Below are positions 1 to 64,000 of a stretch of 64,000 nucleotides of DNA, in pieces. The position numbers were made by a program, and so were the translations under genes. The notes beneath the pieces are model-generated. The model was not told where the DNA came from. It did no database searches and was given only the letters and a program-made list of their open reading frames with translations. How positions within the stretch are numbered: position 1 is the stretch's first letter; each line of letters begins with the position of its first letter. Source of the stretch: Obrimoposthia wandeli (lineage: Eukaryota). Location of the stretch: positions 1-64,000 of the forward strand of contig CDROCS010002858.1 in assembly GCA_977020255.1 (NCBI GenBank). The letters are read 5' to 3'.

Positions 1-1319
1 TGAAAGGCGTTTGAATAAGGCCCCCAATTTTCGGCGTTCGAGTCGTTAACGTAACGAGTATAGTGCAGCCCAAATTTCGCCTCTTTAAAAGGCCCTTGCT
101 CACGCTTATAATTCATAAATAAGCTGCCAGCATATTCTACAAGCTCTTTAACGCCGGGCTTATCTGATTTAGCACCGCGAGAATACGCTGCACTCGCACC
201 AGCACTAAACCCAGCTGCGCCCATATCAGTAAAGTCGCGAGCAAGTGAGCCAAATATGGCAGTTTGTCCATCGTGATTAAAATCAGAACGATTATTCCAC
301 CAAATATCATAAGCGCCACTAGAGGCCCCAAACTGCTCAGTCAACCGATATGAGAAGTTGCCGACATTATTGCGGGTTTTGCTTGAATCAGCAGATGTAT
401 AAGTCGCTTCTGCCTTAATCGTATATGGCCCTAGCGTGCTTGAAGTCAGTAGTGCGAGCTGAAATGCTGTTTTATCAAACTGAAGATCATCTTTAACTAC
501 ATACAATTGTGGAGAAACGAGCCAGCCATTATCAGCATTGTATTTAACCTTTATATGGCCATTAGAGCGATCACCACGTGTTAACTTACCGATAGCTACA
601 TCTAGCTTTAACTTTTTTGATGCCTGATATTGAGCACCCAGAGAATACGCCAAGCCCCCATCTTTACCCTCGCCGGTGCGAAAACCGTAATTATTTTTAA
701 ACCACGGAGCGCGATAATGATCTGCAACGACTAAACCTAAAGACACATCACCAAAATTAGCCCCCACCTCTCCTCCAGTATAAGTGCCTGCAGCGAAAGA
801 CCAGTTCACACCCAATGCACTAGGTACACTGGGCTGAAAATAACCGAGCTTTGCATTAAAGTTGTCAGACAATTTAAACTTTAGCGCCGCTGTTTGGATG
901 TTAACTCCATTGCTGTTGCAGTCTTTTACCCAAGTCCCTGAGCAACCACTCTTGCTAGTTGGTGATTTATCATATGGATTATTAACACCCCAAAAGTTGA
1001 ATTCATGATCAGGAGAAGCGTTTTGCCACATGTCTGCGGTGGCATATACACTAAAATCAAAACCAATAACCTTTGCATAGTAACCTGAGTTAAAATTGAT
1101 CCCTAAGTAGGCAGATCCATGATCTAAATTAGGCTTTTTGGCCGTATCTTTACCGTTAACATCAACGCTTGCACGTCTACGATCTCGCATAAAAGTTCCG
1201 ACAGAGCCTTTAATGGAGGCATCAGCAAAAAATTCATTCGTTTGCTGTGCATTTATGTTTAATGAAGTTCCTGTCACAGCAAGTGCTAGCAATAAAGTAA
1301 GAGAGCTTTTTTTAATCAT
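1..1319 (-). CDS. chiP: OprD-family outer membrane porin, chitoporin (ChiP/YbfM)-like; 3' end runs off the window
   Basis: Absent from the ORF track. Manual translation from ATG at 1319 (AAGGA RBS upstream) is open to the window edge: signal peptide MIKKSSLTLLLALAVTG..., then motifs WSFAAGTYTGGEVG, YRAPW, YDIWWNNRSDFNHDG and NAFQ, which parallel E. coli ChiP (WSFMPGTYQGAEAG, YKAPW, LDIWWDNRSDFNANG, NIFQ). Confidence 0.8.
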   Translation of the reverse strand, partial: MIKKSSLTLLLALAVTGTSLNINAQQTNEFFADASIKGSVGTFMRDRRRASVDVNGKDTAKKPNLDHGSAYLGINFNSGYYAKVIGFDFSVYATADMWQNASPDHEFNFWGVNNPYDKSPTSKSGCSGTWVKDCNSNGVNIQTAALKFKLSDNFNAKLGYFQPSVPSALGVNWSFAAGTYTGGEVGANFGDVSLGLVVADHYRAPWFKNNYGFRTGEGKDGGLAYSLGAQYQASKKLKLDVAIGKLTRGDRSNGHIKVKYNADNGWLVSPQLYVVKDDLQFDKTAFQLALLTSSTLGPYTIKAEATYTSADSSKTRNNVGNFSYRLTEQFGASSGAYDIWWNNRSDFNHDGQTAIFGSLARDFTDMGAAGFSAGASAAYSRGAKSDKPGVKELVEYAGSLFMNYKREQGPFKEAKFGLHYTRYVNDSNAENWGPYSNAF

Positions 1320-2304
1320 AGTTAATCCTTTGACTATGTTTTGGATGCTTAAAAACCCGATATTAATCATAGATTAAGGACTTTTAATTTATGTCTGTCC
1401 AATTTTTATTCAAAATGTGCTGCTTTATGATGCCCCTATCTCTTTGCCTCTTCTTTAGTCAGCCCAATTATTGGTTCAAACTGATGAGAGTTATACCAAT
1501 GTAAATCAGTTTTTAGCACCCTGAGTTCGAGCTCTTGTTGGAAGGTCACTCGGCTGCGCTACTTCGAGCACACCTTACTTTTTATTTATTTCGATATTAT
1601 TTTAGAGTAATCGTTGTCTATTAAAGATATTAATAGTGAAGTACTTAAACGTACTTAGCGTGTTACTGTATTTAATATCTTGTAGCGAGCTTTCGCACAA
1701 ACGCTGATTCCAGTTCAGTGCAGCGAGGACCTATATCTACCGAACAAAGGGATGGGTCAACAAATATCATCGCGACGATGGCTTTTAAAAAAAATAGGAA
1801 TAGAACTGGTCATTCGAAACATCTCAGCAAAGAGAGCGTTAGTTAATGCTAATAGCGGTGGACACGATGCTGACTTGGAAGGAGTTAAAGAATTCTACCT
1901 CAAATTAGTACGCGTTCCAGAGCTGATAACACTCATTCACATCTAATTACATAAAAATAACTAAAGCTATTTCCTTATTCTTACCTTTTGGCAGCCGCTA
2001 GCTTTGCAAAAACTTTATATCCGAATAAATACAATACAATAGAGTTAATCAGCATCTAAATTTTAGATATGACTAGAGCAGCAAGCGCCTTGTAACTCTA
2101 CTTCTAATTTTTAAACCCGATAGCGATGATATGTACTATAGTTAATAAACTTCAACGACCTCAAATTGAGTTCAAATGGAGATAACGTAAAACTGAGTCA
2201 TCAAAGCCCTACAAACACTACAGCAAAATATTAGTTGGAAACTTAGTAATTCCCCCTCAGCTTTTGCCTTTAAAAATATAAAAAAACAATAGCAGCGAGT
2301 CTAC

Positions 2305-4557
2305 ATGGAACTAAATATGACACTTACCGGTCGTGAAGTATTACTAACTAGTGAGCAAGAGCTTGTTACCAAAACAGACTTAGAGGGGAATATCATTTAC
2401 GCCAACCCTGCTTTCATAGAAGTTAGCGGCTATTCACTTGGTGAGCTTGTCGGCCATAACCTTAGTATTGTACGTCATCCTGATGAACCTGTTGAAGCTT
2501 TTGACCATGTTGGCGACACCTTAGATTTAGGTCGCCCCTGGGCTAATTGCTTGATGAATCGGTGCAAAAATGGTGATCATTATTGGGTAAAAGCAAACAT
2601 AACGCCGGTATTTAAAAACGATCAAATTGATGGTTTCATGTCGGTACGTACAATAGCCAGCCGTGAAGAAATCGAAGCGACCGAACAGCTCTATCAAGAA
2701 TTAACTGATAACAAACGCCAACTAGTCCACCCAAAGTCGATTAAAACTGCCAACTTATCTGAGAAACTCCACTACAGCGCCTACCAATCCATAGGTATTA
2801 TGTTAGTGCTCAGCTCCTTGCTTACGATGACTAATTTGCCTGCACAAGTAATAGTTTTAGGCCCTATTGTAGCTTTTGGCTTTTTCTTTTATAGCGCTAT
2901 ATCCTTAGTAAAAACACAAATCATAAGCCCTATTGATGCAATAAAGAAAGCCATGATGAGGATTTCTGAAGGAGAATATTTAACTGACTTTGCGCTCAAT
3001 GAGCCCGGTGAAATTGGTGAGCTAAAACGTGCTTTAAATATGCTCGGCGTAAAATTGGGCTTTGATGTCAATAACGCACAAGAACAATCAAACATCAATT
3101 TACGCATTAAAGTTGCTTTAGATAACGTCACCTCAAATGTCATGCTAGCAGACAATAATGGGCAAATCATTTACGCCAACAGTGCTGTTATAAAAATGAT
3201 GAGTAATGCTCAAAGTGAAATTGTAAAACAAATCCCTAGCTTTGATACTCAAAAACTAATCGGTTCTAATTTTGATGATTTTGGGCAGCATCAACAAGGA
3301 TTTCTTCAAAAAGGACTACTGCAAAAACTAACTAAATCTTACAACGCTAAAATCACGCTAGGCAATAAAACCATGGAGCTGATTGCCAATCCCGTCGTCG
3401 ATGATAATGCACACCGATTAGGCACGGTAATTGAGTGGAAAGATATTACTCAGCAATTAAACGCTGAAAACGAAGTGCAAGAACTCATTGTGAATGCCGC
3501 TAACGGGAGATTTAATCAACGCTTAGAAACAAGAGAATATTCAGGCTTTATGCACAGCATTGCCAGCGGTATTAATTCTATGATGGATTCTATTACCTTG
3601 CCGATCAAAGAAGCTAAACGCGTGCTAGAAAGCGTCGCGCAAGGCGATTTAACACATAGAATGAATGGTAACTTTAAAGGTGAATTTGAACAGCTCAATA
3701 TTGCTTTGAATACATCGATTGCAAACTTATCAAATATGGTCGGCGAAATTCGTAACGCCTCAGATAGTATAAAAAGTGGCGCCTCTGAAATCGCTGAAGG
3801 TAACTCAACTCTGAGCTCAAAAACAAAAGCTCAAGCCATTCGGTTAATTGAAACAGCAGCCTCCATGGAGCAAATGACAGGCTCAGTAAAGCGCAATGCC
3901 GACAATGCACAAGAAGCACAGCAACTTTCTGAGAAATCGCAGCTTTTAGCAGTAAAGGGTGGCGAAATATCCGGTAAAGTTACCTCTTCAATGTCAGATA
4001 TTAGTGCCAGCTCATCCAAAATAAGCGAGATAGTTACGGTGATTGACGAAATCGCTTTTCAAACAAATTTACTCGCGTTAAATGCAGCAGTTGAAGCAGC
4101 AAGAGCCGGCGAACAGGGTCGTGGATTTGCAGTAGTCGCTTCTGAAGTTAGAATTTTAGCCCAGCGCAGTGCTAAGGCTGCCAAAGAAATTAAAATCTTA
4201 ATTAGCGAAAGTTCGCGAAAAGTAGCTGAAGGTAATGCATTTGTTCTTGAATCAGACAAAGCCTTAACCGATATAATTGAATCTGTTACAAATGTAACGG
4301 AGCTTGCAGCCCAAATAGCATCATCTAGCAGAGAGCAAGCAGTGGGGATAGAGCAAGTGAATGGGGCCATTAGCCTGATGGGTAATGCTGTTCACCAAAG
4401 CTCGTCTTTAGTACACAATTTGTCACAAGTGTCTATTGCAGTTGATGATGAGGCCGTTCAATTGAAAATATTAGTCAGTGAATTTACGGTCACTGATGTA
4501 GCCTCTGGTAATGCCAACACTGCACCGATGATGGAGCGCATGACTGAAATCAGTTGA
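2305..4557 (+). CDS. Methyl-accepting chemotaxis protein: Aer-type PAS - TM hairpin - HAMP - Aer2-type PAS - HAMP - signalling domain
   Basis: N-terminal RHPD...[11 protein letters not shown] (Aer PAS); [17 protein letters not shown]...RLGTVIEW (Aer2-like PAS); [34 protein letters not shown] hairpin tip. Confidence 0.9.
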
Positions 4558-4857
4558 ACTAGCGTAAAGCGTAACTTAATAAGAAAGAAAGCTGACGCTA
4601 GCGTATTGGAAATTAAATTATGCGAGCTGCAAAACACTACGCTAGCCGGCCCGTCTTCGCTAAATATCACTATCAATTCACATCTTGTAACTGCCTATCG
4701 TGCCCAGTATTCTTTTCAATGCAGGTAAACCAGTTAATATGATTTCTCACGAGCTGACTAAGTAAAGCTTGAGAAAAAGGATGGAGCATTTTAAAGTGAT
4801 TAGCTCTGCTTAAACTATCACTGAGCAAGCGCACTTCTCATAAAGGAAAAATAACTT

Positions 4858-5241
4858 ATGCGTTATATACCTAGTAAGAATCAACCCACTTTTTATGAAC
4901 AGGTATGGCGTCAAGCTCGCCAAATCCCACAGGGAAAAGTAGCCACTTACGGCCAAATTGCACAAATGCTTCCTCTACCTGAAGGCATTGATGCTACACA
5001 ATATAAAGAATTTAGTGCCCGCTGGGCTGGTGATGCTATGGCCGCCTGCCCTACTGATGTACCTTGGCAGCGTGTTATTAACGCGCAAGGCAAAGTAAGC
5101 AAAAGAGTTGAAGCCCAAAGACAACGAGTGCTGTTAGAAGAAGAAGGCTTAGTTTTTATAGAAGATAAGCTTGATTTAAGGTCGTGCCAATGGAGCGGCT
5201 GCGCCGAAGAAGATACTCCTAATCAAGCGTCTCTATTTTAA
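4858..5241 (+). CDS. atl: Alkyltransferase-like protein (Atl/YbaZ, MGMT family)
   Basis: IPQGKVATYGQIA helix-turn-helix and PWQRVIN in place of catalytic PCHRV; strong AAGGA RBS. Confidence 0.85.
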   Translation: MRYIPSKNQPTFYEQVWRQARQIPQGKVATYGQIAQMLPLPEGIDATQYKEFSARWAGDAMAACPTDVPWQRVINAQGKVSKRVEAQRQRVLLEEEGLVFIEDKLDLRSCQWSGCAEEDTPNQASLF

Positions 5242-5264
5242 CGAGTATCTGTTTTAAGAGCTTT

Positions 5265-5300
5265 GTAAAAGGATCGCAACCCTGCACTTGCATCCTTTAC
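5265..5300. terminator. Probable bidirectional terminator between convergent atl and yrdA
   Basis: Imperfect hairpin GTAAAAGGATCGCAA-N8-TTGCATCCTTTAC followed by TTT. Confidence 0.45.
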
Positions 5301-5318
5301 TTTATCATTGGATTAGGC

Positions 5319-5861
5319 TTATTTTGCCCAGTCTTCTTGCATGTGCTCGTTTTTCCAATTCACGTAGTTATTTGCTGTATAGCTAAAAAAATCGAGCTCT
5401 TTTTGGCTCAGTTTACGTATTTGCTTAGCAGGTCGACCCACATATAAGTAGCCACTTGCAAGTATTTTACCCGGAGGCACTAAACTGCCAGCACCTAATA
5501 CAACCTGCGATTCGACAACAGCACCGTCCATCACCATAGAACCCATGCCAATTAGTACTTGGTCACCTACGGTACAGCCATGCAACATCGCTAAATGACC
5601 TATCGTCACCTCTTTACCTATTTCTAATGCTAGGCCATCAGGATTACCAGCACCAGCATGAGTTACGTGTAAAATAGCGCCGTCTTGCACACTGGTTCTC
5701 TCACCTATGTTAATACTTTGCACGTCGCCACGTATAACTGCTGTTGGCCAAACTGACACATCATCAGCTAAAGTCACATCTCCAATCACCACAGCTGAGG
5801 GATCAATGAATACATTTTCTCCTAATGCAGGTACACACCCTTTATACGCTCTAATGTTCAT
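5319..5861 (-). CDS. yrdA: Gamma carbonic anhydrase family protein (YrdA-like)
   Basis: Hexapeptide repeats, IRGDV, TSVQDGAILHVTH, GHLAMLHGC. Start moved from the track's 5936 to the in-frame ATG at 5861 (MNIRAYKG), which fits the usual family N-terminus. Confidence 0.88.
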   Translation of the reverse strand: MNIRAYKGCVPALGENVFIDPSAVVIGDVTLADDVSVWPTAVIRGDVQSINIGERTSVQDGAILHVTHAGAGNPDGLALEIGKEVTIGHLAMLHGCTVGDQVLIGMGSMVMDGAVVESQVVLGAGSLVPPGKILASGYLYVGRPAKQIRKLSQKELDFFSYTANNYVNWKNEHMQEDWAK

Positions 5862-6171
5862 ATTATTTCCATTTATCGGCTTTAAAAAAAACAATTTAGC
5901 ACTGCGCGCTAGAAAACTATAGATGATTTTAAACAATCTTTATTTTTAGCCGCCAATTAGAGATTGAAAATATAATGTTTGGCCTTATTTATAGAGAACC
6001 TATATAAAAGAATTATCAAAACTAAAACAAGTAATGTGTATCATTTGCAGATCAATCATCAGTACTATTTTATTCTGCAGATGTGTTTGTCAGCGATCAC
6101 TCTCTTACCCTATATTTATTGAGTTGATTGTCTATAAAGCTTTTTAAGCTTACCTATATGGAGCGTTTTTA

Positions 6172-8190
6172 ATGTCCAATTCTATCGCCAATGCAGACCT
6201 ACCAAAATTCAGCCAATTTGATCCTGCTGTGATTAACGCACAGCTAGAAACAATACTGGCACAAAACTTACAAGAAATTGATGCATTGCTCGCAAAAAAC
6301 AGTGTCTATAGCTGGGACAATCTCATCGCTCCCCTTGAAGAGATGCATGATCATCTTGAGAAGTTTTGGTCACCTGTTTCTCATTTAAACGCCGTTTGTA
6401 ATACAGATGAGCTGCGCGTAGCTTATAGCGAAGCACAACCTAAACTATCGGCGTATTACACTCAAGTGGGTCAGAATCAGCCGCTTTTTGAAGCGTATCA
6501 ACAGTTAGAGGCACAAGCGCTTAACAAACAACAAAAGAAGGTTATTGCTAATGCTCTGCGAGATTTTAAGCTTTCAGGCATCGCGTTAGAGAGTGACAAG
6601 CAGCAGCGTTTCGCACAAATAAAACAGCAAACGTCAAAATTGAGCACGCAGTTTTCTGAGAACATTTTAGATGCCACACAAGCTTGGCAAAAAAACATCA
6701 CTGACGTTGAACTGCTATCAGGTATGCCGGATCTCGCACTAGCAGCCGCTAAACAAGCCGCTCAAGAAAAAGATTTATCTGGCTATCTACTGACATTAGA
6801 GTTTCCTTCTTACCTACCTGTTATGACCTATTGCGATAACTCAGAGCTGCGCGAAGAAGTGTATACCGCCTTTGCTACGAGAGCATCAAGTACCTCTGAT
6901 AATGCAAAATGGGATAACACAGCCATTATTGAGCAGTTGCTGTCTCTTCGCAAAGAGCAGGCAGAAATATTAGGTTTTGAGAGCTATGCACACTTGTCAT
7001 TGGCTACAAAAATGGCAAATACACCAGATGATGTACTTGGCTTTCTAAATGATTTAGCAGTACACAGCGTTGATATCTCTCGTAAAGAGTTTGCTGAGCT
7101 CCGCCAGTTTGCGTTATCTCACTCAAATGTAAACGATATTCAAGCTTGGGATGTCGGCTATTACAGCGAAAAGCTGAAACAGCAGAAGTTCTCTATTTCC
7201 CAAAACCAGTTACGCCCTTATTTTCCACTTGAAAAAGTATTAGAAGGTTTGTTTACCATCAGCTCACGGTTGTTCAATTTTACAATCCAGGAGATCACTG
7301 AATTTGACACTTGGCACGCCGACGTTAAATTATTCCAAGTTAGTCGTGATGAGCAAGTTATTGCGCGCTTTTATTTAGACCCTTTTGCACGCGCTAATAA
7401 GCGTGGTGGAGCTTGGATGGATGGCTGCAGAACAAGACGTATCAATGCACAAGGTGAATTACAGCTCCCTACTGCGTATTTGGTTTGCAACTTCAACGCC
7501 CCTGTCGGCCATGACCCTGCATTGCTAACTCATGATGAAGTTACCACTTTATTTCATGAATTTGGCCACGGCTTACACCATATGCTAACCGAGATTGAAT
7601 ATGCTGATATCAGTGGTATTTGCGGTGTGCCTTGGGATGCTGTTGAACTACCAAGTCAATTTATGGAAAACTGGTGCTGGCAGCCGCAAGCTCTCGCTAT
7701 CATTTCTGGCCATTTCAGCACAGGCGAGCCTTTGCCCGCTGATATGCTAAAGAAATTGATTGAAGCACGTAATTTTCAATCAGCAATGACAATGGTAAGG
7801 CAGTTAGAGTTTTCTATCTTTGATTTCAGATTACATTTGGAATATCAAAATCAAGAGAATTTTGTACAGCCTTTACTTGATAGTATTCGCCAGCAAGTCG
7901 CTGCGATTACTCCACCGGCATTTAATAAATTCCAAAATGGCTTTAGTCATATTTTTGCAGGCGGCTATTCTGCTGGCTACTACAGCTACAAGTGGGCCGA
8001 AGTGCTTTCTGCTGATGCTTTTTCACTCTTTGAAAAAAAGGGTATTTTCCACAAAGAAACTGGCCAGCTGTTCTTAAAGAGCATTTTACAAAAAGGTGGC
8101 AGTGAAGAGCCTTTACAACTCTTTATTGATTTCAGAGGTAGAGAGCCTGAAACAGCCGCGTTGTTGCGTCATAGTGGCATCAAAGTATGA
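6172..8190 (+). CDS. prlC: Oligopeptidase A (M3 metallopeptidase)
   Basis: LFHEFGHGLHH zinc motif, DAVELPSQFMEN, HIFAGGYSAGYYSYKWAEVL. Confidence 0.97.
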   Translation: MSNSIANADLPKFSQFDPAVINAQLETILAQNLQEIDALLAKNSVYSWDNLIAPLEEMHDHLEKFWSPVSHLNAVCNTDELRVAYSEAQPKLSAYYTQVGQNQPLFEAYQQLEAQALNKQQKKVIANALRDFKLSGIALESDKQQRFAQIKQQTSKLSTQFSENILDATQAWQKNITDVELLSGMPDLALAAAKQAAQEKDLSGYLLTLEFPSYLPVMTYCDNSELREEVYTAFATRASSTSDNAKWDNTAIIEQLLSLRKEQAEILGFESYAHLSLATKMANTPDDVLGFLNDLAVHSVDISRKEFAELRQFALSHSNVNDIQAWDVGYYSEKLKQQKFSISQNQLRPYFPLEKVLEGLFTISSRLFNFTIQEITEFDTWHADVKLFQVSRDEQVIARFYLDPFARANKRGGAWMDGCRTRRINAQGELQLPTAYLVCNFNAPVGHDPALLTHDEVTTLFHEFGHGLHHMLTEIEYADISGICGVPWDAVELPSQFMENWCWQPQALAIISGHFSTGEPLPADMLKKLIEARNFQSAMTMVRQLEFSIFDFRLHLEYQNQENFVQPLLDSIRQQVAAITPPAFNKFQNGFSHIFAGGYSAGYYSYKWAEVLSADAFSLFEKKGIFHKETGQLFLKSILQKGGSEEPLQLFIDFRGREPETAALLRHSGIKV

Positions 8191-8465
8191 GCGTCACAAA
8201 ACGCTTTGTAGCGGGGGCTGTATGCCCACGCTGCGCTAAGATGGATACTATTCGCGTTTTTCGTAATGAGATTCGTGAGTACCGTGAATGTGTAAAATGC
8301 GATTATAAAGATGGCCAGAACCTTGATGGCAGCCCTGAGGCTGTGAGCGAGCTCACGACCCGCGTTAATCAAGAAACAGCTTCCACATCAGATGCGCCTA
8401 AAGTGGCCCCTGTTACTGCACAGCCGATCAAGTTTGACCCTTTTCCTAATCGAGATAAAACATGA
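8187..8465 (+). CDS. yheV: YheV-family putative zinc-ribbon protein
   Basis: KRFVAGAVCPRC...RECVKCDY; overlaps the prlC stop (ATGA). Confidence 0.85.
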   Translation: MSVTKRFVAGAVCPRCAKMDTIRVFRNEIREYRECVKCDYKDGQNLDGSPEAVSELTTRVNQETASTSDAPKVAPVTAQPIKFDPFPNRDKT

Positions 8466-9052
8466 GCGAACATCGATGTACATGGGCCACAGCAACACCT
8501 TTAGAGGCAATCTATCACGATGAAGAATGGGGTATGCCATCCACTGACGATAAAACACTCTTTGAGTTTCTTATTTTAGAAGCTGCACAAGCAGGTTTAA
8601 GCTGGCGCACGGTATTAGAAAAGCGTGAGGGCTATCGGCATTATTATTACAACTTTGATGTCATAAAAGTGGCTAATTTCACGCAAACTCATATTGACGA
8701 AATGCTCCAAGACCCAGCTATTGTTAGAAACAAACTGAAGGTTGCTTCTTCTGTCAAAAATGCGAAGGCGTTTATATTAATTCAGCAAGAATTTGGCTCG
8801 TTCGCCAAGTATTTATGGGCTTTTGTCGACAACAAACCAATACAAAGCCAGCTTGCCAGCTACAAAGAAGCACCGGTTGATAGCGATATATCAAAAGCAC
8901 TTTCTAAAGATTTAAAAAAGAGAGGCATGAGCTTTGTGGGGCCGACTATTATGTATGCTTACATGCAAGCAGTTGGCCTTGTGAACGATCACGAAGTTAA
9001 CTGCCATTGTTATGAAAAGAGCTGCAAAGCAGGTGATGATTTCACCTTATAA
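8462..9052 (+). CDS. tag: DNA-3-methyladenine glycosylase I
   Basis: RCTWA, YHDEEWG, LEAAQAGLSW, FVGPTIMYAYMQAVGLVNDH motifs. Confidence 0.95.
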   Translation: MSEHRCTWATATPLEAIYHDEEWGMPSTDDKTLFEFLILEAAQAGLSWRTVLEKREGYRHYYYNFDVIKVANFTQTHIDEMLQDPAIVRNKLKVASSVKNAKAFILIQQEFGSFAKYLWAFVDNKPIQSQLASYKEAPVDSDISKALSKDLKKRGMSFVGPTIMYAYMQAVGLVNDHEVNCHCYEKSCKAGDDFTL

Positions 9053-9094
9053 TCAGGAACATGTCAGCGCTAGGCGCTATTAGTAAATGAAAAA

Positions 9095-10138
9095 TTATTG
9101 ATTACCAAACTGCTTTGCTGCTTTTATACGTTCTTGTGTATCAGGGTGCGTTGATAAATAACGTAGCAAGCTAGTGCTCTTTTTTTCTGTGCCACTATCT
9201 GAGATGTCAGTCTCTTTCTCTGTTAACAGAAGAAAGCTTTGCATTGCTTTAGCAAAAGATTCAGGCGATTTATTTAATTCAACCAGCTTTTGCAATGCAA
9301 AATTATCAGCTTCTCTTTCCATGTCACGTGAAAAAGAATTTTCAAGTAACGTTACCCCGGTTCCTAGCATAATTTCACCCACACCATCCAAGTCACCAAA
9401 AACAACAGATAACACGATGGTATTCATCACTGATCGGGCCGCTAGTTTTAAACTATGCTGATGCTCTACATGACCAATCTCATGTAATAATACCGCTTCA
9501 ATAACATTTACATCTTTATTGAGTAGTTTCACCAAATCATCTGTAATAACAACAATACCGTTTGGCAAAGCAAATGCATTGGGCCCGAAATACTCGCTGT
9601 TAAAAAAATGTAGCTGGTATTTCTTTGTCGACAAACCTAATGCTAAAACAGTTTTCTGCCAAGCAGTATTGATATCAGTTTGGGTTTCTTCGCTAAGTTC
9701 TGAGGGTGTTAGGAACGCAGTTTTTAAAATTGAAAATGTTTGCTCTCCCATTTGCTGAGAAACACTTTCAGGTAAATATTTAACAACACTATGAGCTACA
9801 GCAGGCATTAATACTGCAATGAAAAACCAGCTAAATAAAGGAACTAGTACTATTGATGCAAGTACTAGTGCTTTATTTTTTTCTAGCTTTTCAACGTATG
9901 TGCTGCCGATCTTTAATCGATCGCCAGCATTAGCAGCAACGAATAACCCGCCATCACTAAACTTAACTTCTAGCTTCACACCAGGGATAGCACTTGCTAT
10001 CGATACAAGTGAGTGATCAGTAGTGAAGATAGTTTTAGAATCTCCACTTATTGTGATCAAATCGCCTCTCGCCACCAAGCTAGCGTTAATTGATTGGCTA
10101 GTTGCAGGATAATAATAAACCCCTTCAATTTGATTCAT
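9095..10138 (-). CDS. M48-family zinc metalloprotease with N-terminal DUF7092-like region
   Basis: NAFALPNG, LHEIGHVEH (HExxH), FSRDMEREAD, YLSTHP. Confidence 0.88.
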   Translation of the reverse strand: MNQIEGVYYYPATSQSINASLVARGDLITISGDSKTIFTTDHSLVSIASAIPGVKLEVKFSDGGLFVAANAGDRLKIGSTYVEKLEKNKALVLASIVLVPLFSWFFIAVLMPAVAHSVVKYLPESVSQQMGEQTFSILKTAFLTPSELSEETQTDINTAWQKTVLALGLSTKKYQLHFFNSEYFGPNAFALPNGIVVITDDLVKLLNKDVNVIEAVLLHEIGHVEHQHSLKLAARSVMNTIVLSVVFGDLDGVGEIMLGTGVTLLENSFSRDMEREADNFALQKLVELNKSPESFAKAMQSFLLLTEKETDISDSGTEKKSTSLLRYLSTHPDTQERIKAAKQFGNQ

Positions 10139-10168
10139 TATAAATCCTACAAATCGCCCGAAAGAACA

Positions 10169-11251
10169 TTAACCAATAGCCACACCAACATCGAATGCAT
10201 TACCGATTTCGCCACCCAATGAAGACTCTTCTTGTGTATTCACATCAAATACTTTGTCTGCGTCTTTACTGATTTCTACTTGAGTATGCTTAGCGCTGAA
10301 ACGAGCAGTTCGAATAAAAACCCAAGGAATAGCAAAGCCTAAACTAAAAACTATTGCTAAAGTATTAGTAAACACTAATAGTGTAAAAGGCCAAATTTTC
10401 ATTGTTGAGTTGAATTTTGCAACACCTGCAAATTCAGCATTGCTGAGAATATGGTTTCTAATTCTAACGGAATAAATAGCACCAATAAAATTAAGAAATA
10501 TAAACACACCTACGCCGATAAAAGGAAGAAACATCGCCATTGAAACAAGCATCATCATCGCACTACTCGGATCAGTAAGAGACCAAGCTGTACCGATAAC
10601 CAAAAGAGGAAAGGCATAAATTAATACAATTAAGCCTACCGATGCTAAGAATACAAATAAACTAGTCTTGTAATACTCTTTAGTTTCTAGTTGCACTTCT
10701 AATTTCTTATCGCCATAGCTTATGTTTGTTAACATAAACTCATCCATTTTTTTAAGCACCCAAGGCAGTGCTAGTGAAAGTGATAATAAAGCGGCTAATG
10801 GCAATAAAATAAAGGTAATAAATGCTTGTCCATAAGTGGCATGAAAGTCAAATCTAACATTTCTGTAGCTGGTCATTTGATATTCAAAACGAAGGCCTGA
10901 AATAATTAACCAAGGAGTCATAAAAAATAACACTAATGCTAAACCTGCTCCAATAAAAGGGCTAAATCCACTACCTACCATAAAGACAATGACAAAAACC
11001 ACTCCTAATACACGTCCTATTAATATTTGCATCGGTGTAGCTAAATACGAAAACACATGATCATCAATTGATGTATTTGAACAAAAGTATTTTTTTGTTC
11101 TTACGGTAGCCCATGCAGAATAGATGCCTAAAGTAATAATACTTAATAAAATGTTAACGATAACAATTCCAAAAAACTCACCGCCTTTACCAGTAAATTT
11201 AACATCAACGATTTTTGATTCTGTTTCTGATGGTGCTTGTGAGTTGTCCAT
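10169..11251 (-). CDS. yjgN: YjgN/DUF898-family inner membrane protein
   Basis: FTGKGGEFFGIVIVNILLSIITLGIYSAWA N-terminus; multi-TM; usual pairing with an M48 protease. Confidence 0.88.
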   Translation of the reverse strand: MDNSQAPSETESKIVDVKFTGKGGEFFGIVIVNILLSIITLGIYSAWATVRTKKYFCSNTSIDDHVFSYLATPMQILIGRVLGVVFVIVFMVGSGFSPFIGAGLALVLFFMTPWLIISGLRFEYQMTSYRNVRFDFHATYGQAFITFILLPLAALLSLSLALPWVLKKMDEFMLTNISYGDKKLEVQLETKEYYKTSLFVFLASVGLIVLIYAFPLLVIGTAWSLTDPSSAMMMLVSMAMFLPFIGVGVFIFLNFIGAIYSVRIRNHILSNAEFAGVAKFNSTMKIWPFTLLVFTNTLAIVFSLGFAIPWVFIRTARFSAKHTQVEISKDADKVFDVNTQEESSLGGEIGNAFDVGVAIG

Positions 11252-11601
11252 TTTCTTCCTTTGAAATTAATGATTCGCAATCATACGTTAACGCCCCCAC
11301 TGAAACGTATTGTTCATTTAATAAGGGTGGTTAGTATTTGTAAGCGATTTGAATATTTTTGGGTATGCTATAAAGCGAAAACATCATACGGGAATCACCC
11401 TCAAAGTTAATAAGAATAATGCCTATTAGCTTTGCCTATTTCAGGTGTTTTATATATGTGGTCACTGATTGCTTTCAAAAGTATTAAATCGACCATTGTA
11501 GAAGCTCGCAGATAGACATTGTAAAATTTTCAATAGCTCTCTATTTATCAATGGTAACTAGCTTGAATTGTTACTACTCAATATTTTATTTTTCAAGAAA
11601 G

Positions 11602-11627
11602 GGAATAAAAAGCCAACTTCGTTCGTT
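11602..11627 (+). promoter_or_regulatory. Putative ECF (ECF26-type) sigma promoter of the sulfite dehydrogenase
   Basis: GGAATAAA at 11602-11609 and CGTT at 11624-11627 (GAAT-N18-GT), 45 nt upstream of the ATG. Confidence 0.6.
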
Positions 11628-11671
11628 GATGTAATAGTGCGAGAACATACTTGCGATTACGGAGAAGACGA

Positions 11672-12964
11672 ATGAGCGAAGAAAAACAACAAAAAAGCCT
11701 TACTGAATATTTCGAGAAAAACCCAGAACATGCTGATAAAGAGTTTTTTGGCAGAACAACTCACCCTGACCGCAGAGGTTTTTTAAAAGGTGCAGGTCTC
11801 GCTACGATGGGGGCTCTGCTTGGCGGTGTTATCCCTTTACATCGAGATATGCCAGGCGGTTTTGTACCAGTAGCTTTCGCAGGTGAAGACAGCATCACTG
11901 GCAAGAATGGTTTAACGTTATTGAACGATCGCCCCGTCAATGCAGAAACGCCCCCACATTTATTAGATGATGCTATTACACCGACGGCTAAACACTTTGT
12001 TCGTAACAACGGAATCCCTCCTTCTCAGGTTGATGTGGCTAATTGGACACTAACGATTGATGGCTTAGTCGATAAACCATTAACATTATCCATTGCTGAT
12101 CTAAAAGAAAAGTTCACCGTACATACCATGGCTCTGGTAATAGAATGTGGTGGTAATGGTCGTGCTGCTTTTGATCCACCCGCTAAAGGGAACCAATGGA
12201 CACTAGGCGCTGTTGGCTGCTCTAACTGGACAGGTGTGAAACTTAAAGATGTTCTCAATGCCGCTGGGGTTAAAGCTAATGCCATTTACACAGCACACGA
12301 AGGCGCTGATGCACACCTTTCTGGTAACCCTGAAAAAACGCCCATTTCAAGAGGCATGCCTATTTCTAAAGCGATGACTGATAATATTCTCATCGCATTT
12401 GAGCAAAATGGAAAGCCTATTCATCCACACAATGGTGCTCCTCTGCGCTTAGTGGTCCCTGGCTGGCCTGGATCTTTGTCACACAAATGGCTACAACGCA
12501 TTTATTTACGCGATGTTGAGCATGATGGCCCAAAAATGACAGGCAAAGCATATCGAGTGCCTAATCGCCCGGTAGCTCCAGGTGAAAAAGTCGCTAAATC
12601 TGATTTCAAAATCATTGAAAGAATGCCAGTAAAGTCACTGATTACACACCCTCAGACCGGCTCCACAGCAAAAGGATCAGTGGAACTACGTGGCCATGCC
12701 TGGTCTGGAGATCGCGAAGTTTCTCAAGTTGATATTTCAATTGATTTTGGTAGCACATGGCAGAAAGCGACCTTAGATAAAGCAGTCAATTCTGGTGCTT
12801 GGTCAAACTGGCATCATACTGTGGAATTACCTCAAAAAGGCTATTACGAAATATGGGCAAGGGCAACTGATGATGCAGGCGAAGCACAGCCTCATGCGAT
12901 TGCTTGGAACCCTAAAGGATATTTAAACAATAGTATGCATCGTATTTCCGTCACTGCTAGTTAA
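11672..12964 (+). CDS. sorT: Tat-exported molybdopterin sulfite dehydrogenase (sulfite oxidase family, SorT/SorA-like)
   Basis: RRGFLKG twin-arginine signal; NAETP, FVRNNG, IECGGNGR (Moco Cys), HPHNGAPLRLVVPGWPG, WNPKGYLNN. ATG 11672 with GGAG RBS preferred over the track's TTG at 11651. Confidence 0.9.
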   Translation: MSEEKQQKSLTEYFEKNPEHADKEFFGRTTHPDRRGFLKGAGLATMGALLGGVIPLHRDMPGGFVPVAFAGEDSITGKNGLTLLNDRPVNAETPPHLLDDAITPTAKHFVRNNGIPPSQVDVANWTLTIDGLVDKPLTLSIADLKEKFTVHTMALVIECGGNGRAAFDPPAKGNQWTLGAVGCSNWTGVKLKDVLNAAGVKANAIYTAHEGADAHLSGNPEKTPISRGMPISKAMTDNILIAFEQNGKPIHPHNGAPLRLVVPGWPGSLSHKWLQRIYLRDVEHDGPKMTGKAYRVPNRPVAPGEKVAKSDFKIIERMPVKSLITHPQTGSTAKGSVELRGHAWSGDREVSQVDISIDFGSTWQKATLDKAVNSGAWSNWHHTVELPQKGYYEIWARATDDAGEAQPHAIAWNPKGYLNNSMHRISVTAS

Positions 12965-13139
12965 GGCTCTTGCTCATGGCATTCACATCAACATAGGCTG
13001 TCATGAGCATCACTGTGTACCTTTATTTAGCACTGAGAATACCTTTAATCGCTCTAAAAAGGCGCGTGCTGTATAGCACCACTTTTAGCTTATAAAATAA
13101 TAATCTGTTGAAAATCAGAAAAGCTATCGAGAAAATATA

Positions 13140-13841
13140 ATGATGACAAGAAAATTATTCGCACTGCTCATATTAATGACTCTTTGCGTAAAAACCAGTT
13201 TTGCCGCAGACATTGAAAACGGTAAAGTACTATTTCAACAATGCAGCATTTGCCACAACATTAGCCCACAAGGCGCAGCTAAAATAGGACCAAACTTATG
13301 GGGAACTATTAACCGCCCCATTGCGAATGAAGAAAATTACAGCAAACGATACTCTAAAGCTTTGGTAGGAGTAGAAGGCACTTGGAGCACTGTAAAGTTA
13401 GCTGAATTTATTACAAACCCTCAAGCATTCGCTCCCGGCACCATCATGGGCTTCGCGGGTTTTCAATCGGCAAAAGATCGCGCTGACATCATTGCTTTCT
13501 TAAACACTCAAAGCAGCAGTCCTATTGACTTGTCAGCTGATGTCACACAAAAAATAAGTGCGGCACAAGCATCGGCTCCTGTGATCAAAACACCTGCTAA
13601 TATTGGTAAGCTGTTTCGTGCGCCAGGTGCACAAAAAACATTTACCTATTGTAGTTCTTGCCATTCTGAACGCATAGTAACGCAGCAAGGTTTAACTAAA
13701 AGTGATTGGAAAGAACTACTTGAATGGATGGTTGATGAACAAGATATGGATGAGATTGCAGAACCTGATTACAGCTTAGTTATTGATTATCTATCAGTTA
13801 ACTATGGCGTTGATCGCCCTAATTTCCCAAAAAAGAAGTAA
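13140..13841 (+). CDS. Di-heme c-type cytochrome: cytochrome c2-like domain fused to a SorU-like domain
   Basis: Sec signal; CSICH...KIGPNLWG...PGTIMGFAG (c2 fold); Ala/Pro linker; CSSCHSERIVTQQGLT...WMVDEQDM...DYLSVNYG (SorU-like). Confidence 0.85.
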   Translation: MMTRKLFALLILMTLCVKTSFAADIENGKVLFQQCSICHNISPQGAAKIGPNLWGTINRPIANEENYSKRYSKALVGVEGTWSTVKLAEFITNPQAFAPGTIMGFAGFQSAKDRADIIAFLNTQSSSPIDLSADVTQKISAAQASAPVIKTPANIGKLFRAPGAQKTFTYCSSCHSERIVTQQGLTKSDWKELLEWMVDEQDMDEIAEPDYSLVIDYLSVNYGVDRPNFPKKK

Positions 13842-13930
13842 ATATATAGCGCTTAATATTTATAAAAAGTCATACGATTAAGTGCAATGCCTCTCTTAAC
13901 ACCGCAGGCATTAAGCTTAATCGCTAGGCT

Positions 13931-14737
13931 TTAAACACAAGGCTTCGCTTTTCGCGAGCTTCGTACCATCGCCATTTGTAGAAATTCAGGTGACCCAAAA
14001 CTCAAACTCACCTGCTCTACATAAGCGGCTATTCCTTTGAATCTTGATTGATCCATACCACTGGCAATGATTTGATACGCTTTACCATCGGCTTCCCAAT
14101 GGTATTGCTGTGCGTTACTGGCTTTCGAGTTTGTTGTATATAGTGGGTATTTTTTCTGTATTTTCAATGTTAATTTGCAACCGTTCACACCTCTATAGTG
14201 AAGAACTTTTGCGCTATTTGAATCTCGATATTGTAAGACCATGAATAAATTAGAAAGAGATAAATCAGGTGTAATGTCAGGCGAAAAATTCGCTACATCT
14301 TCCATCGCGTAAATGTTTTTTGGTATTACATCAATTTCTTTTTTTGATAATTGCTGATGCAATAGCTCTATCGCAGAGAAGTTCTGGGCTATTAGTTGAG
14401 GCTTTGTTTCTTGGGGTATTGAATAAATAAACATCACCATGATCAGTGATAGCGTAACCATCAACGGTTTATTGATACTTAAAAACACACTACCAACATC
14501 ATGAGCAAAATTGGCTAGTTTACGCGCATCCAAATGCTGTTTTTTCGTGATTGGCGCTAAGCTATTTGTATAGGTGCTAGCTACACTTTTTTTCAGTTGA
14601 TGTAAGCTAATATATACTTGCTGTAAATCGTCCTCAGTTTCTAGTCGGCGATATAATTTTTGCTTTTGCGTCAAAGATAATTCCTCATCAATTAACGCAT
14701 TTAGTAATTCAAAATCGGCTTCTGATATTTTCATCAA
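13931..14737 (-). CDS. Transmembrane anti-sigma factor
   Basis: N-terminal LNALIDEELS motif, a single TM helix and a periplasmic PDLS domain; directly downstream of an ECF sigma gene. Confidence 0.78.
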   Translation of the reverse strand: MMKISEADFELLNALIDEELSLTQKQKLYRRLETEDDLQQVYISLHQLKKSVASTYTNSLAPITKKQHLDARKLANFAHDVGSVFLSINKPLMVTLSLIMVMFIYSIPQETKPQLIAQNFSAIELLHQQLSKKEIDVIPKNIYAMEDVANFSPDITPDLSLSNLFMVLQYRDSNSAKVLHYRGVNGCKLTLKIQKKYPLYTTNSKASNAQQYHWEADGKAYQIIASGMDQSRFKGIAAYVEQVSLSFGSPEFLQMAMVRSSRKAKPCV

Positions 14738-14744
14738 TTCAGTT

Positions 14745-15248
14745 CTATTTAGATTTTTTTTCAGCTTGCATATGATCTAACATGCTCGCTCTAGCGCGGC
14801 TAATTCTACTCATCACAGTACCTAAAGCCAAACCGGTAATTTGAGCAACTTCTCGATATTTATATCCTAATACGTCAACCATGAATACAATTTCTCGCTG
14901 TTCTTCGTTTAAGTTGCTAAATGCTTGATTTATCGCATACTCATCTAACAGAACACACTGATCAACTTGATATTTTTCATATATTTGTTGTTGAACTGAA
15001 ACATACTCAGAGCGTAGTTTTTGCTTGCGAATATAATCAATATACAAATTTTTAAGCATACGAAAAACATAAGGCTTTAGCTCTGCTATATCTTGTGGCA
15101 CATCTTTAGATTCCAGCACTTTAACAAGCACTTCTTGTGCTAAATCTTCAGCCAAATGATGATCACTGCACATACCATAGGCATAAACCTTCAAATCAGG
15201 GGCAACCCTTTTTGCCAGCATTTTTGATCGTAAAAATCGTCTTATCAA
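14745..15248 (-). CDS. ECF-subfamily RNA polymerase sigma factor
   Basis: AEDLAQEVLVK (region 2), FRMLKNLYID, YKYREVAQITGLALGTVMSRISRAR (region 4). Alternative ATG at 15221. Confidence 0.92.
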   Translation of the reverse strand: MIRRFLRSKMLAKRVAPDLKVYAYGMCSDHHLAEDLAQEVLVKVLESKDVPQDIAELKPYVFRMLKNLYIDYIRKQKLRSEYVSVQQQIYEKYQVDQCVLLDEYAINQAFSNLNEEQREIVFMVDVLGYKYREVAQITGLALGTVMSRISRARASMLDHMQAEKKSK

Positions 15249-15526
15249 AGTAGAACCTTTATTTTTATTATCTAACTTTTGTTATATGTTTATAACGTAC
15301 AGATCATTATATTAACTGCAAACACATTACTTATTTTTATCCATTTTTTAAGATAAGTAATGTGCTCTACTTATTATTCATAAAGCTTTTATTTTACATT
15401 ACTTCTATTTAAAAACATGATTTAATATTAACAATACATTAATATTTTATTATTCTGTAAATAGTGATTCACCTGTATTGCTTCAATTTTTACCTCTTTG
15501 TAAATAGCACATTGTTTGGCGATTAT

Positions 15527-17281
15527 ATGAAAAGTATATTAGTTTCTTTACTCTTTTTACAAACTCTCTACTTCCCCGCTGTTGCTGACGACAAAGCAGC
15601 GTACAGAATTTTATACATCAATTCATATCATCGAGGCTATTCTTGGAGCGATGACTTAGAAAAAGGCATGACTGATGTCATTAACGCATCAGGGTTAAAA
15701 CATGAACTTTCAACTGAATACTTAGATAGTAAGCGGTTCGACTATAAACTTATCCAACAAGCTTTAATTAGCTCGATGAAAAAAAAATACGACCGCTACA
15801 AACCAGATATTATATTAGCCTCAGATAATAATGCTTTTAACTTTGTTAAAGCACACCGAGAAACCTTGTTTCCCAACATTCCTATCGTGTTCTCTGGCTA
15901 TAACAATTTCACCGCTGATGCTATTAAAGGCATGTACGATATTACCGGTGTAAATGAAAAGATCGATTTAACCTCTTTAACTAAAATGATCACCGCTATT
16001 CACCCTGACATCAAAGCGATTGCCTATATTGTTTCTGACGATTCAATCAGTAATAAAAACACTTACCTATCATCAATATCGGTATTTGAAAGCTTTAAGA
16101 AATCTTACCAAATAGAGGTATTACTAAATAAAACACAGCAAGAAATTGCCAGCATTCTAGCAACGCTACCTAAACAAACAGCCGTTGTTATTGCAGGGCA
16201 AACAGCGAATAAAGGGATAGATCGTGCATTTAGCCCTGGTGAACAAGCCGCTTTAATTGTCGACATAAGTCCATTTCCTACTTATACCCCTTGGAGATTT
16301 CATATTGATAACGGCGTAACAGGTGGCCGCATTTTATCAGGCTACGCACAAGGCTCGAAGATGGCAGAGTTAGCACTGCAAGTCGCACAAGGCACCCCTG
16401 CTAGTAGCATTCCGGTTATTTTAACAACGCCCACGCAAGATATTTTTCGCTATGACAAGCTCAAAGAATTTAATATTGATCTTGATTTACTCCCCACTAA
16501 CTCAATCGTTTTGAATCGGCCTCAACAAATTTGGGACAAATATAAATATGAGTTTCTATCGGTTCTTGCACTGCTTATATCTCAAATGATGCTAATTCTA
16601 GTTTTATTAGGGAACATTCGTAGCCGTAAACAAGCGCTGCAAAGCCTAGATATCGAGCGCTCAAGCTTAGAGACTAGAGTGCTAGAGCGTACTTGCGAGC
16701 TTAATAGCGCGAATAAAAAGCTTGAACGCTTATCGATGGAAGATAGCTTAACCAATTTAAAAAACCGACGCTTTTTAGACTCCTTGATAGAACAGGAATT
16801 AGAACAACTGGTTCATCACAATGAGCCACTGTCTTTGGTGATGATCGATATAGATTATTTCAAGCAATACAATGATATTTACGGCCATATTCAAGGAGAT
16901 AAGTGCCTGCAAGAAATCGCTGCTATTTTACTTAATTCGGTAACGCGCCCTCGTGATATTGCTGCACGTTATGGCGGTGAAGAATTCATGTTTATTTTAC
17001 CCAGTACTGATCAAGAAGGTGCTCGCAAAGTAGCAAATGACGTAAAGAATTGCATTCATGATCAAGCTATTCGCCATTCAGGCTCTCCCTTTAATAAGCA
17101 ACTCACAGTATCAATGGGAGTAGTCAGCATTCAAGCAGGTGCTGATATCAATTTCTCTCTCGGATCATTACTAACAATGGCCGATAGCAAATTGTATGAA
17201 GCTAAAAACGAAGGGCGAAACAGAATTTGCCAATCAGCCTTCTTACCGAACGCTGACACACGTCACCTATCAATAGTGTGA
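15527..17281 (+). CDS. Diguanylate cyclase with periplasmic ABC-SBP-like sensor domain
   Basis: Signal peptide MKSILVSLL (ATG 15527 preferred over 15464), ILYINSYHRGYSWSDD sensor, one TM, coiled coil, RPRDIAARYGGEEF (intact A- and I-sites). Confidence 0.9.
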   Translation: MKSILVSLLFLQTLYFPAVADDKAAYRILYINSYHRGYSWSDDLEKGMTDVINASGLKHELSTEYLDSKRFDYKLIQQALISSMKKKYDRYKPDIILASDNNAFNFVKAHRETLFPNIPIVFSGYNNFTADAIKGMYDITGVNEKIDLTSLTKMITAIHPDIKAIAYIVSDDSISNKNTYLSSISVFESFKKSYQIEVLLNKTQQEIASILATLPKQTAVVIAGQTANKGIDRAFSPGEQAALIVDISPFPTYTPWRFHIDNGVTGGRILSGYAQGSKMAELALQVAQGTPASSIPVILTTPTQDIFRYDKLKEFNIDLDLLPTNSIVLNRPQQIWDKYKYEFLSVLALLISQMMLILVLLGNIRSRKQALQSLDIERSSLETRVLERTCELNSANKKLERLSMEDSLTNLKNRRFLDSLIEQELEQLVHHNEPLSLVMIDIDYFKQYNDIYGHIQGDKCLQEIAAILLNSVTRPRDIAARYGGEEFMFILPSTDQEGARKVANDVKNCIHDQAIRHSGSPFNKQLTVSMGVVSIQAGADINFSLGSLLTMADSKLYEAKNEGRNRICQSAFLPNADTRHLSIV

Positions 17282-17468
17282 CTAGCATAAGCTAGCACAT
17301 ACTGCTAAAAAAGATAATTAATGCCTCAATGGTTGAGGCTCTATAGCCTTTGACACAAACCTCTCATCACTGTGCTCACTTTAATATCAATGGTGCTTTT
17401 TAAGCGCGCGTTCTAATGTCGTGCAATTACGATACTGGTGTGAACAATAAATAAACATGTTATACCTA

Positions 17469-17511
17469 TAAGCATAAGTTATGACTAACGCACTATAATA
17501 ACTTATGCTTA
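17469..17511. promoter_or_regulatory. 14-bp perfect inverted repeat, candidate operator of the phosphoesterase/ABC cluster
   Basis: TAAGCATAAGTTAT-N15-ATAACTTATGCTTA, ending 73 nt before the ATG at 17584. Confidence 0.55.
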
Positions 17512-17583
17512 AATAATCCTTGCTCGATACCATAAAGTTTAATACTGTCGCTTACATTGTTCATAAAAATATAGGCAAGTTAC

Positions 17584-18393
17584 ATGTCGCATAAGGTTAT
17601 ATTAGTTATCCTCGATGGTCTTGAATACTCTGTTGGAGTGCAATGCATGGGTTTTTTGCAAGCATTACGCGAGCAGGACCAAGCGACCTTGTACAAACTG
17701 CAATGCGAGTTACCCTCTATGTCTAGGCCGCTCTATGAAGCGATTCTTACAGGTGTACCACCGGTTATCAGCGGTATAGTAAACAACAAAATCCAACGCC
17801 TTTCTAACCAACAAAGCGTTTTCAGCTTAGCAAGGTCTAACGGGTTAACCACAGCTGCAGCGGCCTATCATTGGTTCAGCGAGCTGTACAATCAATCTCC
17901 TTACGATGCAAAGCGAGATCGTTTCACTTCAGATTCTGACAAGGCTATTCAACACGGATGTTTTTATCATTTAGATCACTATCCTGATGATCATTTGTTT
18001 GCCGACGCCAATTGGCTGCTAAACAACCACGATCCTGATTTTTTATTAGTTCATCCTATGAACATTGACGATGCAGGGCACAAAGCTGGATGGGATAGTT
18101 CAAAATACCGCAATACCGCTCGAGCTGCTGATATTATATTGTCCGATTATCTACCTCAGTGGCTAGAACAAGGCTACCAAGTAATGGTTACAGCAGATCA
18201 CGGCATGAATAATGACCACAGTCACGGCGGCATATTAGCCGAAGAGCGCATGGTACCGCTCTATGTCTTAGGAGATGCTTTTACTCACGACAGCTCAGCT
18301 CAGCCTGAACAGCTGGAAATTTGCGGAACAATTTGCCAGCTACTTGGGCTACCTGCATCTGATAAACGCGTTGCCAGTAAGCTTCTAAAATAA
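17584..18393 (+). CDS. Alkaline-phosphatase-superfamily (NPP/phosphodiesterase-like) cytoplasmic hydrolase
   Basis: ILDG, LPSMSRP (nucleophile region), NIDDAGH, TADHG, HGG metal ligands; no signal peptide. Confidence 0.85.
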   Translation: MSHKVILVILDGLEYSVGVQCMGFLQALREQDQATLYKLQCELPSMSRPLYEAILTGVPPVISGIVNNKIQRLSNQQSVFSLARSNGLTTAAAAYHWFSELYNQSPYDAKRDRFTSDSDKAIQHGCFYHLDHYPDDHLFADANWLLNNHDPDFLLVHPMNIDDAGHKAGWDSSKYRNTARAADIILSDYLPQWLEQGYQVMVTADHGMNNDHSHGGILAEERMVPLYVLGDAFTHDSSAQPEQLEICGTICQLLGLPASDKRVASKLLK

Positions 18394-18483
18394 AAGTAAC
18401 TCAACACTAAAAAACAGGCTTTTAAGCAGCACTAAAGATCTTCTTTAATCTGCAGGCTAAAAATATACATTAGGATACAAAAA

Positions 18484-19152
18484 ATGGCATTGGCAATTTT
18501 TGATTTAGATGACACCTTACTGCGCGGAGATAGCGGATCGTTATTCTGCCAATATTTGGTCGATAAGAAACAAGCAGATCAATCTCTAATCGAAGGTGAA
18601 GTAGAAATTTTCAGCCATTACAGCTCACCCACCTTTGACATGGCCGATTATGTGCGTTTCGTTATAAAAACGATTGAACATTTAGACCAGCAGCAAATCG
18701 ATGACTTATTACCTGAATTTATTGAACATTACATCGCCCCTAACATATTCCCGCAAGCGCTAGAACTACTCAGTGAATTGCGCCGCAAGGGAGAGCGCAT
18801 CGTACTCATTTCAGCAACCACAGCGTTCATTGTTAAGGCGGTGGCCAACTACTTAAAAATAGAGGATGTGCTAGCAATTGAACTAGAGACCGAAACATCT
18901 GCTGTTAGCCAACGACTTAAATACACTGGTGAAATTAAAGGAGTTGCAAGCTTTAGAGCAGGTAAAGTGACGCGCTTACAGCAGTGGTTGGCTTTAACTG
19001 GAGAGAGCATAGAACAGGCATATTTTTATAGCGATTCTAGAAATGATCTGCCGTTATTAGAGTTGGTTGATAACCCTATTGCAACAAACCCTGATACTGT
19101 GTTGGAAAAACATGCAATTAGTGCCAATTGGCCAATAATTGATTGGCGGTAG
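18484..19152 (+). CDS. HAD-superfamily subfamily IB phosphatase
   Basis: FDLDDTL motif I, ISAT motif II, GK motif III, YSDSRND motif IV. Confidence 0.9.
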   Translation: MALAIFDLDDTLLRGDSGSLFCQYLVDKKQADQSLIEGEVEIFSHYSSPTFDMADYVRFVIKTIEHLDQQQIDDLLPEFIEHYIAPNIFPQALELLSELRRKGERIVLISATTAFIVKAVANYLKIEDVLAIELETETSAVSQRLKYTGEIKGVASFRAGKVTRLQQWLALTGESIEQAYFYSDSRNDLPLLELVDNPIATNPDTVLEKHAISANWPIIDWR

Positions 19153-19327
19153 CATTCAATCCAATGTTACTGTTAATAAACAGTTAGTTCACTCATATTT
19201 TTAAAGTTTAACAGATCGAATAAATAAAATAATGATCAACGTTTAAATGATAAGTTTTCGCGCAATACAGCAGGCTCTAATATTGAACCGGCTACTTGCT
19301 TCAAATAAAAAAAATAGGAACTCAAAC

Positions 19328-21382
19328 ATGAAGAAACTGCTAATAGTTGGCGCCTCGGTGCTAATGACGACAAACGTAATGGCGGCATGCCCTGCTGTCT
19401 CCGGTGCAGACGCTGGCGGAAAATACCCCCATCTTTTTGAGCGAGCTGAGTATGAGAGCGCTAAAAACTGTAAGATGGATTTTGCAGAAAATCCAATGGT
19501 TAAAGCACTGAACAAGCGTATTGCTGGTAACCCAGAGCTACTACCTCTTGCTTCTCGTATCCCAAGCGAACCTTTGGTTATTGCCCCTTATAAGTCGATC
19601 GGTAAATACGGCGGCACTTTAGATGGCATATCAAAAGCAACTGAATCAGGCACCTCAGATCTACTATCAGTTCGCCACGTTAACCTGACCCGCTATAGCG
19701 ATGATTTACAAACAATCGTTCCTAACGTAGCCAAGTCTTGGACTTGGAACGATGACTATACCCAATTGACCGTTAGCTTGCGTGAGGGCCATAAGTGGTC
19801 TGACGGCAAGCCATTTACAGCACAAGATATTATCTTCTGGTACGACAACATGTTGATGGATGTCAACATCATCAAGAAACCTAAAGATCGTTTTCTATCT
19901 GCTGGCAAGCCGATGAAAATCGAAGCTATTGACGCCACCACAGTGCGCTTTAACTTGAATGCACCTAAACCCGGTTTGGTAGCAATGTTTGCGCAAGATT
20001 ACGCACAGCCCTTTCAACCTAAGCATTTACTTGAAAAGTTTCACCCTAAGTTCAACAAAGATGCGGACAAGCTTGCGAAAGAGTTAGGCTTTGACAATGG
20101 TTATGCTGTAATAAACTTCTATTATGGTCAATCTGACTGGAAAGATGTTCCCACTCCTTTACTCAAGGACAAAGCCGCTTCAGATCGTTTAGTGGCAAAG
20201 GGTTACACAGCTGTCGCTCCTAGTTTAGAGTCATTTATAGTAATTGAAGAAAGCTTAGAGCGCCGTCGTTTAGTCGCTAACCCATACTTCTTTCAAGTGG
20301 ATACAGCAGGTAACCAGTTACCGTATATCAATGAAATTAGCGAAGTTTACATAGGCGATGAAGACATTCAGATTGCGAAGATGATTGCCGGTGAAATTGA
20401 CTACAAGTCACAAGCGGTAAGTTTACCTTCTGCACCTGTACTGTTAGAGAACAAGGCTCTGGGTAAATACTCTATTGCCTTACGACCACAAGTCAGCCAA
20501 ACCACCTACGCTTTTAACATGACAGATAAAGACTTGGAAAAGCGGGCTATCTTTAACGATATCAATTTCCGTCGTGCCATGTCAGTGGCCATTGATCGTA
20601 GTAAGATTAATGAAATTGCCTTCTTTAACTTAGGCAAACCTAACCAATATACTGCGATTGACGCAGATACTGCACCTTTCATTACTGATGAGTTAAGAAC
20701 CAGCTGGATACAGTTCGACCCAGCACTGGCGGCTAAATTACTCGACAAAGCAGGCGTGTTAGATAAAGATAATGACGGTGTACGTGAACTGCCATCAGGC
20801 AAAAAGTTTGAGCTAACATTTCAGTATGCATCTCAAGCATCTCCCACTGAATTAGTTGAAATTATCGCATCTAACTGGACCAAGGTAGGTATTAAAACCT
20901 CTATTAAAGAAATCACCAGTGATGAGTACCGTAACTCTCAAAGTGCCAATGATTTGAGCGTACTCTCTTGGACAATGGGCCGACCTTTGCCGGCTATCGC
21001 TACAAAGACTGAAGATGTTTTACCCCCTTATGGTACTTTCTTCGATCTGCGTACTGGTATGTTATGGGATCAATACAAGACCACCAACGGTGCAGAAGGT
21101 GTAGCACCTCCAGCAACAGTCGCTGAGATGGAGAAACTTGCCAACAAGTTTATCTCTCTGAAAATAGGCTCTGATGCTTCCAACAAAACCGGTTTAGAGA
21201 TGGTGAAAAGAATAGTTGATGACCTCTTCATCGTCGGAACTGTTAAAGCGGTTAGTCCGATTTACTACAGCCAAAAGCTAGGTAACTTTGAAGTCCAAAA
21301 AACTCACTCTTACGATTACTATTGGGTTTACCCTTACTTACCCACTCAATGGTATTTAGATGAGAACGGTGTTGCTCAGTAA
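19328..21382 (+). CDS. ABC transporter substrate-binding protein, family 5 (Dpp/Opp-like)
   Basis: Signal peptide MKKLLIVGASVLMTTNVMA (ATG 19328, AGGA RBS); IGKYGGTL, KWSDGKPFTAQD, VDTAGNQLPYI, FRRAMSVAIDR. Confidence 0.9.
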   Translation: MKKLLIVGASVLMTTNVMAACPAVSGADAGGKYPHLFERAEYESAKNCKMDFAENPMVKALNKRIAGNPELLPLASRIPSEPLVIAPYKSIGKYGGTLDGISKATESGTSDLLSVRHVNLTRYSDDLQTIVPNVAKSWTWNDDYTQLTVSLREGHKWSDGKPFTAQDIIFWYDNMLMDVNIIKKPKDRFLSAGKPMKIEAIDATTVRFNLNAPKPGLVAMFAQDYAQPFQPKHLLEKFHPKFNKDADKLAKELGFDNGYAVINFYYGQSDWKDVPTPLLKDKAASDRLVAKGYTAVAPSLESFIVIEESLERRRLVANPYFFQVDTAGNQLPYINEISEVYIGDEDIQIAKMIAGEIDYKSQAVSLPSAPVLLENKALGKYSIALRPQVSQTTYAFNMTDKDLEKRAIFNDINFRRAMSVAIDRSKINEIAFFNLGKPNQYTAIDADTAPFITDELRTSWIQFDPALAAKLLDKAGVLDKDNDGVRELPSGKKFELTFQYASQASPTELVEIIASNWTKVGIKTSIKEITSDEYRNSQSANDLSVLSWTMGRPLPAIATKTEDVLPPYGTFFDLRTGMLWDQYKTTNGAEGVAPPATVAEMEKLANKFISLKIGSDASNKTGLEMVKRIVDDLFIVGTVKAVSPIYYSQKLGNFEVQKTHSYDYYWVYPYLPTQWYLDENGVAQ

Positions 21383-21398
21383 CAGCTAAAATAGTTTT

Positions 21399-21425
21399 GG
21401 GGGGAGGTAAAACTCCCTCTTTTTC
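21399..21425 (+). terminator. Intrinsic terminator/stem-loop after the SBP gene
   Basis: GGGGGAG-GTAAAA-CTCCCTC followed by TTTTT. Confidence 0.65.
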
Positions 21426-21704
21426 ATACCTATTTTTCACCTATAGATAACGTCTGTTTAGCTTTAGCTAAATGTGACTTAAAATTAGTAACTCTACCTA
21501 ACAATTTGCTACCCCGAACAATGAATAATCAAATTCAATTGCGATACGTAAAATTTTAATGCGTGTTGTAAAGCTAGGTTGTGTCGGACGACTCCGATAT
21601 CGCTAGAAAACCACAATTTCTACTCTATTCTAGACATTAATAATAATTTGAGAGCTACTGCGTTGGTGCAACTGTCAACGTAAGCGGCTTCGGAGAACTG
21701 TATT

Positions 21705-22889
21705 TTGATTGCCAATTTTTTTTCTGAAACCTGGTTACTGTGGGTGCTGATTACGGTCGCTGCACTATTCTATTGGCGTGGACTAACTAGCCAATACTTC
21801 AGCTACGTACTCAACCGCTACCTACTAGCACTTACCACCCTATTGATGGTGAGCGCGATTGTGTTCTCCTTGATGGAAGTACTACCCGGCGATTGCGCAG
21901 AGAAGTATGTCGCCTACAAAAGTACCCAAGGCGAGAGCATTACACAGGCAGATATTGATGCTGAGCGAGCACGTATGGGCCTTGATAGACCACTGGTAAT
22001 ACGCTGGGCTAAATGGGTTAGTAATTTAGCGCTAAAGGGCGATTTAGGATTCAGTTGTGCCAAACGTCAATCTGTTAACTTAGCTCTGGGCGATCGCTTT
22101 TGGATGAGTTTTTGGTTTTGTATGGCCGGTTTGTTTTTTTCATACCTTATTGCTATTCCTTTCGGCATTTTATCGGCTTTCAGCATCAATAAAACTTGGA
22201 CTGATAAAAACCCACAAAATACTAAAAAAGAAAGATTCATCAACAGCATAGGGTTAAGCTTTAATAAGTTCCTTGATCTACAGCTACGAATTGTCAGCTA
22301 CTTAGGACTCGCACTCCCCAATTTCCTATTAGCACTGTTTATTATATTACTCTACGTATTTGCCGGAGAACCCGCCCCAACCGGCCTCTTCTCTGATGAA
22401 TGGCGCAACGTTCCTTGGTTCGGTGCCAACGGTTTTGAGTTTGACAAACTTTGGGATTTCTTTGGCCATGTTTGGCTACCTATTTTTGTTATTGGCTGGT
22501 CAGCAACCGCACTGCAATTACAAACGGTACGTGCGCTAGTCGTAGATGAGTCAAATAAGCTATACGTTGATGCCGCTAGAGCACGCGGAGTAGATGGCAT
22601 GGCCTTATGGGTAGGCTACCCAGTGCGCCACTCTATAAGCCCGCTATTTAACAGTGTCGGGTTCGATTTTCAGCGTGTATTTAACGATTTACCGATAGTC
22701 GCAATTGTTATCGGCTTAACTGATGCAGCAGCTCTATTAATTGAAGCATTAGCACTGACCAACGACCAAGAATTGGCGGCGGGTATTTTATTCTTAGTAG
22801 CGTTAGTGGTGATTTCAATGAATTTCGTTACCGACGTAGTATTGGCGGCAATAGATCCGCGTGTACGTATTAGCGTATTGGGGAGTTGA
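21705..22889 (+). CDS. ABC transporter permease (DppB/OppB-like)
   Basis: LPGD, MGLDRP, GDLGFS, LALPNFLLA, YVDAARARG (EAA loop). Confidence 0.88.
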   Translation: MIANFFSETWLLWVLITVAALFYWRGLTSQYFSYVLNRYLLALTTLLMVSAIVFSLMEVLPGDCAEKYVAYKSTQGESITQADIDAERARMGLDRPLVIRWAKWVSNLALKGDLGFSCAKRQSVNLALGDRFWMSFWFCMAGLFFSYLIAIPFGILSAFSINKTWTDKNPQNTKKERFINSIGLSFNKFLDLQLRIVSYLGLALPNFLLALFIILLYVFAGEPAPTGLFSDEWRNVPWFGANGFEFDKLWDFFGHVWLPIFVIGWSATALQLQTVRALVVDESNKLYVDAARARGVDGMALWVGYPVRHSISPLFNSVGFDFQRVFNDLPIVAIVIGLTDAAALLIEALALTNDQELAAGILFLVALVVISMNFVTDVVLAAIDPRVRISVLGS

Positions 22890-24139
22890 ACATGAGGATA
22901 AGCCAATTTTTAACTAAGTTTGGTCGCAAGCCAAAAGAAGAATCAACTGAGTCTTATTATACCGCAGGGCAGCTATCGCTAATCAAAGATAGATTCAAAA
23001 GTAAAATATCTGGCGTAGTCGCTGGGTGGATTCTTTTCATGCTGATTTTCATGAGCTTCTTTGCGCCGTTCTTTTCACCTTCTGACCCTACTATTAATGG
23101 TGCTGATACCGAATACAGGCGTGGGTCACCCCAATGGATTCACTTCAGTGATGACAATGGCTTTTCACTGCGTCCTTTCGCTTATACATACACCAAAGAA
23201 AAAGCTGGGTTTGATTTAAAATCGCTAGCATCGGGAGGCTTAGCGGCATTAGATGCGCTAACCTCAAGTGATGCGCTGAGTTCATCAAGTCAAAACAAGT
23301 ATATTATTGATGAAGAAAAACGACGCTATATACAATTTTTTGTAAAAGGCTGGGAATACAGCATAATCAATTTGAGCTTTAGTGATTTCGATTTAGATTT
23401 ACGCTGGGATAGACACTTAATGGGGGTAGAACAAGGGCAACTTCATTTAATGGGCACCGACGAAGACGGCAAAGATGTTTTTAGCCGCTCTTTACATGCT
23501 ATTTGGGTTACCATTAGCATCGCGGTCGTCGCGTTAATAGTGAAGCTGTTTTGCTCGTTATTAGTCGGTGGCGTCAGTGGTTATTTTGGTGGTCGGGTAG
23601 ATGCTGTCATGATGAGCTTTACGGAAGCGGTGCGCGTTATTCCTCCTATTCCGATATATCTGGCCTGCGCGGTAGCACTCGCTGAGATTGATTTGACCTC
23701 AGTGCAACGATACTTTGCCATTGCCGTAGTCATAGGTGCTTTAGACTTTGCAGCTCTAGCACGACGCTTACGCACGCACATTTTAACTGAACGTAATCAA
23801 GATTACGTACTGGCAGCGCAACTTTGCGGCTCAAGTACTTGGCGTATTATTTGGCGCCATTTAGTACCAAGTTTTGGCAGCTACATTATCGTCGACACCT
23901 TGATCAACTTCCCTTACGTTATTTTAGCGGAGACTAGCTTGAGCTTTCTAGGTTTAGGATTAACCGAGCCGGTAAACAGCTTAGGCGTGCTACTACAAAA
24001 AGCTCAAGACCCTGATATTCAGCAGAATATGATTTGGCAATTTTTTCCAGTACTTTTATTTGTACTGTTAATTATGGCTTTTGTTTTTGTTGGCGACGCA
24101 TTGCGCGATGCAGCAGATCCCTATGCGGAGAAAAACTAG
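22886..24139 (+). CDS. ABC transporter permease (DppC/OppC-like)
   Basis: LMGTDEDGKDVFSR, SGYFGG, DYVLAAQLCG, HLVP, SLSFLGLG. Confidence 0.9.
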   Translation: MNMRISQFLTKFGRKPKEESTESYYTAGQLSLIKDRFKSKISGVVAGWILFMLIFMSFFAPFFSPSDPTINGADTEYRRGSPQWIHFSDDNGFSLRPFAYTYTKEKAGFDLKSLASGGLAALDALTSSDALSSSSQNKYIIDEEKRRYIQFFVKGWEYSIINLSFSDFDLDLRWDRHLMGVEQGQLHLMGTDEDGKDVFSRSLHAIWVTISIAVVALIVKLFCSLLVGGVSGYFGGRVDAVMMSFTEAVRVIPPIPIYLACAVALAEIDLTSVQRYFAIAVVIGALDFAALARRLRTHILTERNQDYVLAAQLCGSSTWRIIWRHLVPSFGSYIIVDTLINFPYVILAETSLSFLGLGLTEPVNSLGVLLQKAQDPDIQQNMIWQFFPVLLFVLLIMAFVFVGDALRDAADPYAEKN

Positions 24140-25825
24140 ATGAGCGAATCTCAGAGCAATTTGCTCGATATAAAAAATTTAACCATCGATTTTAATACCG
24201 ACGAAGGCTTGGTCCATGCCGTTAGAGATGTCAGTTTAAATGTACGCCCAGGTGAAATAATGGGCTTGGTTGGCGAAAGTGGCTCTGGTAAATCGGTAAC
24301 CGCCAAAACGATTATGCGGCTAAACCCGAGCAATGCCATTATTCAGCACCCAAGCCAAATTAATTTTAATCATCAAGATCGTGATATCAATGTGCTAAAG
24401 CTACGCGGTAAAGATTTGAGTGTCGTGCGTGGCGGCGCGGTTTCTATGATTTTTCAAGAGCCTATGGCCAGTTTCGCGCCTGCGATTAAAATCAGTGATC
24501 AAATCATCCAAACCATGCAAATCCACTTAGGATTGGATAAAAAAGAAGCACGTAAGCGTGGCATAGAACTGTTTGAGCGTGTTGGTATCGCGATGCCAGA
24601 AAAACGCTTTGATCAATACGTGTTTGAATTATCTGGCGGTATGCGCCAGCGTGCGATGATCGCGATGGCGCTCTCAACTAAGCCCAAGCTACTTATCGCT
24701 GATGAGCCGACCACAGCTCTAGACGTTACTATTCAGGCTCAAGTGCTAGAGCTGATGTTAGAACTGCGTGAGCAATATGGTATGGCTATGTTGTTCATTA
24801 CCCACGATTTAGGTGTTATCTCTAAAATAGCTGATCGCGTCACTGTAATGCAAAAAGGCCAAGTAGTTGAAGCAGGCACCGCTCAAGAAGTACTGTTTTC
24901 GCCGCGTCACGAATACACCAAAAAACTGTTAGATGCTTTACCTCATCTTGATGATTTGCCGCCGCCTCCAACATATGTGCAACCACCATTGGTGAGTGTA
25001 GAAAACCTGTCGGTCGCTTATAAATTTTCTAGTGTAGGTCGCGGTTCTGATAAATTTATCGCAGTGAAGAACATTTCACTCGATCTACCTAAAGGCCAAA
25101 TTATTGGTTTAGTGGGCGAGAGTGGCTCAGGCAAAACTTCGTTAGGAAAAGCGATGTTAGGTGCATCCCCCATTAGCACAGGTCAAGTTACCTATCATCA
25201 AGACAAAGAAGACTTAGTGTTCGGCGCTGACAAATCCTTTCAGCGTAAAGAGCTATCCAAAATAGCTCAGTTAGTTTTTCAAGACCCTTATAGCTCGTTA
25301 AACCCTAGATTGACCGTGCGTGACATTATTGCTGAGCCATTAGAAGCAATGAAGCTCACTAGCAGTCGAGAAGAAACTGATCAGCGAATAATCGAAGTAG
25401 CACGCCAGTGTCATGTTGATGTCAGTCACTTACGCCGCTTTCCTCATGCCTTTTCTGGAGGTCAGCGCCAACGTATCAGTATTGCAAGAGCACTGGTTTG
25501 CAAACCACAGTTTATTGTTGCCGATGAATCTGTTGCTGCCTTAGATGTCTCAATTCAAGCAGAAATACTTAAGCTGCTCAAATCTCTGCGCGATGAGCTA
25601 AACCTAACAATTCTCTTTATTTCTCACGACTTAAGCGTGATTGCAAACTTATGCGATCGAGTCTGTGTTATGCGCTACGGTGAGCTTATTGAGCAAGGTT
25701 CTGTGCGTGATATTTTTCTTAATCCCCAGCAGAGCTACACCCAGCAACTTATCTCCTCTATTCCGTTATTAGAATCTAGTACAAGCCTAACAAAAAAGCC
25801 TGTGCAAGAACCTATATCGTCTTAG
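24140..25825 (+). CDS. ABC transporter ATP-binding protein with two ATPase domains (DppD-DppF fusion)
   Basis: Two Walker A motifs ([16 protein letters not shown]), signatures LSGGMRQR and FSGGQRQR. Confidence 0.93.
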
Positions 25826-25850
25826 CATGTTAAAACGGTGATGATGCTTA

Positions 25851-26750
25851 ATGAATATAACGCTTAGTGAAATTCGCAGTTTTCACGCGCTGGTTAAGTT
25901 TGGCAGCTTTACACTCGCTGCCAAACATTTAGGTGTTAGCCAGCCTGCTATCACGGCCCAAGTACGTCGTCTTGAAGCGCGCACCAAACAAATGTTACTT
26001 GAGCGCTATCACAAAGAAGTAAAGCCAACTGAATTAGGCCTACAGTTATATAGCTTAAGCTGCGAGTACATCTATTTGGATGCCGCTGTGGATGAGCTAT
26101 TTAGTATTGAAGCACAAGTTGAAGAGTTTCAGTTACGGGTAGCCACGGCCTCCCCTATTATCTTTATGCCACTAATGGCGGCCTTTAGAAAGCATTACCC
26201 GCATGCGCGATTACAGGTTATATCAGGCACTACTGATGACTGTCGTATGGCGGTGATGAACCGCGAGGCTGATATCGGCTTATTTCCGATGTATGATGCG
26301 CCTCAAAGTATTGAAAGTATGGCTTTTCATAGCCATCATTTAGTGGCAGTACTCAACCCCAATCACCCACTGGCGGGTGCTGATTCTGTTGATATTAGCG
26401 AATTAAGCCAAGAATCTATCATCGCGCATAAACCTACAGCTTATACGCAGATGTATGCCAATAGGCTGCTAGCAGATCGAGGTTTTACACCGAATATTGA
26501 AATGGAAATGGGCATGTCTGAGCACGTATGTAATGCCGTAACGCTAGGCTTAGGTATAGGATTTAGTTTAAGCGATGATATTAGAACAGATAATAGCCGA
26601 TACAGCTTAGTTCCGATTGAAGGCGAAACAGATGTGATTGAACATGTCTCGTGGTTACGCTTACACAGTAAAAAACGCGGTATTGCAGAGTTTGTAAAGC
26701 TAGCAAAAGCACACAGCACACTCTGGTCAGAGAGTACTGAGTCCTCTTAA
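25851..26750 (+). CDS. LysR-family transcriptional regulator
   Basis: GSFTLAAKHLGVSQPAITAQVRRLE HTH and a C-terminal substrate-binding domain. Confidence 0.93.
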   Translation: MNITLSEIRSFHALVKFGSFTLAAKHLGVSQPAITAQVRRLEARTKQMLLERYHKEVKPTELGLQLYSLSCEYIYLDAAVDELFSIEAQVEEFQLRVATASPIIFMPLMAAFRKHYPHARLQVISGTTDDCRMAVMNREADIGLFPMYDAPQSIESMAFHSHHLVAVLNPNHPLAGADSVDISELSQESIIAHKPTAYTQMYANRLLADRGFTPNIEMEMGMSEHVCNAVTLGLGIGFSLSDDIRTDNSRYSLVPIEGETDVIEHVSWLRLHSKKRGIAEFVKLAKAHSTLWSESTESS

Positions 26751-26763
26751 CTGATGCATTTCA

Positions 26764-26796
26764 CCTATTGAAATAATAGTTAATATATTCAATAGG
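26764..26796. terminator. Possible bidirectional terminator
   Basis: CCTATTGAA-N15-TTCAATAGG between convergent genes. Confidence 0.4.
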
Positions 26797-26797
26797 G

Positions 26798-28813
26798 TTA
26801 TTTTTGCTTATCTAATTCATCACTTAATACTTGCTCTAACAAAGGCCTGCCCCACAGGTAGCCTTGCCCAAAGTCACAATTAATTTCTTCCATGTATTCG
26901 CTTTGCTCAATATCTTCTATACCTTCAGCGACTACTTTGAGTGACAGTGCTCCAGCCATTTTCACAATAGCATCAACTAATGAACGGTGGTCTTGGTTTT
27001 CACTAATATTTTTTATAAAGTATCGGTCTATTTTTATATAAGTAAATGGGTATTTTCGTACATAAGAAAGCGAAGAAAACCCGGTACCGAAATCATCTAT
27101 GGCGAGCTCACACCCCAAATTTCTGATTTTATATAGATTATTAAATATGACGTCATTATCTTCCATCATGCCCGACTCAGTAATCTCAACTGTAATAGCA
27201 CAGGGGGACACGTTGTTTATTTGTAAAAAGTGTAGCAAATCATCATAGAATCTTTCTTCTGCTACCTGTATCGGAGATACATTAATAGCCAGCCTAAGTT
27301 TAGGATCTAACTCATGCATTCTTGTTAGCGCTTTAAATGCCTCTTCTATGACGAATGCGCCTAATGCGGGTATTTGGCCTGTTTCTTCTGCTATAGCAAT
27401 AAACTCATCAGGATACAACGCACCTAATTTCTCGTTATCCCATCGCACTAAGGCTTCACAAGCCACTACTTTCTTATTACTCATGTTAACAATGGGCTGA
27501 TAAACCACATAAAAACCGCGCTTATTTTCAATATCGGTGCGCATTTCATTTGTTATGTTGGTTCTTCTTACCAGTGTTTGACCTAGCTCTTCGTTATAAA
27601 GACAAACACAACCACTACCTTGAGATTTCGCTTCAAACATTGCCATATCTGAGTGAGCTATTAGATCGAGCGCTTTGGTACCATCTTGCGGATATTGACA
27701 AATACCAACACTGGCTGAAATATAAACACTGCACTCTTCTATAAAATACGACTCACATATTTCATTAATGATCTGCTGGGCATAATGAAGAATATTCGCT
27801 TTTGCTGATTCATTGCGCACGATCAGTAAGAACTCATCCCCTCCTAACCTAGAAATCACATCTCCTTTAGCTTCATCTACATAGCCTTGAATACGCCTAG
27901 CGCACTCTCTAAGCAAGCTATCACCTACTTTGTGGCCATAGGTATCATTAATTTGTTTAAACTTGTCTAAATCAAGAAATAGAACAAAAAAACTATCGCC
28001 GTCTTGATCTTTTTTTATACTACTATTCAAATGATTTATAACGAATTGGCGATTAGGCACTCGTGTTAAATAGTCATGATTGGCTTGGTAAATAAGCTTC
28101 TTTTCTGTGCTTCTTTGCTCGGTAACATCTGTAAACACAGCACAAATTCCACCACCGGCTAAATAATAGCGATGTACTTGTATGACTCTACCGGTAGGGG
28201 GATACAAATCTTCAATCGCGACCATACGTCGTGTGCGAATCACATCAATATGATGCTGTGCGATGGCGCCTGGGTCTCCTGGGCCAAACACTCCCAAATT
28301 TGCAATGGCACGATAAGCATCCAACAATGAAACACCTGCTCTATTGAGCTCTGGCGGGAACACGCCCATTTTCGCATACTGTGCATTTATCTTGACCAGT
28401 ATTAGATTTTCATCATAGATCGCGATGCCTTGGTCTATAGCATCTAGCGTGACGCTGAGTATTTTCTGATACTTATCATCTTCTAGCTCTGTTGCTGTAT
28501 TACTAACATTTAATGGAAAAAATGACATGATACAGCCATTTTCTTCAGGATTTATTGACACTCTAAAATGAAAATTACTATTGACTGGAAAAGTAACCGA
28601 GCACTCAGCATAACTGCCTTTAATAGCAGTAAGTACGGGCTCTTTTAAAGTTAAATATAAATCGTCTTCCATTATATCAGCGATATTTCGCCCTAAAATA
28701 TCGCTAACACCTAGCCAAATTTTAAACGCTTCACTCGTTGCTAGTACTGTGCCCGAAGAGTCTATTGCCACTATATTTGCTGGAATATTATTTAATGGAT
28801 GATAATTTTTCAC
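26798..28813 (-). CDS. PAS-PAS-GGDEF-EAL c-di-GMP enzyme
   Basis: PAS_7-like LDAIDQGIAIYD; RLGGDEF (no RxxD I-site); CEALVRW and DDFGTGFSS. Confidence 0.92.
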   Translation of the reverse strand: MKNYHPLNNIPANIVAIDSSGTVLATSEAFKIWLGVSDILGRNIADIMEDDLYLTLKEPVLTAIKGSYAECSVTFPVNSNFHFRVSINPEENGCIMSFFPLNVSNTATELEDDKYQKILSVTLDAIDQGIAIYDENLILVKINAQYAKMGVFPPELNRAGVSLLDAYRAIANLGVFGPGDPGAIAQHHIDVIRTRRMVAIEDLYPPTGRVIQVHRYYLAGGGICAVFTDVTEQRSTEKKLIYQANHDYLTRVPNRQFVINHLNSSIKKDQDGDSFFVLFLDLDKFKQINDTYGHKVGDSLLRECARRIQGYVDEAKGDVISRLGGDEFLLIVRNESAKANILHYAQQIINEICESYFIEECSVYISASVGICQYPQDGTKALDLIAHSDMAMFEAKSQGSGCVCLYNEELGQTLVRRTNITNEMRTDIENKRGFYVVYQPIVNMSNKKVVACEALVRWDNEKLGALYPDEFIAIAEETGQIPALGAFVIEEAFKALTRMHELDPKLRLAINVSPIQVAEERFYDDLLHFLQINNVSPCAITVEITESGMMEDNDVIFNNLYKIRNLGCELAIDDFGTGFSSLSYVRKYPFTYIKIDRYFIKNISENQDHRSLVDAIVKMAGALSLKVVAEGIEDIEQSEYMEEINCDFGQGYLWGRPLLEQVLSDELDKQK

Positions 28814-29081
28814 GCACCACCTGCACCTAAATTAAGTTTCGTTGAGTCATTAAGAAACTCTTACACTTATTTTGATGACTTCGTGATAAAGAACTTTTGA
28901 TAAGAAAACACTAAGCACATCAGAAGAACTATAGGCCAGGTTTTTCAATATGCTTAGTGTTGAACAGTACATTTGAATAAATATACAAAAGAAAATGTTG
29001 TTTAAAAATAAACGATAACTGTCAGATTAATATAGATAACTTAAAATAGTTATATAAGGAAAAAGTGTTTATATATTTATT

Positions 29082-30407
29082 TTAAAACCAGCGTTTATTA
29101 ATGCTCAACCAATAAAAACCAGCACAGCTAGTGATAGCTCTTCCTAAGTATAAAGCTAGTAGGGCGAGCCAAAGACCATGATTTAACAGGTCTTGCGTGA
29201 AAAACCACACGGGGAAAAAAATCAAGAACACAGAAACGAGCATAGCGTTTTGCATAATTTCAACTTGAGTTGTGCCAATAAAAACACCATCAAGTAAATA
29301 ACTAGTGACTGCAATTAAAGGCATCGCTACAAGCCAGGGCAAATAAATATAAGCATTTTCTCTAACAGATTCTATCGATGTCAAAATGTTAATCAACGTC
29401 GAGCCAAAAAAGAAGAATAACAAAGCGAATAACGCTGCCACGATGATTGAAAATGCCGCAGCCGCACCTACTAACTGATAAAGCTGCTTTATATCTTTAG
29501 CACCTATCGCTTTGCCTGTTAGTGCTTCTAAAGCGTGCGCAAAGCCATCTAAAACATGTGAGATCAACATCACTAGCGTCATTAAGATCGCATTTGCAGC
29601 AAGTGTATCAGCACCTAATTTCGCCCCTTGAGCAGTAAAAAATGACATTGCTAACAACAGCATCACTGTGCGAACAAATAAATACCGGTTTACTTTGATA
29701 ATAGGTATGTAACTTTTGTATTGCTTTAGCACCTTGTAAGCTATTTCACCGCTTATTTTCTTCAGTATTTTACGGCAATACCAACTGGCTAAAAACAAAC
29801 CAAAATACTCAGAAATCACCGTTGCATAGGCAAGCCCAGCTGCTTGTAAATCTAATACGTTTACAGCGATTACATCCAGCACTATGTTCAACGCGTTCAT
29901 GCTAATCAACAAAACGAGCAAGATTTTTGTATTTTGGTTACCGACAAACCAGCCCAGCAATACATAGCTACACAAGACAGCTGGCGCGCCATAAATACGT
30001 ATATGAGCGTAACTCTCTGCTTGAGGCAAAACTCGTGCCTCAGGTGCTAATAACGCTAGCGCAGTATCAATAATTGAGGACTGAAATATTAATAATAGCA
30101 ATGAGATAGCCAACGCTATTATCAAAGATTGCACCAATACCGTTTTATTACCTGAGCCATCATTAGCACCCACGTGCTGAGCAACCATGCCTGTGGTACC
30201 CATGCGTAAAAAACCGAAAGACCAATACACAAAAGAAAAAATAGTCGTGCCAATCGCTATAGCCGCTAAAAATCGACTATCAGGCAGGTGACCAATAACT
30301 GCGACATCAACTAAACCTAATAACGGTTGCGATATATTTGACAGCATCACCGGCCAAGAAAGAAGCCAAATTTGTTTATAATTATTTTTATGTATAGCAG
30401 CTAACAC
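29082..30407 (-). CDS. dinF: MATE-family efflux pump, DinF-like
   Basis: PLLGLVDVAVIGHL, FGFLRMGTTG, LDGFAHALE; about 12 TM segments. Confidence 0.88.
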   Translation of the reverse strand: MLAAIHKNNYKQIWLLSWPVMLSNISQPLLGLVDVAVIGHLPDSRFLAAIAIGTTIFSFVYWSFGFLRMGTTGMVAQHVGANDGSGNKTVLVQSLIIALAISLLLLIFQSSIIDTALALLAPEARVLPQAESYAHIRIYGAPAVLCSYVLLGWFVGNQNTKILLVLLISMNALNIVLDVIAVNVLDLQAAGLAYATVISEYFGLFLASWYCRKILKKISGEIAYKVLKQYKSYIPIIKVNRYLFVRTVMLLLAMSFFTAQGAKLGADTLAANAILMTLVMLISHVLDGFAHALEALTGKAIGAKDIKQLYQLVGAAAAFSIIVAALFALLFFFFGSTLINILTSIESVRENAYIYLPWLVAMPLIAVTSYLLDGVFIGTTQVEIMQNAMLVSVFLIFFPVWFFTQDLLNHGLWLALLALYLGRAITSCAGFYWLSINKRWF

Positions 30408-30426
30408 TCATTAATACTCGTGTTGG

Positions 30427-31263
30427 TTATTTGTAAAAAACAGGTTTAAAAGGCCATAGATAGACACCAATAAACAGACACATAGCGGCGACCACCACAG
30501 AAGGCCCTGCTGGAGTGTCAAAATGAAATGAGGCAAATAAGCCAAGCAATACTGAAATACTGCCAATTACTGAGGCGAGTATTGCCATTTTTTCAGGCGA
30601 ATCACTTAACGGCCTAGCCGTTGCAGCAGGTATTATCAGCAACGATGTAATCAGTAAAACACCCACAATTTTCATCGCCACCGCAATGACCAAAGCAATC
30701 ATTAGCACTAACAGTAGCTTCATTCTGGCAACAGGCACGCCTTCCACTGCTGCTAACTCTTCGTTAATAGTCGTGGCTATCAAGTGTGGCCAGTTTTTAT
30801 AAAGTAATAATAAAATTAATGCGCCACCCCCTGCTATCCAAATCAAGTCTACTGGCAAAACGGCAAGTAAATCACCAAATAAGAAGGCCATCAGATCAAT
30901 GCGTGCATCTTCTAAAAAAGACATTGTCACTAACCCTAAAGACAGAGAGCTGTATGACATAATGCCAAGCAAAGTATCTGTGGCTATGAAACGCTGTTTT
31001 TGCATAGCCACCAGCACTAACGCTAATATTAAACAAAAGACTATAATCGCTAAATTAAGGTTAACTTCTAAAAAAATACCAATAGATACACCAAATAAAG
31101 CACTGTGCGCTAAGCTATCACCAAAATACGACATGCGTCGCCAAACTACAAACGCACCCAGTGGCCCGGCTACAATCGCAACTCCCACTCCACCTAATAG
31201 CGCAAAAAGCAAAAAATCATATAGCATATTAGTGATTGCACTCCGATGTATGCTGATGCTCAT
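30427..31263 (-). CDS. znuB: Zinc ABC transporter permease
   Basis: GAFVVWRRMSYFGDSLAHSAL, VGVLLITSLLIIPAATAR. Likely start is the ATG at 31227. Confidence 0.93.
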   Translation of the reverse strand: MSISIHRSAITNMLYDFLLFALLGGVGVAIVAGPLGAFVVWRRMSYFGDSLAHSALFGVSIGIFLEVNLNLAIIVFCLILALVLVAMQKQRFIATDTLLGIMSYSSLSLGLVTMSFLEDARIDLMAFLFGDLLAVLPVDLIWIAGGGALILLLLYKNWPHLIATTINEELAAVEGVPVARMKLLLVLMIALVIAVAMKIVGVLLITSLLIIPAATARPLSDSPEKMAILASVIGSISVLLGLFASFHFDTPAGPSVVVAAMCLFIGVYLWPFKPVFYK

Positions 31264-32011
31264 TGTCAGGTTGCTTTAACATAACATCGCCATGCAAATT
31301 GTGATCGTGATTATGATGATGTGAATAAAGCGCCATTGTTTTTGCGCTCGCTTCGCCAAACAAGTTGATATAAGAAGGGTCTTGAGTAATTTTTTCAGGG
31401 TGACCTGAGCAGCAAATATGATGGTTCATACAAATAACATGATCCGTTGATGACATAACTAAATGCAAATCATGAGAGATCATCAGCACACTGCAACCTC
31501 GCTCTTTTTGGATGTCTGAAATCAATTGATACAGCTCTATCTGGCCGTTGATATCAACCCCTTGCACAGGCTCATCAAGCACTAGTAAATCAGGACTACG
31601 CAATAACGCTCTCGCGATAAGCACCCTTTGCATCTCACCGCCCGACAAGCTATGTATTGAGCTATTGAGCAAGCACGCAATGCTCACACTCGTTACCGCT
31701 TGGTTTAATGCATCATTGGATAATGTTCGAGATGTTTTCAAAAAACGCTTAACCGTTAATGGAAAAGTGCTATCAATATGCAGTTTTTGCGGTACGTAGC
31801 CGACGATTAATCCAGGCTTTATCCACACATCGCCTTCATCAGGTTTGATTAAACCTAAGACCGTTTTAACCAGCGTGGTTTTACCCGCACCATTGGGCCC
31901 TATTAAGGTGGTTATGCAGTTGCTGTGTAAGTTAATGCTCACATTTTGCACTACTTTTTTACCTGAAAAGCTAATATTCACGTTACTTAGCTTTACAATA
32001 TCATTATTCAT
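31229..32011 (-). CDS. znuC: Zinc ABC transporter ATP-binding protein
   Basis: GPNGAGKT, LSGGEMQR, CMNHHICCSGHP, His-rich tail. Confidence 0.94.
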   Translation of the reverse strand: MNNDIVKLSNVNISFSGKKVVQNVSINLHSNCITTLIGPNGAGKTTLVKTVLGLIKPDEGDVWIKPGLIVGYVPQKLHIDSTFPLTVKRFLKTSRTLSNDALNQAVTSVSIACLLNSSIHSLSGGEMQRVLIARALLRSPDLLVLDEPVQGVDINGQIELYQLISDIQKERGCSVLMISHDLHLVMSSTDHVICMNHHICCSGHPEKITQDPSYINLFGEASAKTMALYSHHHNHDHNLHGDVMLKQPDNEHQHTSECNH

Positions 32012-32538
32012 TGAAGATTCTCTGCGGTACTCTGCTTAATACAATTAGGGCACCGGCCAACTATTTCTAAATGTTCGCGCTGCACTTCAAAACCCATTTC
32101 ATCGGTAATATCCGAAATTGCATCTGCAAGTTTCGGGGATTCAAGCTCTACTGCTAGCTGACATTTGTCACAAATTAAAAAACAGCTGCTGCATTGATGT
32201 CCTGGATGAGTACAACCAATAAAGGCATTTAGCGATGATATACGATGCACTAACCCCTGCTCTTGTAAAAACTCTAGTGCTCGGTAAACCGTAGGCGGTG
32301 CTGAGTTGAACCCAGCCTCTTTTATTGCTGGTAACAGCTCATACGCCCCTAACGGTCGATGCCTTTCCCAAATCATTTCTAACACTAAACGTCGAATTTT
32401 TGTGAAACGCTGGCCACGCTCTACGCAAATGGTTTCCGCTCGCTCTAATGCACTATTTATGCAATGTTTATGATCGTGTTTGGATTGAAAAGTGAATGTC
32501 AAAGCTTCCTCTTTGCTGTTTAAAAACAGCGCTAACAA
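32008..32538 (-). CDS. zur: Zinc uptake regulator (Fur family)
   Basis: HDHKHC, PPTVYRALEFL, FIGCTHPGH, CxxC motifs. Likely TTG start at 32502 with an AGAGGA RBS. Confidence 0.92.
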   Translation of the reverse strand: MLALFLNSKEEALTFTFQSKHDHKHCINSALERAETICVERGQRFTKIRRLVLEMIWERHRPLGAYELLPAIKEAGFNSAPPTVYRALEFLQEQGLVHRISSLNAFIGCTHPGHQCSSCFLICDKCQLAVELESPKLADAISDITDEMGFEVQREHLEIVGRCPNCIKQSTAENLQ

Positions 32539-32557
32539 TTGTTATGTTATAACTTTT
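32537..32557. promoter_or_regulatory. Zur box 1
   Basis: AATTGTTATGTTATAACTTTT; matches the TGTTATNNTATAACA-type Zur palindrome; lies between zur and znuA. Confidence 0.75.
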
Positions 32558-32585
32558 TATTGCAGGGCATATTTATTGATGCCAT

Positions 32586-32606
32586 AATTGTTATACTATA
32601 ACTTTT
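32586..32606. promoter_or_regulatory. Zur box 2
   Basis: AATTGTTATACTATAACTTTT, a near-identical copy 49 bp downstream. Confidence 0.75.
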
Positions 32607-32623
32607 TATATCAGGCAGTACTA

Positions 32624-33652
32624 ATGAATTTTCTCTCCAAATGCTACCGCGCATTAATATCCTCAGTTATTTTGAGCACTTGTTTTTTTAGCTCCCATCT
32701 TTACGCAGAACAATACGCAGAGTCAGGTTTTATCTTAACCAGCATCAAGCCCATTCAACTGATCGCTGCTGACATCACGCAAGGGGTTATTAAAGTAGAG
32801 GCGCTATTATCTCCAGGCGCTTCCCCTCACGCTTATTCACTACGTCCTTCTGATGTAAAAAAAATACACAATGCTGCCGCGTTGTTTTGGATAGGACCTT
32901 CTCTAGAAACTTTTTTACAGAAATCTTTTTCTCAATACGCTGATAAAAGCCACGCACTGTTCGGGGAAACATCTTTAGAGCACAAAGAACTTAAGCAAGA
33001 ATCGCATGATGAAAATTTAGAGACACATGCTGAGCATGATCATGAGGAAGCAAAAAAAGAAACTAATGAGCACATAGCAGAAGATAATCATAGCCAGCAT
33101 CAACACAAAATAAAAGTGCATGTGCACACTTACCAAGGCAACGATCCACACATTTGGTTAAGCCCTGTAAAATCGCAACAGATGGCAGCGATAATTAGAG
33201 ACGAAATGATCAAGCTATACCCAAAACATCAGGCTACATTGAATCAAAACTACCAGCAGTTTGTAGCTGAATTAGCGAAGCTAGATTTACAACTCAAGTC
33301 ACAGTTTAGCTCTCTAAAAGCATTAGGGTTTGTCGTGTTCCACGACGCTTATTCACGCTTTGTAGAGCATTATCAACTGAACCAAATTGCAGCGCTTACC
33401 ATAAACCCATCTAAGCGCCCTGGAGCTAAACATTTAGTAGAAATTCGTCAGATGATAAGCCAAGATCAGCCGGTTTGTATATTCAGTGAACCTCAGTTTT
33501 CAGGTGCCGCTATTGAAGCTGTAGTACGTGATTTGCCGATACACATTGGATTATTAGACCCTTTAGCAATAGAGACTAAAGCAACACAAAATCGCTACGC
33601 CAGCTTCTTAGCTCTTTTCGCGCAGCAGTTCATCAATTGTCTTGGGCGTTAA
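32624..33652 (+). CDS. znuA: Zinc ABC transporter substrate-binding protein
   Basis: SIKPIQLI, GASPHAYSLRP, His/Glu-rich loop, DPHIWLSP, FHDAY. ATG 32624 preferred because the track's start falls inside Zur box 2. Confidence 0.93.
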   Translation: MNFLSKCYRALISSVILSTCFFSSHLYAEQYAESGFILTSIKPIQLIAADITQGVIKVEALLSPGASPHAYSLRPSDVKKIHNAAALFWIGPSLETFLQKSFSQYADKSHALFGETSLEHKELKQESHDENLETHAEHDHEEAKKETNEHIAEDNHSQHQHKIKVHVHTYQGNDPHIWLSPVKSQQMAAIIRDEMIKLYPKHQATLNQNYQQFVAELAKLDLQLKSQFSSLKALGFVVFHDAYSRFVEHYQLNQIAALTINPSKRPGAKHLVEIRQMISQDQPVCIFSEPQFSGAAIEAVVRDLPIHIGLLDPLAIETKATQNRYASFLALFAQQFINCLGR

Positions 33653-33666
33653 TTGTCTTGGGCGTT
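33635..33666 (+). repeat. Exact 16-bp tandem duplication spanning the znuA stop
   Basis: AATTGTCTTGGGCGTT x2. Confidence 0.9.
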
Positions 33667-33752
33667 AAAGAAGAGTCGCGCTGTCCACAGCGCTAATCAA
33701 TAGAGGTGATAAATAAACGAAGCGCTCAAGCTAGCTCTGGCTTCAAAAAAAC

Positions 33753-34862
33753 CTAACCAATTACTGCTAAATGATTATCCCATTGCAGGTCATCATTTTT
33801 CAGTAACACTGTTTTGCTCTGTTCTCTTGGGTTTATTTGGTACACAGAGCCACCGCCACTACTAACGATAAAGTTATTGGCAACACCTGTTTTCACAATC
33901 CCGCAGCCGTCACGCACTCTGATGTCATCAATGAACTGACCTGAAGCGATATCCCAAAATAATACGGTATCTCCTTTGGGTGCAGAAGCTGCCAGTGTAG
34001 ATCCTGAGTGATCAAAGCAAACGCTGCCACAATAATGCTTAAGCTGATAATACTGTGCCTCTGGGATCGTTAAAAAGCGTAATGCTTGCCCTTGCTTGTG
34101 CAAAGCCACCAGCGGCACCTTGTCTGTCCGCTCTCCTTGATACTGCATAGCAATCGCTACTTCTCCTATAGCACTGATATCAAGATGGCGAATACTCAGC
34201 TGGTGATGCTTTTGAGACAGCTGTACCTGCTCAATGATCTTGCTCGTTGCTAAATCTATATAGGTTAGATTAGGCTGCATTTCTTCAAGGTTAAACTTTT
34301 TTCTGTCACGCGTATGTATTCCGCCATTGGCGACGATCATCGTGTTTGTTTTATGATTTATAATAAGCTGGTGTGGACCTATTCCGCCGCTTGAGAATTG
34401 ATTAACAACAACAAAGTCTTTTTCAATATCTCTGGCTACAACCAAGCCCTCACTGGTAGCGCTAATATTTTCGGTACTGAACAAATACTGCCCGTTTTGG
34501 CTTATTTGCATGTGCCCGCAAAAGTGTTGATTTTCGCTGCTAGTAATTTGCTTAACCAGTTGCTGCTGATCGATATCAATCACCAGCAAGTACTTACCTG
34601 GTCGTCTGGCAACAACCAATACCCAAGGCTTAGTCGGATGTTTCAATACTTGATGCGCACGACTAGGTAGAGGATAGCGCAACAGCTCTTCACCTTGCTT
34701 GTTAAACACCACTAACCAATGCTGTTCATCGTTATCAACACTGGCTGAGGCATACCAAGACGAGCTTGCCTCACCGGCTGTTATATATGGCGCCGTAACA
34801 AAGCCTGCGCTCAATACCAAGCTTGCTAGATATTTATTAAACTGCCTGCGCTTAACAATCAT
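33753..34862 (-). CDS. DUF1513-family beta-propeller protein
   Basis: Tat-like KRRQF; VARRPG, FCGH, GIGPHQL, NGGIHT, SIRHL, DGCG. Confidence 0.85.
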   Translation of the reverse strand: MIVKRRQFNKYLASLVLSAGFVTAPYITAGEASSSWYASASVDNDEQHWLVVFNKQGEELLRYPLPSRAHQVLKHPTKPWVLVVARRPGKYLLVIDIDQQQLVKQITSSENQHFCGHMQISQNGQYLFSTENISATSEGLVVARDIEKDFVVVNQFSSGGIGPHQLIINHKTNTMIVANGGIHTRDRKKFNLEEMQPNLTYIDLATSKIIEQVQLSQKHHQLSIRHLDISAIGEVAIAMQYQGERTDKVPLVALHKQGQALRFLTIPEAQYYQLKHYCGSVCFDHSGSTLAASAPKGDTVLFWDIASGQFIDDIRVRDGCGIVKTGVANNFIVSSGGGSVYQINPREQSKTVLLKNDDLQWDNHLAVIG

Positions 34863-34868
34863 TACTTG

Positions 34869-35984
34869 TTAATCCCCATCACGTCGATTAAAACCTAAGT
34901 TTACTTGTAATGGTTTCATGCTCGCTAAAAGACTGTCACTTAAACGCTTTAGCTTAACTTTTATATGATCTAGCTTATCAAAATCAGCTTGTTGATAAGT
35001 CATATTGAGAGGCTCTGCTGCTTGGCTTAGTAGCGTTAGCACTTCATTGAATTGCTCTTCTATTTTCGTAGCTAACTCATCTTCTCCGCTTTGTATAAGC
35101 AATTGCTTCACGTTGATTGCTTTCACCCCTGAATACAGATGCTTAAGTGCTACGACGTTACTGCGAACATTCTCAACAGATTGCTCTGAACGCCAAGATT
35201 CACTCCTGCGCCAGCGCATCTTACTAAGCACACTACCTAAAGGCAGAGCGATTTTTGCATCGCTTATCGCTTCCAATGGCTCGACCAACGCTTTTAATAT
35301 TTCAGTTGCCGCTTCCAGCGATGACTCATACACATCATCTTCACTATATTGAGAATAGTTTTGCAATTCATCTCGCCACTCTGCTGTAATCGCCTTGGTG
35401 TTTTGATACACATGTAAGCTAATCGCTTGCATCAATGGGCAGTAACTTTCATTAGTGTCTAATTGAGTCATCAGCTTTTTATCGAACAACATACGTTCAA
35501 GTGCTGGGTAGCCTTTAACAGCCACTGAAGCTTTGGCAAAAAACTCGCTGTCATAGCTCTCAGCGCCTTGCTCACTCTGCTTTTTTAAAATAGTGCTGAG
35601 CTGGCGACCACCAAGATTTTTTTTGTCAGGCCAATATTGCAGACTAAAATTACGCATTAATAAAGTCACTGGCCCAAACTGAATATGTTGAATCTTTTGC
35701 CATGCTTGTAGCGCTTTTTTAAACTGCATTCTTGCTTGCGTTAAACTTTTATCTGCAGCTGCTCCTTGTTCACGTGTTTCACAATAACTGTTGATATTAT
35801 CGCTTAAGTTCTTTGATTCAACAGTAAGCTGCTGGTAATTTGGCGTAATATGTTCAGCTACCACCGCCAAATTGAACGCTTGCCATTGCTCATTACTAGG
35901 CGCTTTAGCGTTCACATTCGTGACCAATGCGTTGCTTATCACAAGACTTGTGATAAGAGTGGCTAGCTTTTTGTTGCTCAACAT
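34869..35984 (-). CDS. Imelysin-family protein (second copy, degenerate metal motif)
   Basis: QFGP...YWPDKKN, KGYPALE (GxHxxE with H->P), C-terminal LGFNRRDGD. Confidence 0.85.
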   Translation of the reverse strand: MLSNKKLATLITSLVISNALVTNVNAKAPSNEQWQAFNLAVVAEHITPNYQQLTVESKNLSDNINSYCETREQGAAADKSLTQARMQFKKALQAWQKIQHIQFGPVTLLMRNFSLQYWPDKKNLGGRQLSTILKKQSEQGAESYDSEFFAKASVAVKGYPALERMLFDKKLMTQLDTNESYCPLMQAISLHVYQNTKAITAEWRDELQNYSQYSEDDVYESSLEAATEILKALVEPLEAISDAKIALPLGSVLSKMRWRRSESWRSEQSVENVRSNVVALKHLYSGVKAINVKQLLIQSGEDELATKIEEQFNEVLTLLSQAAEPLNMTYQQADFDKLDHIKVKLKRLSDSLLASMKPLQVNLGFNRRDGD

Positions 35985-37450
35985 TATAATGACTCCAAGA
36001 AGAGGACAAGCTGATTTCTCGCTTTACCCTCCATTTTAATAATTTTATCGCGGCTCACTTGTGCTTCGCCACCATGCCAAAGGATTGCCTCTAACAATGT
36101 GCGTGCTCTGCCATCGTGTAAAAACTCTGTTTTACCTGATACAGCTTTAGTCTTTCCTATTCCCCAAAGTGCCGGTGTACGCCACTCGCGGCCTGTCGCT
36201 TTAAATTCAGGGCGATTATCCGCCAAACCTTCTCCCATGTCATGCAACAGTAAATCGGTATAAGGCCAAATCAATTGATTCGCCTGCTCTTTAGCCGCTG
36301 TTTTCGACGTTACATACTTTGCTCTATGGCAATTAACACAGCCACTTTTGTAAAACAGAGCCTTTCCCGCTAATACGTCAGGTTCTGCTACATTTGATCT
36401 TTTAGGTACGCCTATATTACGAGTAAACAGTTCGAGCATTTGCGACATTTGCGGCGCGACCTCTACATCACTTAAATGTTTTGAGCGCCCATCAGGTGCA
36501 TTTAAACAAGCAGTTTGCGAGGCAGTACAATCACCTTGAAAAGCTTGCTTAAAAAGCAGCGTAGACAGCCCCATATCAATGGCAAAAGCATTGCTATTTT
36601 GCTGCTCTAAACTTGGGTTGCCCGCTTTCCAGCCAAAACGCCCTAACACAAGAGACTGACTACTGCTCTGCCACACTTGATTCGCTTTACCCGATATTCC
36701 ATCATGATCAAGGTCATCAATATCTTGCATTGATAAAATATCTTTTTCATCAATTGCTTCTAACAACCCTAGTCCTATCATTGGGTTAGCAATACGAACA
36801 GACATTTTAACGTCTTTATGTAACGGACCATACTTTAAATCGGTGACTTTATATTGCGGCTCTCTTAAGCTTACTGTTTCACCTGTTGCTAATTTTACTT
36901 CAAGTGGTGTGAAAGCAATGTGAATTCTACCTTCAGCTTCAAGCCCCTGCATTGCAAAATCTTGCAGTTGCGAGCCATAGGTAGGTTCATTAATAAAAGC
37001 GTGTTTACCGCTAGCAATCATAGCTCGTTGCGCTGCATTTTGTGGTGTAATGCTTAAACGCATTAACATTGAAATAGCATTATCTTGCGGCCAGTTCCCT
37101 TCAGGAACATGCCCTCGACCACCGTTGGTATGACAACCTAAACAAGATCGCGCGTTATGTAATGGTCCTAAGCCATCACTGGCTTGAGTAGAAGATGGAG
37201 AGAACACCCATAATTTTGAAAATATACTTTCGCCAATTTTGAAATCAAGGCGGTTTTCAAAGAGCAAATTGCTCGCGGGCTGCATAAATGATTTTTTACC
37301 ACGCACTTTACTGCTACTAGTACCTGCTGATAGATGTTCATTAGGTTCTGCTTTTGTAAAGTCCGTCGTTAACGGCAAAACTTCGGCCCTTACATTCAGC
37401 GAAAAACAAAAGGCGAATAGAGAGATGTATAGGAAAATTACTTTAGACAA
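35984..37450 (-). CDS. Di-heme oxidoreductase family (DHOR/DUF1111) protein
   Basis: DGLGPLHNARSCLGCH, GRFGWKA, CVNCH, TDLLLHDMG, EWRTPALWG, FLHDGRAR. Confidence 0.9.
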   Translation of the reverse strand: MSKVIFLYISLFAFCFSLNVRAEVLPLTTDFTKAEPNEHLSAGTSSSKVRGKKSFMQPASNLLFENRLDFKIGESIFSKLWVFSPSSTQASDGLGPLHNARSCLGCHTNGGRGHVPEGNWPQDNAISMLMRLSITPQNAAQRAMIASGKHAFINEPTYGSQLQDFAMQGLEAEGRIHIAFTPLEVKLATGETVSLREPQYKVTDLKYGPLHKDVKMSVRIANPMIGLGLLEAIDEKDILSMQDIDDLDHDGISGKANQVWQSSSQSLVLGRFGWKAGNPSLEQQNSNAFAIDMGLSTLLFKQAFQGDCTASQTACLNAPDGRSKHLSDVEVAPQMSQMLELFTRNIGVPKRSNVAEPDVLAGKALFYKSGCVNCHRAKYVTSKTAAKEQANQLIWPYTDLLLHDMGEGLADNRPEFKATGREWRTPALWGIGKTKAVSGKTEFLHDGRARTLLEAILWHGGEAQVSRDKIIKMEGKARNQLVLFLESL

Positions 37451-37564
37451 TTTGAACCACTTTTCAACTACTTACCGTTTTATATTATGCACGCTAAGTA
37501 TAATACTTTAATCATGATGCGACAGCTGATCTATATCACTTGAATTCAGAAAAAAAACATAAAA

Positions 37565-37591
37565 AAAGCTCATCAATAATTGATGAGCTTT
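37565..37591 (-). terminator. Intrinsic terminator after the first imelysin gene
   Basis: AAAGCTCATCAA-TAA-TTGATGAGCTTT perfect 12-bp stem, with a long T tract on the minus strand. Confidence 0.8.
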
Positions 37592-37627
37592 AATTTACTG
37601 CTAACTATTTCAGAATTAAAGGAGAAT

Positions 37628-38905
37628 TTATCCCGCTTTAATACTGCTAGGATCATCTAAACTATCAGATCCTTCAAGCTCTATCTTATCCAACTCTAAT
37701 ACTTCAATCGCATTTTCAATGCTTTTTGTTTGTGCTGTTAATGCATCTACTGCATTTTGCACAATTGCATTGCCTTGCTTGTTATCAGCGCCAATTAGCA
37801 CATCAAACGTATTACCTTTAGCCGCTTCATCAACCATTATTTGCATGGTTTTCTGCGTAGCATTAAGCTCAGTCGTTAACTTAGTATCAATACCTGCCGA
37901 TTTATTAGCAACTAATGCAGATAAACTAGGACCTTTTAACAATGTACCATCTACACGACGATATTCGCCGGTATATACATTTTTGATACTCATCGCATCA
38001 TAGAAATGTGAGAAATGGGTGTTATCAGAAAAACAATCATGCTCTTCTTCAGGGTCATGTACGATTAGGCCAAGCTTAATACGCTCGCCTGCTAGCTCAC
38101 CGTAAGATAAGCTTCCCATGCCCGTTAGCATAGTTGCTAAACCGCCTTTTTCGCCTTTTGCTGCCAACTCTGCACGTGCAGCACCACCTGGCAACCAATT
38201 TGCTTTCATTTCTTCAAGATCGGTAATCAGTAATTCTGTTGCTGCTGTTAAGTAATCACGACGACGATCACAGTTGCCATTAGTGCAATCAGTTAAGCTA
38301 TAGTCTGTATAAGCTCTATTGCCCGCGCCTTTCTCAGTACCATTTAAATCTTGGCCCCATAATAAAAACTCAATCGCGTGATAACCTGTCGCAACATTTG
38401 ATTCAACTTCATCAATTTCTTGTAAAGTTTCACCTAACAATTTAGCCGTTATTTTAGATGCATCAACTTTAACGCCACCAATGTTCAACATTGGGTTAGC
38501 AATAACGTTTGCTGCATAGTATGGGTTTTCATCTGACTCAGCACCGTAGCTTGAATCTACATAGTCGATAAGACCTTCATCTAACGGCCATGCGTTTACT
38601 TTTCCTTCCCAGTCATCAACTATCGCACTACCAAAACGGTATGCTTCGCTCTGCTGGTAAGGAACACGAGCTGCTATCCATGATTTTCTAGCCCCTTCCA
38701 ATGTTTGCTGACTTGGCTTATCTAGTAAAGCTGCAATACTCGTTTGTAAGTTCTTTGCTGTTTCTAAAGAATCTTCAAATGTTGCTTGTGCAATATCACC
38801 GTAATGCTTAAGCACTGCTGTAGCAGAATCATCCGCCTGCACGCCTGTTGATAGTGTTGCAAACCCAATTGCTGCAGATAGTGCTAGTACCGAAAAGGAC
38901 TTCAT
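37628..38905 (-). CDS. Imelysin / iron-regulated protein A (IrpA/IcmP-like)
   Basis: Signal peptide; VNAWPLDEGLIDYV, TGYHAIEFLLWGQD (GxHxxE), EEEHDCFSDNT. Confidence 0.92.
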   Translation of the reverse strand: MKSFSVLALSAAIGFATLSTGVQADDSATAVLKHYGDIAQATFEDSLETAKNLQTSIAALLDKPSQQTLEGARKSWIAARVPYQQSEAYRFGSAIVDDWEGKVNAWPLDEGLIDYVDSSYGAESDENPYYAANVIANPMLNIGGVKVDASKITAKLLGETLQEIDEVESNVATGYHAIEFLLWGQDLNGTEKGAGNRAYTDYSLTDCTNGNCDRRRDYLTAATELLITDLEEMKANWLPGGAARAELAAKGEKGGLATMLTGMGSLSYGELAGERIKLGLIVHDPEEEHDCFSDNTHFSHFYDAMSIKNVYTGEYRRVDGTLLKGPSLSALVANKSAGIDTKLTTELNATQKTMQIMVDEAAKGNTFDVLIGADNKQGNAIVQNAVDALTAQTKSIENAIEVLELDKIELEGSDSLDDPSSIKAG

Positions 38906-39026
38906 GGTTTAACTCCGCGAATTATATTATCGTCTAATGAATTATCAACGTTCGATTAAAAGCGGGTTTTTCATCTATTAGGATGCAGCTTTTAATCAAT
39001 CGTAGGAAAGAAAGGACGAAATAGTA

Positions 39027-39050
39027 ATTGATAATGAATCTTATTTCAAT
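39027..39050. promoter_or_regulatory. Fur box upstream of the imelysin cluster
   Basis: ATTGATAATGAATCTTATTTCAAT; close to the GATAATGATAATCATTATC consensus, with ATTGA/TCAAT palindromic ends. Confidence 0.7.
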
Positions 39051-39381
39051 AACGGAATAGTTATTAATATATTTACTATTTATATTTTAGATCAACCTTA
39101 TGCTATTCATAACAATATTTATTGACATTAATCCGCTAGATTTATGCGCTTTTATACGTATATCGCTGCTTTTATGTATATAATCTGCCTAGATATGTTT
39201 TGAGCATTTAAATAGATCGTTTTATTCTATGAAATAGCTTTCTTATGCTCTTAATAGCAAATAAAATCCTTTTAATATTATTGCTTATTTGAGTTGGTCA
39301 TTGATAAAAGAACAAGGCTCGATTTTCTTGCGCTTAAACTTTTATTCTTTAGGCTTACCCTTGAAAGGGTCGCTCATGTAA

Positions 39382-39900
<519 letters not shown>

Positions 39901-40061
39901 CCCATCTTTAATGAAAACTTGGTTCTGTAAGTGCACCTTGTTGTTAGTTTAAAGATGACTCAAGCAAGCATTCAAAGAAGTGCTGCTTAATACCGTAAAT
40001 AGCTACCAGTGACAGTGAAGCTATTATTAAATACTGCAATCCTTGTGAGCTATGAGGCTGA

Positions 40062-40310
<249 letters not shown>

Positions 40311-40354
40311 TCAGATCTGCTTAGTTTGTTGGTAATCACTAACTTTGTTGGTGA

Positions 40355-40873
40355 TTACCTAATATCTTTGCTATCTAACAGCTTATTTAGCTCAAATTGC
40401 GCATCTAGCAATTCACCTATCACATTCCCGTCGACAAGATGATGAGCGTATTGCATATGCAAACAACGCACTTTATCCCATTGCGCTATACCACCAATAC
40501 CATATTTTGTGAACAAATCACTTAAACCACGCTGCTCTATAATTCGTGCATCTTCTTCATACATCTGCGCCGCTCTTTTATCTACATATTGCTGCTGATT
40601 GGCAAAAAACCGCTCTCGCAATAGTGAGTCTTGAGTGATGCGTAATTCAATATCTTTAACCCAGCCTTGTGTTTCTATCGTGCCAATTGCTTTAGACAAG
40701 TCTTTCGAACAAAGCCAATACAACGTAGGAAAGGGTTTTTCATCAACAATGCTGCGCATTTGTAATACGAGAGGCGTCCCGTTTTTTGCTCTAGCTGCAA
40801 TACGTACGATACCTTGGGGCTCTCTGCCAATTTGTGAGCGTATAATGTCTTTATCTAAATCAGTTAATTGCAA
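40355..40873 (-). CDS. DUF501-family protein
   Basis: QIGREP, PFPTLYWL, GIGG...VRCLH..YAHHL. Confidence 0.8.
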   Translation of the reverse strand: MQLTDLDKDIIRSQIGREPQGIVRIAARAKNGTPLVLQMRSIVDEKPFPTLYWLCSKDLSKAIGTIETQGWVKDIELRITQDSLLRERFFANQQQYVDKRAAQMYEEDARIIEQRGLSDLFTKYGIGGIAQWDKVRCLHMQYAHHLVDGNVIGELLDAQFELNKLLDSKDIR

Positions 40874-40898
40874 AATAGTTCTCTTTTAATATCATCGT

Positions 40899-42995
40899 TT
40901 AAACGTGCCCGTATTGCTCGCCACTGCCTAACCAACGCTGTGTAATGGCTTGCACCAAAACAGGGTCAGCACTGACTTGCACGGCCAACAGTTGCACTTG
41001 TTCAAGTAAATCAGTGTCACGCGCCAGATCTGCGATTCGAAATTGCATCTCGCCTGTTTGTTTTGTGCCTAGTACTTCACCTGGGCCTCGTATTTCTAAA
41101 TCTTTTTCTGCTATTTTAAAGCCGTCGTTAGTTGCTCTCATTGTTTGCAAACGTATTTTACCCGTATACGACAGCGGTGCACGATACATTAACACGCAAA
41201 AGCTCTCAATAGAGCCACGCCCAACTCTTCCCCTTAACTGGTGTAATTGCGCTAATCCTAATCGCTCAGGGTTTTCGATGATCATTACACTGGCGTTTGG
41301 AACATCTACTCCTACTTCAATTACTGTAGTCGCTACCAGCAAATCAAGCTGAGCAGGTGTTTCTTCATCGCCTTTAAACTGCTTCATTATCGATGTTTTT
41401 TCTGACGATTTCATACGCCCGTGCATCAAACCTATCTTTAACTCAGGTAATTGTTCTCGTAACAATTCAGCTGTTACTTCAGCGGCTTGGCATTGCAACA
41501 CTTCTGATTCATCAATCAATGTACATACCCAATAAACCTGACGCTTTTCCTTACAAGCAAGACGCACCCGATCTATCACATGATCACGCTTATGATCTCC
41601 TATCACAACCGTTTGCACTGGTGTTCTCCCTGGCGGCAATTCATCAATAACAGAGCAGTCTAAATCAGCATAAGCACTCATTGTTAAGGTTCTAGGAATA
41701 GGCGTTGCCGTCATAATTAACTGATGAGGAGCGCGTTTACCATCTCGTCCTTTTTCTCGAAGACTTAACCTTTGCTGCACGCCAAATCGATGCTGCTCGT
41801 CAATAATAGCCAAACCAAGGTTATAAAACCGTACCTCTTCTTGAAAAAGTGCGTGAGTACCCACTATCATCTGAGTCTCACCATTTGCGAAGCTTTCAAG
41901 TTGAGATACTCTTTTTTTGCCTTTAATTTTGCCCGTAAGCATGCCGACCGTAACACCCAGTGGCGTTAACCAATTTTGAAAGTTTGCATAATGCTGTTCT
42001 GCCAGTATTTCAGTTGGCGCCATAATAGCAGCTTGGTAATTATTCTCGATAGCTTGCATAGCAGCCATTGCTGCAACGACTGTTTTTCCTGAACCCACAT
42101 CACCTTGCACCAACCGTAACATAGGTATTTGTTTTGATAAGTCACTGGCAGCTTCTGCGCAAACTCTTGACTGGGCACCTGTTAATGTAAACGGTAATTG
42201 GGCTAAAAATTGCTCGCACAGCTGAGCTGGAGGGTTTAATTTAAAACCACCTTGTAGCTGCACCAGTTTTCTTATATTTAATAACGTTAAGTGATGTGCA
42301 AGGAGCTCTTCAAGTGCAAGCCTGCGTTGTGCAGGATGCATACCATTAGCCATTGACTCTATATCTGCTTGGGCAGGTGGTGCATGCAAATACCGTAGCG
42401 ATTGCCCCAATTTAGGCAACGCCCACTGATCTCGAATATGTTTGGGTAACAATTCAACCAACTCGCCTTTACTCATCCATTGCAACGCTTGCTGCATTAG
42501 ACTTCTTACTCTGTTTTGCTGCAGCCCCTCGGTCATAGGGTAAACAGGTGTTAGACACTCTTCTACTGCGTGGGTGATCTCTTCATCAACCGCTTTGTAT
42601 TCAGGGTGCGCCATTTCTAACCCATTGGGCCCAGGCCTTACCTCACCAAAACAGCGTAAATACTTACCTTTAGCTAATGTGTTTTTTTGAGCCGCTGAGA
42701 AATGGAAGAATCGTAATGTTATACTGCCTGTGCCATCACTGACCCGGCAAAGTAATGTTTTCTTTTTACCAAATTTAATTTCAGATGTAGACACATGCGC
42801 TTCAATAACCGCTTCATCACCGATACGCAAAGATGCTATTTTTTTAACACTTGTCCTATCTTGATATCGTAACGGCAAATGAAATAATAAATCTTGAAGA
42901 TTATGAATTCCAAGGCGCTCTAGCTTATTCACCATTGCAGCCCCTACTCCCTTCAATACTTTCACACTGGGAATAGCTGTTTGTTTTACTTCCAC
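40899..42995 (-). CDS. recG: ATP-dependent DNA helicase RecG
   Basis: RLVQGDVGSGKT, DEQHRFG, MTATPIPRTL, QLHQLRGRVGRG. Confidence 0.98.
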   Translation of the reverse strand: MEVKQTAIPSVKVLKGVGAAMVNKLERLGIHNLQDLLFHLPLRYQDRTSVKKIASLRIGDEAVIEAHVSTSEIKFGKKKTLLCRVSDGTGSITLRFFHFSAAQKNTLAKGKYLRCFGEVRPGPNGLEMAHPEYKAVDEEITHAVEECLTPVYPMTEGLQQNRVRSLMQQALQWMSKGELVELLPKHIRDQWALPKLGQSLRYLHAPPAQADIESMANGMHPAQRRLALEELLAHHLTLLNIRKLVQLQGGFKLNPPAQLCEQFLAQLPFTLTGAQSRVCAEAASDLSKQIPMLRLVQGDVGSGKTVVAAMAAMQAIENNYQAAIMAPTEILAEQHYANFQNWLTPLGVTVGMLTGKIKGKKRVSQLESFANGETQMIVGTHALFQEEVRFYNLGLAIIDEQHRFGVQQRLSLREKGRDGKRAPHQLIMTATPIPRTLTMSAYADLDCSVIDELPPGRTPVQTVVIGDHKRDHVIDRVRLACKEKRQVYWVCTLIDESEVLQCQAAEVTAELLREQLPELKIGLMHGRMKSSEKTSIMKQFKGDEETPAQLDLLVATTVIEVGVDVPNASVMIIENPERLGLAQLHQLRGRVGRGSIESFCVLMYRAPLSYTGKIRLQTMRATNDGFKIAEKDLEIRGPGEVLGTKQTGEMQFRIADLARDTDLLEQVQLLAVQVSADPVLVQAITQRWLGSGEQYGHV

Positions 42996-42998
42996 TAT

Positions 42999-43922
42999 TT
43001 ACCGCCCTTTTTTACTAAAAAGCTCGCAAGGCCTGCCTACTTCTTTCAGTATTTCTATCAAACAACTAATCGCTTTCGTGCGTGGAAAGCTTGCACGCCA
43101 GGCTAACGCCACTGTTCTGCCTGGAGCGGGTTCATGAAAAGGAGTAGTGATCAAATCATCATACTTATGCACCGTCTGCGCTGCACACTGCGGAATAACA
43201 CTACTACCCAAACCAGAAGCCACCATCATTCTAATTGTCTCTAAGGAGCTTCCTTCCGTCGCCTTATGCTGCAAACTGAGGGCTTGCTGAAGTGACAGGC
43301 AAGAATCTAAAACTTGATCTCGAAAGCAGTGGCCTTCCCCTAATAACAACAATTCAGTATCGACTAGTGATGACGCTGATATTTTTTCCTTGCCACTCCA
43401 CTCATGATCGGGATGCATCAACATATAAAAATCTTCACTATATAATTTACTAGTAACAACATCCGTTTCATCAAATGGCAGCGCTATAATGATGGCATCA
43501 AGCGCACCTGAAAGTAATTTTTCAGTCAATTTTGCAGTAAAGTTCTCCTCAATATAGAGCGACATTTGAGGCGCGCACTCTCGAAGCTTATGCACTAACT
43601 CTGGAAAGATATATGGCCCGATTGTATGAATGGCTCCTACTTTCAAAGGAGAGCTGAGCTGATCTTTATCAGTCAACGCTAACTCTTTAATAACATTGGT
43701 TTGCTGCAATGCAATTCGAGCTTGGGCAACTATTTTCTTTCCTGTATCAGTTGTCGTGACACCATTTTTTCTGCGCTCAAATATCGCGACTTTTAATTCT
43801 TCTTCTAGTTTTTTAATTGCCACCGACAATGTGGGCTGACTAACAAAACATAACTCAGCCGCTCTACCAAAATGTTCTGTCTCTGCAAGTGTTACTATGT
43901 AGCGTAGCTCAGTGAGAGTCAT
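42999..43922 (-). CDS. oxyR: Hydrogen peroxide-inducible genes activator OxyR
   Basis: LysR HTH; LGEGHCFRDQVLDSC (both redox Cys); oxyR-recG order as in Pseudomonas. Confidence 0.93.
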   Translation of the reverse strand: MTLTELRYIVTLAETEHFGRAAELCFVSQPTLSVAIKKLEEELKVAIFERRKNGVTTTDTGKKIVAQARIALQQTNVIKELALTDKDQLSSPLKVGAIHTIGPYIFPELVHKLRECAPQMSLYIEENFTAKLTEKLLSGALDAIIIALPFDETDVVTSKLYSEDFYMLMHPDHEWSGKEKISASSLVDTELLLLGEGHCFRDQVLDSCLSLQQALSLQHKATEGSSLETIRMMVASGLGSSVIPQCAAQTVHKYDDLITTPFHEPAPGRTVALAWRASFPRTKAISCLIEILKEVGRPCELFSKKGR

Positions 43923-43976
43923 ATATAATCCTTATAATCTGCAAAAACTTCTTATCATCTATAGGTTCTTATAAAC

Positions 43977-44825
43977 ATGGATCAACTTCGTATTTTAATT
44001 GCCGGCTGTGGTGATGTAGGGAGCGCGCTTGGAACTGCATTAGCATCAGAACATACTGTTTATGGCTTACGTCGTAGTATACACCATTTACCCAATTCCA
44101 TTATCCCTATCCAAGCCGATTTTAACGACCCGCTCTCTCTAATGAACTTACCAGATATTGATGTTCTTGTTTATTGCGCTGCACCCAATAGACAGATTAA
44201 TGACAGCTATGAAGACACATACATTAATGGCTTTTATCACATCATTAACGCCTTAAAAGAAAAGCCTAAACATGTCTTTTTTACTTCAAGCACCAGTGTA
44301 TATTCACAGTGTAATGACGAATGGATAAACGAGAAGTCCCCAACACTAGCAAACTCAAATAAAGCTCAAATCATGTTAAATGCAGAGCAGCAAGTGTTCA
44401 ATTTAAGCCCCGCAGCCACTGTTATCCGCTTTAGTGGAATATATGGTACCAATAGACTTCACATGCTTAAACAGGCGCGAGCAGGAGAGGTTTATGAGCA
44501 CTCTCCCACCCAATACAGTAACCGAATTCATATAGATGATTGCGCTGGTGCTCTTGCTCACTTAATACACCAGCTGGCAGCAGGTCATAAGCTGGCGCCA
44601 ATCTATCTTGCATCTGATAATACACCTGCGCCGATACATGAAGTTATGTTATGGCTTTTTGAAAGAACGAACCAGGCTAAAAAAAATCTGATTTTAATCA
44701 AAAGTACTAGAAAAACAGGTAGCAAACGCTGCGACAACAGCTTACTACTCAAGAGTGGTTATCGATTTAAACATATCGATTATAAAAGCGGCTATACTAA
44801 GATTATGGCTGATTTAAGTGACTGA
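43977..44825 (+). CDS. NAD(P)-dependent epimerase/dehydratase (atypical SDR, YeeZ-like)
   Basis: AGCGDVG Rossmann motif, SSTSVY, RFSGIYG, NRIHIDD. Confidence 0.85.
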   Translation: MDQLRILIAGCGDVGSALGTALASEHTVYGLRRSIHHLPNSIIPIQADFNDPLSLMNLPDIDVLVYCAAPNRQINDSYEDTYINGFYHIINALKEKPKHVFFTSSTSVYSQCNDEWINEKSPTLANSNKAQIMLNAEQQVFNLSPAATVIRFSGIYGTNRLHMLKQARAGEVYEHSPTQYSNRIHIDDCAGALAHLIHQLAAGHKLAPIYLASDNTPAPIHEVMLWLFERTNQAKKNLILIKSTRKTGSKRCDNSLLLKSGYRFKHIDYKSGYTKIMADLSD

Positions 44826-44895
44826 CCGCTCAGCTAGATTTAAGTCAACCTTTAGATCACTCAATGAACAATTGCCTATAAATTCAACTCACTTG

Positions 44896-44918
44896 CTGAT
44901 AAAATCTATTTATATCAG
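44896..44918. promoter_or_regulatory. Palindrome CTGATA-N11-TATCAG upstream of the small ORF/MerR pair
   Basis: CTGATAAAATCTATTTATATCAG, visible directly in the sequence. Confidence 0.35.
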
Positions 44919-44988
44919 AGTGTAATCGCTGCAAAAAATAACCATTGCAGTAAAGCACATGAAAGTTTAATCAAATTAAGGAAAAATT

Positions 44989-45120
44989 ATGTCTGCACAT
45001 GACGAGAAATTTGAAGACTCATCAGGCTATCTTTGGATCGCTATAACAACCGTTGCCTTTCTTTTCGTAACTATGCCAGCAAGCATCGCTGCTTATGGTT
45101 ACTTACTTAAGTTTTTGTAA
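44989..45120 (+). CDS. Unannotated 43-aa small membrane protein
   Basis: MSAHDEKFEDSSGYLWIAITTVAFLFVTMPASIAAYGYLLKFL; AAGGAA RBS 5 nt upstream of the ATG; stop 2 nt before the next start. Confidence 0.7.
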   Translation: MSAHDEKFEDSSGYLWIAITTVAFLFVTMPASIAAYGYLLKFL

Positions 45121-45122
45121 CA

Positions 45123-45539
45123 TTGCCTAAAGCCCCTGTTGATAAGCTTTACAAAATTGGCGTCATTGCCAAAAAAACAGGGTTTAGTGTGCAAGCCTTA
45201 CGCTACTATCAGCAACGAGGCTTAATTTCCCCAAAACAAGTTCTATCATCTGGTTATCGTTTGTACGACGAAAATGTAATGGTCCGCTTGCAATTTATAC
45301 AACGCTGCCAAGATATTGATTTTACACTTGATGAAATTCTTGAATTACTCGCCTTACAAGACAATCCTGCCAGCAATGCTTTTAGTGTTAAAACAAAAGT
45401 AGATATTAAGATTACTTTGATTAGTAAAAAAATCGAGGCGTTACAAAAATTACAACTCTCTTTGCACCAACTATCTGCTAGTTGCGATGGCAAAGGATCT
45501 GTTGATCAATGTCCTATCATTTCAAAGCTGCGCCATTAA
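45123..45539 (+). CDS. MerR-family metal-responsive regulator, CueR-like
   Basis: IGVIAKKTG..ALRYY, GYRLY; C-terminal C-X8-C (CDGKGSVDQCPII). Confidence 0.85.
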   Translation: MPKAPVDKLYKIGVIAKKTGFSVQALRYYQQRGLISPKQVLSSGYRLYDENVMVRLQFIQRCQDIDFTLDEILELLALQDNPASNAFSVKTKVDIKITLISKKIEALQKLQLSLHQLSASCDGKGSVDQCPIISKLRH

Positions 45540-45566
45540 CTGAACACAGCTTATTCTTCAGCTAAA

Positions 45567-46250
45567 TTAACGTCTCTTCAATGTTTCAACGCCTTGCGCC
45601 GTCCCCATCAGCAAGACATCTGCATTACGCTGCGCAAACAAACCATTTGTTACAACGCCGACTATATTGTTTATTTTTATCTCTAGCCCCTTTGCATCAG
45701 TGATATCTAAATGCTGAACATCCAAGATAACATTGCCGTTATCCGTTATAACTCCTTGACGATAAACAGGTTGAGCATCTAATTTAGCCAACTCACGAGC
45801 CACATAAGAGCGAGCCATCGGGATAACTTCAACAGGCAAAGGGTATTCACCTAAAATATCGACTTGTTTAGTATCATCAACAATACACACAAACTCATCC
45901 GCTACAGCTGCTACAATTTTCTCTCTGGTGAGTGCCGCGCCTCCCCCTTTAATAAGGTTTAAACGAGGGTCGAACTCATCTGCGCCATCAACATAAACGA
46001 CCATACTATTGATATCGTTTAATTCGTATACAGGGATACCCAGTGCAGTTAAACGCTTAGCAGATTCTTCAGAGCTGGCTACTGCGCCATCAAACAAGTG
46101 CTTTATGCTAGCGAGCTCTTCAATGAATAGGTTTGCAGTTGAACCAGTTCCTACTCCGATAACACTTTCTTTATCCAACTTAGGAGTTATATATTCAATC
46201 GCAGCTTTAGCGACTGCCAGTTTCATTTCATCTTGGGTCATTTGCATCAT
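45567..46250 (-). CDS. rpiA: Ribose-5-phosphate isomerase A
   Basis: [25 protein letters not shown]. Confidence 0.97.
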
Positions 46251-46493
46251 AGTTAGTCTGGTTAACTCTTAAGTTTAAGGGGTACGTGGAATCTCACTAT
46301 TATATCTGTATAAACTTAGCGCTTACAGTAGAGATTTTCACTTCAGCGCATTACCAATGCTAGCGTATTGCATTAATTATGCCTTAATGCTTACGCACTA
46401 TAGACTGAGCCATGTGTACCTTGTAGCATTAAAGCCTTATAGAGAGGTTTATGCCTCATCTTCACAACCTATTTTAATCGATAAAAACATACT

Positions 46494-48011
46494 ATGCCTA
46501 ATCCTTATATAAAGAAAATCCTTAAAGCTCGGGTTTACGACGCAGCTATAGAAACTCCTCTTGATGAAGCCAAAGTGCTGTCTAAACGCATAGGAAACAA
46601 GGTTCTTCTCAAGCGCGAAGATTTGCAGCCTGTATATTCTTTTAAGTTACGCGGTGCTTATAACAAGATGGCACAGCTAAACGATGCTGAGCGAAGTGTT
46701 GGCGTTATTACTGCTTCAGCAGGCAATCATGCTCAAGGGCTAGCTATGTCTGCTAAGATCATGAACGTTAAAGCTATTATCGTAATGCCTACGATCACCC
46801 CCAGCATTAAGGTTAATAATGTTATAGCACTTGGTGGTGAAGTTATTTTACACGGGGAAAACTTTGACGCAGCAAAACAACACGCAGAAGAGCTTGCTGA
46901 CAAGCACGGCTACACCTATTGCCCACCTTTTGATGACCCCGATGTAATAGCAGGCCAAGGCACCATTGCTATGGAGATTCTCAAGCAGTATAGCGGACAT
47001 ATTGATGCTATTTTCGTTCCTGTTGGCGGTGGCGGTTTAATCGCAGGTATCGCTGTTTATATTAAGTACCTAAGCCCTGAAACAAAAATTATTGGTGTTG
47101 AATCCAGTGAATCTGCTTGTTTAAAAGCGGCATTGGATGCAAACGAACGTGTAATACTACCTCAAGTTGGAGTTTTTGCAGATGGCACTGCTGTTGCTCA
47201 AATAGGAAAGCATACATTTGAAATTGCCAAAGAGTATGTTGACGATGTTATCACCATTGATACTGATGAAATTTGCGCAGCCTTGAAAGACATTTTTGAT
47301 GACACCCGCTCTATCTGCGAGCCTTCAGGTGCACTGGCTGTTGGTGGATTAAAGAAGTACGTTCAACAAAACAATGTTCAGAATCAAACGTTTATCGCCA
47401 TAAATTCTGGCGCAAATATGAACTTTAGCCGTTTGCGTCACATTGCAGAGCGTACTGATCTTGGTGAAAAACGAGAAGCACTACTTGCTGCTCAAATATC
47501 TGAGAAAGCGGGCAGCTTTAGACAGTTTTGTAATGCTCTTGGTAATCGAAATATTACCGAATTCAATTACCGATACAGTGACAAAGAAGTGGCTAACATT
47601 TTTGTAGGTGTCACCGTTGACCCTGACGGAGATCAAAAAAGCTCTCTTATCAATGAACTACAAGCACTCGATATTCCAATTGAAGATTTATCTGATAATG
47701 AAATAGCTAAAATTCATATCCGCTATATGATTGGCGGTCACAACCAGTCTCCTGAGAAAAACGAATTAGTATTTCGCTTTGAGTTCCCGGAAAAGCCAGG
47801 CGCTTTGCTCAAATTTTTAGATACACTAGGTGGTCGCTGGAATATTTCGATGTTTCATTATAGAAATCACGGCTCTGACTTTGGTAGAGTATTGGTCGCT
47901 ATGCAGGCAGAGCATGAAGAAAAAGATCAGATTTTGAGTTTTTTAGATAAAATTGCATATAATTACTGGGAAGAAACTGATAATAAAGCGTTTAAGTTAT
48001 TTCTAGGCTAA
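46494..48011 (+). CDS. ilvA: Threonine ammonia-lyase, biosynthetic
   Basis: KREDLQPVYSFKLRGA (PLP Lys), SAGNHAQG, C-terminal regulatory domain FEFPEKPGAL. Confidence 0.97.
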   Translation: MPNPYIKKILKARVYDAAIETPLDEAKVLSKRIGNKVLLKREDLQPVYSFKLRGAYNKMAQLNDAERSVGVITASAGNHAQGLAMSAKIMNVKAIIVMPTITPSIKVNNVIALGGEVILHGENFDAAKQHAEELADKHGYTYCPPFDDPDVIAGQGTIAMEILKQYSGHIDAIFVPVGGGGLIAGIAVYIKYLSPETKIIGVESSESACLKAALDANERVILPQVGVFADGTAVAQIGKHTFEIAKEYVDDVITIDTDEICAALKDIFDDTRSICEPSGALAVGGLKKYVQQNNVQNQTFIAINSGANMNFSRLRHIAERTDLGEKREALLAAQISEKAGSFRQFCNALGNRNITEFNYRYSDKEVANIFVGVTVDPDGDQKSSLINELQALDIPIEDLSDNEIAKIHIRYMIGGHNQSPEKNELVFRFEFPEKPGALLKFLDTLGGRWNISMFHYRNHGSDFGRVLVAMQAEHEEKDQILSFLDKIAYNYWEETDNKAFKLFLG

Positions 48012-48032
48012 ATCGCTCTAGGTTAGATGTGA

Positions 48033-48060
48033 TAAAACAAGAGAGTGATCTCTTGTTTTA
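48033..48060. terminator. Bidirectional intrinsic terminator
   Basis: TAAAACAAGAGA-GTGA-TCTCTTGTTTTA perfect 12-bp stem between convergent genes. Confidence 0.75.
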
Positions 48061-48135
48061 CTTCTAGGCCCAAGATCACAAGTTATATCTAACACACTAT
48101 AATTGTGCATTGATCAATACAACAACGTCAAAGTC

Positions 48136-48642
48136 TTACTTTTCAGGAACTTCCGCAGAGATATCAAACTTTTCACTAACAAACGCCTTAACTGAAAAAA
48201 TAACCAATGAAACCAGTCCCCAGCTTAACCCTACGACGACCCCCGTATCCAAAATACCTCTCCACGGCATAGGTATATACTCTACTAATTTCACAATAAG
48301 TATAATCGCAACTGTTAAACAAGATATGACTATTATTCTTTTCCGCTCGGCGTCAAAAAAGCCCAAACAAAATAGAGGAGCTAAAATTAAACGCTTAAGA
48401 GTAACGTTTGAACAAAGATAGCGAATTCTAGCAGCCACTCTGGGCGAAAAGCCTTTTTGGAAACCTTTGTAACCTTCAAAGTATGCCATAGAAAAAACCC
48501 AAGTAAGCATTACCAACCACTGAAAATAGCTGAGGTTTTCAAAGTCCAACTGAGCGGTCATATGAAAGAGCTTTAATATCGCGCTACCTAAAAAAAAGCA
48601 AACGCCAAAAAAACCCCATATTGCAGCCATTCTTCCCAACAC
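48136..48642 (-). CDS. Hypothetical 4-TM membrane protein
   Basis: Hydrophobic ORF with the conserved-looking block EGYKGFQKGFSPRVAAR and PWRGILDTGVVVGL; no family assigned. Confidence 0.7.
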   Translation of the reverse strand: MLGRMAAIWGFFGVCFFLGSAILKLFHMTAQLDFENLSYFQWLVMLTWVFSMAYFEGYKGFQKGFSPRVAARIRYLCSNVTLKRLILAPLFCLGFFDAERKRIIVISCLTVAIILIVKLVEYIPMPWRGILDTGVVVGLSWGLVSLVIFSVKAFVSEKFDISAEVPEK

Positions 48643-48951
48643 AAATATTGCACCTAAAAGACGCGAATTATATCAATTGCTACTTTTGTTTGATATATTT
48701 TATACCTAAAAATTTTATTAGCTTTTATTACTGTAAAAACAAGGAGATACAAAGTCTTTAGTGACAAATTAACCTAAAGTTCATCAAAAACAAGCAATTA
48801 ACGCACATGTCTCAGTAGAAAATTTAATAATCTCACCTACAATTAAGGTAGTTGTTAAATCACTGATTAAGTTAAAGCCGCCCCACTTTGTTTAACTTGT
48901 GATTGCTTAATGCATTCTAATGCTATGGATGCAAAATAATAGGATTTCAAG

Positions 48952-50532
48952 ATGAGAGAAAATTTACCAGTCACACAGAGAGAAGTTAAGGTTACGCCAA
49001 CGCAAAACATTCTTTCTACGACACAGCCCGATGGGAAAATAAAATATATAAACCAAGACTTCCTTGATATTAGTGGTTTCACGAAAGAAGAGCTTATTAA
49101 TCAAGATCATAATATTGTTCGCCACCCTGACATGCCGCCAGCAGCCTTCAAAGGCCTATGGGATACAATAAACAGCCATGATTCATGGCTTGGTCTTGTT
49201 AAAAATCGCTGTAAAAATGGCGATCATTATTACGTCTCTGCCTTGGCTAGCCCGATTATAAAAGATGGTAATATTTTTGAAATACAATCTGTAAGAACCA
49301 TGCCTACGCAAGGCGCTGTTGACAGGGCAGATGAGATTTACCCTCAATTGCTAAAAGGAAAAAGCCCGAGCGCTTTAAAAGATTCTCTTTTAACTTTGAC
49401 CAACAAATTTATAGTACTTCAAGTTTTAGCTGTAATCGCAATCGCTCTAGCGCTCTTTTACGGGACGACTCAAATAGCTCTCATTTCAACCGTAATCGTT
49501 GGTTTAGTGAGTATTGCAGCGAGTGTTTTATTGCTGAAACCTTTTCGCGAGCTAGTACAAAAGAGCAAAAAAATCAAAACAGACAACGTTGCCAGGTATA
49601 TTTATACGGGAGGATCTAGCGATGTTTCTCAAATAGACCTAGCTCTCAATTTTCAGTCTGCTGAAGCCTCATCATTAATTGGTCGCATGTCAGATAGTGC
49701 CAAACAACTCAAATCAGGTACTGTTACATTAAGTGAAGTAGTCGAATCTAACGATAAATCTGCTGATACACAATTCTCAATGACTGATCAAGCAGCGGCT
49801 GCCATAGAAGAAATGTCAGCATCCGTACAAGAAGTTGCTAAAAATGCGAGTAGTGCTGCATCTGCCGCTAATGAAAGCTTAAGTATTACCAAGACTAGTC
49901 AGGACAAACTAAACCAAAACAAAGATTCTATCCTAAGGCTATCAACAGAAGTCAGCTCTGCTGCTGCCTTAATAGAGAACCTACGAAAGAACAGCAATGA
50001 CATTACCTCTGTACTAGATGTAATTCGTGGCATTGCAGAGCAAACAAACTTGCTCGCCTTGAACGCCGCTATAGAAGCAGCCAGAGCTGGAGACGCTGGT
50101 CGAGGCTTCTCTGTTGTTGCAGATGAAGTTCGATCTCTTGCTACTCGCACACAAGTATCAACAGAAGAAATACAGAAAATGATTGAAGCGTTGCAAACAG
50201 GCACACAAAATGCTGTAACAAGTATGACTACCAGCCAAAAACAAGCAATAGTGTGTGCAGAAGAAAGCGAGCAAATGGTAGAGCAATTACAAGAGATCAG
50301 TTCATCTGTTGGCAACATAACTGATATGGCAGCGAGAATAGCCGTTGCGGTTGATCAACAGTCATCCGTCGCAACAGAGATTAGCAGCAACTTATTAGAT
50401 ATACGCCAATTAGCCCAAGAGAATCGTGAATCAACAGTAGCTGGTGATGCTTGCCAATCATTTACCGTAATGGCAAACGATATGGATGAATTAGCGACTC
50501 AATTCTGGAGCAAGAAAATGTCTAATGATTAA
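48952..50532 (+). CDS. aer: Aerotaxis receptor Aer-like MCP (FAD PAS)
   Basis: [21 protein letters not shown]...LW...[13 protein letters not shown] hairpin, MCP tip [20 protein letters not shown]. Confidence 0.88.
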
Positions 50533-50559
50533 TTAATCAACAATTAATCGCTCAAGCAA

Positions 50560-50588
50560 GGGAAGATAACTTATCTTTCCTTTTTTTT
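50560..50588 (+). terminator. Intrinsic terminator after aer
   Basis: GGGAAGATAA-C-TTATCTTTCC followed by T8. Confidence 0.75.
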
Positions 50589-50769
50589 GTCTCATTCACT
50601 CTCGCCTACCAAACATAAAACAAATTAAATCAACAACCTAAACTCTTATCCTTATTCTTTATCTACTTTTAAAAACCCTCATTACTTATTATCTCTATTT
50701 TTGTTTTTGACAATAAACCTGAATAGCGAATGATACTTTTCTAATATCCTTTATCAATAGCCCTTCATG

Positions 50770-50785
50770 AGTTCCACGTGAAACT
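50770..50785. other. parS: parS centromere-like site (ParB binding)
   Basis: AGTTCCACGTGAAACT; its 14-bp core matches the parS consensus (TGTTNCACGTGAAACA); intergenic. Confidence 0.8.
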
Positions 50786-50823
50786 CCTGAAGAGCAACTT
50801 CAAAAAAAACGCGTAACCTGCTG

Positions 50824-53199
50824 TTATATCTTTATTTTTGACATTTCACTCAGGCACTGAACAGCAATAGAGTTAACAGATCCTTCTGAATATTGATCGT
50901 TACTACCTAACTCTCCAACTTCAATTCCCATAAGCAAACTTAAACACTCATCTACAGAAGCAACCGCGTAAACATTAAACACCCCCTTAGAGACAGCGCT
51001 TAATACTTCTTCCTTCAGCATCATATTTCTAACATTAGCTTTTGGAACAATGACACCTTGTGGGCCATTTGCAAATTTACGCTGTTTACAAATTTCAAAG
51101 AAGCCTTCAATTTTTTCGTTCACTCCCCCTATCGCCTGCACTTCACCAAACTGGTTAATCGAACCAGTAATCGCAAACGATTGAGATATTGGCAGTTTAG
51201 TTAGTGATGAAATCAAAGCACATACTTCAGCAAGCGATGCACTATCTCCGTCAATAGCTCCATAAGATTGCTCCATGGCAATATTTGCAGAAATCTTAAT
51301 CGGAAAGCCTTTGGCATACTTATAACCCAAATAGCCTGATAAAATTAACACGCCTTTAGAGTGTATTGACTGACCTAAGTCAGCCTCTCTTTCTATATCA
51401 ACGATCCCCTGGTCTCCAGGGAAAACTGTTGCAGTTATTCTAGCTGCGGTACCAAAGGATACATCCCCGACCTGTAATATTGTTAGTCCGTTACAGGTAC
51501 CAACCTTTTTATCACTCGTATCAATCAAAACGACTTCATTTAAGATACTATCAACAATTCTCTGGCAAAGCCTTCCAGTACGGCTCTCCTGCGCTGATAA
51601 GGCCAAATCTACATGCTCGTCTGATACAAGCTCATCACCTGCTTGTAGCCGCTTATAATCAGCCTCACAAATCAAATCAACAATATCCCCAATGTGCGAC
51701 GACAACATGCTGGTATCGTCAGCACATCTTGAACTATGCTCAACCAGCCTTGCGACGGCTGTCTTCGTGAATTCAGCTAAGCCTTCTTGTTCTGCTAAGG
51801 TTTTAATCAAACGAGCATAATTTTTAATGGATTTATTAGTTCGAGGAATAACTTCATCAAAATCAACGACAACCCGAAATGTTTTTTCAAAATCAGGATC
51901 AAAATCCTGTAACACATAGTAGGTATTTCTCGAACCTACAAGAGCAACTTTTACTTTTAGAGGTACAGGTTCAGGACTCTGCATAAATGAGCTACCGCCC
52001 ATAGCTTCAATAGACGGATGCTCTATACGCACCTCGTGAGCCTTTAGTGCTCTTTTTAAAGCAGAATAAACATGAGGCATTTCGAGCAGCTTTTCAGCAT
52101 CAAGTAACAAATAACCGCCATTCGCTTTGTGTAACGCTCCTGCTCTTATACGTTGATAAGAGCTAGACAAAGCATGCATATCATTAGCTAACTCCAGCCT
52201 GCCAAACAAGTTTTCATAAGTCGGATGAGCTTCATAAATAACCGCAGCACCCTTAATTTGGCTATTATCAACCAACACATTAATACTGTACCATTCTTGC
52301 ATAATTGCCCGGCGAGAAGTATCTGTTAGCAGCTCGCCTGTTTTGTCATCATTTAATAAGTCATCAGCGTTTCTCGCAATATGCTTAATCATCTCCTTAT
52401 AGTAATCCAACAGCCTTTCGTGCTCACTATAAGCTTGCTGCAGCTTTTCCAGCAAAGGCTCTACCGCTTGAATTGCCGTATCTTTTTCTAGCTTTTTCAT
52501 ATCCTCTGCAGCTTCTCTTCTCCAAATAGGCAAAGAAGTTAAGCTTTCTGTCAAAAAATCTTCTAAATCTGCAATGTTTTGAGTGAACGTTAAACGAACC
52601 TCTTCTTCTAATTGTGAAAATTGCGCCTCATCCATTGCTTGGCCATTACTGACGGGCGAAAACCCAACCGAGCCCGCTTCACGAAACAAAGCAATACTTT
52701 GCCCTCTTGCCTGCTCCTCAACTACATCTAACGCATTGTCATACAATGCATTAAAATCTTTTTCTATCTTGCTCTTTCTCCTCTGAAAATCAGGGCTCTC
52801 ATAAGCCGCAGGTAGCTCAGTTAAGATGGCCTCAATTAGCTTTTCGTTATCACGCTTGAGTTTTATTGCTGTACCGTTAGGCAAATAAATAGCAGACGGA
52901 GAGCGCCCTTCTTCAAAGTTATTTAGATAGATCCAATCAACTGGCTTCTCTTCTTTTTTAGCAACTCCTTTTAACATATCTAGTGCGAACGAGAACCGGC
53001 CAGTATGGGGGTTACCCATCACAAAAAAGTTATAACCCGGCCTTTTCATTCCAACGCCAAACTCCATTGCTTCGAGTGCACGGCTTTGGCCAAAAAAACC
53101 CTTAAATTTTTCTACTGTGGAAGTATCACTAAAAGGCAATAACTCTAAATTACATTTTTTATAAAGCTGTTCAATAGATAAAGGAGATATCTTTGTCAT
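50824..53199 (-). CDS. Lon-like protease (S16) with degenerate AAA module, LonC/YcbZ-type
   Basis: DWIYLNNF, GALHKANGGYLLLD, DGDSAS (catalytic Ser), GGVNEKIEGFF (Lys); Walker A reads GNPHTGRF. Confidence 0.88.
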   Translation of the reverse strand: MTKISPLSIEQLYKKCNLELLPFSDTSTVEKFKGFFGQSRALEAMEFGVGMKRPGYNFFVMGNPHTGRFSFALDMLKGVAKKEEKPVDWIYLNNFEEGRSPSAIYLPNGTAIKLKRDNEKLIEAILTELPAAYESPDFQRRKSKIEKDFNALYDNALDVVEEQARGQSIALFREAGSVGFSPVSNGQAMDEAQFSQLEEEVRLTFTQNIADLEDFLTESLTSLPIWRREAAEDMKKLEKDTAIQAVEPLLEKLQQAYSEHERLLDYYKEMIKHIARNADDLLNDDKTGELLTDTSRRAIMQEWYSINVLVDNSQIKGAAVIYEAHPTYENLFGRLELANDMHALSSSYQRIRAGALHKANGGYLLLDAEKLLEMPHVYSALKRALKAHEVRIEHPSIEAMGGSSFMQSPEPVPLKVKVALVGSRNTYYVLQDFDPDFEKTFRVVVDFDEVIPRTNKSIKNYARLIKTLAEQEGLAEFTKTAVARLVEHSSRCADDTSMLSSHIGDIVDLICEADYKRLQAGDELVSDEHVDLALSAQESRTGRLCQRIVDSILNEVVLIDTSDKKVGTCNGLTILQVGDVSFGTAARITATVFPGDQGIVDIEREADLGQSIHSKGVLILSGYLGYKYAKGFPIKISANIAMEQSYGAIDGDSASLAEVCALISSLTKLPISQSFAITGSINQFGEVQAIGGVNEKIEGFFEICKQRKFANGPQGVIVPKANVRNMMLKEEVLSAVSKGVFNVYAVASVDECLSLLMGIEVGELGSNDQYSEGSVNSIAVQCLSEMSKIKI

Positions 53200-53365
53200 A
53201 AACTTACCTGTGTAATAGGAAGATTAAATAGTTAAATAACTGATAGTTACTACTATATATAAAACAAAAACATGAACTGTGAAAGACAACTGAGGCCATT
53301 AAAATAATAAACTGTATTATCCTAACTAAACACAGAAAAAAGAAGTGGTACTACTAGTAGGAGGC

Positions 53366-53399
53366 AAACGAATTGAAATTAAGATATTTCAATTCGTTT
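53366..53399. terminator. 14-bp perfect stem-loop in the lon-aroE gap
   Basis: AAACGAATTGAAAT-TAAGAT-ATTTCAATTCGTTT. Confidence 0.55.
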
Positions 53400-53542
53400 T
53401 ATAAATTTACTTGGATTTTGAAGCAAGCAAATTAATGAATAATTATTTTAAAGCAACGTATAACTGTTCATAGTTTTACGTTACTTTAATCCAAACACAA
53501 AACAATTTCATTAACTAACTAAGTGATTAGAGTTGTTTAATA

Positions 53543-55323
<1,781 letters not shown>

Positions 55324-55354
55324 TTACTACTCAATCAATAGTTAGTACTTACTA

Positions 55355-55987
55355 TTAACGAACACGAGTACCTGATGCTAAATCAAATATTTTACTTGGA
55401 GACAAGTTGTTTCCGAGTTCTTCATCAACCAAACAATCAAATCCAACAGGGAAGTATTGATAACATTGCTGTTTTGTTACTGCAGGCATGGCACCTGCTG
55501 TATTTAAAGAAGTTGACACTATTGGCCCTTGTAAAGACTCGCAAATAGCTTGAATGACAGGATGATTACTTACTCTAATAGCCACTGAACTAAAGTCGCC
55601 TTTAATCCAATGTGGAATTATATTTTCACCATCCTCTACCAACCATGTTGTAGACCCAGGCCAACTTTCATTTAATATTGACAGTTGATTTTGAGGAACA
55701 CCAGACAGTAAATCAGAAAATTGACTCATGTTGGCAGCAACAAGAATTAAGCCTTTAGACAATGCCCTATTCTTAAGCCTTAATATTCGCGTTACAGCTT
55801 CTTCGTTTGACGGAAGGCATCCTAACCCCCAAACAGCTTCTGTAGGGTATGCAATCACACCCTTGTTATTGATCGTATTAACAAGAGTGTGAATATCGCT
55901 TATTTTACATTCCAAACTCGAATTACACCTCGCCGCGCTCAAGCTGTAACTGCAAAGCTTTATCTTTAGCAATAACAGCTTCTGCAT
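55355..55987 (-). CDS. tsaC: Threonylcarbamoyl-AMP synthase (Sua5/YrdC)
   Basis: AYPTEAVWGLGC, KGLIL, AIRVSNHP, STSLN. Likely TTG start at 55915 with a GAGG RBS. Confidence 0.92.
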   Translation of the reverse strand: MQKLLLLKIKLCSYSLSAARCNSSLECKISDIHTLVNTINNKGVIAYPTEAVWGLGCLPSNEEAVTRILRLKNRALSKGLILVAANMSQFSDLLSGVPQNQLSILNESWPGSTTWLVEDGENIIPHWIKGDFSSVAIRVSNHPVIQAICESLQGPIVSTSLNTAGAMPAVTKQQCYQYFPVGFDCLVDEELGNNLSPSKIFDLASGTRVR

Positions 55988-56435
55988 TTGCTGCTCTATC
56001 TTTAATTATTCTCATAGCAAGCTCAGGATCTGCTACAGCCATAATTTGAGAAGCCAAGTAAGCTGCGTTTTTAGCACCCGCTTTGCCAATAGCAACTGTT
56101 GCAACAGGAATACCACCTGGCATTTGCACTGTTGACAACAACGCATCTAAACCATCAAGAGAAGACTCTATAGGAACACCTATAACGGGTTTAGTAGTTG
56201 CAGCAGCAACAGCACCTGCTAGATGTGCAGCCATTCCAGCTGCACAAATAAATGCAACAGCGCCGCGCTTATCTGCATCTTTTACATAGTCGTGTGTATA
56301 TGCAGGTGTTCTATGTGCTGAACTGATTTTTACTTCAAATCCAACATCTAAACTTCTTAACACTGATATAGCTGATTTCATTATTGGCAAATCAGAATCA
56401 GAACCCATTAAAATTGCAATAAATGCTTGTGACAT
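55923..56435 (-). CDS. purE: PurE (N5-CAIR mutase / AIR carboxylase family)
   Basis: [34 protein letters not shown]. Confidence 0.95.
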
Positions 56436-56510
56436 AATCGTTCCTAAACTAAATTAATCGTATTGCTATTGTCCTGATCTGGCTTATAAATTCAACCTTT
56501 ATACGCGCAG

Positions 56511-57626
56511 TTATTTTATCCTTTTATAATAATCACCCACTCTTTCTATATAACCCTCTAACTCAAGCTCTACAAGCTCACCAGCAATGCTATTCAATGG
56601 TAATTTTAACGCTGCACAAACTGACATAGAACTTGTCGCTTCATAATCAATAGCACTTAAAATATCAACTAAGTCGTTAGATATTGAATTTATGGGTTCC
56701 AGATTTGAGTTTGAATAATCAACAGCCTCTATATTCAGTTCTTCCAATACATCATCAATACAATCTACTAACTTCGCTCCTTCTTTAATAAGCCTATGGC
56801 AACCTTCACTGCCTTGGTAAGCAATAGGCCCAGGTACGGCAAATACTTCCCTATTTTGCTCCATTGCCATACGAGCAGTTATTAAAGTTCCACTTTTAGA
56901 CTTTGCTTCTACAATAATTGTACCTAATGACAGGCCACTGATTATTCTGTTTCTTCGAGGAAAGTTAGATGCTATTGCTTTCATACCGGGAAGATATTCG
57001 GAAACCCAAGCACCTTTTGTTAAAATTCGTGTTGCTAGATGTGCATGCTGCACAGGGTAAATTCTATCTAAACCTGTTCCCATGACTGCAATCGTTTCGA
57101 GATCGACATCTAAAACTCCAGAGTGGGCTGCACTATCAACACCCATTGCCAGACCACTTGACACTACAATGTTATTCATAGCTAACTGCTGGGCAAATTC
57201 ATAAGCTGTTTTTAAGCTGGCTCGACTAGCTTTTCGACTACCTACAATAGCTATTTGAGGTTTTTTGAGTAAACGAACATCTCCTTTTATAAATAAAAAA
57301 ACAGGGCAATCATCAATTTGATTTAGCAGATAAGGATAATCGTCACCCCATCTATTGATCATTAGTATGTTGTTATCTGACATCATCTGTCGAATAGCAC
57401 ATACTTGTATGAACAAACTTCCATGTTGGAGGCTATATTCTTTTAACCTACTTTGATTAGCGACTGAAATGGATTTATGTTGTGAGCAGCAACAGACTAA
57501 CTGAAAGATATCAAGCGAAGCATGGTCGGTTTGATTTTCGAAAATTGATTTGATTGTTTGTCTGCCTATTCTGGGCAGCAAGTTTAGAGCTATTAAAAAT
57601 TGATTGAATTCGGATAAAATACTCAC
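56511..57626 (-). CDS. dprA: DNA-processing protein DprA
   Basis: IAIVGSR, VVSSGLAMGVD, NFPRRNRIISG, SGTLITA, EVFAVPG. Confidence 0.95.
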   Translation of the reverse strand: MSILSEFNQFLIALNLLPRIGRQTIKSIFENQTDHASLDIFQLVCCCSQHKSISVANQSRLKEYSLQHGSLFIQVCAIRQMMSDNNILMINRWGDDYPYLLNQIDDCPVFLFIKGDVRLLKKPQIAIVGSRKASRASLKTAYEFAQQLAMNNIVVSSGLAMGVDSAAHSGVLDVDLETIAVMGTGLDRIYPVQHAHLATRILTKGAWVSEYLPGMKAIASNFPRRNRIISGLSLGTIIVEAKSKSGTLITARMAMEQNREVFAVPGPIAYQGSEGCHRLIKEGAKLVDCIDDVLEELNIEAVDYSNSNLEPINSISNDLVDILSAIDYEATSSMSVCAALKLPLNSIAGELVELELEGYIERVGDYYKRIK

Positions 57627-57656
57627 CTCCTTTGTGTCGGAAGCGAGTATTAACTT

Positions 57657-58691
57657 TTACTTTACTGCTGTTAAAACATCGCCAGGTGACACTATTCCTG
57701 TTGCACTTAAAATTATTCCGTAGCTAAGGTTCTCAAATACATTCACAACCATTACTTCTGCCACTACTGTAGAATCAATTTCAATCATCTCATTGGTGCG
57801 AGGATCTTTGATCGAAACCCCAGCTTTACTAACGTTAAAGACATGCCCTGGATATAGCCCTGAGTTTTTACCAAGATCAATCACCACACCATCATGCAAG
57901 GATACTTGTACCGTTTGCGAAATAGAGGTAAGAATTTTTCCTGTAAGATGCTCAGGCGCTGCAGCTAAATAGTACAACGGCTTTAAACCAAGCTCTTGAG
58001 GCCTAACTATAAAATCATTCTTACGAATCACACCTTTTGCACTGATGATTTCAGCTCTAGAAATCTCTCCTTTCTTTTCTATAACATTCAGAGAACCAAC
58101 TTTGAAAATTTCTACATTATCATTTAATAGACCTTGTGCCGCACCATACACATTACCCTTACGGTATATATGATACTGGTTATACAAAGGATCTAAATTC
58201 CCTCTGATATAAACCTCATCTCCCTTTGAAATCAATTGTCTCAGACTAACACTAGATAGGATGTAAGGCATTTTGTTAATTCTATCGGCCTCGACAATAC
58301 GTCGATCATTGATAAAAGCTTTTAAAGCGTTCTTAGGTATTGCTGTAATTGGTGAAAATTTGTTTGCAACTCTGATCTTAGGGCTTAAATTTGCACTACT
58401 ATTTTTAGTTTTGCTGAGATACGGCTTACCATCTTTATAATGTAAGTAGATAGTATCATTAGGATATATAAGATCCGGGTTCTTTATTTGATCATTTTGC
58501 TGCCAAATACTTTTCCACTTCCAGGGGGATTTTAGAAAAACGCCTGCGATATCCCAGAGAGTGTCTCCCTTTTTAACCACATATTCATTTGGCGAACTAT
58601 TCTTTAATAACTGTTGCGCGCTAACTGCTGGTGCTAAAACTGCGATTAAAGCTAACACTAATGTATATTTTATTACACGAACTCTGTCCAT
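57657..58691 (-). CDS. LysM peptidoglycan-binding protein (usual dprA neighbour)
   Basis: Signal peptide; YVVKKGDTLWDIA...W...IKNPDLIYP LysM domain. Confidence 0.9.
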   Translation of the reverse strand: MDRVRVIKYTLVLALIAVLAPAVSAQQLLKNSSPNEYVVKKGDTLWDIAGVFLKSPWKWKSIWQQNDQIKNPDLIYPNDTIYLHYKDGKPYLSKTKNSSANLSPKIRVANKFSPITAIPKNALKAFINDRRIVEADRINKMPYILSSVSLRQLISKGDEVYIRGNLDPLYNQYHIYRKGNVYGAAQGLLNDNVEIFKVGSLNVIEKKGEISRAEIISAKGVIRKNDFIVRPQELGLKPLYYLAAAPEHLTGKILTSISQTVQVSLHDGVVIDLGKNSGLYPGHVFNVSKAGVSIKDPRTNEMIEIDSTVVAEVMVVNVFENLSYGIILSATGIVSPGDVLTAVK

Positions 58692-58864
58692 AGGGGCCTC
58701 TGTAAGTTATTAAATCGACTATGAATAACCGGTGAATTATATACTAGATACTAATCTACCGCCTCCCATAAAAAAAGCTAAAATTATCTAACCATAAAGA
58801 TACAACACTCAGTATAATATAAGGGATTTTTTTAACTCCCTAATACAATTTTTTGGTTAATAAT

Positions 58865-59368
58865 ATGGCCCTGCTCCCTATACTAGAATTTCCAGACCCA
58901 CGCCTTAGAACAATTGCAAGTAATGTAACTGAATTTGACGCTGCATTAAAAAAAACGGTTAAAGATATGTTTGAGACAATGTATGAAGCTCCCGGTATCG
59001 GGCTTGCTGCATCCCAGATCAACTTGCATAAAAAAATAATCGTAATAGATATTTCTGACGACAAAGATGAACCCTTAGTATTGATCAATCCTGAATTCGA
59101 AGTTATCGACCAAGAAATTGACACTATGCAAGAAGGCTGCCTTTCTGTCCCAGGTTTCTACGAAGACGTAACTAGACCAAAACATATTAAAGTCACCTGC
59201 TTCGATGAAAACGGCACTGAAAGATCTTTTGAGGCCAAAGAATTACTAGCCGTTTGCATTCAACATGAAATTGATCATTTGAATGGAAAATTATTTGTTG
59301 ATTATATTTCAAAGCTTAAGCGCAATCGAATCAAAACCAAATTAGAAAAACTACATAAGTATCAATAA
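58865..59368 (+). CDS. def: Peptide deformylase
   Basis: [25 protein letters not shown] 58865 preferred over the track's 58853. Confidence 0.97.
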
Positions 59369-59405
59369 CACCGACACCATACTTCAATAATTTCTTAGGT
59401 CACAC

Positions 59406-60395
59406 ATGTCCACACCTCTTAAAATAGTTTTTGCAGGCACTCCTGATTTCGCAGCTCAAACCTTGGCAGCACTTGTTGCCAGCAAACATGAAGTGATAGC
59501 CGTTTATACACAGCCAGACAGACGTGCAGGAAGAGGAAAACAACTAACCGCCTCTCCTGTAAAGAAACTAGCGCTAGAGAATGATATTGAAGTTTATCAG
59601 CCTATTCATTTCAAGGATGATTCGGATCTTCAGACCTTGAGCAGCCTTAATGCAGATATCATGGTTGTCGTTGCTTACGGAATTATTCTACCGCAAAGCG
59701 TACTAGACATTCCTGAGTTTGGTTGCCTAAACGTACACGCCTCCCTACTTCCTAGATGGCGCGGAGCAGCTCCAATTGAACGCTCTCTTTTAGCTGGAGA
59801 TCTAGTTACTGGGGTTACCATCATGCAGATGGACAAAGGTCTTGATACTGGAGATATGCTTAATAGCATATCAATTCCTATTACCCCAGATTTAACCAGT
59901 GGCGCACTACATGATTTACTCATCCCTGCCGGGTCTGAATCTTTACTAACAACCCTTGATCAAGTTAGCAGCAACCAATTGACACCAGTAGTTCAAGATG
60001 AATCTCTTGCCTGCTACGCACAAAAGCTAACAAAGCAAGAAGGCCTAATAGATTGGGCAAATACAGCAGAAAGCATTTCGATTAAAATCAGAGGCTTAAC
60101 ACCGAGACCTGTGGCATTCTCTTCTGTGTCAGATGAAACAGTAAGAATTTGGCACGCTATAGCGGCCGAGATACCAAGCACCGAGATTCTTACTTTGGAC
60201 CAATATATTCCCGGAACTATCATCGCCGCCAACAAACATGGAATAGATGTTTGTTGCGGTAAACAAACCATTTTAACTATACTCAAAGTACAACTTGCTG
60301 GAGGCAAACAGCTTGAGGCACACCAAGTTGTAAACTCAAAAAAAGAGACCTTCCAAGTAGGTAACGTTTTTTCTTCTTTAGGCAATGAACTTTAA
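59406..60395 (+). CDS. fmt: Methionyl-tRNA formyltransferase
   Basis: FAGTPDFA, NVHASLLPRWRGAAPI, GLDTGD. Confidence 0.97.
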   Translation: MSTPLKIVFAGTPDFAAQTLAALVASKHEVIAVYTQPDRRAGRGKQLTASPVKKLALENDIEVYQPIHFKDDSDLQTLSSLNADIMVVVAYGIILPQSVLDIPEFGCLNVHASLLPRWRGAAPIERSLLAGDLVTGVTIMQMDKGLDTGDMLNSISIPITPDLTSGALHDLLIPAGSESLLTTLDQVSSNQLTPVVQDESLACYAQKLTKQEGLIDWANTAESISIKIRGLTPRPVAFSSVSDETVRIWHAIAAEIPSTEILTLDQYIPGTIIAANKHGIDVCCGKQTILTILKVQLAGGKQLEAHQVVNSKKETFQVGNVFSSLGNEL

Positions 60396-61695
60396 TATGA
60401 ATGCAAGATATTTAGCGACACAAGCCATAGCCCCACTTCTACGAAACTCAGGCTCTTTGAAATACAGTTTAAAGAAGTTTTTGGTTGACTGCCCTGACAA
60501 CCAAAAGCCCTTAATGCAAGAGCTCTGCTACGGCTCTATGCGCCACTACCCAAAGCTTGATTGCATCATTAAGGAGCTAACTCAAAAACCACTAAAAACT
60601 AAAGATTCAGACATTAGAGCGCTTCTTTTAATTGGCTTGTATCAACTAACCAATCTTAGCATTCCAGATCACGCTGCCATTAGCGAAACTGTAGATGTAT
60701 GCGATCAATTAAAAAAAACTTGGGCAAAACCTCTTCTGAATGCATGCCTTAGAAACTTCCTTAGATCAAGAGATTCTCTAGCAACCAAGTTAGATAGCCA
60801 AAAACAGTTTAAATTCAATCACCCTGAATGGTTTATTGAGAAACTAAAACACAACTGGCCCGACGATTGGCAGCAAATCCTTTCTGCCAACGATGACCAC
60901 CCTCCTCTGACATTACGCGTCAACACCAAAATAGTTTCACGTGAAACATTGCTTCTCAGATTGAAAGAGAACGATATTGACGCAAGAACCACTGAAAGCT
61001 CAGAATATGGCATAACATTAACAAAGCCTACGGACATTACTCAAATAGAAGGCTTTACAGCAGGCGAGTTTAGCGTTCAAGATGAAGCAGCACAGTTAGC
61101 AGCATCTTTAGTTGCCCCGAAAGCAGGCGAGCTGATATTAGATGCATGCAGTGCGCCAGGTGGCAAACTACTACACCTAATGGAGCTAAGTGATTGTAAA
61201 GAAACAGAGATACAAGGTTTAGAACTAGAGGAACACCGAGCAGCCAGAATACTTGAAAATTTTGAACGGCTGAATCTGAGATGTGAATTGCATATCGCTG
61301 ATGCAACTAAATCGGATTGGTGGGACAGCAGACTGTACGACAAAATATTACTGGACGCTCCCTGCAGTGCAACAGGTGTCATAAGAAGAAATCCTGATAT
61401 CAAATTATTAAGAACCCAAGAAGACATTCATGAAACAGCAAAACTTCAAAAAGTAATACTAGATAACATGTGGGACAAGCTCAAAGTCGGCGGGCAGCTT
61501 GTTTATGCCACCTGTTCAATCTTCGCACAAGAAAACGAAAACCAAGTACGTAGCTTTCTAAAAAGGCACAGCGATGCAGAGCACGAAGCTATTGAAGCAA
61601 ACTGGGGCCGTGAAAGAGAATTTGGAAGACAGCTATTTCCTCAAACAAACGGCCACGATGGGTTTTACTATGCTATTTTGAAGAAAACACATTGA
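60385..61695 (+). CDS. rsmB: 16S rRNA m5C967 methyltransferase
   Basis: NusB-like N-terminus; VQDEAAQ, DACSAPGGK, LDAPCSATGVIRRNPD, YATCS. Confidence 0.96.
   Translation: MNFNMNARYLATQAIAPLLRNSGSLKYSLKKFLVDCPDNQKPLMQELCYGSMRHYPKLDCIIKELTQKPLKTKDSDIRALLLIGLYQLTNLSIPDHAAISETVDVCDQLKKTWAKPLLNACLRNFLRSRDSLATKLDSQKQFKFNHPEWFIEKLKHNWPDDWQQILSANDDHPPLTLRVNTKIVSRETLLLRLKENDIDARTTESSEYGITLTKPTDITQIEGFTAGEFSVQDEAAQLAASLVAPKAGELILDACSAPGGKLLHLMELSDCKETEIQGLELEEHRAARILENFERLNLRCELHIADATKSDWWDSRLYDKILLDAPCSATGVIRRNPDIKLLRTQEDIHETAKLQKVILDNMWDKLKVGGQLVYATCSIFAQENENQVRSFLKRHSDAEHEAIEANWGREREFGRQLFPQTNGHDGFYYAILKKTH
60933..60948. other. parS: parS site embedded in the rsmB coding sequence
   Basis: AGTTTCACGTGAAACA, 15/16 to TGTTTCACGTGAAACA, with a perfect 14-bp palindromic core. 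Confidence 0.8.
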
Positions 61696-61815
61696 TAAAT
61701 CATCGCACAGTACTATCATGGATTGATAACATACTAGCCGCTGACCTTACTAATAGTCGTTTAAAAACAGCGTCATATTAAACCAAGTAAAAGAAGATAC
61801 ATAAGAGCAACAGCC

Positions 61816-63192
61816 ATGAAAATCATTATACTCGGTGCCGGCCAAGTTGGCGGTACATTAGCAGAAAACCTAGCCAGTGAAGCTAATGACATTACTATTG
61901 TCGACTCTAATGCGCAAAGATTAAGAGAACTACAAGACAGACTAGACATAAGCACTGTAGAAGGAATGGCATCATACCCTGGCACTCTCGATAGAGCTGG
62001 AGCAGAAGATGCAGATATGCTGATAGCTGTAACGAGTAGTGATGAAGTAAACATGATTGCATGTCAGCTGGCACAGACCTTATACAAAACTCCAACAAAA
62101 ATCGCTAGAGTCAGAAGTCACGATTACATAAACCAGTCAAAGAAAATATTTTGTAAAACAGCATTGCCGGTAGATGTAATTATAAGCCCAGAGCAACTTG
62201 TAACAAAGAACGTAAAACGCCTGATCGAACGACCAGGCGCTTTACAAGTATTAGACTTTGCAGACGGCAAAGCTCAATTAGTCGCAGTGAAGGCATATTA
62301 CGGCGGACCTTTGGTAGGCAACCAAATTTCGTTTTTAAAACAACACATGCCAAATGTAGATACACGTGTCGCTGCAATTTTCAGAAAAGGTAGCCCGATA
62401 ACGCCACAAGGCGACACAGTTATTGAAGTAGACGATGAAGTATTTTTCATAGCAGCAACCGAAGACATCTTACCCGTGATGGGGGAACTGAGACGTCTTG
62501 ATAGCCCATATAAAAGAATAGTCATAGCTGGCGGCGGTAATATCGGTTTGCGCTTGGCACAATCAATAGAAGATAAATTTCAAGTAAAAATAATAGAGCG
62601 CTATATGGAACGCTGCGAAATACTCGCAAACACTTTAAACGACACTGTGGTATTACATGGCAACGCTTCAGATAGAGACCTATTACTTGAAGAGAACATT
62701 GAAGACACGGATGTGTTTTGTGCCCTAACAAATGACGACGAAGCTAACATCATGGCCTCTATGCTTGCGAAAAAGTTAGGCGCTAAAACAGTAATGACAT
62801 TGATCAATAACCCAGCTTACGTAGATTTAGTACAAGGAGGTGTCATTGATATAGCCATCTCTCCGCAGCAAACAACTATAGGCGCCCTACTGACTCATGT
62901 ACGCAAAGGAGATGTGGCAGCAGTGCATTCTCTGCGCAGAGGGGCCGCTGAGGTGCTAGAAGTCGTTGCTCATGGTGACAACAAAAGCTCAAAAGTAGTC
63001 GGTAAAGCTTTAAGTGACATAGATTTACCAACCGGTACCACAATAGGCGCCATTGTCAGAAACGAGAAAGTGTTAATTGCACACGATCACGTGATTGTAG
63101 AAAACGATGATCATCTAATTTTATTTTTAGTTGATAAAAACAAAATTGAAGAAGTAGAGAAGCTGTTCCAAGTGGGGCTCGCTTTTTTCTAA
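61816..63192 (+). CDS. trkA: Trk potassium uptake NAD-binding subunit
   Basis: [12 protein letters not shown]; two RCK domains (GGGNIG). Confidence 0.97.
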
Positions 63193-63217
63193 TATAACTT
63201 AACTAAAAAACGAAATT

Positions 63218-64000
63218 ATGCATTATCGAATTATATTAAGAATACTCGGTATCTTATTGATGATATTCAGTATCACCATGATACCACCCGCTATCGTGTC
63301 TCATATATACGACGACGGCGTATATGCACTCTTCTATTTATGCATGGCCATTACATTTATTACAGGCTTTCTATTTTGGATCCCTGCGTACAATGTAAAA
63401 GAAGAGCTAAGAACTAGAGATGGCTTTGTTGTGACAGTAATGTTCTGGCTGGTGTTGAGCATATTTGGTGCCATACCGTTCGTTCTGTCTGAAGAGTTAA
63501 ATCTAAGTATCGTTGATGCTGTATTTGAATCGATGTCAGGTTTAACAACAACCGGCGCAACGGTTATTACTGGCATAGACGACCTCCCTAAATCAATCTT
63601 GTTCTACCGCCAACAACTACAATGGCTTGGCGGCATGGGTATCATTGTATTAGCAGTGGCTATATTGCCTATGCTTGGTATCGGGGGTATGCAGCTCTAT
63701 AGAGCCGAGACACCGGGCCCAGTTAAAGATAGCAAACTTACCCCAAGGATTACAGAAACAGCCAAGGCCCTATGGTATATATATGCAACCCTAACAATAA
63801 TATGCACCTTAAGTTATTGGCTAGCCGGAATGACGTTCTTTGATGCAATAACTCACAGCTTTTCAACCGTCGCTATCGGTGGATTTTCGACACATGATGC
63901 TAGCATTGGCTATTTTGATAGCCAGCTCATTGAAAGTATTGCTGTAGTATTCATGCTGATTTCGGCTATTAATTTCGGTTTGCACTTCTTCGCATGGAGA
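63218..64000 (+). CDS. trkH: Trk potassium uptake membrane subunit, 3' end beyond the window
   Basis: Absent from the track. Manual translation from ATG 63218 is open to the edge: [41 protein letters not shown]. Confidence 0.95.

Follow-up and report, generated by a model that had tools for sequence, protein, structure and literature searches.

The acc operon of Agrobacterium, which comprises AccR, AccA, AccBCDE, AccF and AccG, is responsible for the uptake and catabolism of agrocinopine and agrocin 84 (PMC4526662). The phosphodiester agrocinopine is taken up by the family-5 (Opp-fold) substrate-binding protein (SBP) AccA together with an ABC importer, and the operon also encodes AccF, a phosphodiesterase of the cytoplasm, and AccG, a phosphatase, a cleavage product being the effector of the regulator (PMC4526662). 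Among known systems, acc appears to be the closest in architecture and the best match in logic to the seven-gene operon described here. The two differ in their parts. The enzymes of our operon belong to the superfamily of alkaline phosphatase (AP) and to HAD-IB, whereas we take AccF to be of the glycerophosphodiesterase type and AccG to be of the inositol-monophosphatase type; a LysR-family regulator stands in place of the repressor AccR, the two ATPases are fused into one protein, the SBP is longer by about 180 aa, and the genomic link is with phosphonate catabolism and not with opines.

Gene clusters for the uptake and catabolism of aminoethylphosphonate (AEP) are represented by PhnR-PhnSTUV-PhnWX in Salmonella and, for Pseudomonas and marine bacteria, by AepXVW/AepP/AepSTU under LysR-type control. 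To our knowledge, free AEP is taken up either by way of small PotD/AfuA-type SBPs or by MFS carriers, and we know of no AEP importer with a family-5 SBP or with esterase or phosphatase partners. Our operon resembles these clusters in that its LysR is closest to TIGR03339, orthologous loci carry phnW, phnX, phnR, phn_DUF6 and phnS2/T2/U2, and the AP and HAD genes otherwise belong to a PhnSTUV-like operon that has a PhnR-like regulator. Papers on AEP transporters include PMC8316502 and PMC9311074. Our operon differs from the AEP clusters in that the window, i.e., the whole 64,000-nt stretch of DNA analysed, contains no C-P cleaving enzyme; phnW and phnX were not found there by tblastn, in agreement with the preliminary description of this DNA. 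The phosphonate monoester hydrolases (PMHs), such as PehA of Burkholderia caryophylli, RlPMH and SpPMH, are AP-superfamily enzymes with a formylglycine nucleophile. The PMH literature that we found reports activity on phosphonate monoesters only and names a natural substrate nowhere; a 2026 paper places pmh beside phnWX in isolates associated with algae (PMC13608971). The alpha/delta-type orthologues of our SBP have a PMH as their partner, and we propose this PMH as a functional analogue of the small AP of our operon. UgpBAEC-UgpQ and GlpQ combine ABC import of phosphodiesters with subsequent cytoplasmic diesterase action and employ a family 1 SBP (family 5 in our operon) and a GDPD diesterase (AP superfamily in our operon); Ugp is not known to have a dedicated monoesterase. 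ABC import with a cytoplasmic diesterase, and the Pho-box-like elements of many orthologous promoters, are the points of likeness. With the microcin C/peptide importer YejABEF our operon shares a long SBP, long periplasmic inserts in the permeases and a fused double ATPase; Yej systems with phospho-hydrolase partners are not known to us.

The operon occupies positions 17584-26750 of the + strand of the window, where seven co-directional genes, as the preliminary description had it, encode the small AP, the HAD-IB phosphatase, the SBP, two permeases, the fused ATPase and the LysR regulator, and are presumably co-transcribed. No RNA run was found to contain this DNA. The host is a marine bacterium. 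The order of the genes is far beyond chance, because about 40 gammaproteobacterial genomes of at least 12 genera repeat it, with AP and HAD immediately upstream of the SBP orthologue (locus comparison; among them Amphritea, Aliamphritea, Neptunomonas, Pontibacterium, Marinobacterium, Motiliproteus, Reinekea, Vibrio, Photobacterium, Psychromonas and several MAGs). A general role in the import and hydrolysis of organophosphoesters is highly probable. We favour, with modest confidence, the more specific reading that the operon serves the substrate-inducible uptake and two-step cytoplasmic hydrolysis of an ester of AEP and/or phosphoethanolamine; whether the substrate contains an aminoethyl-P moiety (AEP or phosphoethanolamine) is, from the sequences, an even call. 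If the AEP/phosphoethanolamine reading is true, the operon would represent an uncharacterised route for the import and splitting of esterified organophosphorus compounds; a literature search found no paper describing the AP+HAD module or the SBP family.

The small AP (17584-18393, + strand; 269 aa) is a cytoplasmic enzyme without a signal peptide, and PF01663 is its best Pfam family (67.6 bits). Twenty homologues share D11, S47, D162, H166, D205, H206 and H214 without exception, and the metal ligands and Ser47 of an NPP-like two-metal core are all kept, which bears out, together with the DxD, S/T, K and DSxxD motifs readable in the HAD translation, the earlier claim of intact catalytic motifs. 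We predict that the enzyme is a phospho- or phosphono-diesterase. A fold search with its AF2 model (pLDDT 81) placed NPP3 and Xac NPP first and the phosphoethanolamine transferases MCR-1 and EptC next, at about 14% identity; the rank of the transferases speaks for the AEP/phosphoethanolamine reading. The NPP matches and the Pfam family would also fit nucleotide-type scavenging, where the AP would cleave a dinucleotide, a nucleotide-sugar or CMP-AEP and the HAD would be a nucleotidase. This is very unlikely given the low identity to NPPs, the missing NPP inserts (269 versus about 390 aa), the HAD being closest to amino-alcohol-phosphate phosphatases (histidinol-P, SerB) and not to nucleotidases, and the lack of recurrent nucleoside-catabolism genes in 80 loci. 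The best match in a PDB sequence search is PhnA 1EI6 (1.6e-6) and the sole NCBIfam match is TIGR02335 (PhnA), which, along with regulators and an alternative transporter of phosphonate type, could mean that the small AP, as a minimal PhnA relative, is a new type of enzyme hydrolysing the C-P bond of imported free phosphonate, with the HAD as an auxiliary. The TIGR02335 score, however, does not reach equivalog status (26 bits against a cut-off of 408), NPPs lead the fold search, and PhnW/X or PhnY*/Z are kept beside many loci, where they would be redundant with such an enzyme, so that this explanation is extremely improbable. A PMH was ruled out as the identity of the small AP by size (269 versus about 510 aa), by the Ser in place of a formylglycine nucleophile, and by its membership of PF01663 and not PF00884. 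In Zhongshania, a Piscirickettsiaceae MAG and Magnetovibrio, a few homologues of the AP (64-65% identity) stand as orphans, an observation that counts against the AEP-ester reading.

The HAD-IB phosphatase (18484-19152, + strand; 222 aa) matches PF12710 with 114 bits and TIGR01490 with 144 bits (cut-off 98). With the HolPasePseu model it scores 212 bits, below the cut-off of 280, and its nearest PDB entries are 3FVV and then SerB. It is a paralogue of the Pseudomonas-type histidinol-phosphatase, and beta-amino-alcohol phosphates are its predicted substrates. Such a phosphatase would be superfluous for a pure phosphonate monoester, which speaks against the AEP-ester reading, as do the scores of the LysR, HAD (HolPasePseu), ATPase and PhnR-like proteins below the curated equivalog cut-offs.

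The ORF of the SBP opens at 19247, but homologue alignments begin at M28, and therefore the real gene is 19328-21382 (+ strand; PF00496, 198 bits); it encodes a family-5 (Opp/Dpp-fold) periplasmic protein with a signal peptide and with the 684 aa given earlier. Cys21 and Cys48 are invariant, orthologues (50-83% identity) are found in Gamma- and Alphaproteobacteria, and NCBIfam gave no YejA-specific match. Among solved structures, the SBP comes closest to SPH1118, which binds pectin oligosaccharides (2e-67), to 5IPW, and to AgpA, a binder of alpha-galactosides; the uncharged or carboxylated oligosaccharides bound by the nearest solved SBPs count against the AEP-ester reading. AccA is not among the PDB sequence matches at E <= 1e-5. 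A phosphodiester ligand would nevertheless not be unprecedented for a family-5 SBP because AccA binds agrocinopine, and the acc combination of such an SBP with a phosphodiesterase and a phosphatase supports the AEP/phosphoethanolamine reading (PMC4526662). An AP-superfamily esterase gene lies within 10 kb of the SBP in 61 of the 75 SBP relatives; for the gamma clade this is the small AP, for the alpha/delta clades a PMH. No glycosidase was seen to recur at the SBP loci, and peptidase-like genes are confined to a few lineages (M20 in 2 loci, MlrC-like in 5); the consistent company of peptidases or glycosidases, which the preliminary description had named as fatal to its proposal, is thus not what surrounds these SBPs. 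The same neighbourhoods make it very unlikely that an ABC importer for peptides or oligosaccharides is merely juxtaposed with unrelated housekeeping AP and HAD genes. The family-5 fold, the YejF-like ATPase, the oligosaccharide-binding structural neighbours and the orphan AP homologues would agree with mere juxtaposition, but the conserved gene order, the company of some ABC importer in almost every AP+HAD locus, and a LysR box common upstream of AP while the LysR gene itself follows the ATPase gene all argue against it.

Just 3' of the SBP gene, a terminator scan and the sequence reveal a GC-rich hairpin followed by a T-run (21399-21420, + strand), which probably terminates part of the transcripts and so raises the amount of SBP relative to the permeases. 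Permease 1 (21705-22889, + strand; 394 aa; PF00528, PF19300) is OppB/YejB-like with a long periplasmic insert, starts with TTG preceded by GGAGA, and is 76-90% identical across orthologous gamma loci. It overlaps by 4 nt the OppC/YejE-like permease 2 (22886-24139, + strand; 417 aa; PF00528, PF12911), which is followed by the YejF-like fused double ABC ATPase (24140-25825, + strand; 561 aa; two ABC_tran domains and oligo_HPY). The scores set these proteins apart from YejABEF: the best ATPase model, NF011713 (YejF), gives 540 bits, below its cut-off of 834, and the permeases reach only 59 bits (YejB, cut-off 445) and 83 bits (YejE, cut-off 439).

A different ABC operon, with the order GntR, SBP_bac_6, AP, permease, permease, ATPase, HAD, encloses the same AP/HAD-IB pair in Vibrio fluvialis, in Providencia and at about 65 of the 80 metagenome loci. 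The regulator of this operon reaches 266 bits with PhnR (cut-off 297), PhnS models are the sole NCBIfam matches of its SBP, and its permeases and ATPase score best with the PhnU/V and PhnT2 models. These operons bear out the earlier statement that the usual company of the pair is a PotD/AfuA-type ABC transporter with a GntR/UTRA regulator. At nearly all loci examined, AP and HAD are operon partners of one of the two unrelated importers and are thus not distributed independently of ABC genes, the other outcome that had been held to speak against the proposal. The SBP5-linked APs form essentially one clade in the AP tree. Since the same pair occurs in two different ABC operons, AP/HAD appears to be a module that needs an importer, the type of which was swapped, and the seven-gene operon looks like a transporter-swap variant. 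The comparison supports the earlier idea of an Opp/Dpp-fold importer for a phosphodiester or phosphonate cleaved in two steps, but not that this compound is bulky, because the same enzymes serve a PhnS-like SBP whose length, 350 aa, is what one expects for small ligands.

All 80 metagenome AP loci, of which SBP6-type operons make up about 65, lack phnW and phnX within 7 kb, and therefore AP+HAD may fully mineralise a plain phosphate diester, with the phosphonate link possibly belonging only to the SBP family. This absence, like that from the window, counts against the AEP-ester reading and for a phosphonate-free alternative, the import of an ordinary phosphate diester, for example glycerophosphoethanolamine, glycerophosphoserine, glycerophosphocholine, serine-ethanolamine phosphate or a sugar-phosphate diester. 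A diesterase and a monoesterase are exactly what such a substrate requires, acc and Ugp are precedents, and Pho-box-like arrays (at most 4 mismatches) stand upstream of AP in 30 of 38 loci, window included, against 9 in shuffles. The proximity of phosphonate genes and the type of regulators would then reflect ligand similarity and the clustering of P-scavenging genes. We regard a plain phosphate diester as unlikely, though worth keeping in mind, since dedicated phosphonate enzymes of several pathways occur in varied gene orders at 22 of 80 SBP loci (related genomes contribute, so these are not independent events), the alpha-type partner enzyme is of the PMH class, and the PhnR-like and phn_lysR-like regulators and the PhnSTUV-like transporter score best with AEP-specific families. 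The genes at these loci encode PhnW, PhnX, PhnR, phn_DUF6, a TIGR03364 oxidoreductase, PhnS2/U2, PhnY* or PhnZ, and SBP paralogues adjoin phnW-phnX-phnR or a PhnZ-PhnY* fusion.

The alpha/delta-type SBP orthologues (50-61% identity) are without AP+HAD. A formylglycine-type PMH adjoins them in 20 loci, matching PDB 4UPK with 820 bits and carrying a CGPSR/CSPAR motif in 19 of the 20. The transporter is accompanied by two unrelated histidinol-phosphatase-like enzymes, HAD-IB in gamma and an IMPase-type HisN-like enzyme in alpha loci, and the latter add glutamine-synthetase-like, alcohol-dehydrogenase and aldehyde-dehydrogenase genes, which are typical of amino-alcohol catabolism. The PMH and these accompanying enzymes speak for the AEP/phosphoethanolamine reading, and so do the conserved gene order, the PhnSTUV-like operons and the phosphonate genes at SBP loci described above and the LysR with its boxes described below.

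According to the AEP/phosphoethanolamine reading, the SBP would capture the ester in the periplasm, and both long permeases, together with the fused ATPase, would import it. Candidate substrates are the head groups of deacylated phosphonolipid or phosphatidylethanolamine, as well as pieces of glycan that bear AEP or phosphoethanolamine. In the order that we infer, the AP, with its Ser47 nucleophile and NPP-like two-metal site, would cleave the P-O ester bond to yield an alcohol and either AEP or a phosphomonoester such as phosphoethanolamine; the HAD-IB would strip phosphate from the beta-amino-alcohol phosphate, and released AEP would pass to PhnW/PhnX, whose genes are absent from the window and adjacent in many orthologous loci. 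A product, as the presumed inducer, would activate the operon through LysR bound to ATAA-N7-TTAT boxes upstream of AP.

The LysR gene (25851-26750, + strand) begins 25 nt past the ATPase gene, and this downstream position is kept in 34 loci. The suggested likeness to LysRs linked to aminoethylphosphonate genes holds insofar as TIGR03339 (phn_lysR) is the best NCBIfam match (167 bits; 107 bits for the second family), although this score is below the cut-off of 341. Upstream of AP, sequence reading identifies two inverted ATAA-N7-TTAT boxes at 17469-17483 and 17497-17511, which form a 13-bp perfect inverted repeat (17470-17482/17498-17510); the region 17469-17511 (+ strand) is the probable LysR operator. 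Of 38 loci, the window and 37 orthologous ones, 20 have such a box upstream of AP, with 0.72 expected from shuffles, and the ATAAGCATAnnTTAT box is also present in the nearest relatives, L001-L003.

The seven same-direction open reading frames proposed in the preliminary description at positions 17584-26750 of the forward strand were recovered in ORF, Pfam and NCBIfam scans of the window, whose G+C content is about 40%. The first gene (17584-18393) encodes a small 269-aa enzyme of the alkaline phosphatase superfamily (AP), the second (18484-19152) a HAD-IB phosphatase (HAD) and the third a family-5 binding protein (SBP); they are followed on the same strand by two permeases of 394 and 417 aa whose genes overlap by 4 nt, a fused double ATPase (24140-25825) with YejF as its best model, and a LysR regulator (25851-26750) whose gene starts 25 nt after that of the ATPase. 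The reading frame of the SBP opens at 19247, and the length of 684 aa given to it earlier holds for a start at 19328 (MKKLL), where the homologues begin to align. After the SBP gene, the terminator scan of the sequence found a hairpin with a T-run at 21399-21420 (+).

The AP matches PF01663 with 67.6 bits (threshold 23) and, more weakly, the Metalloenzyme and PglZ families. Residues D11, S47, D162, H166, D205, H206 and H214 do not vary among 20 homologues, identity within the family is 63-81% across the 120 relatives listed, and there is no signal peptide, the protein opening directly at the first strand and metal ligand. The AF2 model of the AP (pLDDT 81) matches NPP3, Xac NPP, MCR-1 and sulfatases with a Foldseek probability of 1.00; NPP3 and Xac NPP come first, the phosphoethanolamine transferases MCR-1 and EptC next, then LtaS and the sulfatases. 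Identity to all these structural matches is about 14%, and the query-normalised TM score with the NPPs is 0.6-0.7, the AP having 269 aa compared with 380-390 for Xac NPP. At the level of sequence, the match to 2GSN is weak (phmmer E = 1.2e-3 only) and the best PDB match is PhnA (1.6e-6), whose model is also the sole NCBIfam match; the AP is nevertheless not classified as the phosphonoacetate hydrolase PhnA (TIGR02335), as it scores 26.2 bits of the 407.55 needed and aligns over residues 5-69 only. The second enzyme is placed in the HAD-IB group by TIGR01490 (144.2 bits against 98.3), and the D7-x-D9, S/T, Lys and DSxxD motifs are legible in its translation. It was rejected as a Pseudomonas-type histidinol-phosphatase (NF052360; 212 bits, cut-off 280), of which, judged by these scores, it is a close paralogue and not an equivalog. 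Its nearest PDB entries are the uncharacterised 3FVV and SerB.

The SBP is a family-5 protein (PF00496, 197.8 bits against 32.4), and its hydrophobic N-terminus, MKKLLIVGASVLMTTNVMAAC, can be read directly as a signal peptide. It could not be assigned to OppA, DppA, NikA, GsiB, Opp4A or CntA, the best of these being Opp4A with 105 bits against 650 and the others lower. Among proteins of solved structure its nearest relatives are SPH1118 (2e-67), which binds pectin oligosaccharides, 5IPW, and AgpA, which binds alpha-galactosides; the cleft therefore comes from a sugar-binding lineage and not from the OppA/DppA peptide binders. The transporter as a whole was likewise rejected as the microcin C transporter YejABEF (YejF, 540 bits against 834; YejB, 59 against 445; YejE, 83 against 439). 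Two cysteines of the SBP, Cys21 in the context VMAAC directly after the signal peptide and Cys48 (window positions 19388-19471), are invariant in 14 orthologues, which suggests either a lipobox, that is, a lipoprotein SBP, or a conserved N-terminal disulfide. A lipoprotein SBP is unusual among Gram-negative bacteria.

A profile made from 14 relatives of the SBP was used to collect 80 genomic loci with 10-kb flanks, which were searched by tblastn with the window proteins. The AP gene lies directly 5' of the SBP gene in about 40 gammaproteobacterial loci, with the HAD gene between the two in all except four; both permeases and the ATPase follow the SBP, and then the LysR gene in 34 loci. The hosts include Amphritea, Aliamphritea, Neptunomonas, Pontibacterium, Marinobacterium, Motiliproteus, Reinekea, Vibrio, Photobacterium, Psychromonas, an Oceanospirillales isolate and several MAGs. 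In the gamma clade of the SBP tree, an AP and/or HAD gene adjoins that of the SBP in 41 of 46 rows. The system is real, conserved and uncharacterised.

According to the preliminary description, the pair of AP and HAD usually travels with PotD/AfuA-type ABC transporters and a GntR/UTRA regulator, and operons of this kind were indeed found. In Providencia and Vibrio fluvialis the order is GntR, SBP_bac_6, AP, permease, permease, ATPase, HAD-IB. The binding protein of this operon matches PhnS models only, the permeases are best matched by PhnU/V models and the ATPase by the PhnT2 model, while the GntR regulator reaches 266 bits with PhnR (cut-off 297); the HAD protein again matches TIGR01490 and the histidinol-phosphatase model. 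A metagenome scan with an AP profile gave 80 loci, about 65 of which have exactly this GntR/SBP_bac_6/AP/HAD operon; five loci with sufficient flank are orphans. Judged by gene neighbourhoods, the two enzymes form a module that almost every genome couples to an importer.

In the AP tree, genes linked to SBP_bac_6 fall to either side of a midpoint root, whereas those linked to a family-5 importer make up approximately one clade of 39 rows, together with five orphans and one SBP_bac_6-linked row. This distribution fits a single replacement of the PhnSTUV-like importer and its GntR regulator by the family-5 importer and LysR, although, the root being a midpoint root only, the direction of the swap is unproven. 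The operon would be a clean case of a fixed enzyme module whose transporter has been exchanged. Orphan APs (64-65% identity, with neither HAD nor transporter genes) stand at loci L083, L086, L087, L089 and L091, from Zhongshania, a Piscirickettsiaceae MAG, Magnetovibrio and two metagenome contigs, and they form one clade nested among the APs linked to family-5 importers.

All ORFs of the 80 SBP loci were clustered and representatives were scanned against family models. PhnW (637 bits) and PhnX (318 bits), both over their cut-offs, are recurrent neighbours of the SBP, as are PhnR, phn_DUF6, the TIGR03364 FAD oxidoreductase, PhnS2/T2/U2, a PhnY*-like hydroxylase and a PhnZ-PhnY* fusion. The neighbourhood analysis proposed in the preliminary description thereby yielded at least one dedicated phosphonate gene in 22 of the 80 loci, in varying gene orders, and an AP-superfamily esterase within 10 kb of the SBP in 61 of 75 relatives. 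It had also been reasoned there that a consistent placement of SBP homologues beside peptidases or glycosidases would speak against organophosphate uptake; no recurrent glycosidase is present among the ORFs of the 80 loci, and peptidase-like genes (M20, MlrC-like) are confined to a few lineages. At 20 alpha- or delta-type loci, which lack AP and HAD, the esterase is a sulfatase-family protein of about 510 aa with PehA as its best model. The Sulfitobacter copy gives 820 bits with 4UPK, which stands in the PDB as a phosphonate monoester hydrolase (PMH), and 351 bits with RlPMH (2VQR), and the formylglycine motif CGPSR/CSPAR is found in 19 of the 20 PMH copies. At many roseobacter loci the PMH gene stands directly 5' of the SBP gene, with a phn_DUF6-like EamA gene (134-142 bits, under the cut-off) divergent from it. 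Some alpha loci add genes for a HisN-like IMPase (242 bits against 275), Na/Pi-symporter-like and glutamine-synthetase-like proteins, an iron alcohol dehydrogenase, an aldehyde dehydrogenase and DeoR, a set that would serve amino-alcohol catabolism via gamma-glutamylation. As for the window itself, tblastn of the 64 kb gave no match for phnW, phnX, phnR, phn_DUF6, PMH, TIGR03364 or the glutamine-synthetase-like and HisN-like genes, in agreement with the earlier statement that phnW and phnX are missing from it.

Several individual loci deserve mention. In the Roseobacter and Stappiaceae loci L056, L058, L064, L067, L071 and L072, the PMH gene 5' of the SBP is joined by the HisN-like IMPase and Na/Pi-symporter-like genes, a 249-aa protein without a family, the glutamine-synthetase-like gene, both dehydrogenases and two DeoR regulators, a combination suggestive of a pathway that handles an amino alcohol freed from an imported ester. 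In the delta-type and uncultured loci L041, L042 and L045, a HisD-like dehydrogenase and the TIGR03364 (PbfD-like) FAD oxidoreductase are divergent from the SBP; the PMH gene follows the ATPase in L042 and L045, and the sequence of L041 stops earlier. Two MAGs that hold an AP-linked SBP also carry SBP paralogues in two other contexts. One such paralogue, 71% identical (L022:5859-15198 and L023:1105-13903), has an M20 amidohydrolase, a 93-aa ORF and a TenA-like gene ahead of it, with phnW, phnX and phnR coming directly after it in L023; this paralogue could be an importer of an amide-linked (N-acyl or peptidyl) conjugate of 2-aminoethylphosphonate (AEP). Divergent from another paralogue, L037:266-1684 (minus strand) encodes a 472-aa protein in which a PhnZ-like HD-domain oxygenase is fused to a PhnY*-like hydroxylase.

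The likeness of the LysR regulator to those associated with AEP genes, noted previously, was confirmed in part: its best family is TIGR03339 (phn_lysR) with 167 bits, 60 above the next family, but the cut-off of 341.1 is missed, and although orthologues stand near phnWX at several loci, there is no phnWX in the window. The type of site expected for a LysR protein is T-N11-A, which the box ATAA-N7-TTAT fits. Upstream of the AP gene in the window there is a perfect 13-bp inverted repeat (17470-17482 and 17498-17510), each arm of which contains such a box. In the nearest relatives (L001-L003), ATAAGCATAnnTTAT is retained with a second half-site after it. The 13-bp repeat was rejected as a regulon-wide operator, as it has no further exact copy in the window and is not kept elsewhere; beyond the window only the shorter box is conserved. 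Some 120 nt 5' of the AP start, many orthologues have CTGTCAT-like repeats with an 11-bp period (L013, L030, L032, L049, L027, L009, L063 and L025; for example, CTGTCATAAATCTGTCTT in L032), and these arrays look like tandem Pho boxes, with one mismatch in L032 and two in L049. Among 38 loci (37 orthologous ones and the window), ATAA-N7-TTAT occurs 5' of AP in 20, compared with 0.72 expected from shuffles, and a match to the Pho box with at most four mismatches in 30, compared with 9 in shuffles, both counts being inflated by the kinship of the genomes. From these patterns we infer that LysR controls the whole operon and that phosphate control applies in many relatives, but perhaps not in the window operon. 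Of the public read sets, a single DNA run, probably the source sample, carries this sequence, and no RNA run does. A Pho box in the window promoter was rejected, the best match having four mismatches and an implausible place, so that Pho control is not claimed here; promoter comparison revealed no convincing array in the window, L001 or L003, and phosphate control may have been lost in the lineage of the window.

At the level of comparative genomics, the interpretation of the operon as a system of organophosphate import followed by two-step hydrolysis, by a diesterase and then a monoesterase, is upheld by the conserved gene order, by the association of AP and HAD with importers and by the phosphonate and PMH neighbours. 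The simplest reading that covers all the evidence is that the family-5 importer would take up an ester whose head group is an aminoethyl-phosphorus unit (AEP or phosphoethanolamine, the O-analogue of AEP) and whose alcohol may be glycerol, a sugar or another; the AP would cleave the imported ester, the HAD would dephosphorylate a phosphomonoester product, and AEP would be handed on to PhnWX. This substrate, deduced from genes, is proposed because the enzyme pair joins a diesterase-type AP core to a monoesterase of the amino-alcohol-phosphate type, the regulators and alternative transporters are of the AEP type and the SBP has ties to PMH and to C-P cleavage pathways. The chief weakness of this reading is that phnW and phnX are missing from the surroundings of all 80 metagenome AP loci (about 65 with the SBP_bac_6-type operon), and therefore AP and HAD alone may handle a plain phosphate diester; the family-5 importer may be the sole link to phosphonates. 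With a pure phosphonate monoester, moreover, the HAD would have no role. We therefore regard import and hydrolysis of an organophosphoester in general as highly probable, and give the aminoethyl-phosphorus ester roughly even chances.

The closest known architecture is, by analogy, that of the acc operon of Agrobacterium, in which a family-5 SBP and ABC importer, a cytoplasmic phosphodiesterase and a phosphatase make one regulated operon; the likeness is one of organisation, and the PDB matches of the window SBP do not include AccA. The acc importer carries a phosphodiester (PMC4526662), and therefore import of a phosphodiester by a family-5 system is not unprecedented; the effector of the acc regulator is a cleavage product (PMC4526662). 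Known transporters of AEP accept it as the free acid (PMC8316502), and a 2026 paper placed pmh beside phnWX with no transporter discussed (PMC13608971). Our search of the literature on phosphonate esters, AEP, PMH, phosphonolipid hydrolysis and glycerophosphoethanolamine transport returned no description of the operon, nor, within the same literature, of the enzyme families, the SBP clade of 680 aa, the LysR regulator with its boxes, the exchange with the PhnSTUV-like importer or the PMH/AEP link.

The uptake step for conjugated phosphonate or phosphoethanolamine esters is so far undescribed. Esters make up much of the organic phosphorus in sea and soil, and biogenic phosphonate is to a large extent tied up in lipids, glycans or proteins and not free. 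A more tentative proposal, to which we give rather less than even chances, is that the operon represents one of two convergent routes for taking up esterified AEP, namely, the head-group fragments of phosphonolipids or phosphonoglycans that are natural phosphonate monoesters: one in gammaproteobacteria with AP and HAD-IB and the other in alpha- and delta-type bacteria with the formylglycine PMH, both with intracellular release of AEP to PhnWX or PhnY*Z. If this were true, a transporter family could be named for conjugated phosphonates, and the PMHs, so far described through their phosphonate-monoester activity, would gain a physiological substrate class. One testable hypothesis thus joins the small AP clade, which is widespread and uncharacterised, and HAD-IB with two interchangeable importers, the structurally studied PMHs and PhnWX/PhnY*Z, and cultured hosts exist in Amphritea, Neptunomonas, Marinobacterium, Vibrio fluvialis, Providencia and roseobacters such as Ruegeria.

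The genes flanking the operon are unrelated to its seven genes. Upstream are a sulfite-oxidase-type module with an ECF sigma factor (11651-15248: a molybdopterin oxidoreductase of the sulfite-oxidase type, cytochrome c, a 268-aa ORF without a family and the sigma factor) and a gene for a GGDEF protein; downstream are a convergent PAS-GGDEF-EAL gene, a MATE pump and, at 30427-33652, a zinc-uptake cluster (ZnuB, ZnuC, the FUR-family Zur and ZnuA) followed by DUF1513 and imelysin (M75). Genes of c-di-GMP metabolism thus bracket the operon. The one at 15464-17281 (+) encodes the GGDEF protein, which carries a periplasmic ABC_sub_bind domain and has no counterpart in the other loci; the other, at 26798-28813 (-), is the convergent PAS-GGDEF-EAL gene; in the Amphritea loci, too, the LysR gene has a GGDEF-EAL gene after it, with about 36% identity.
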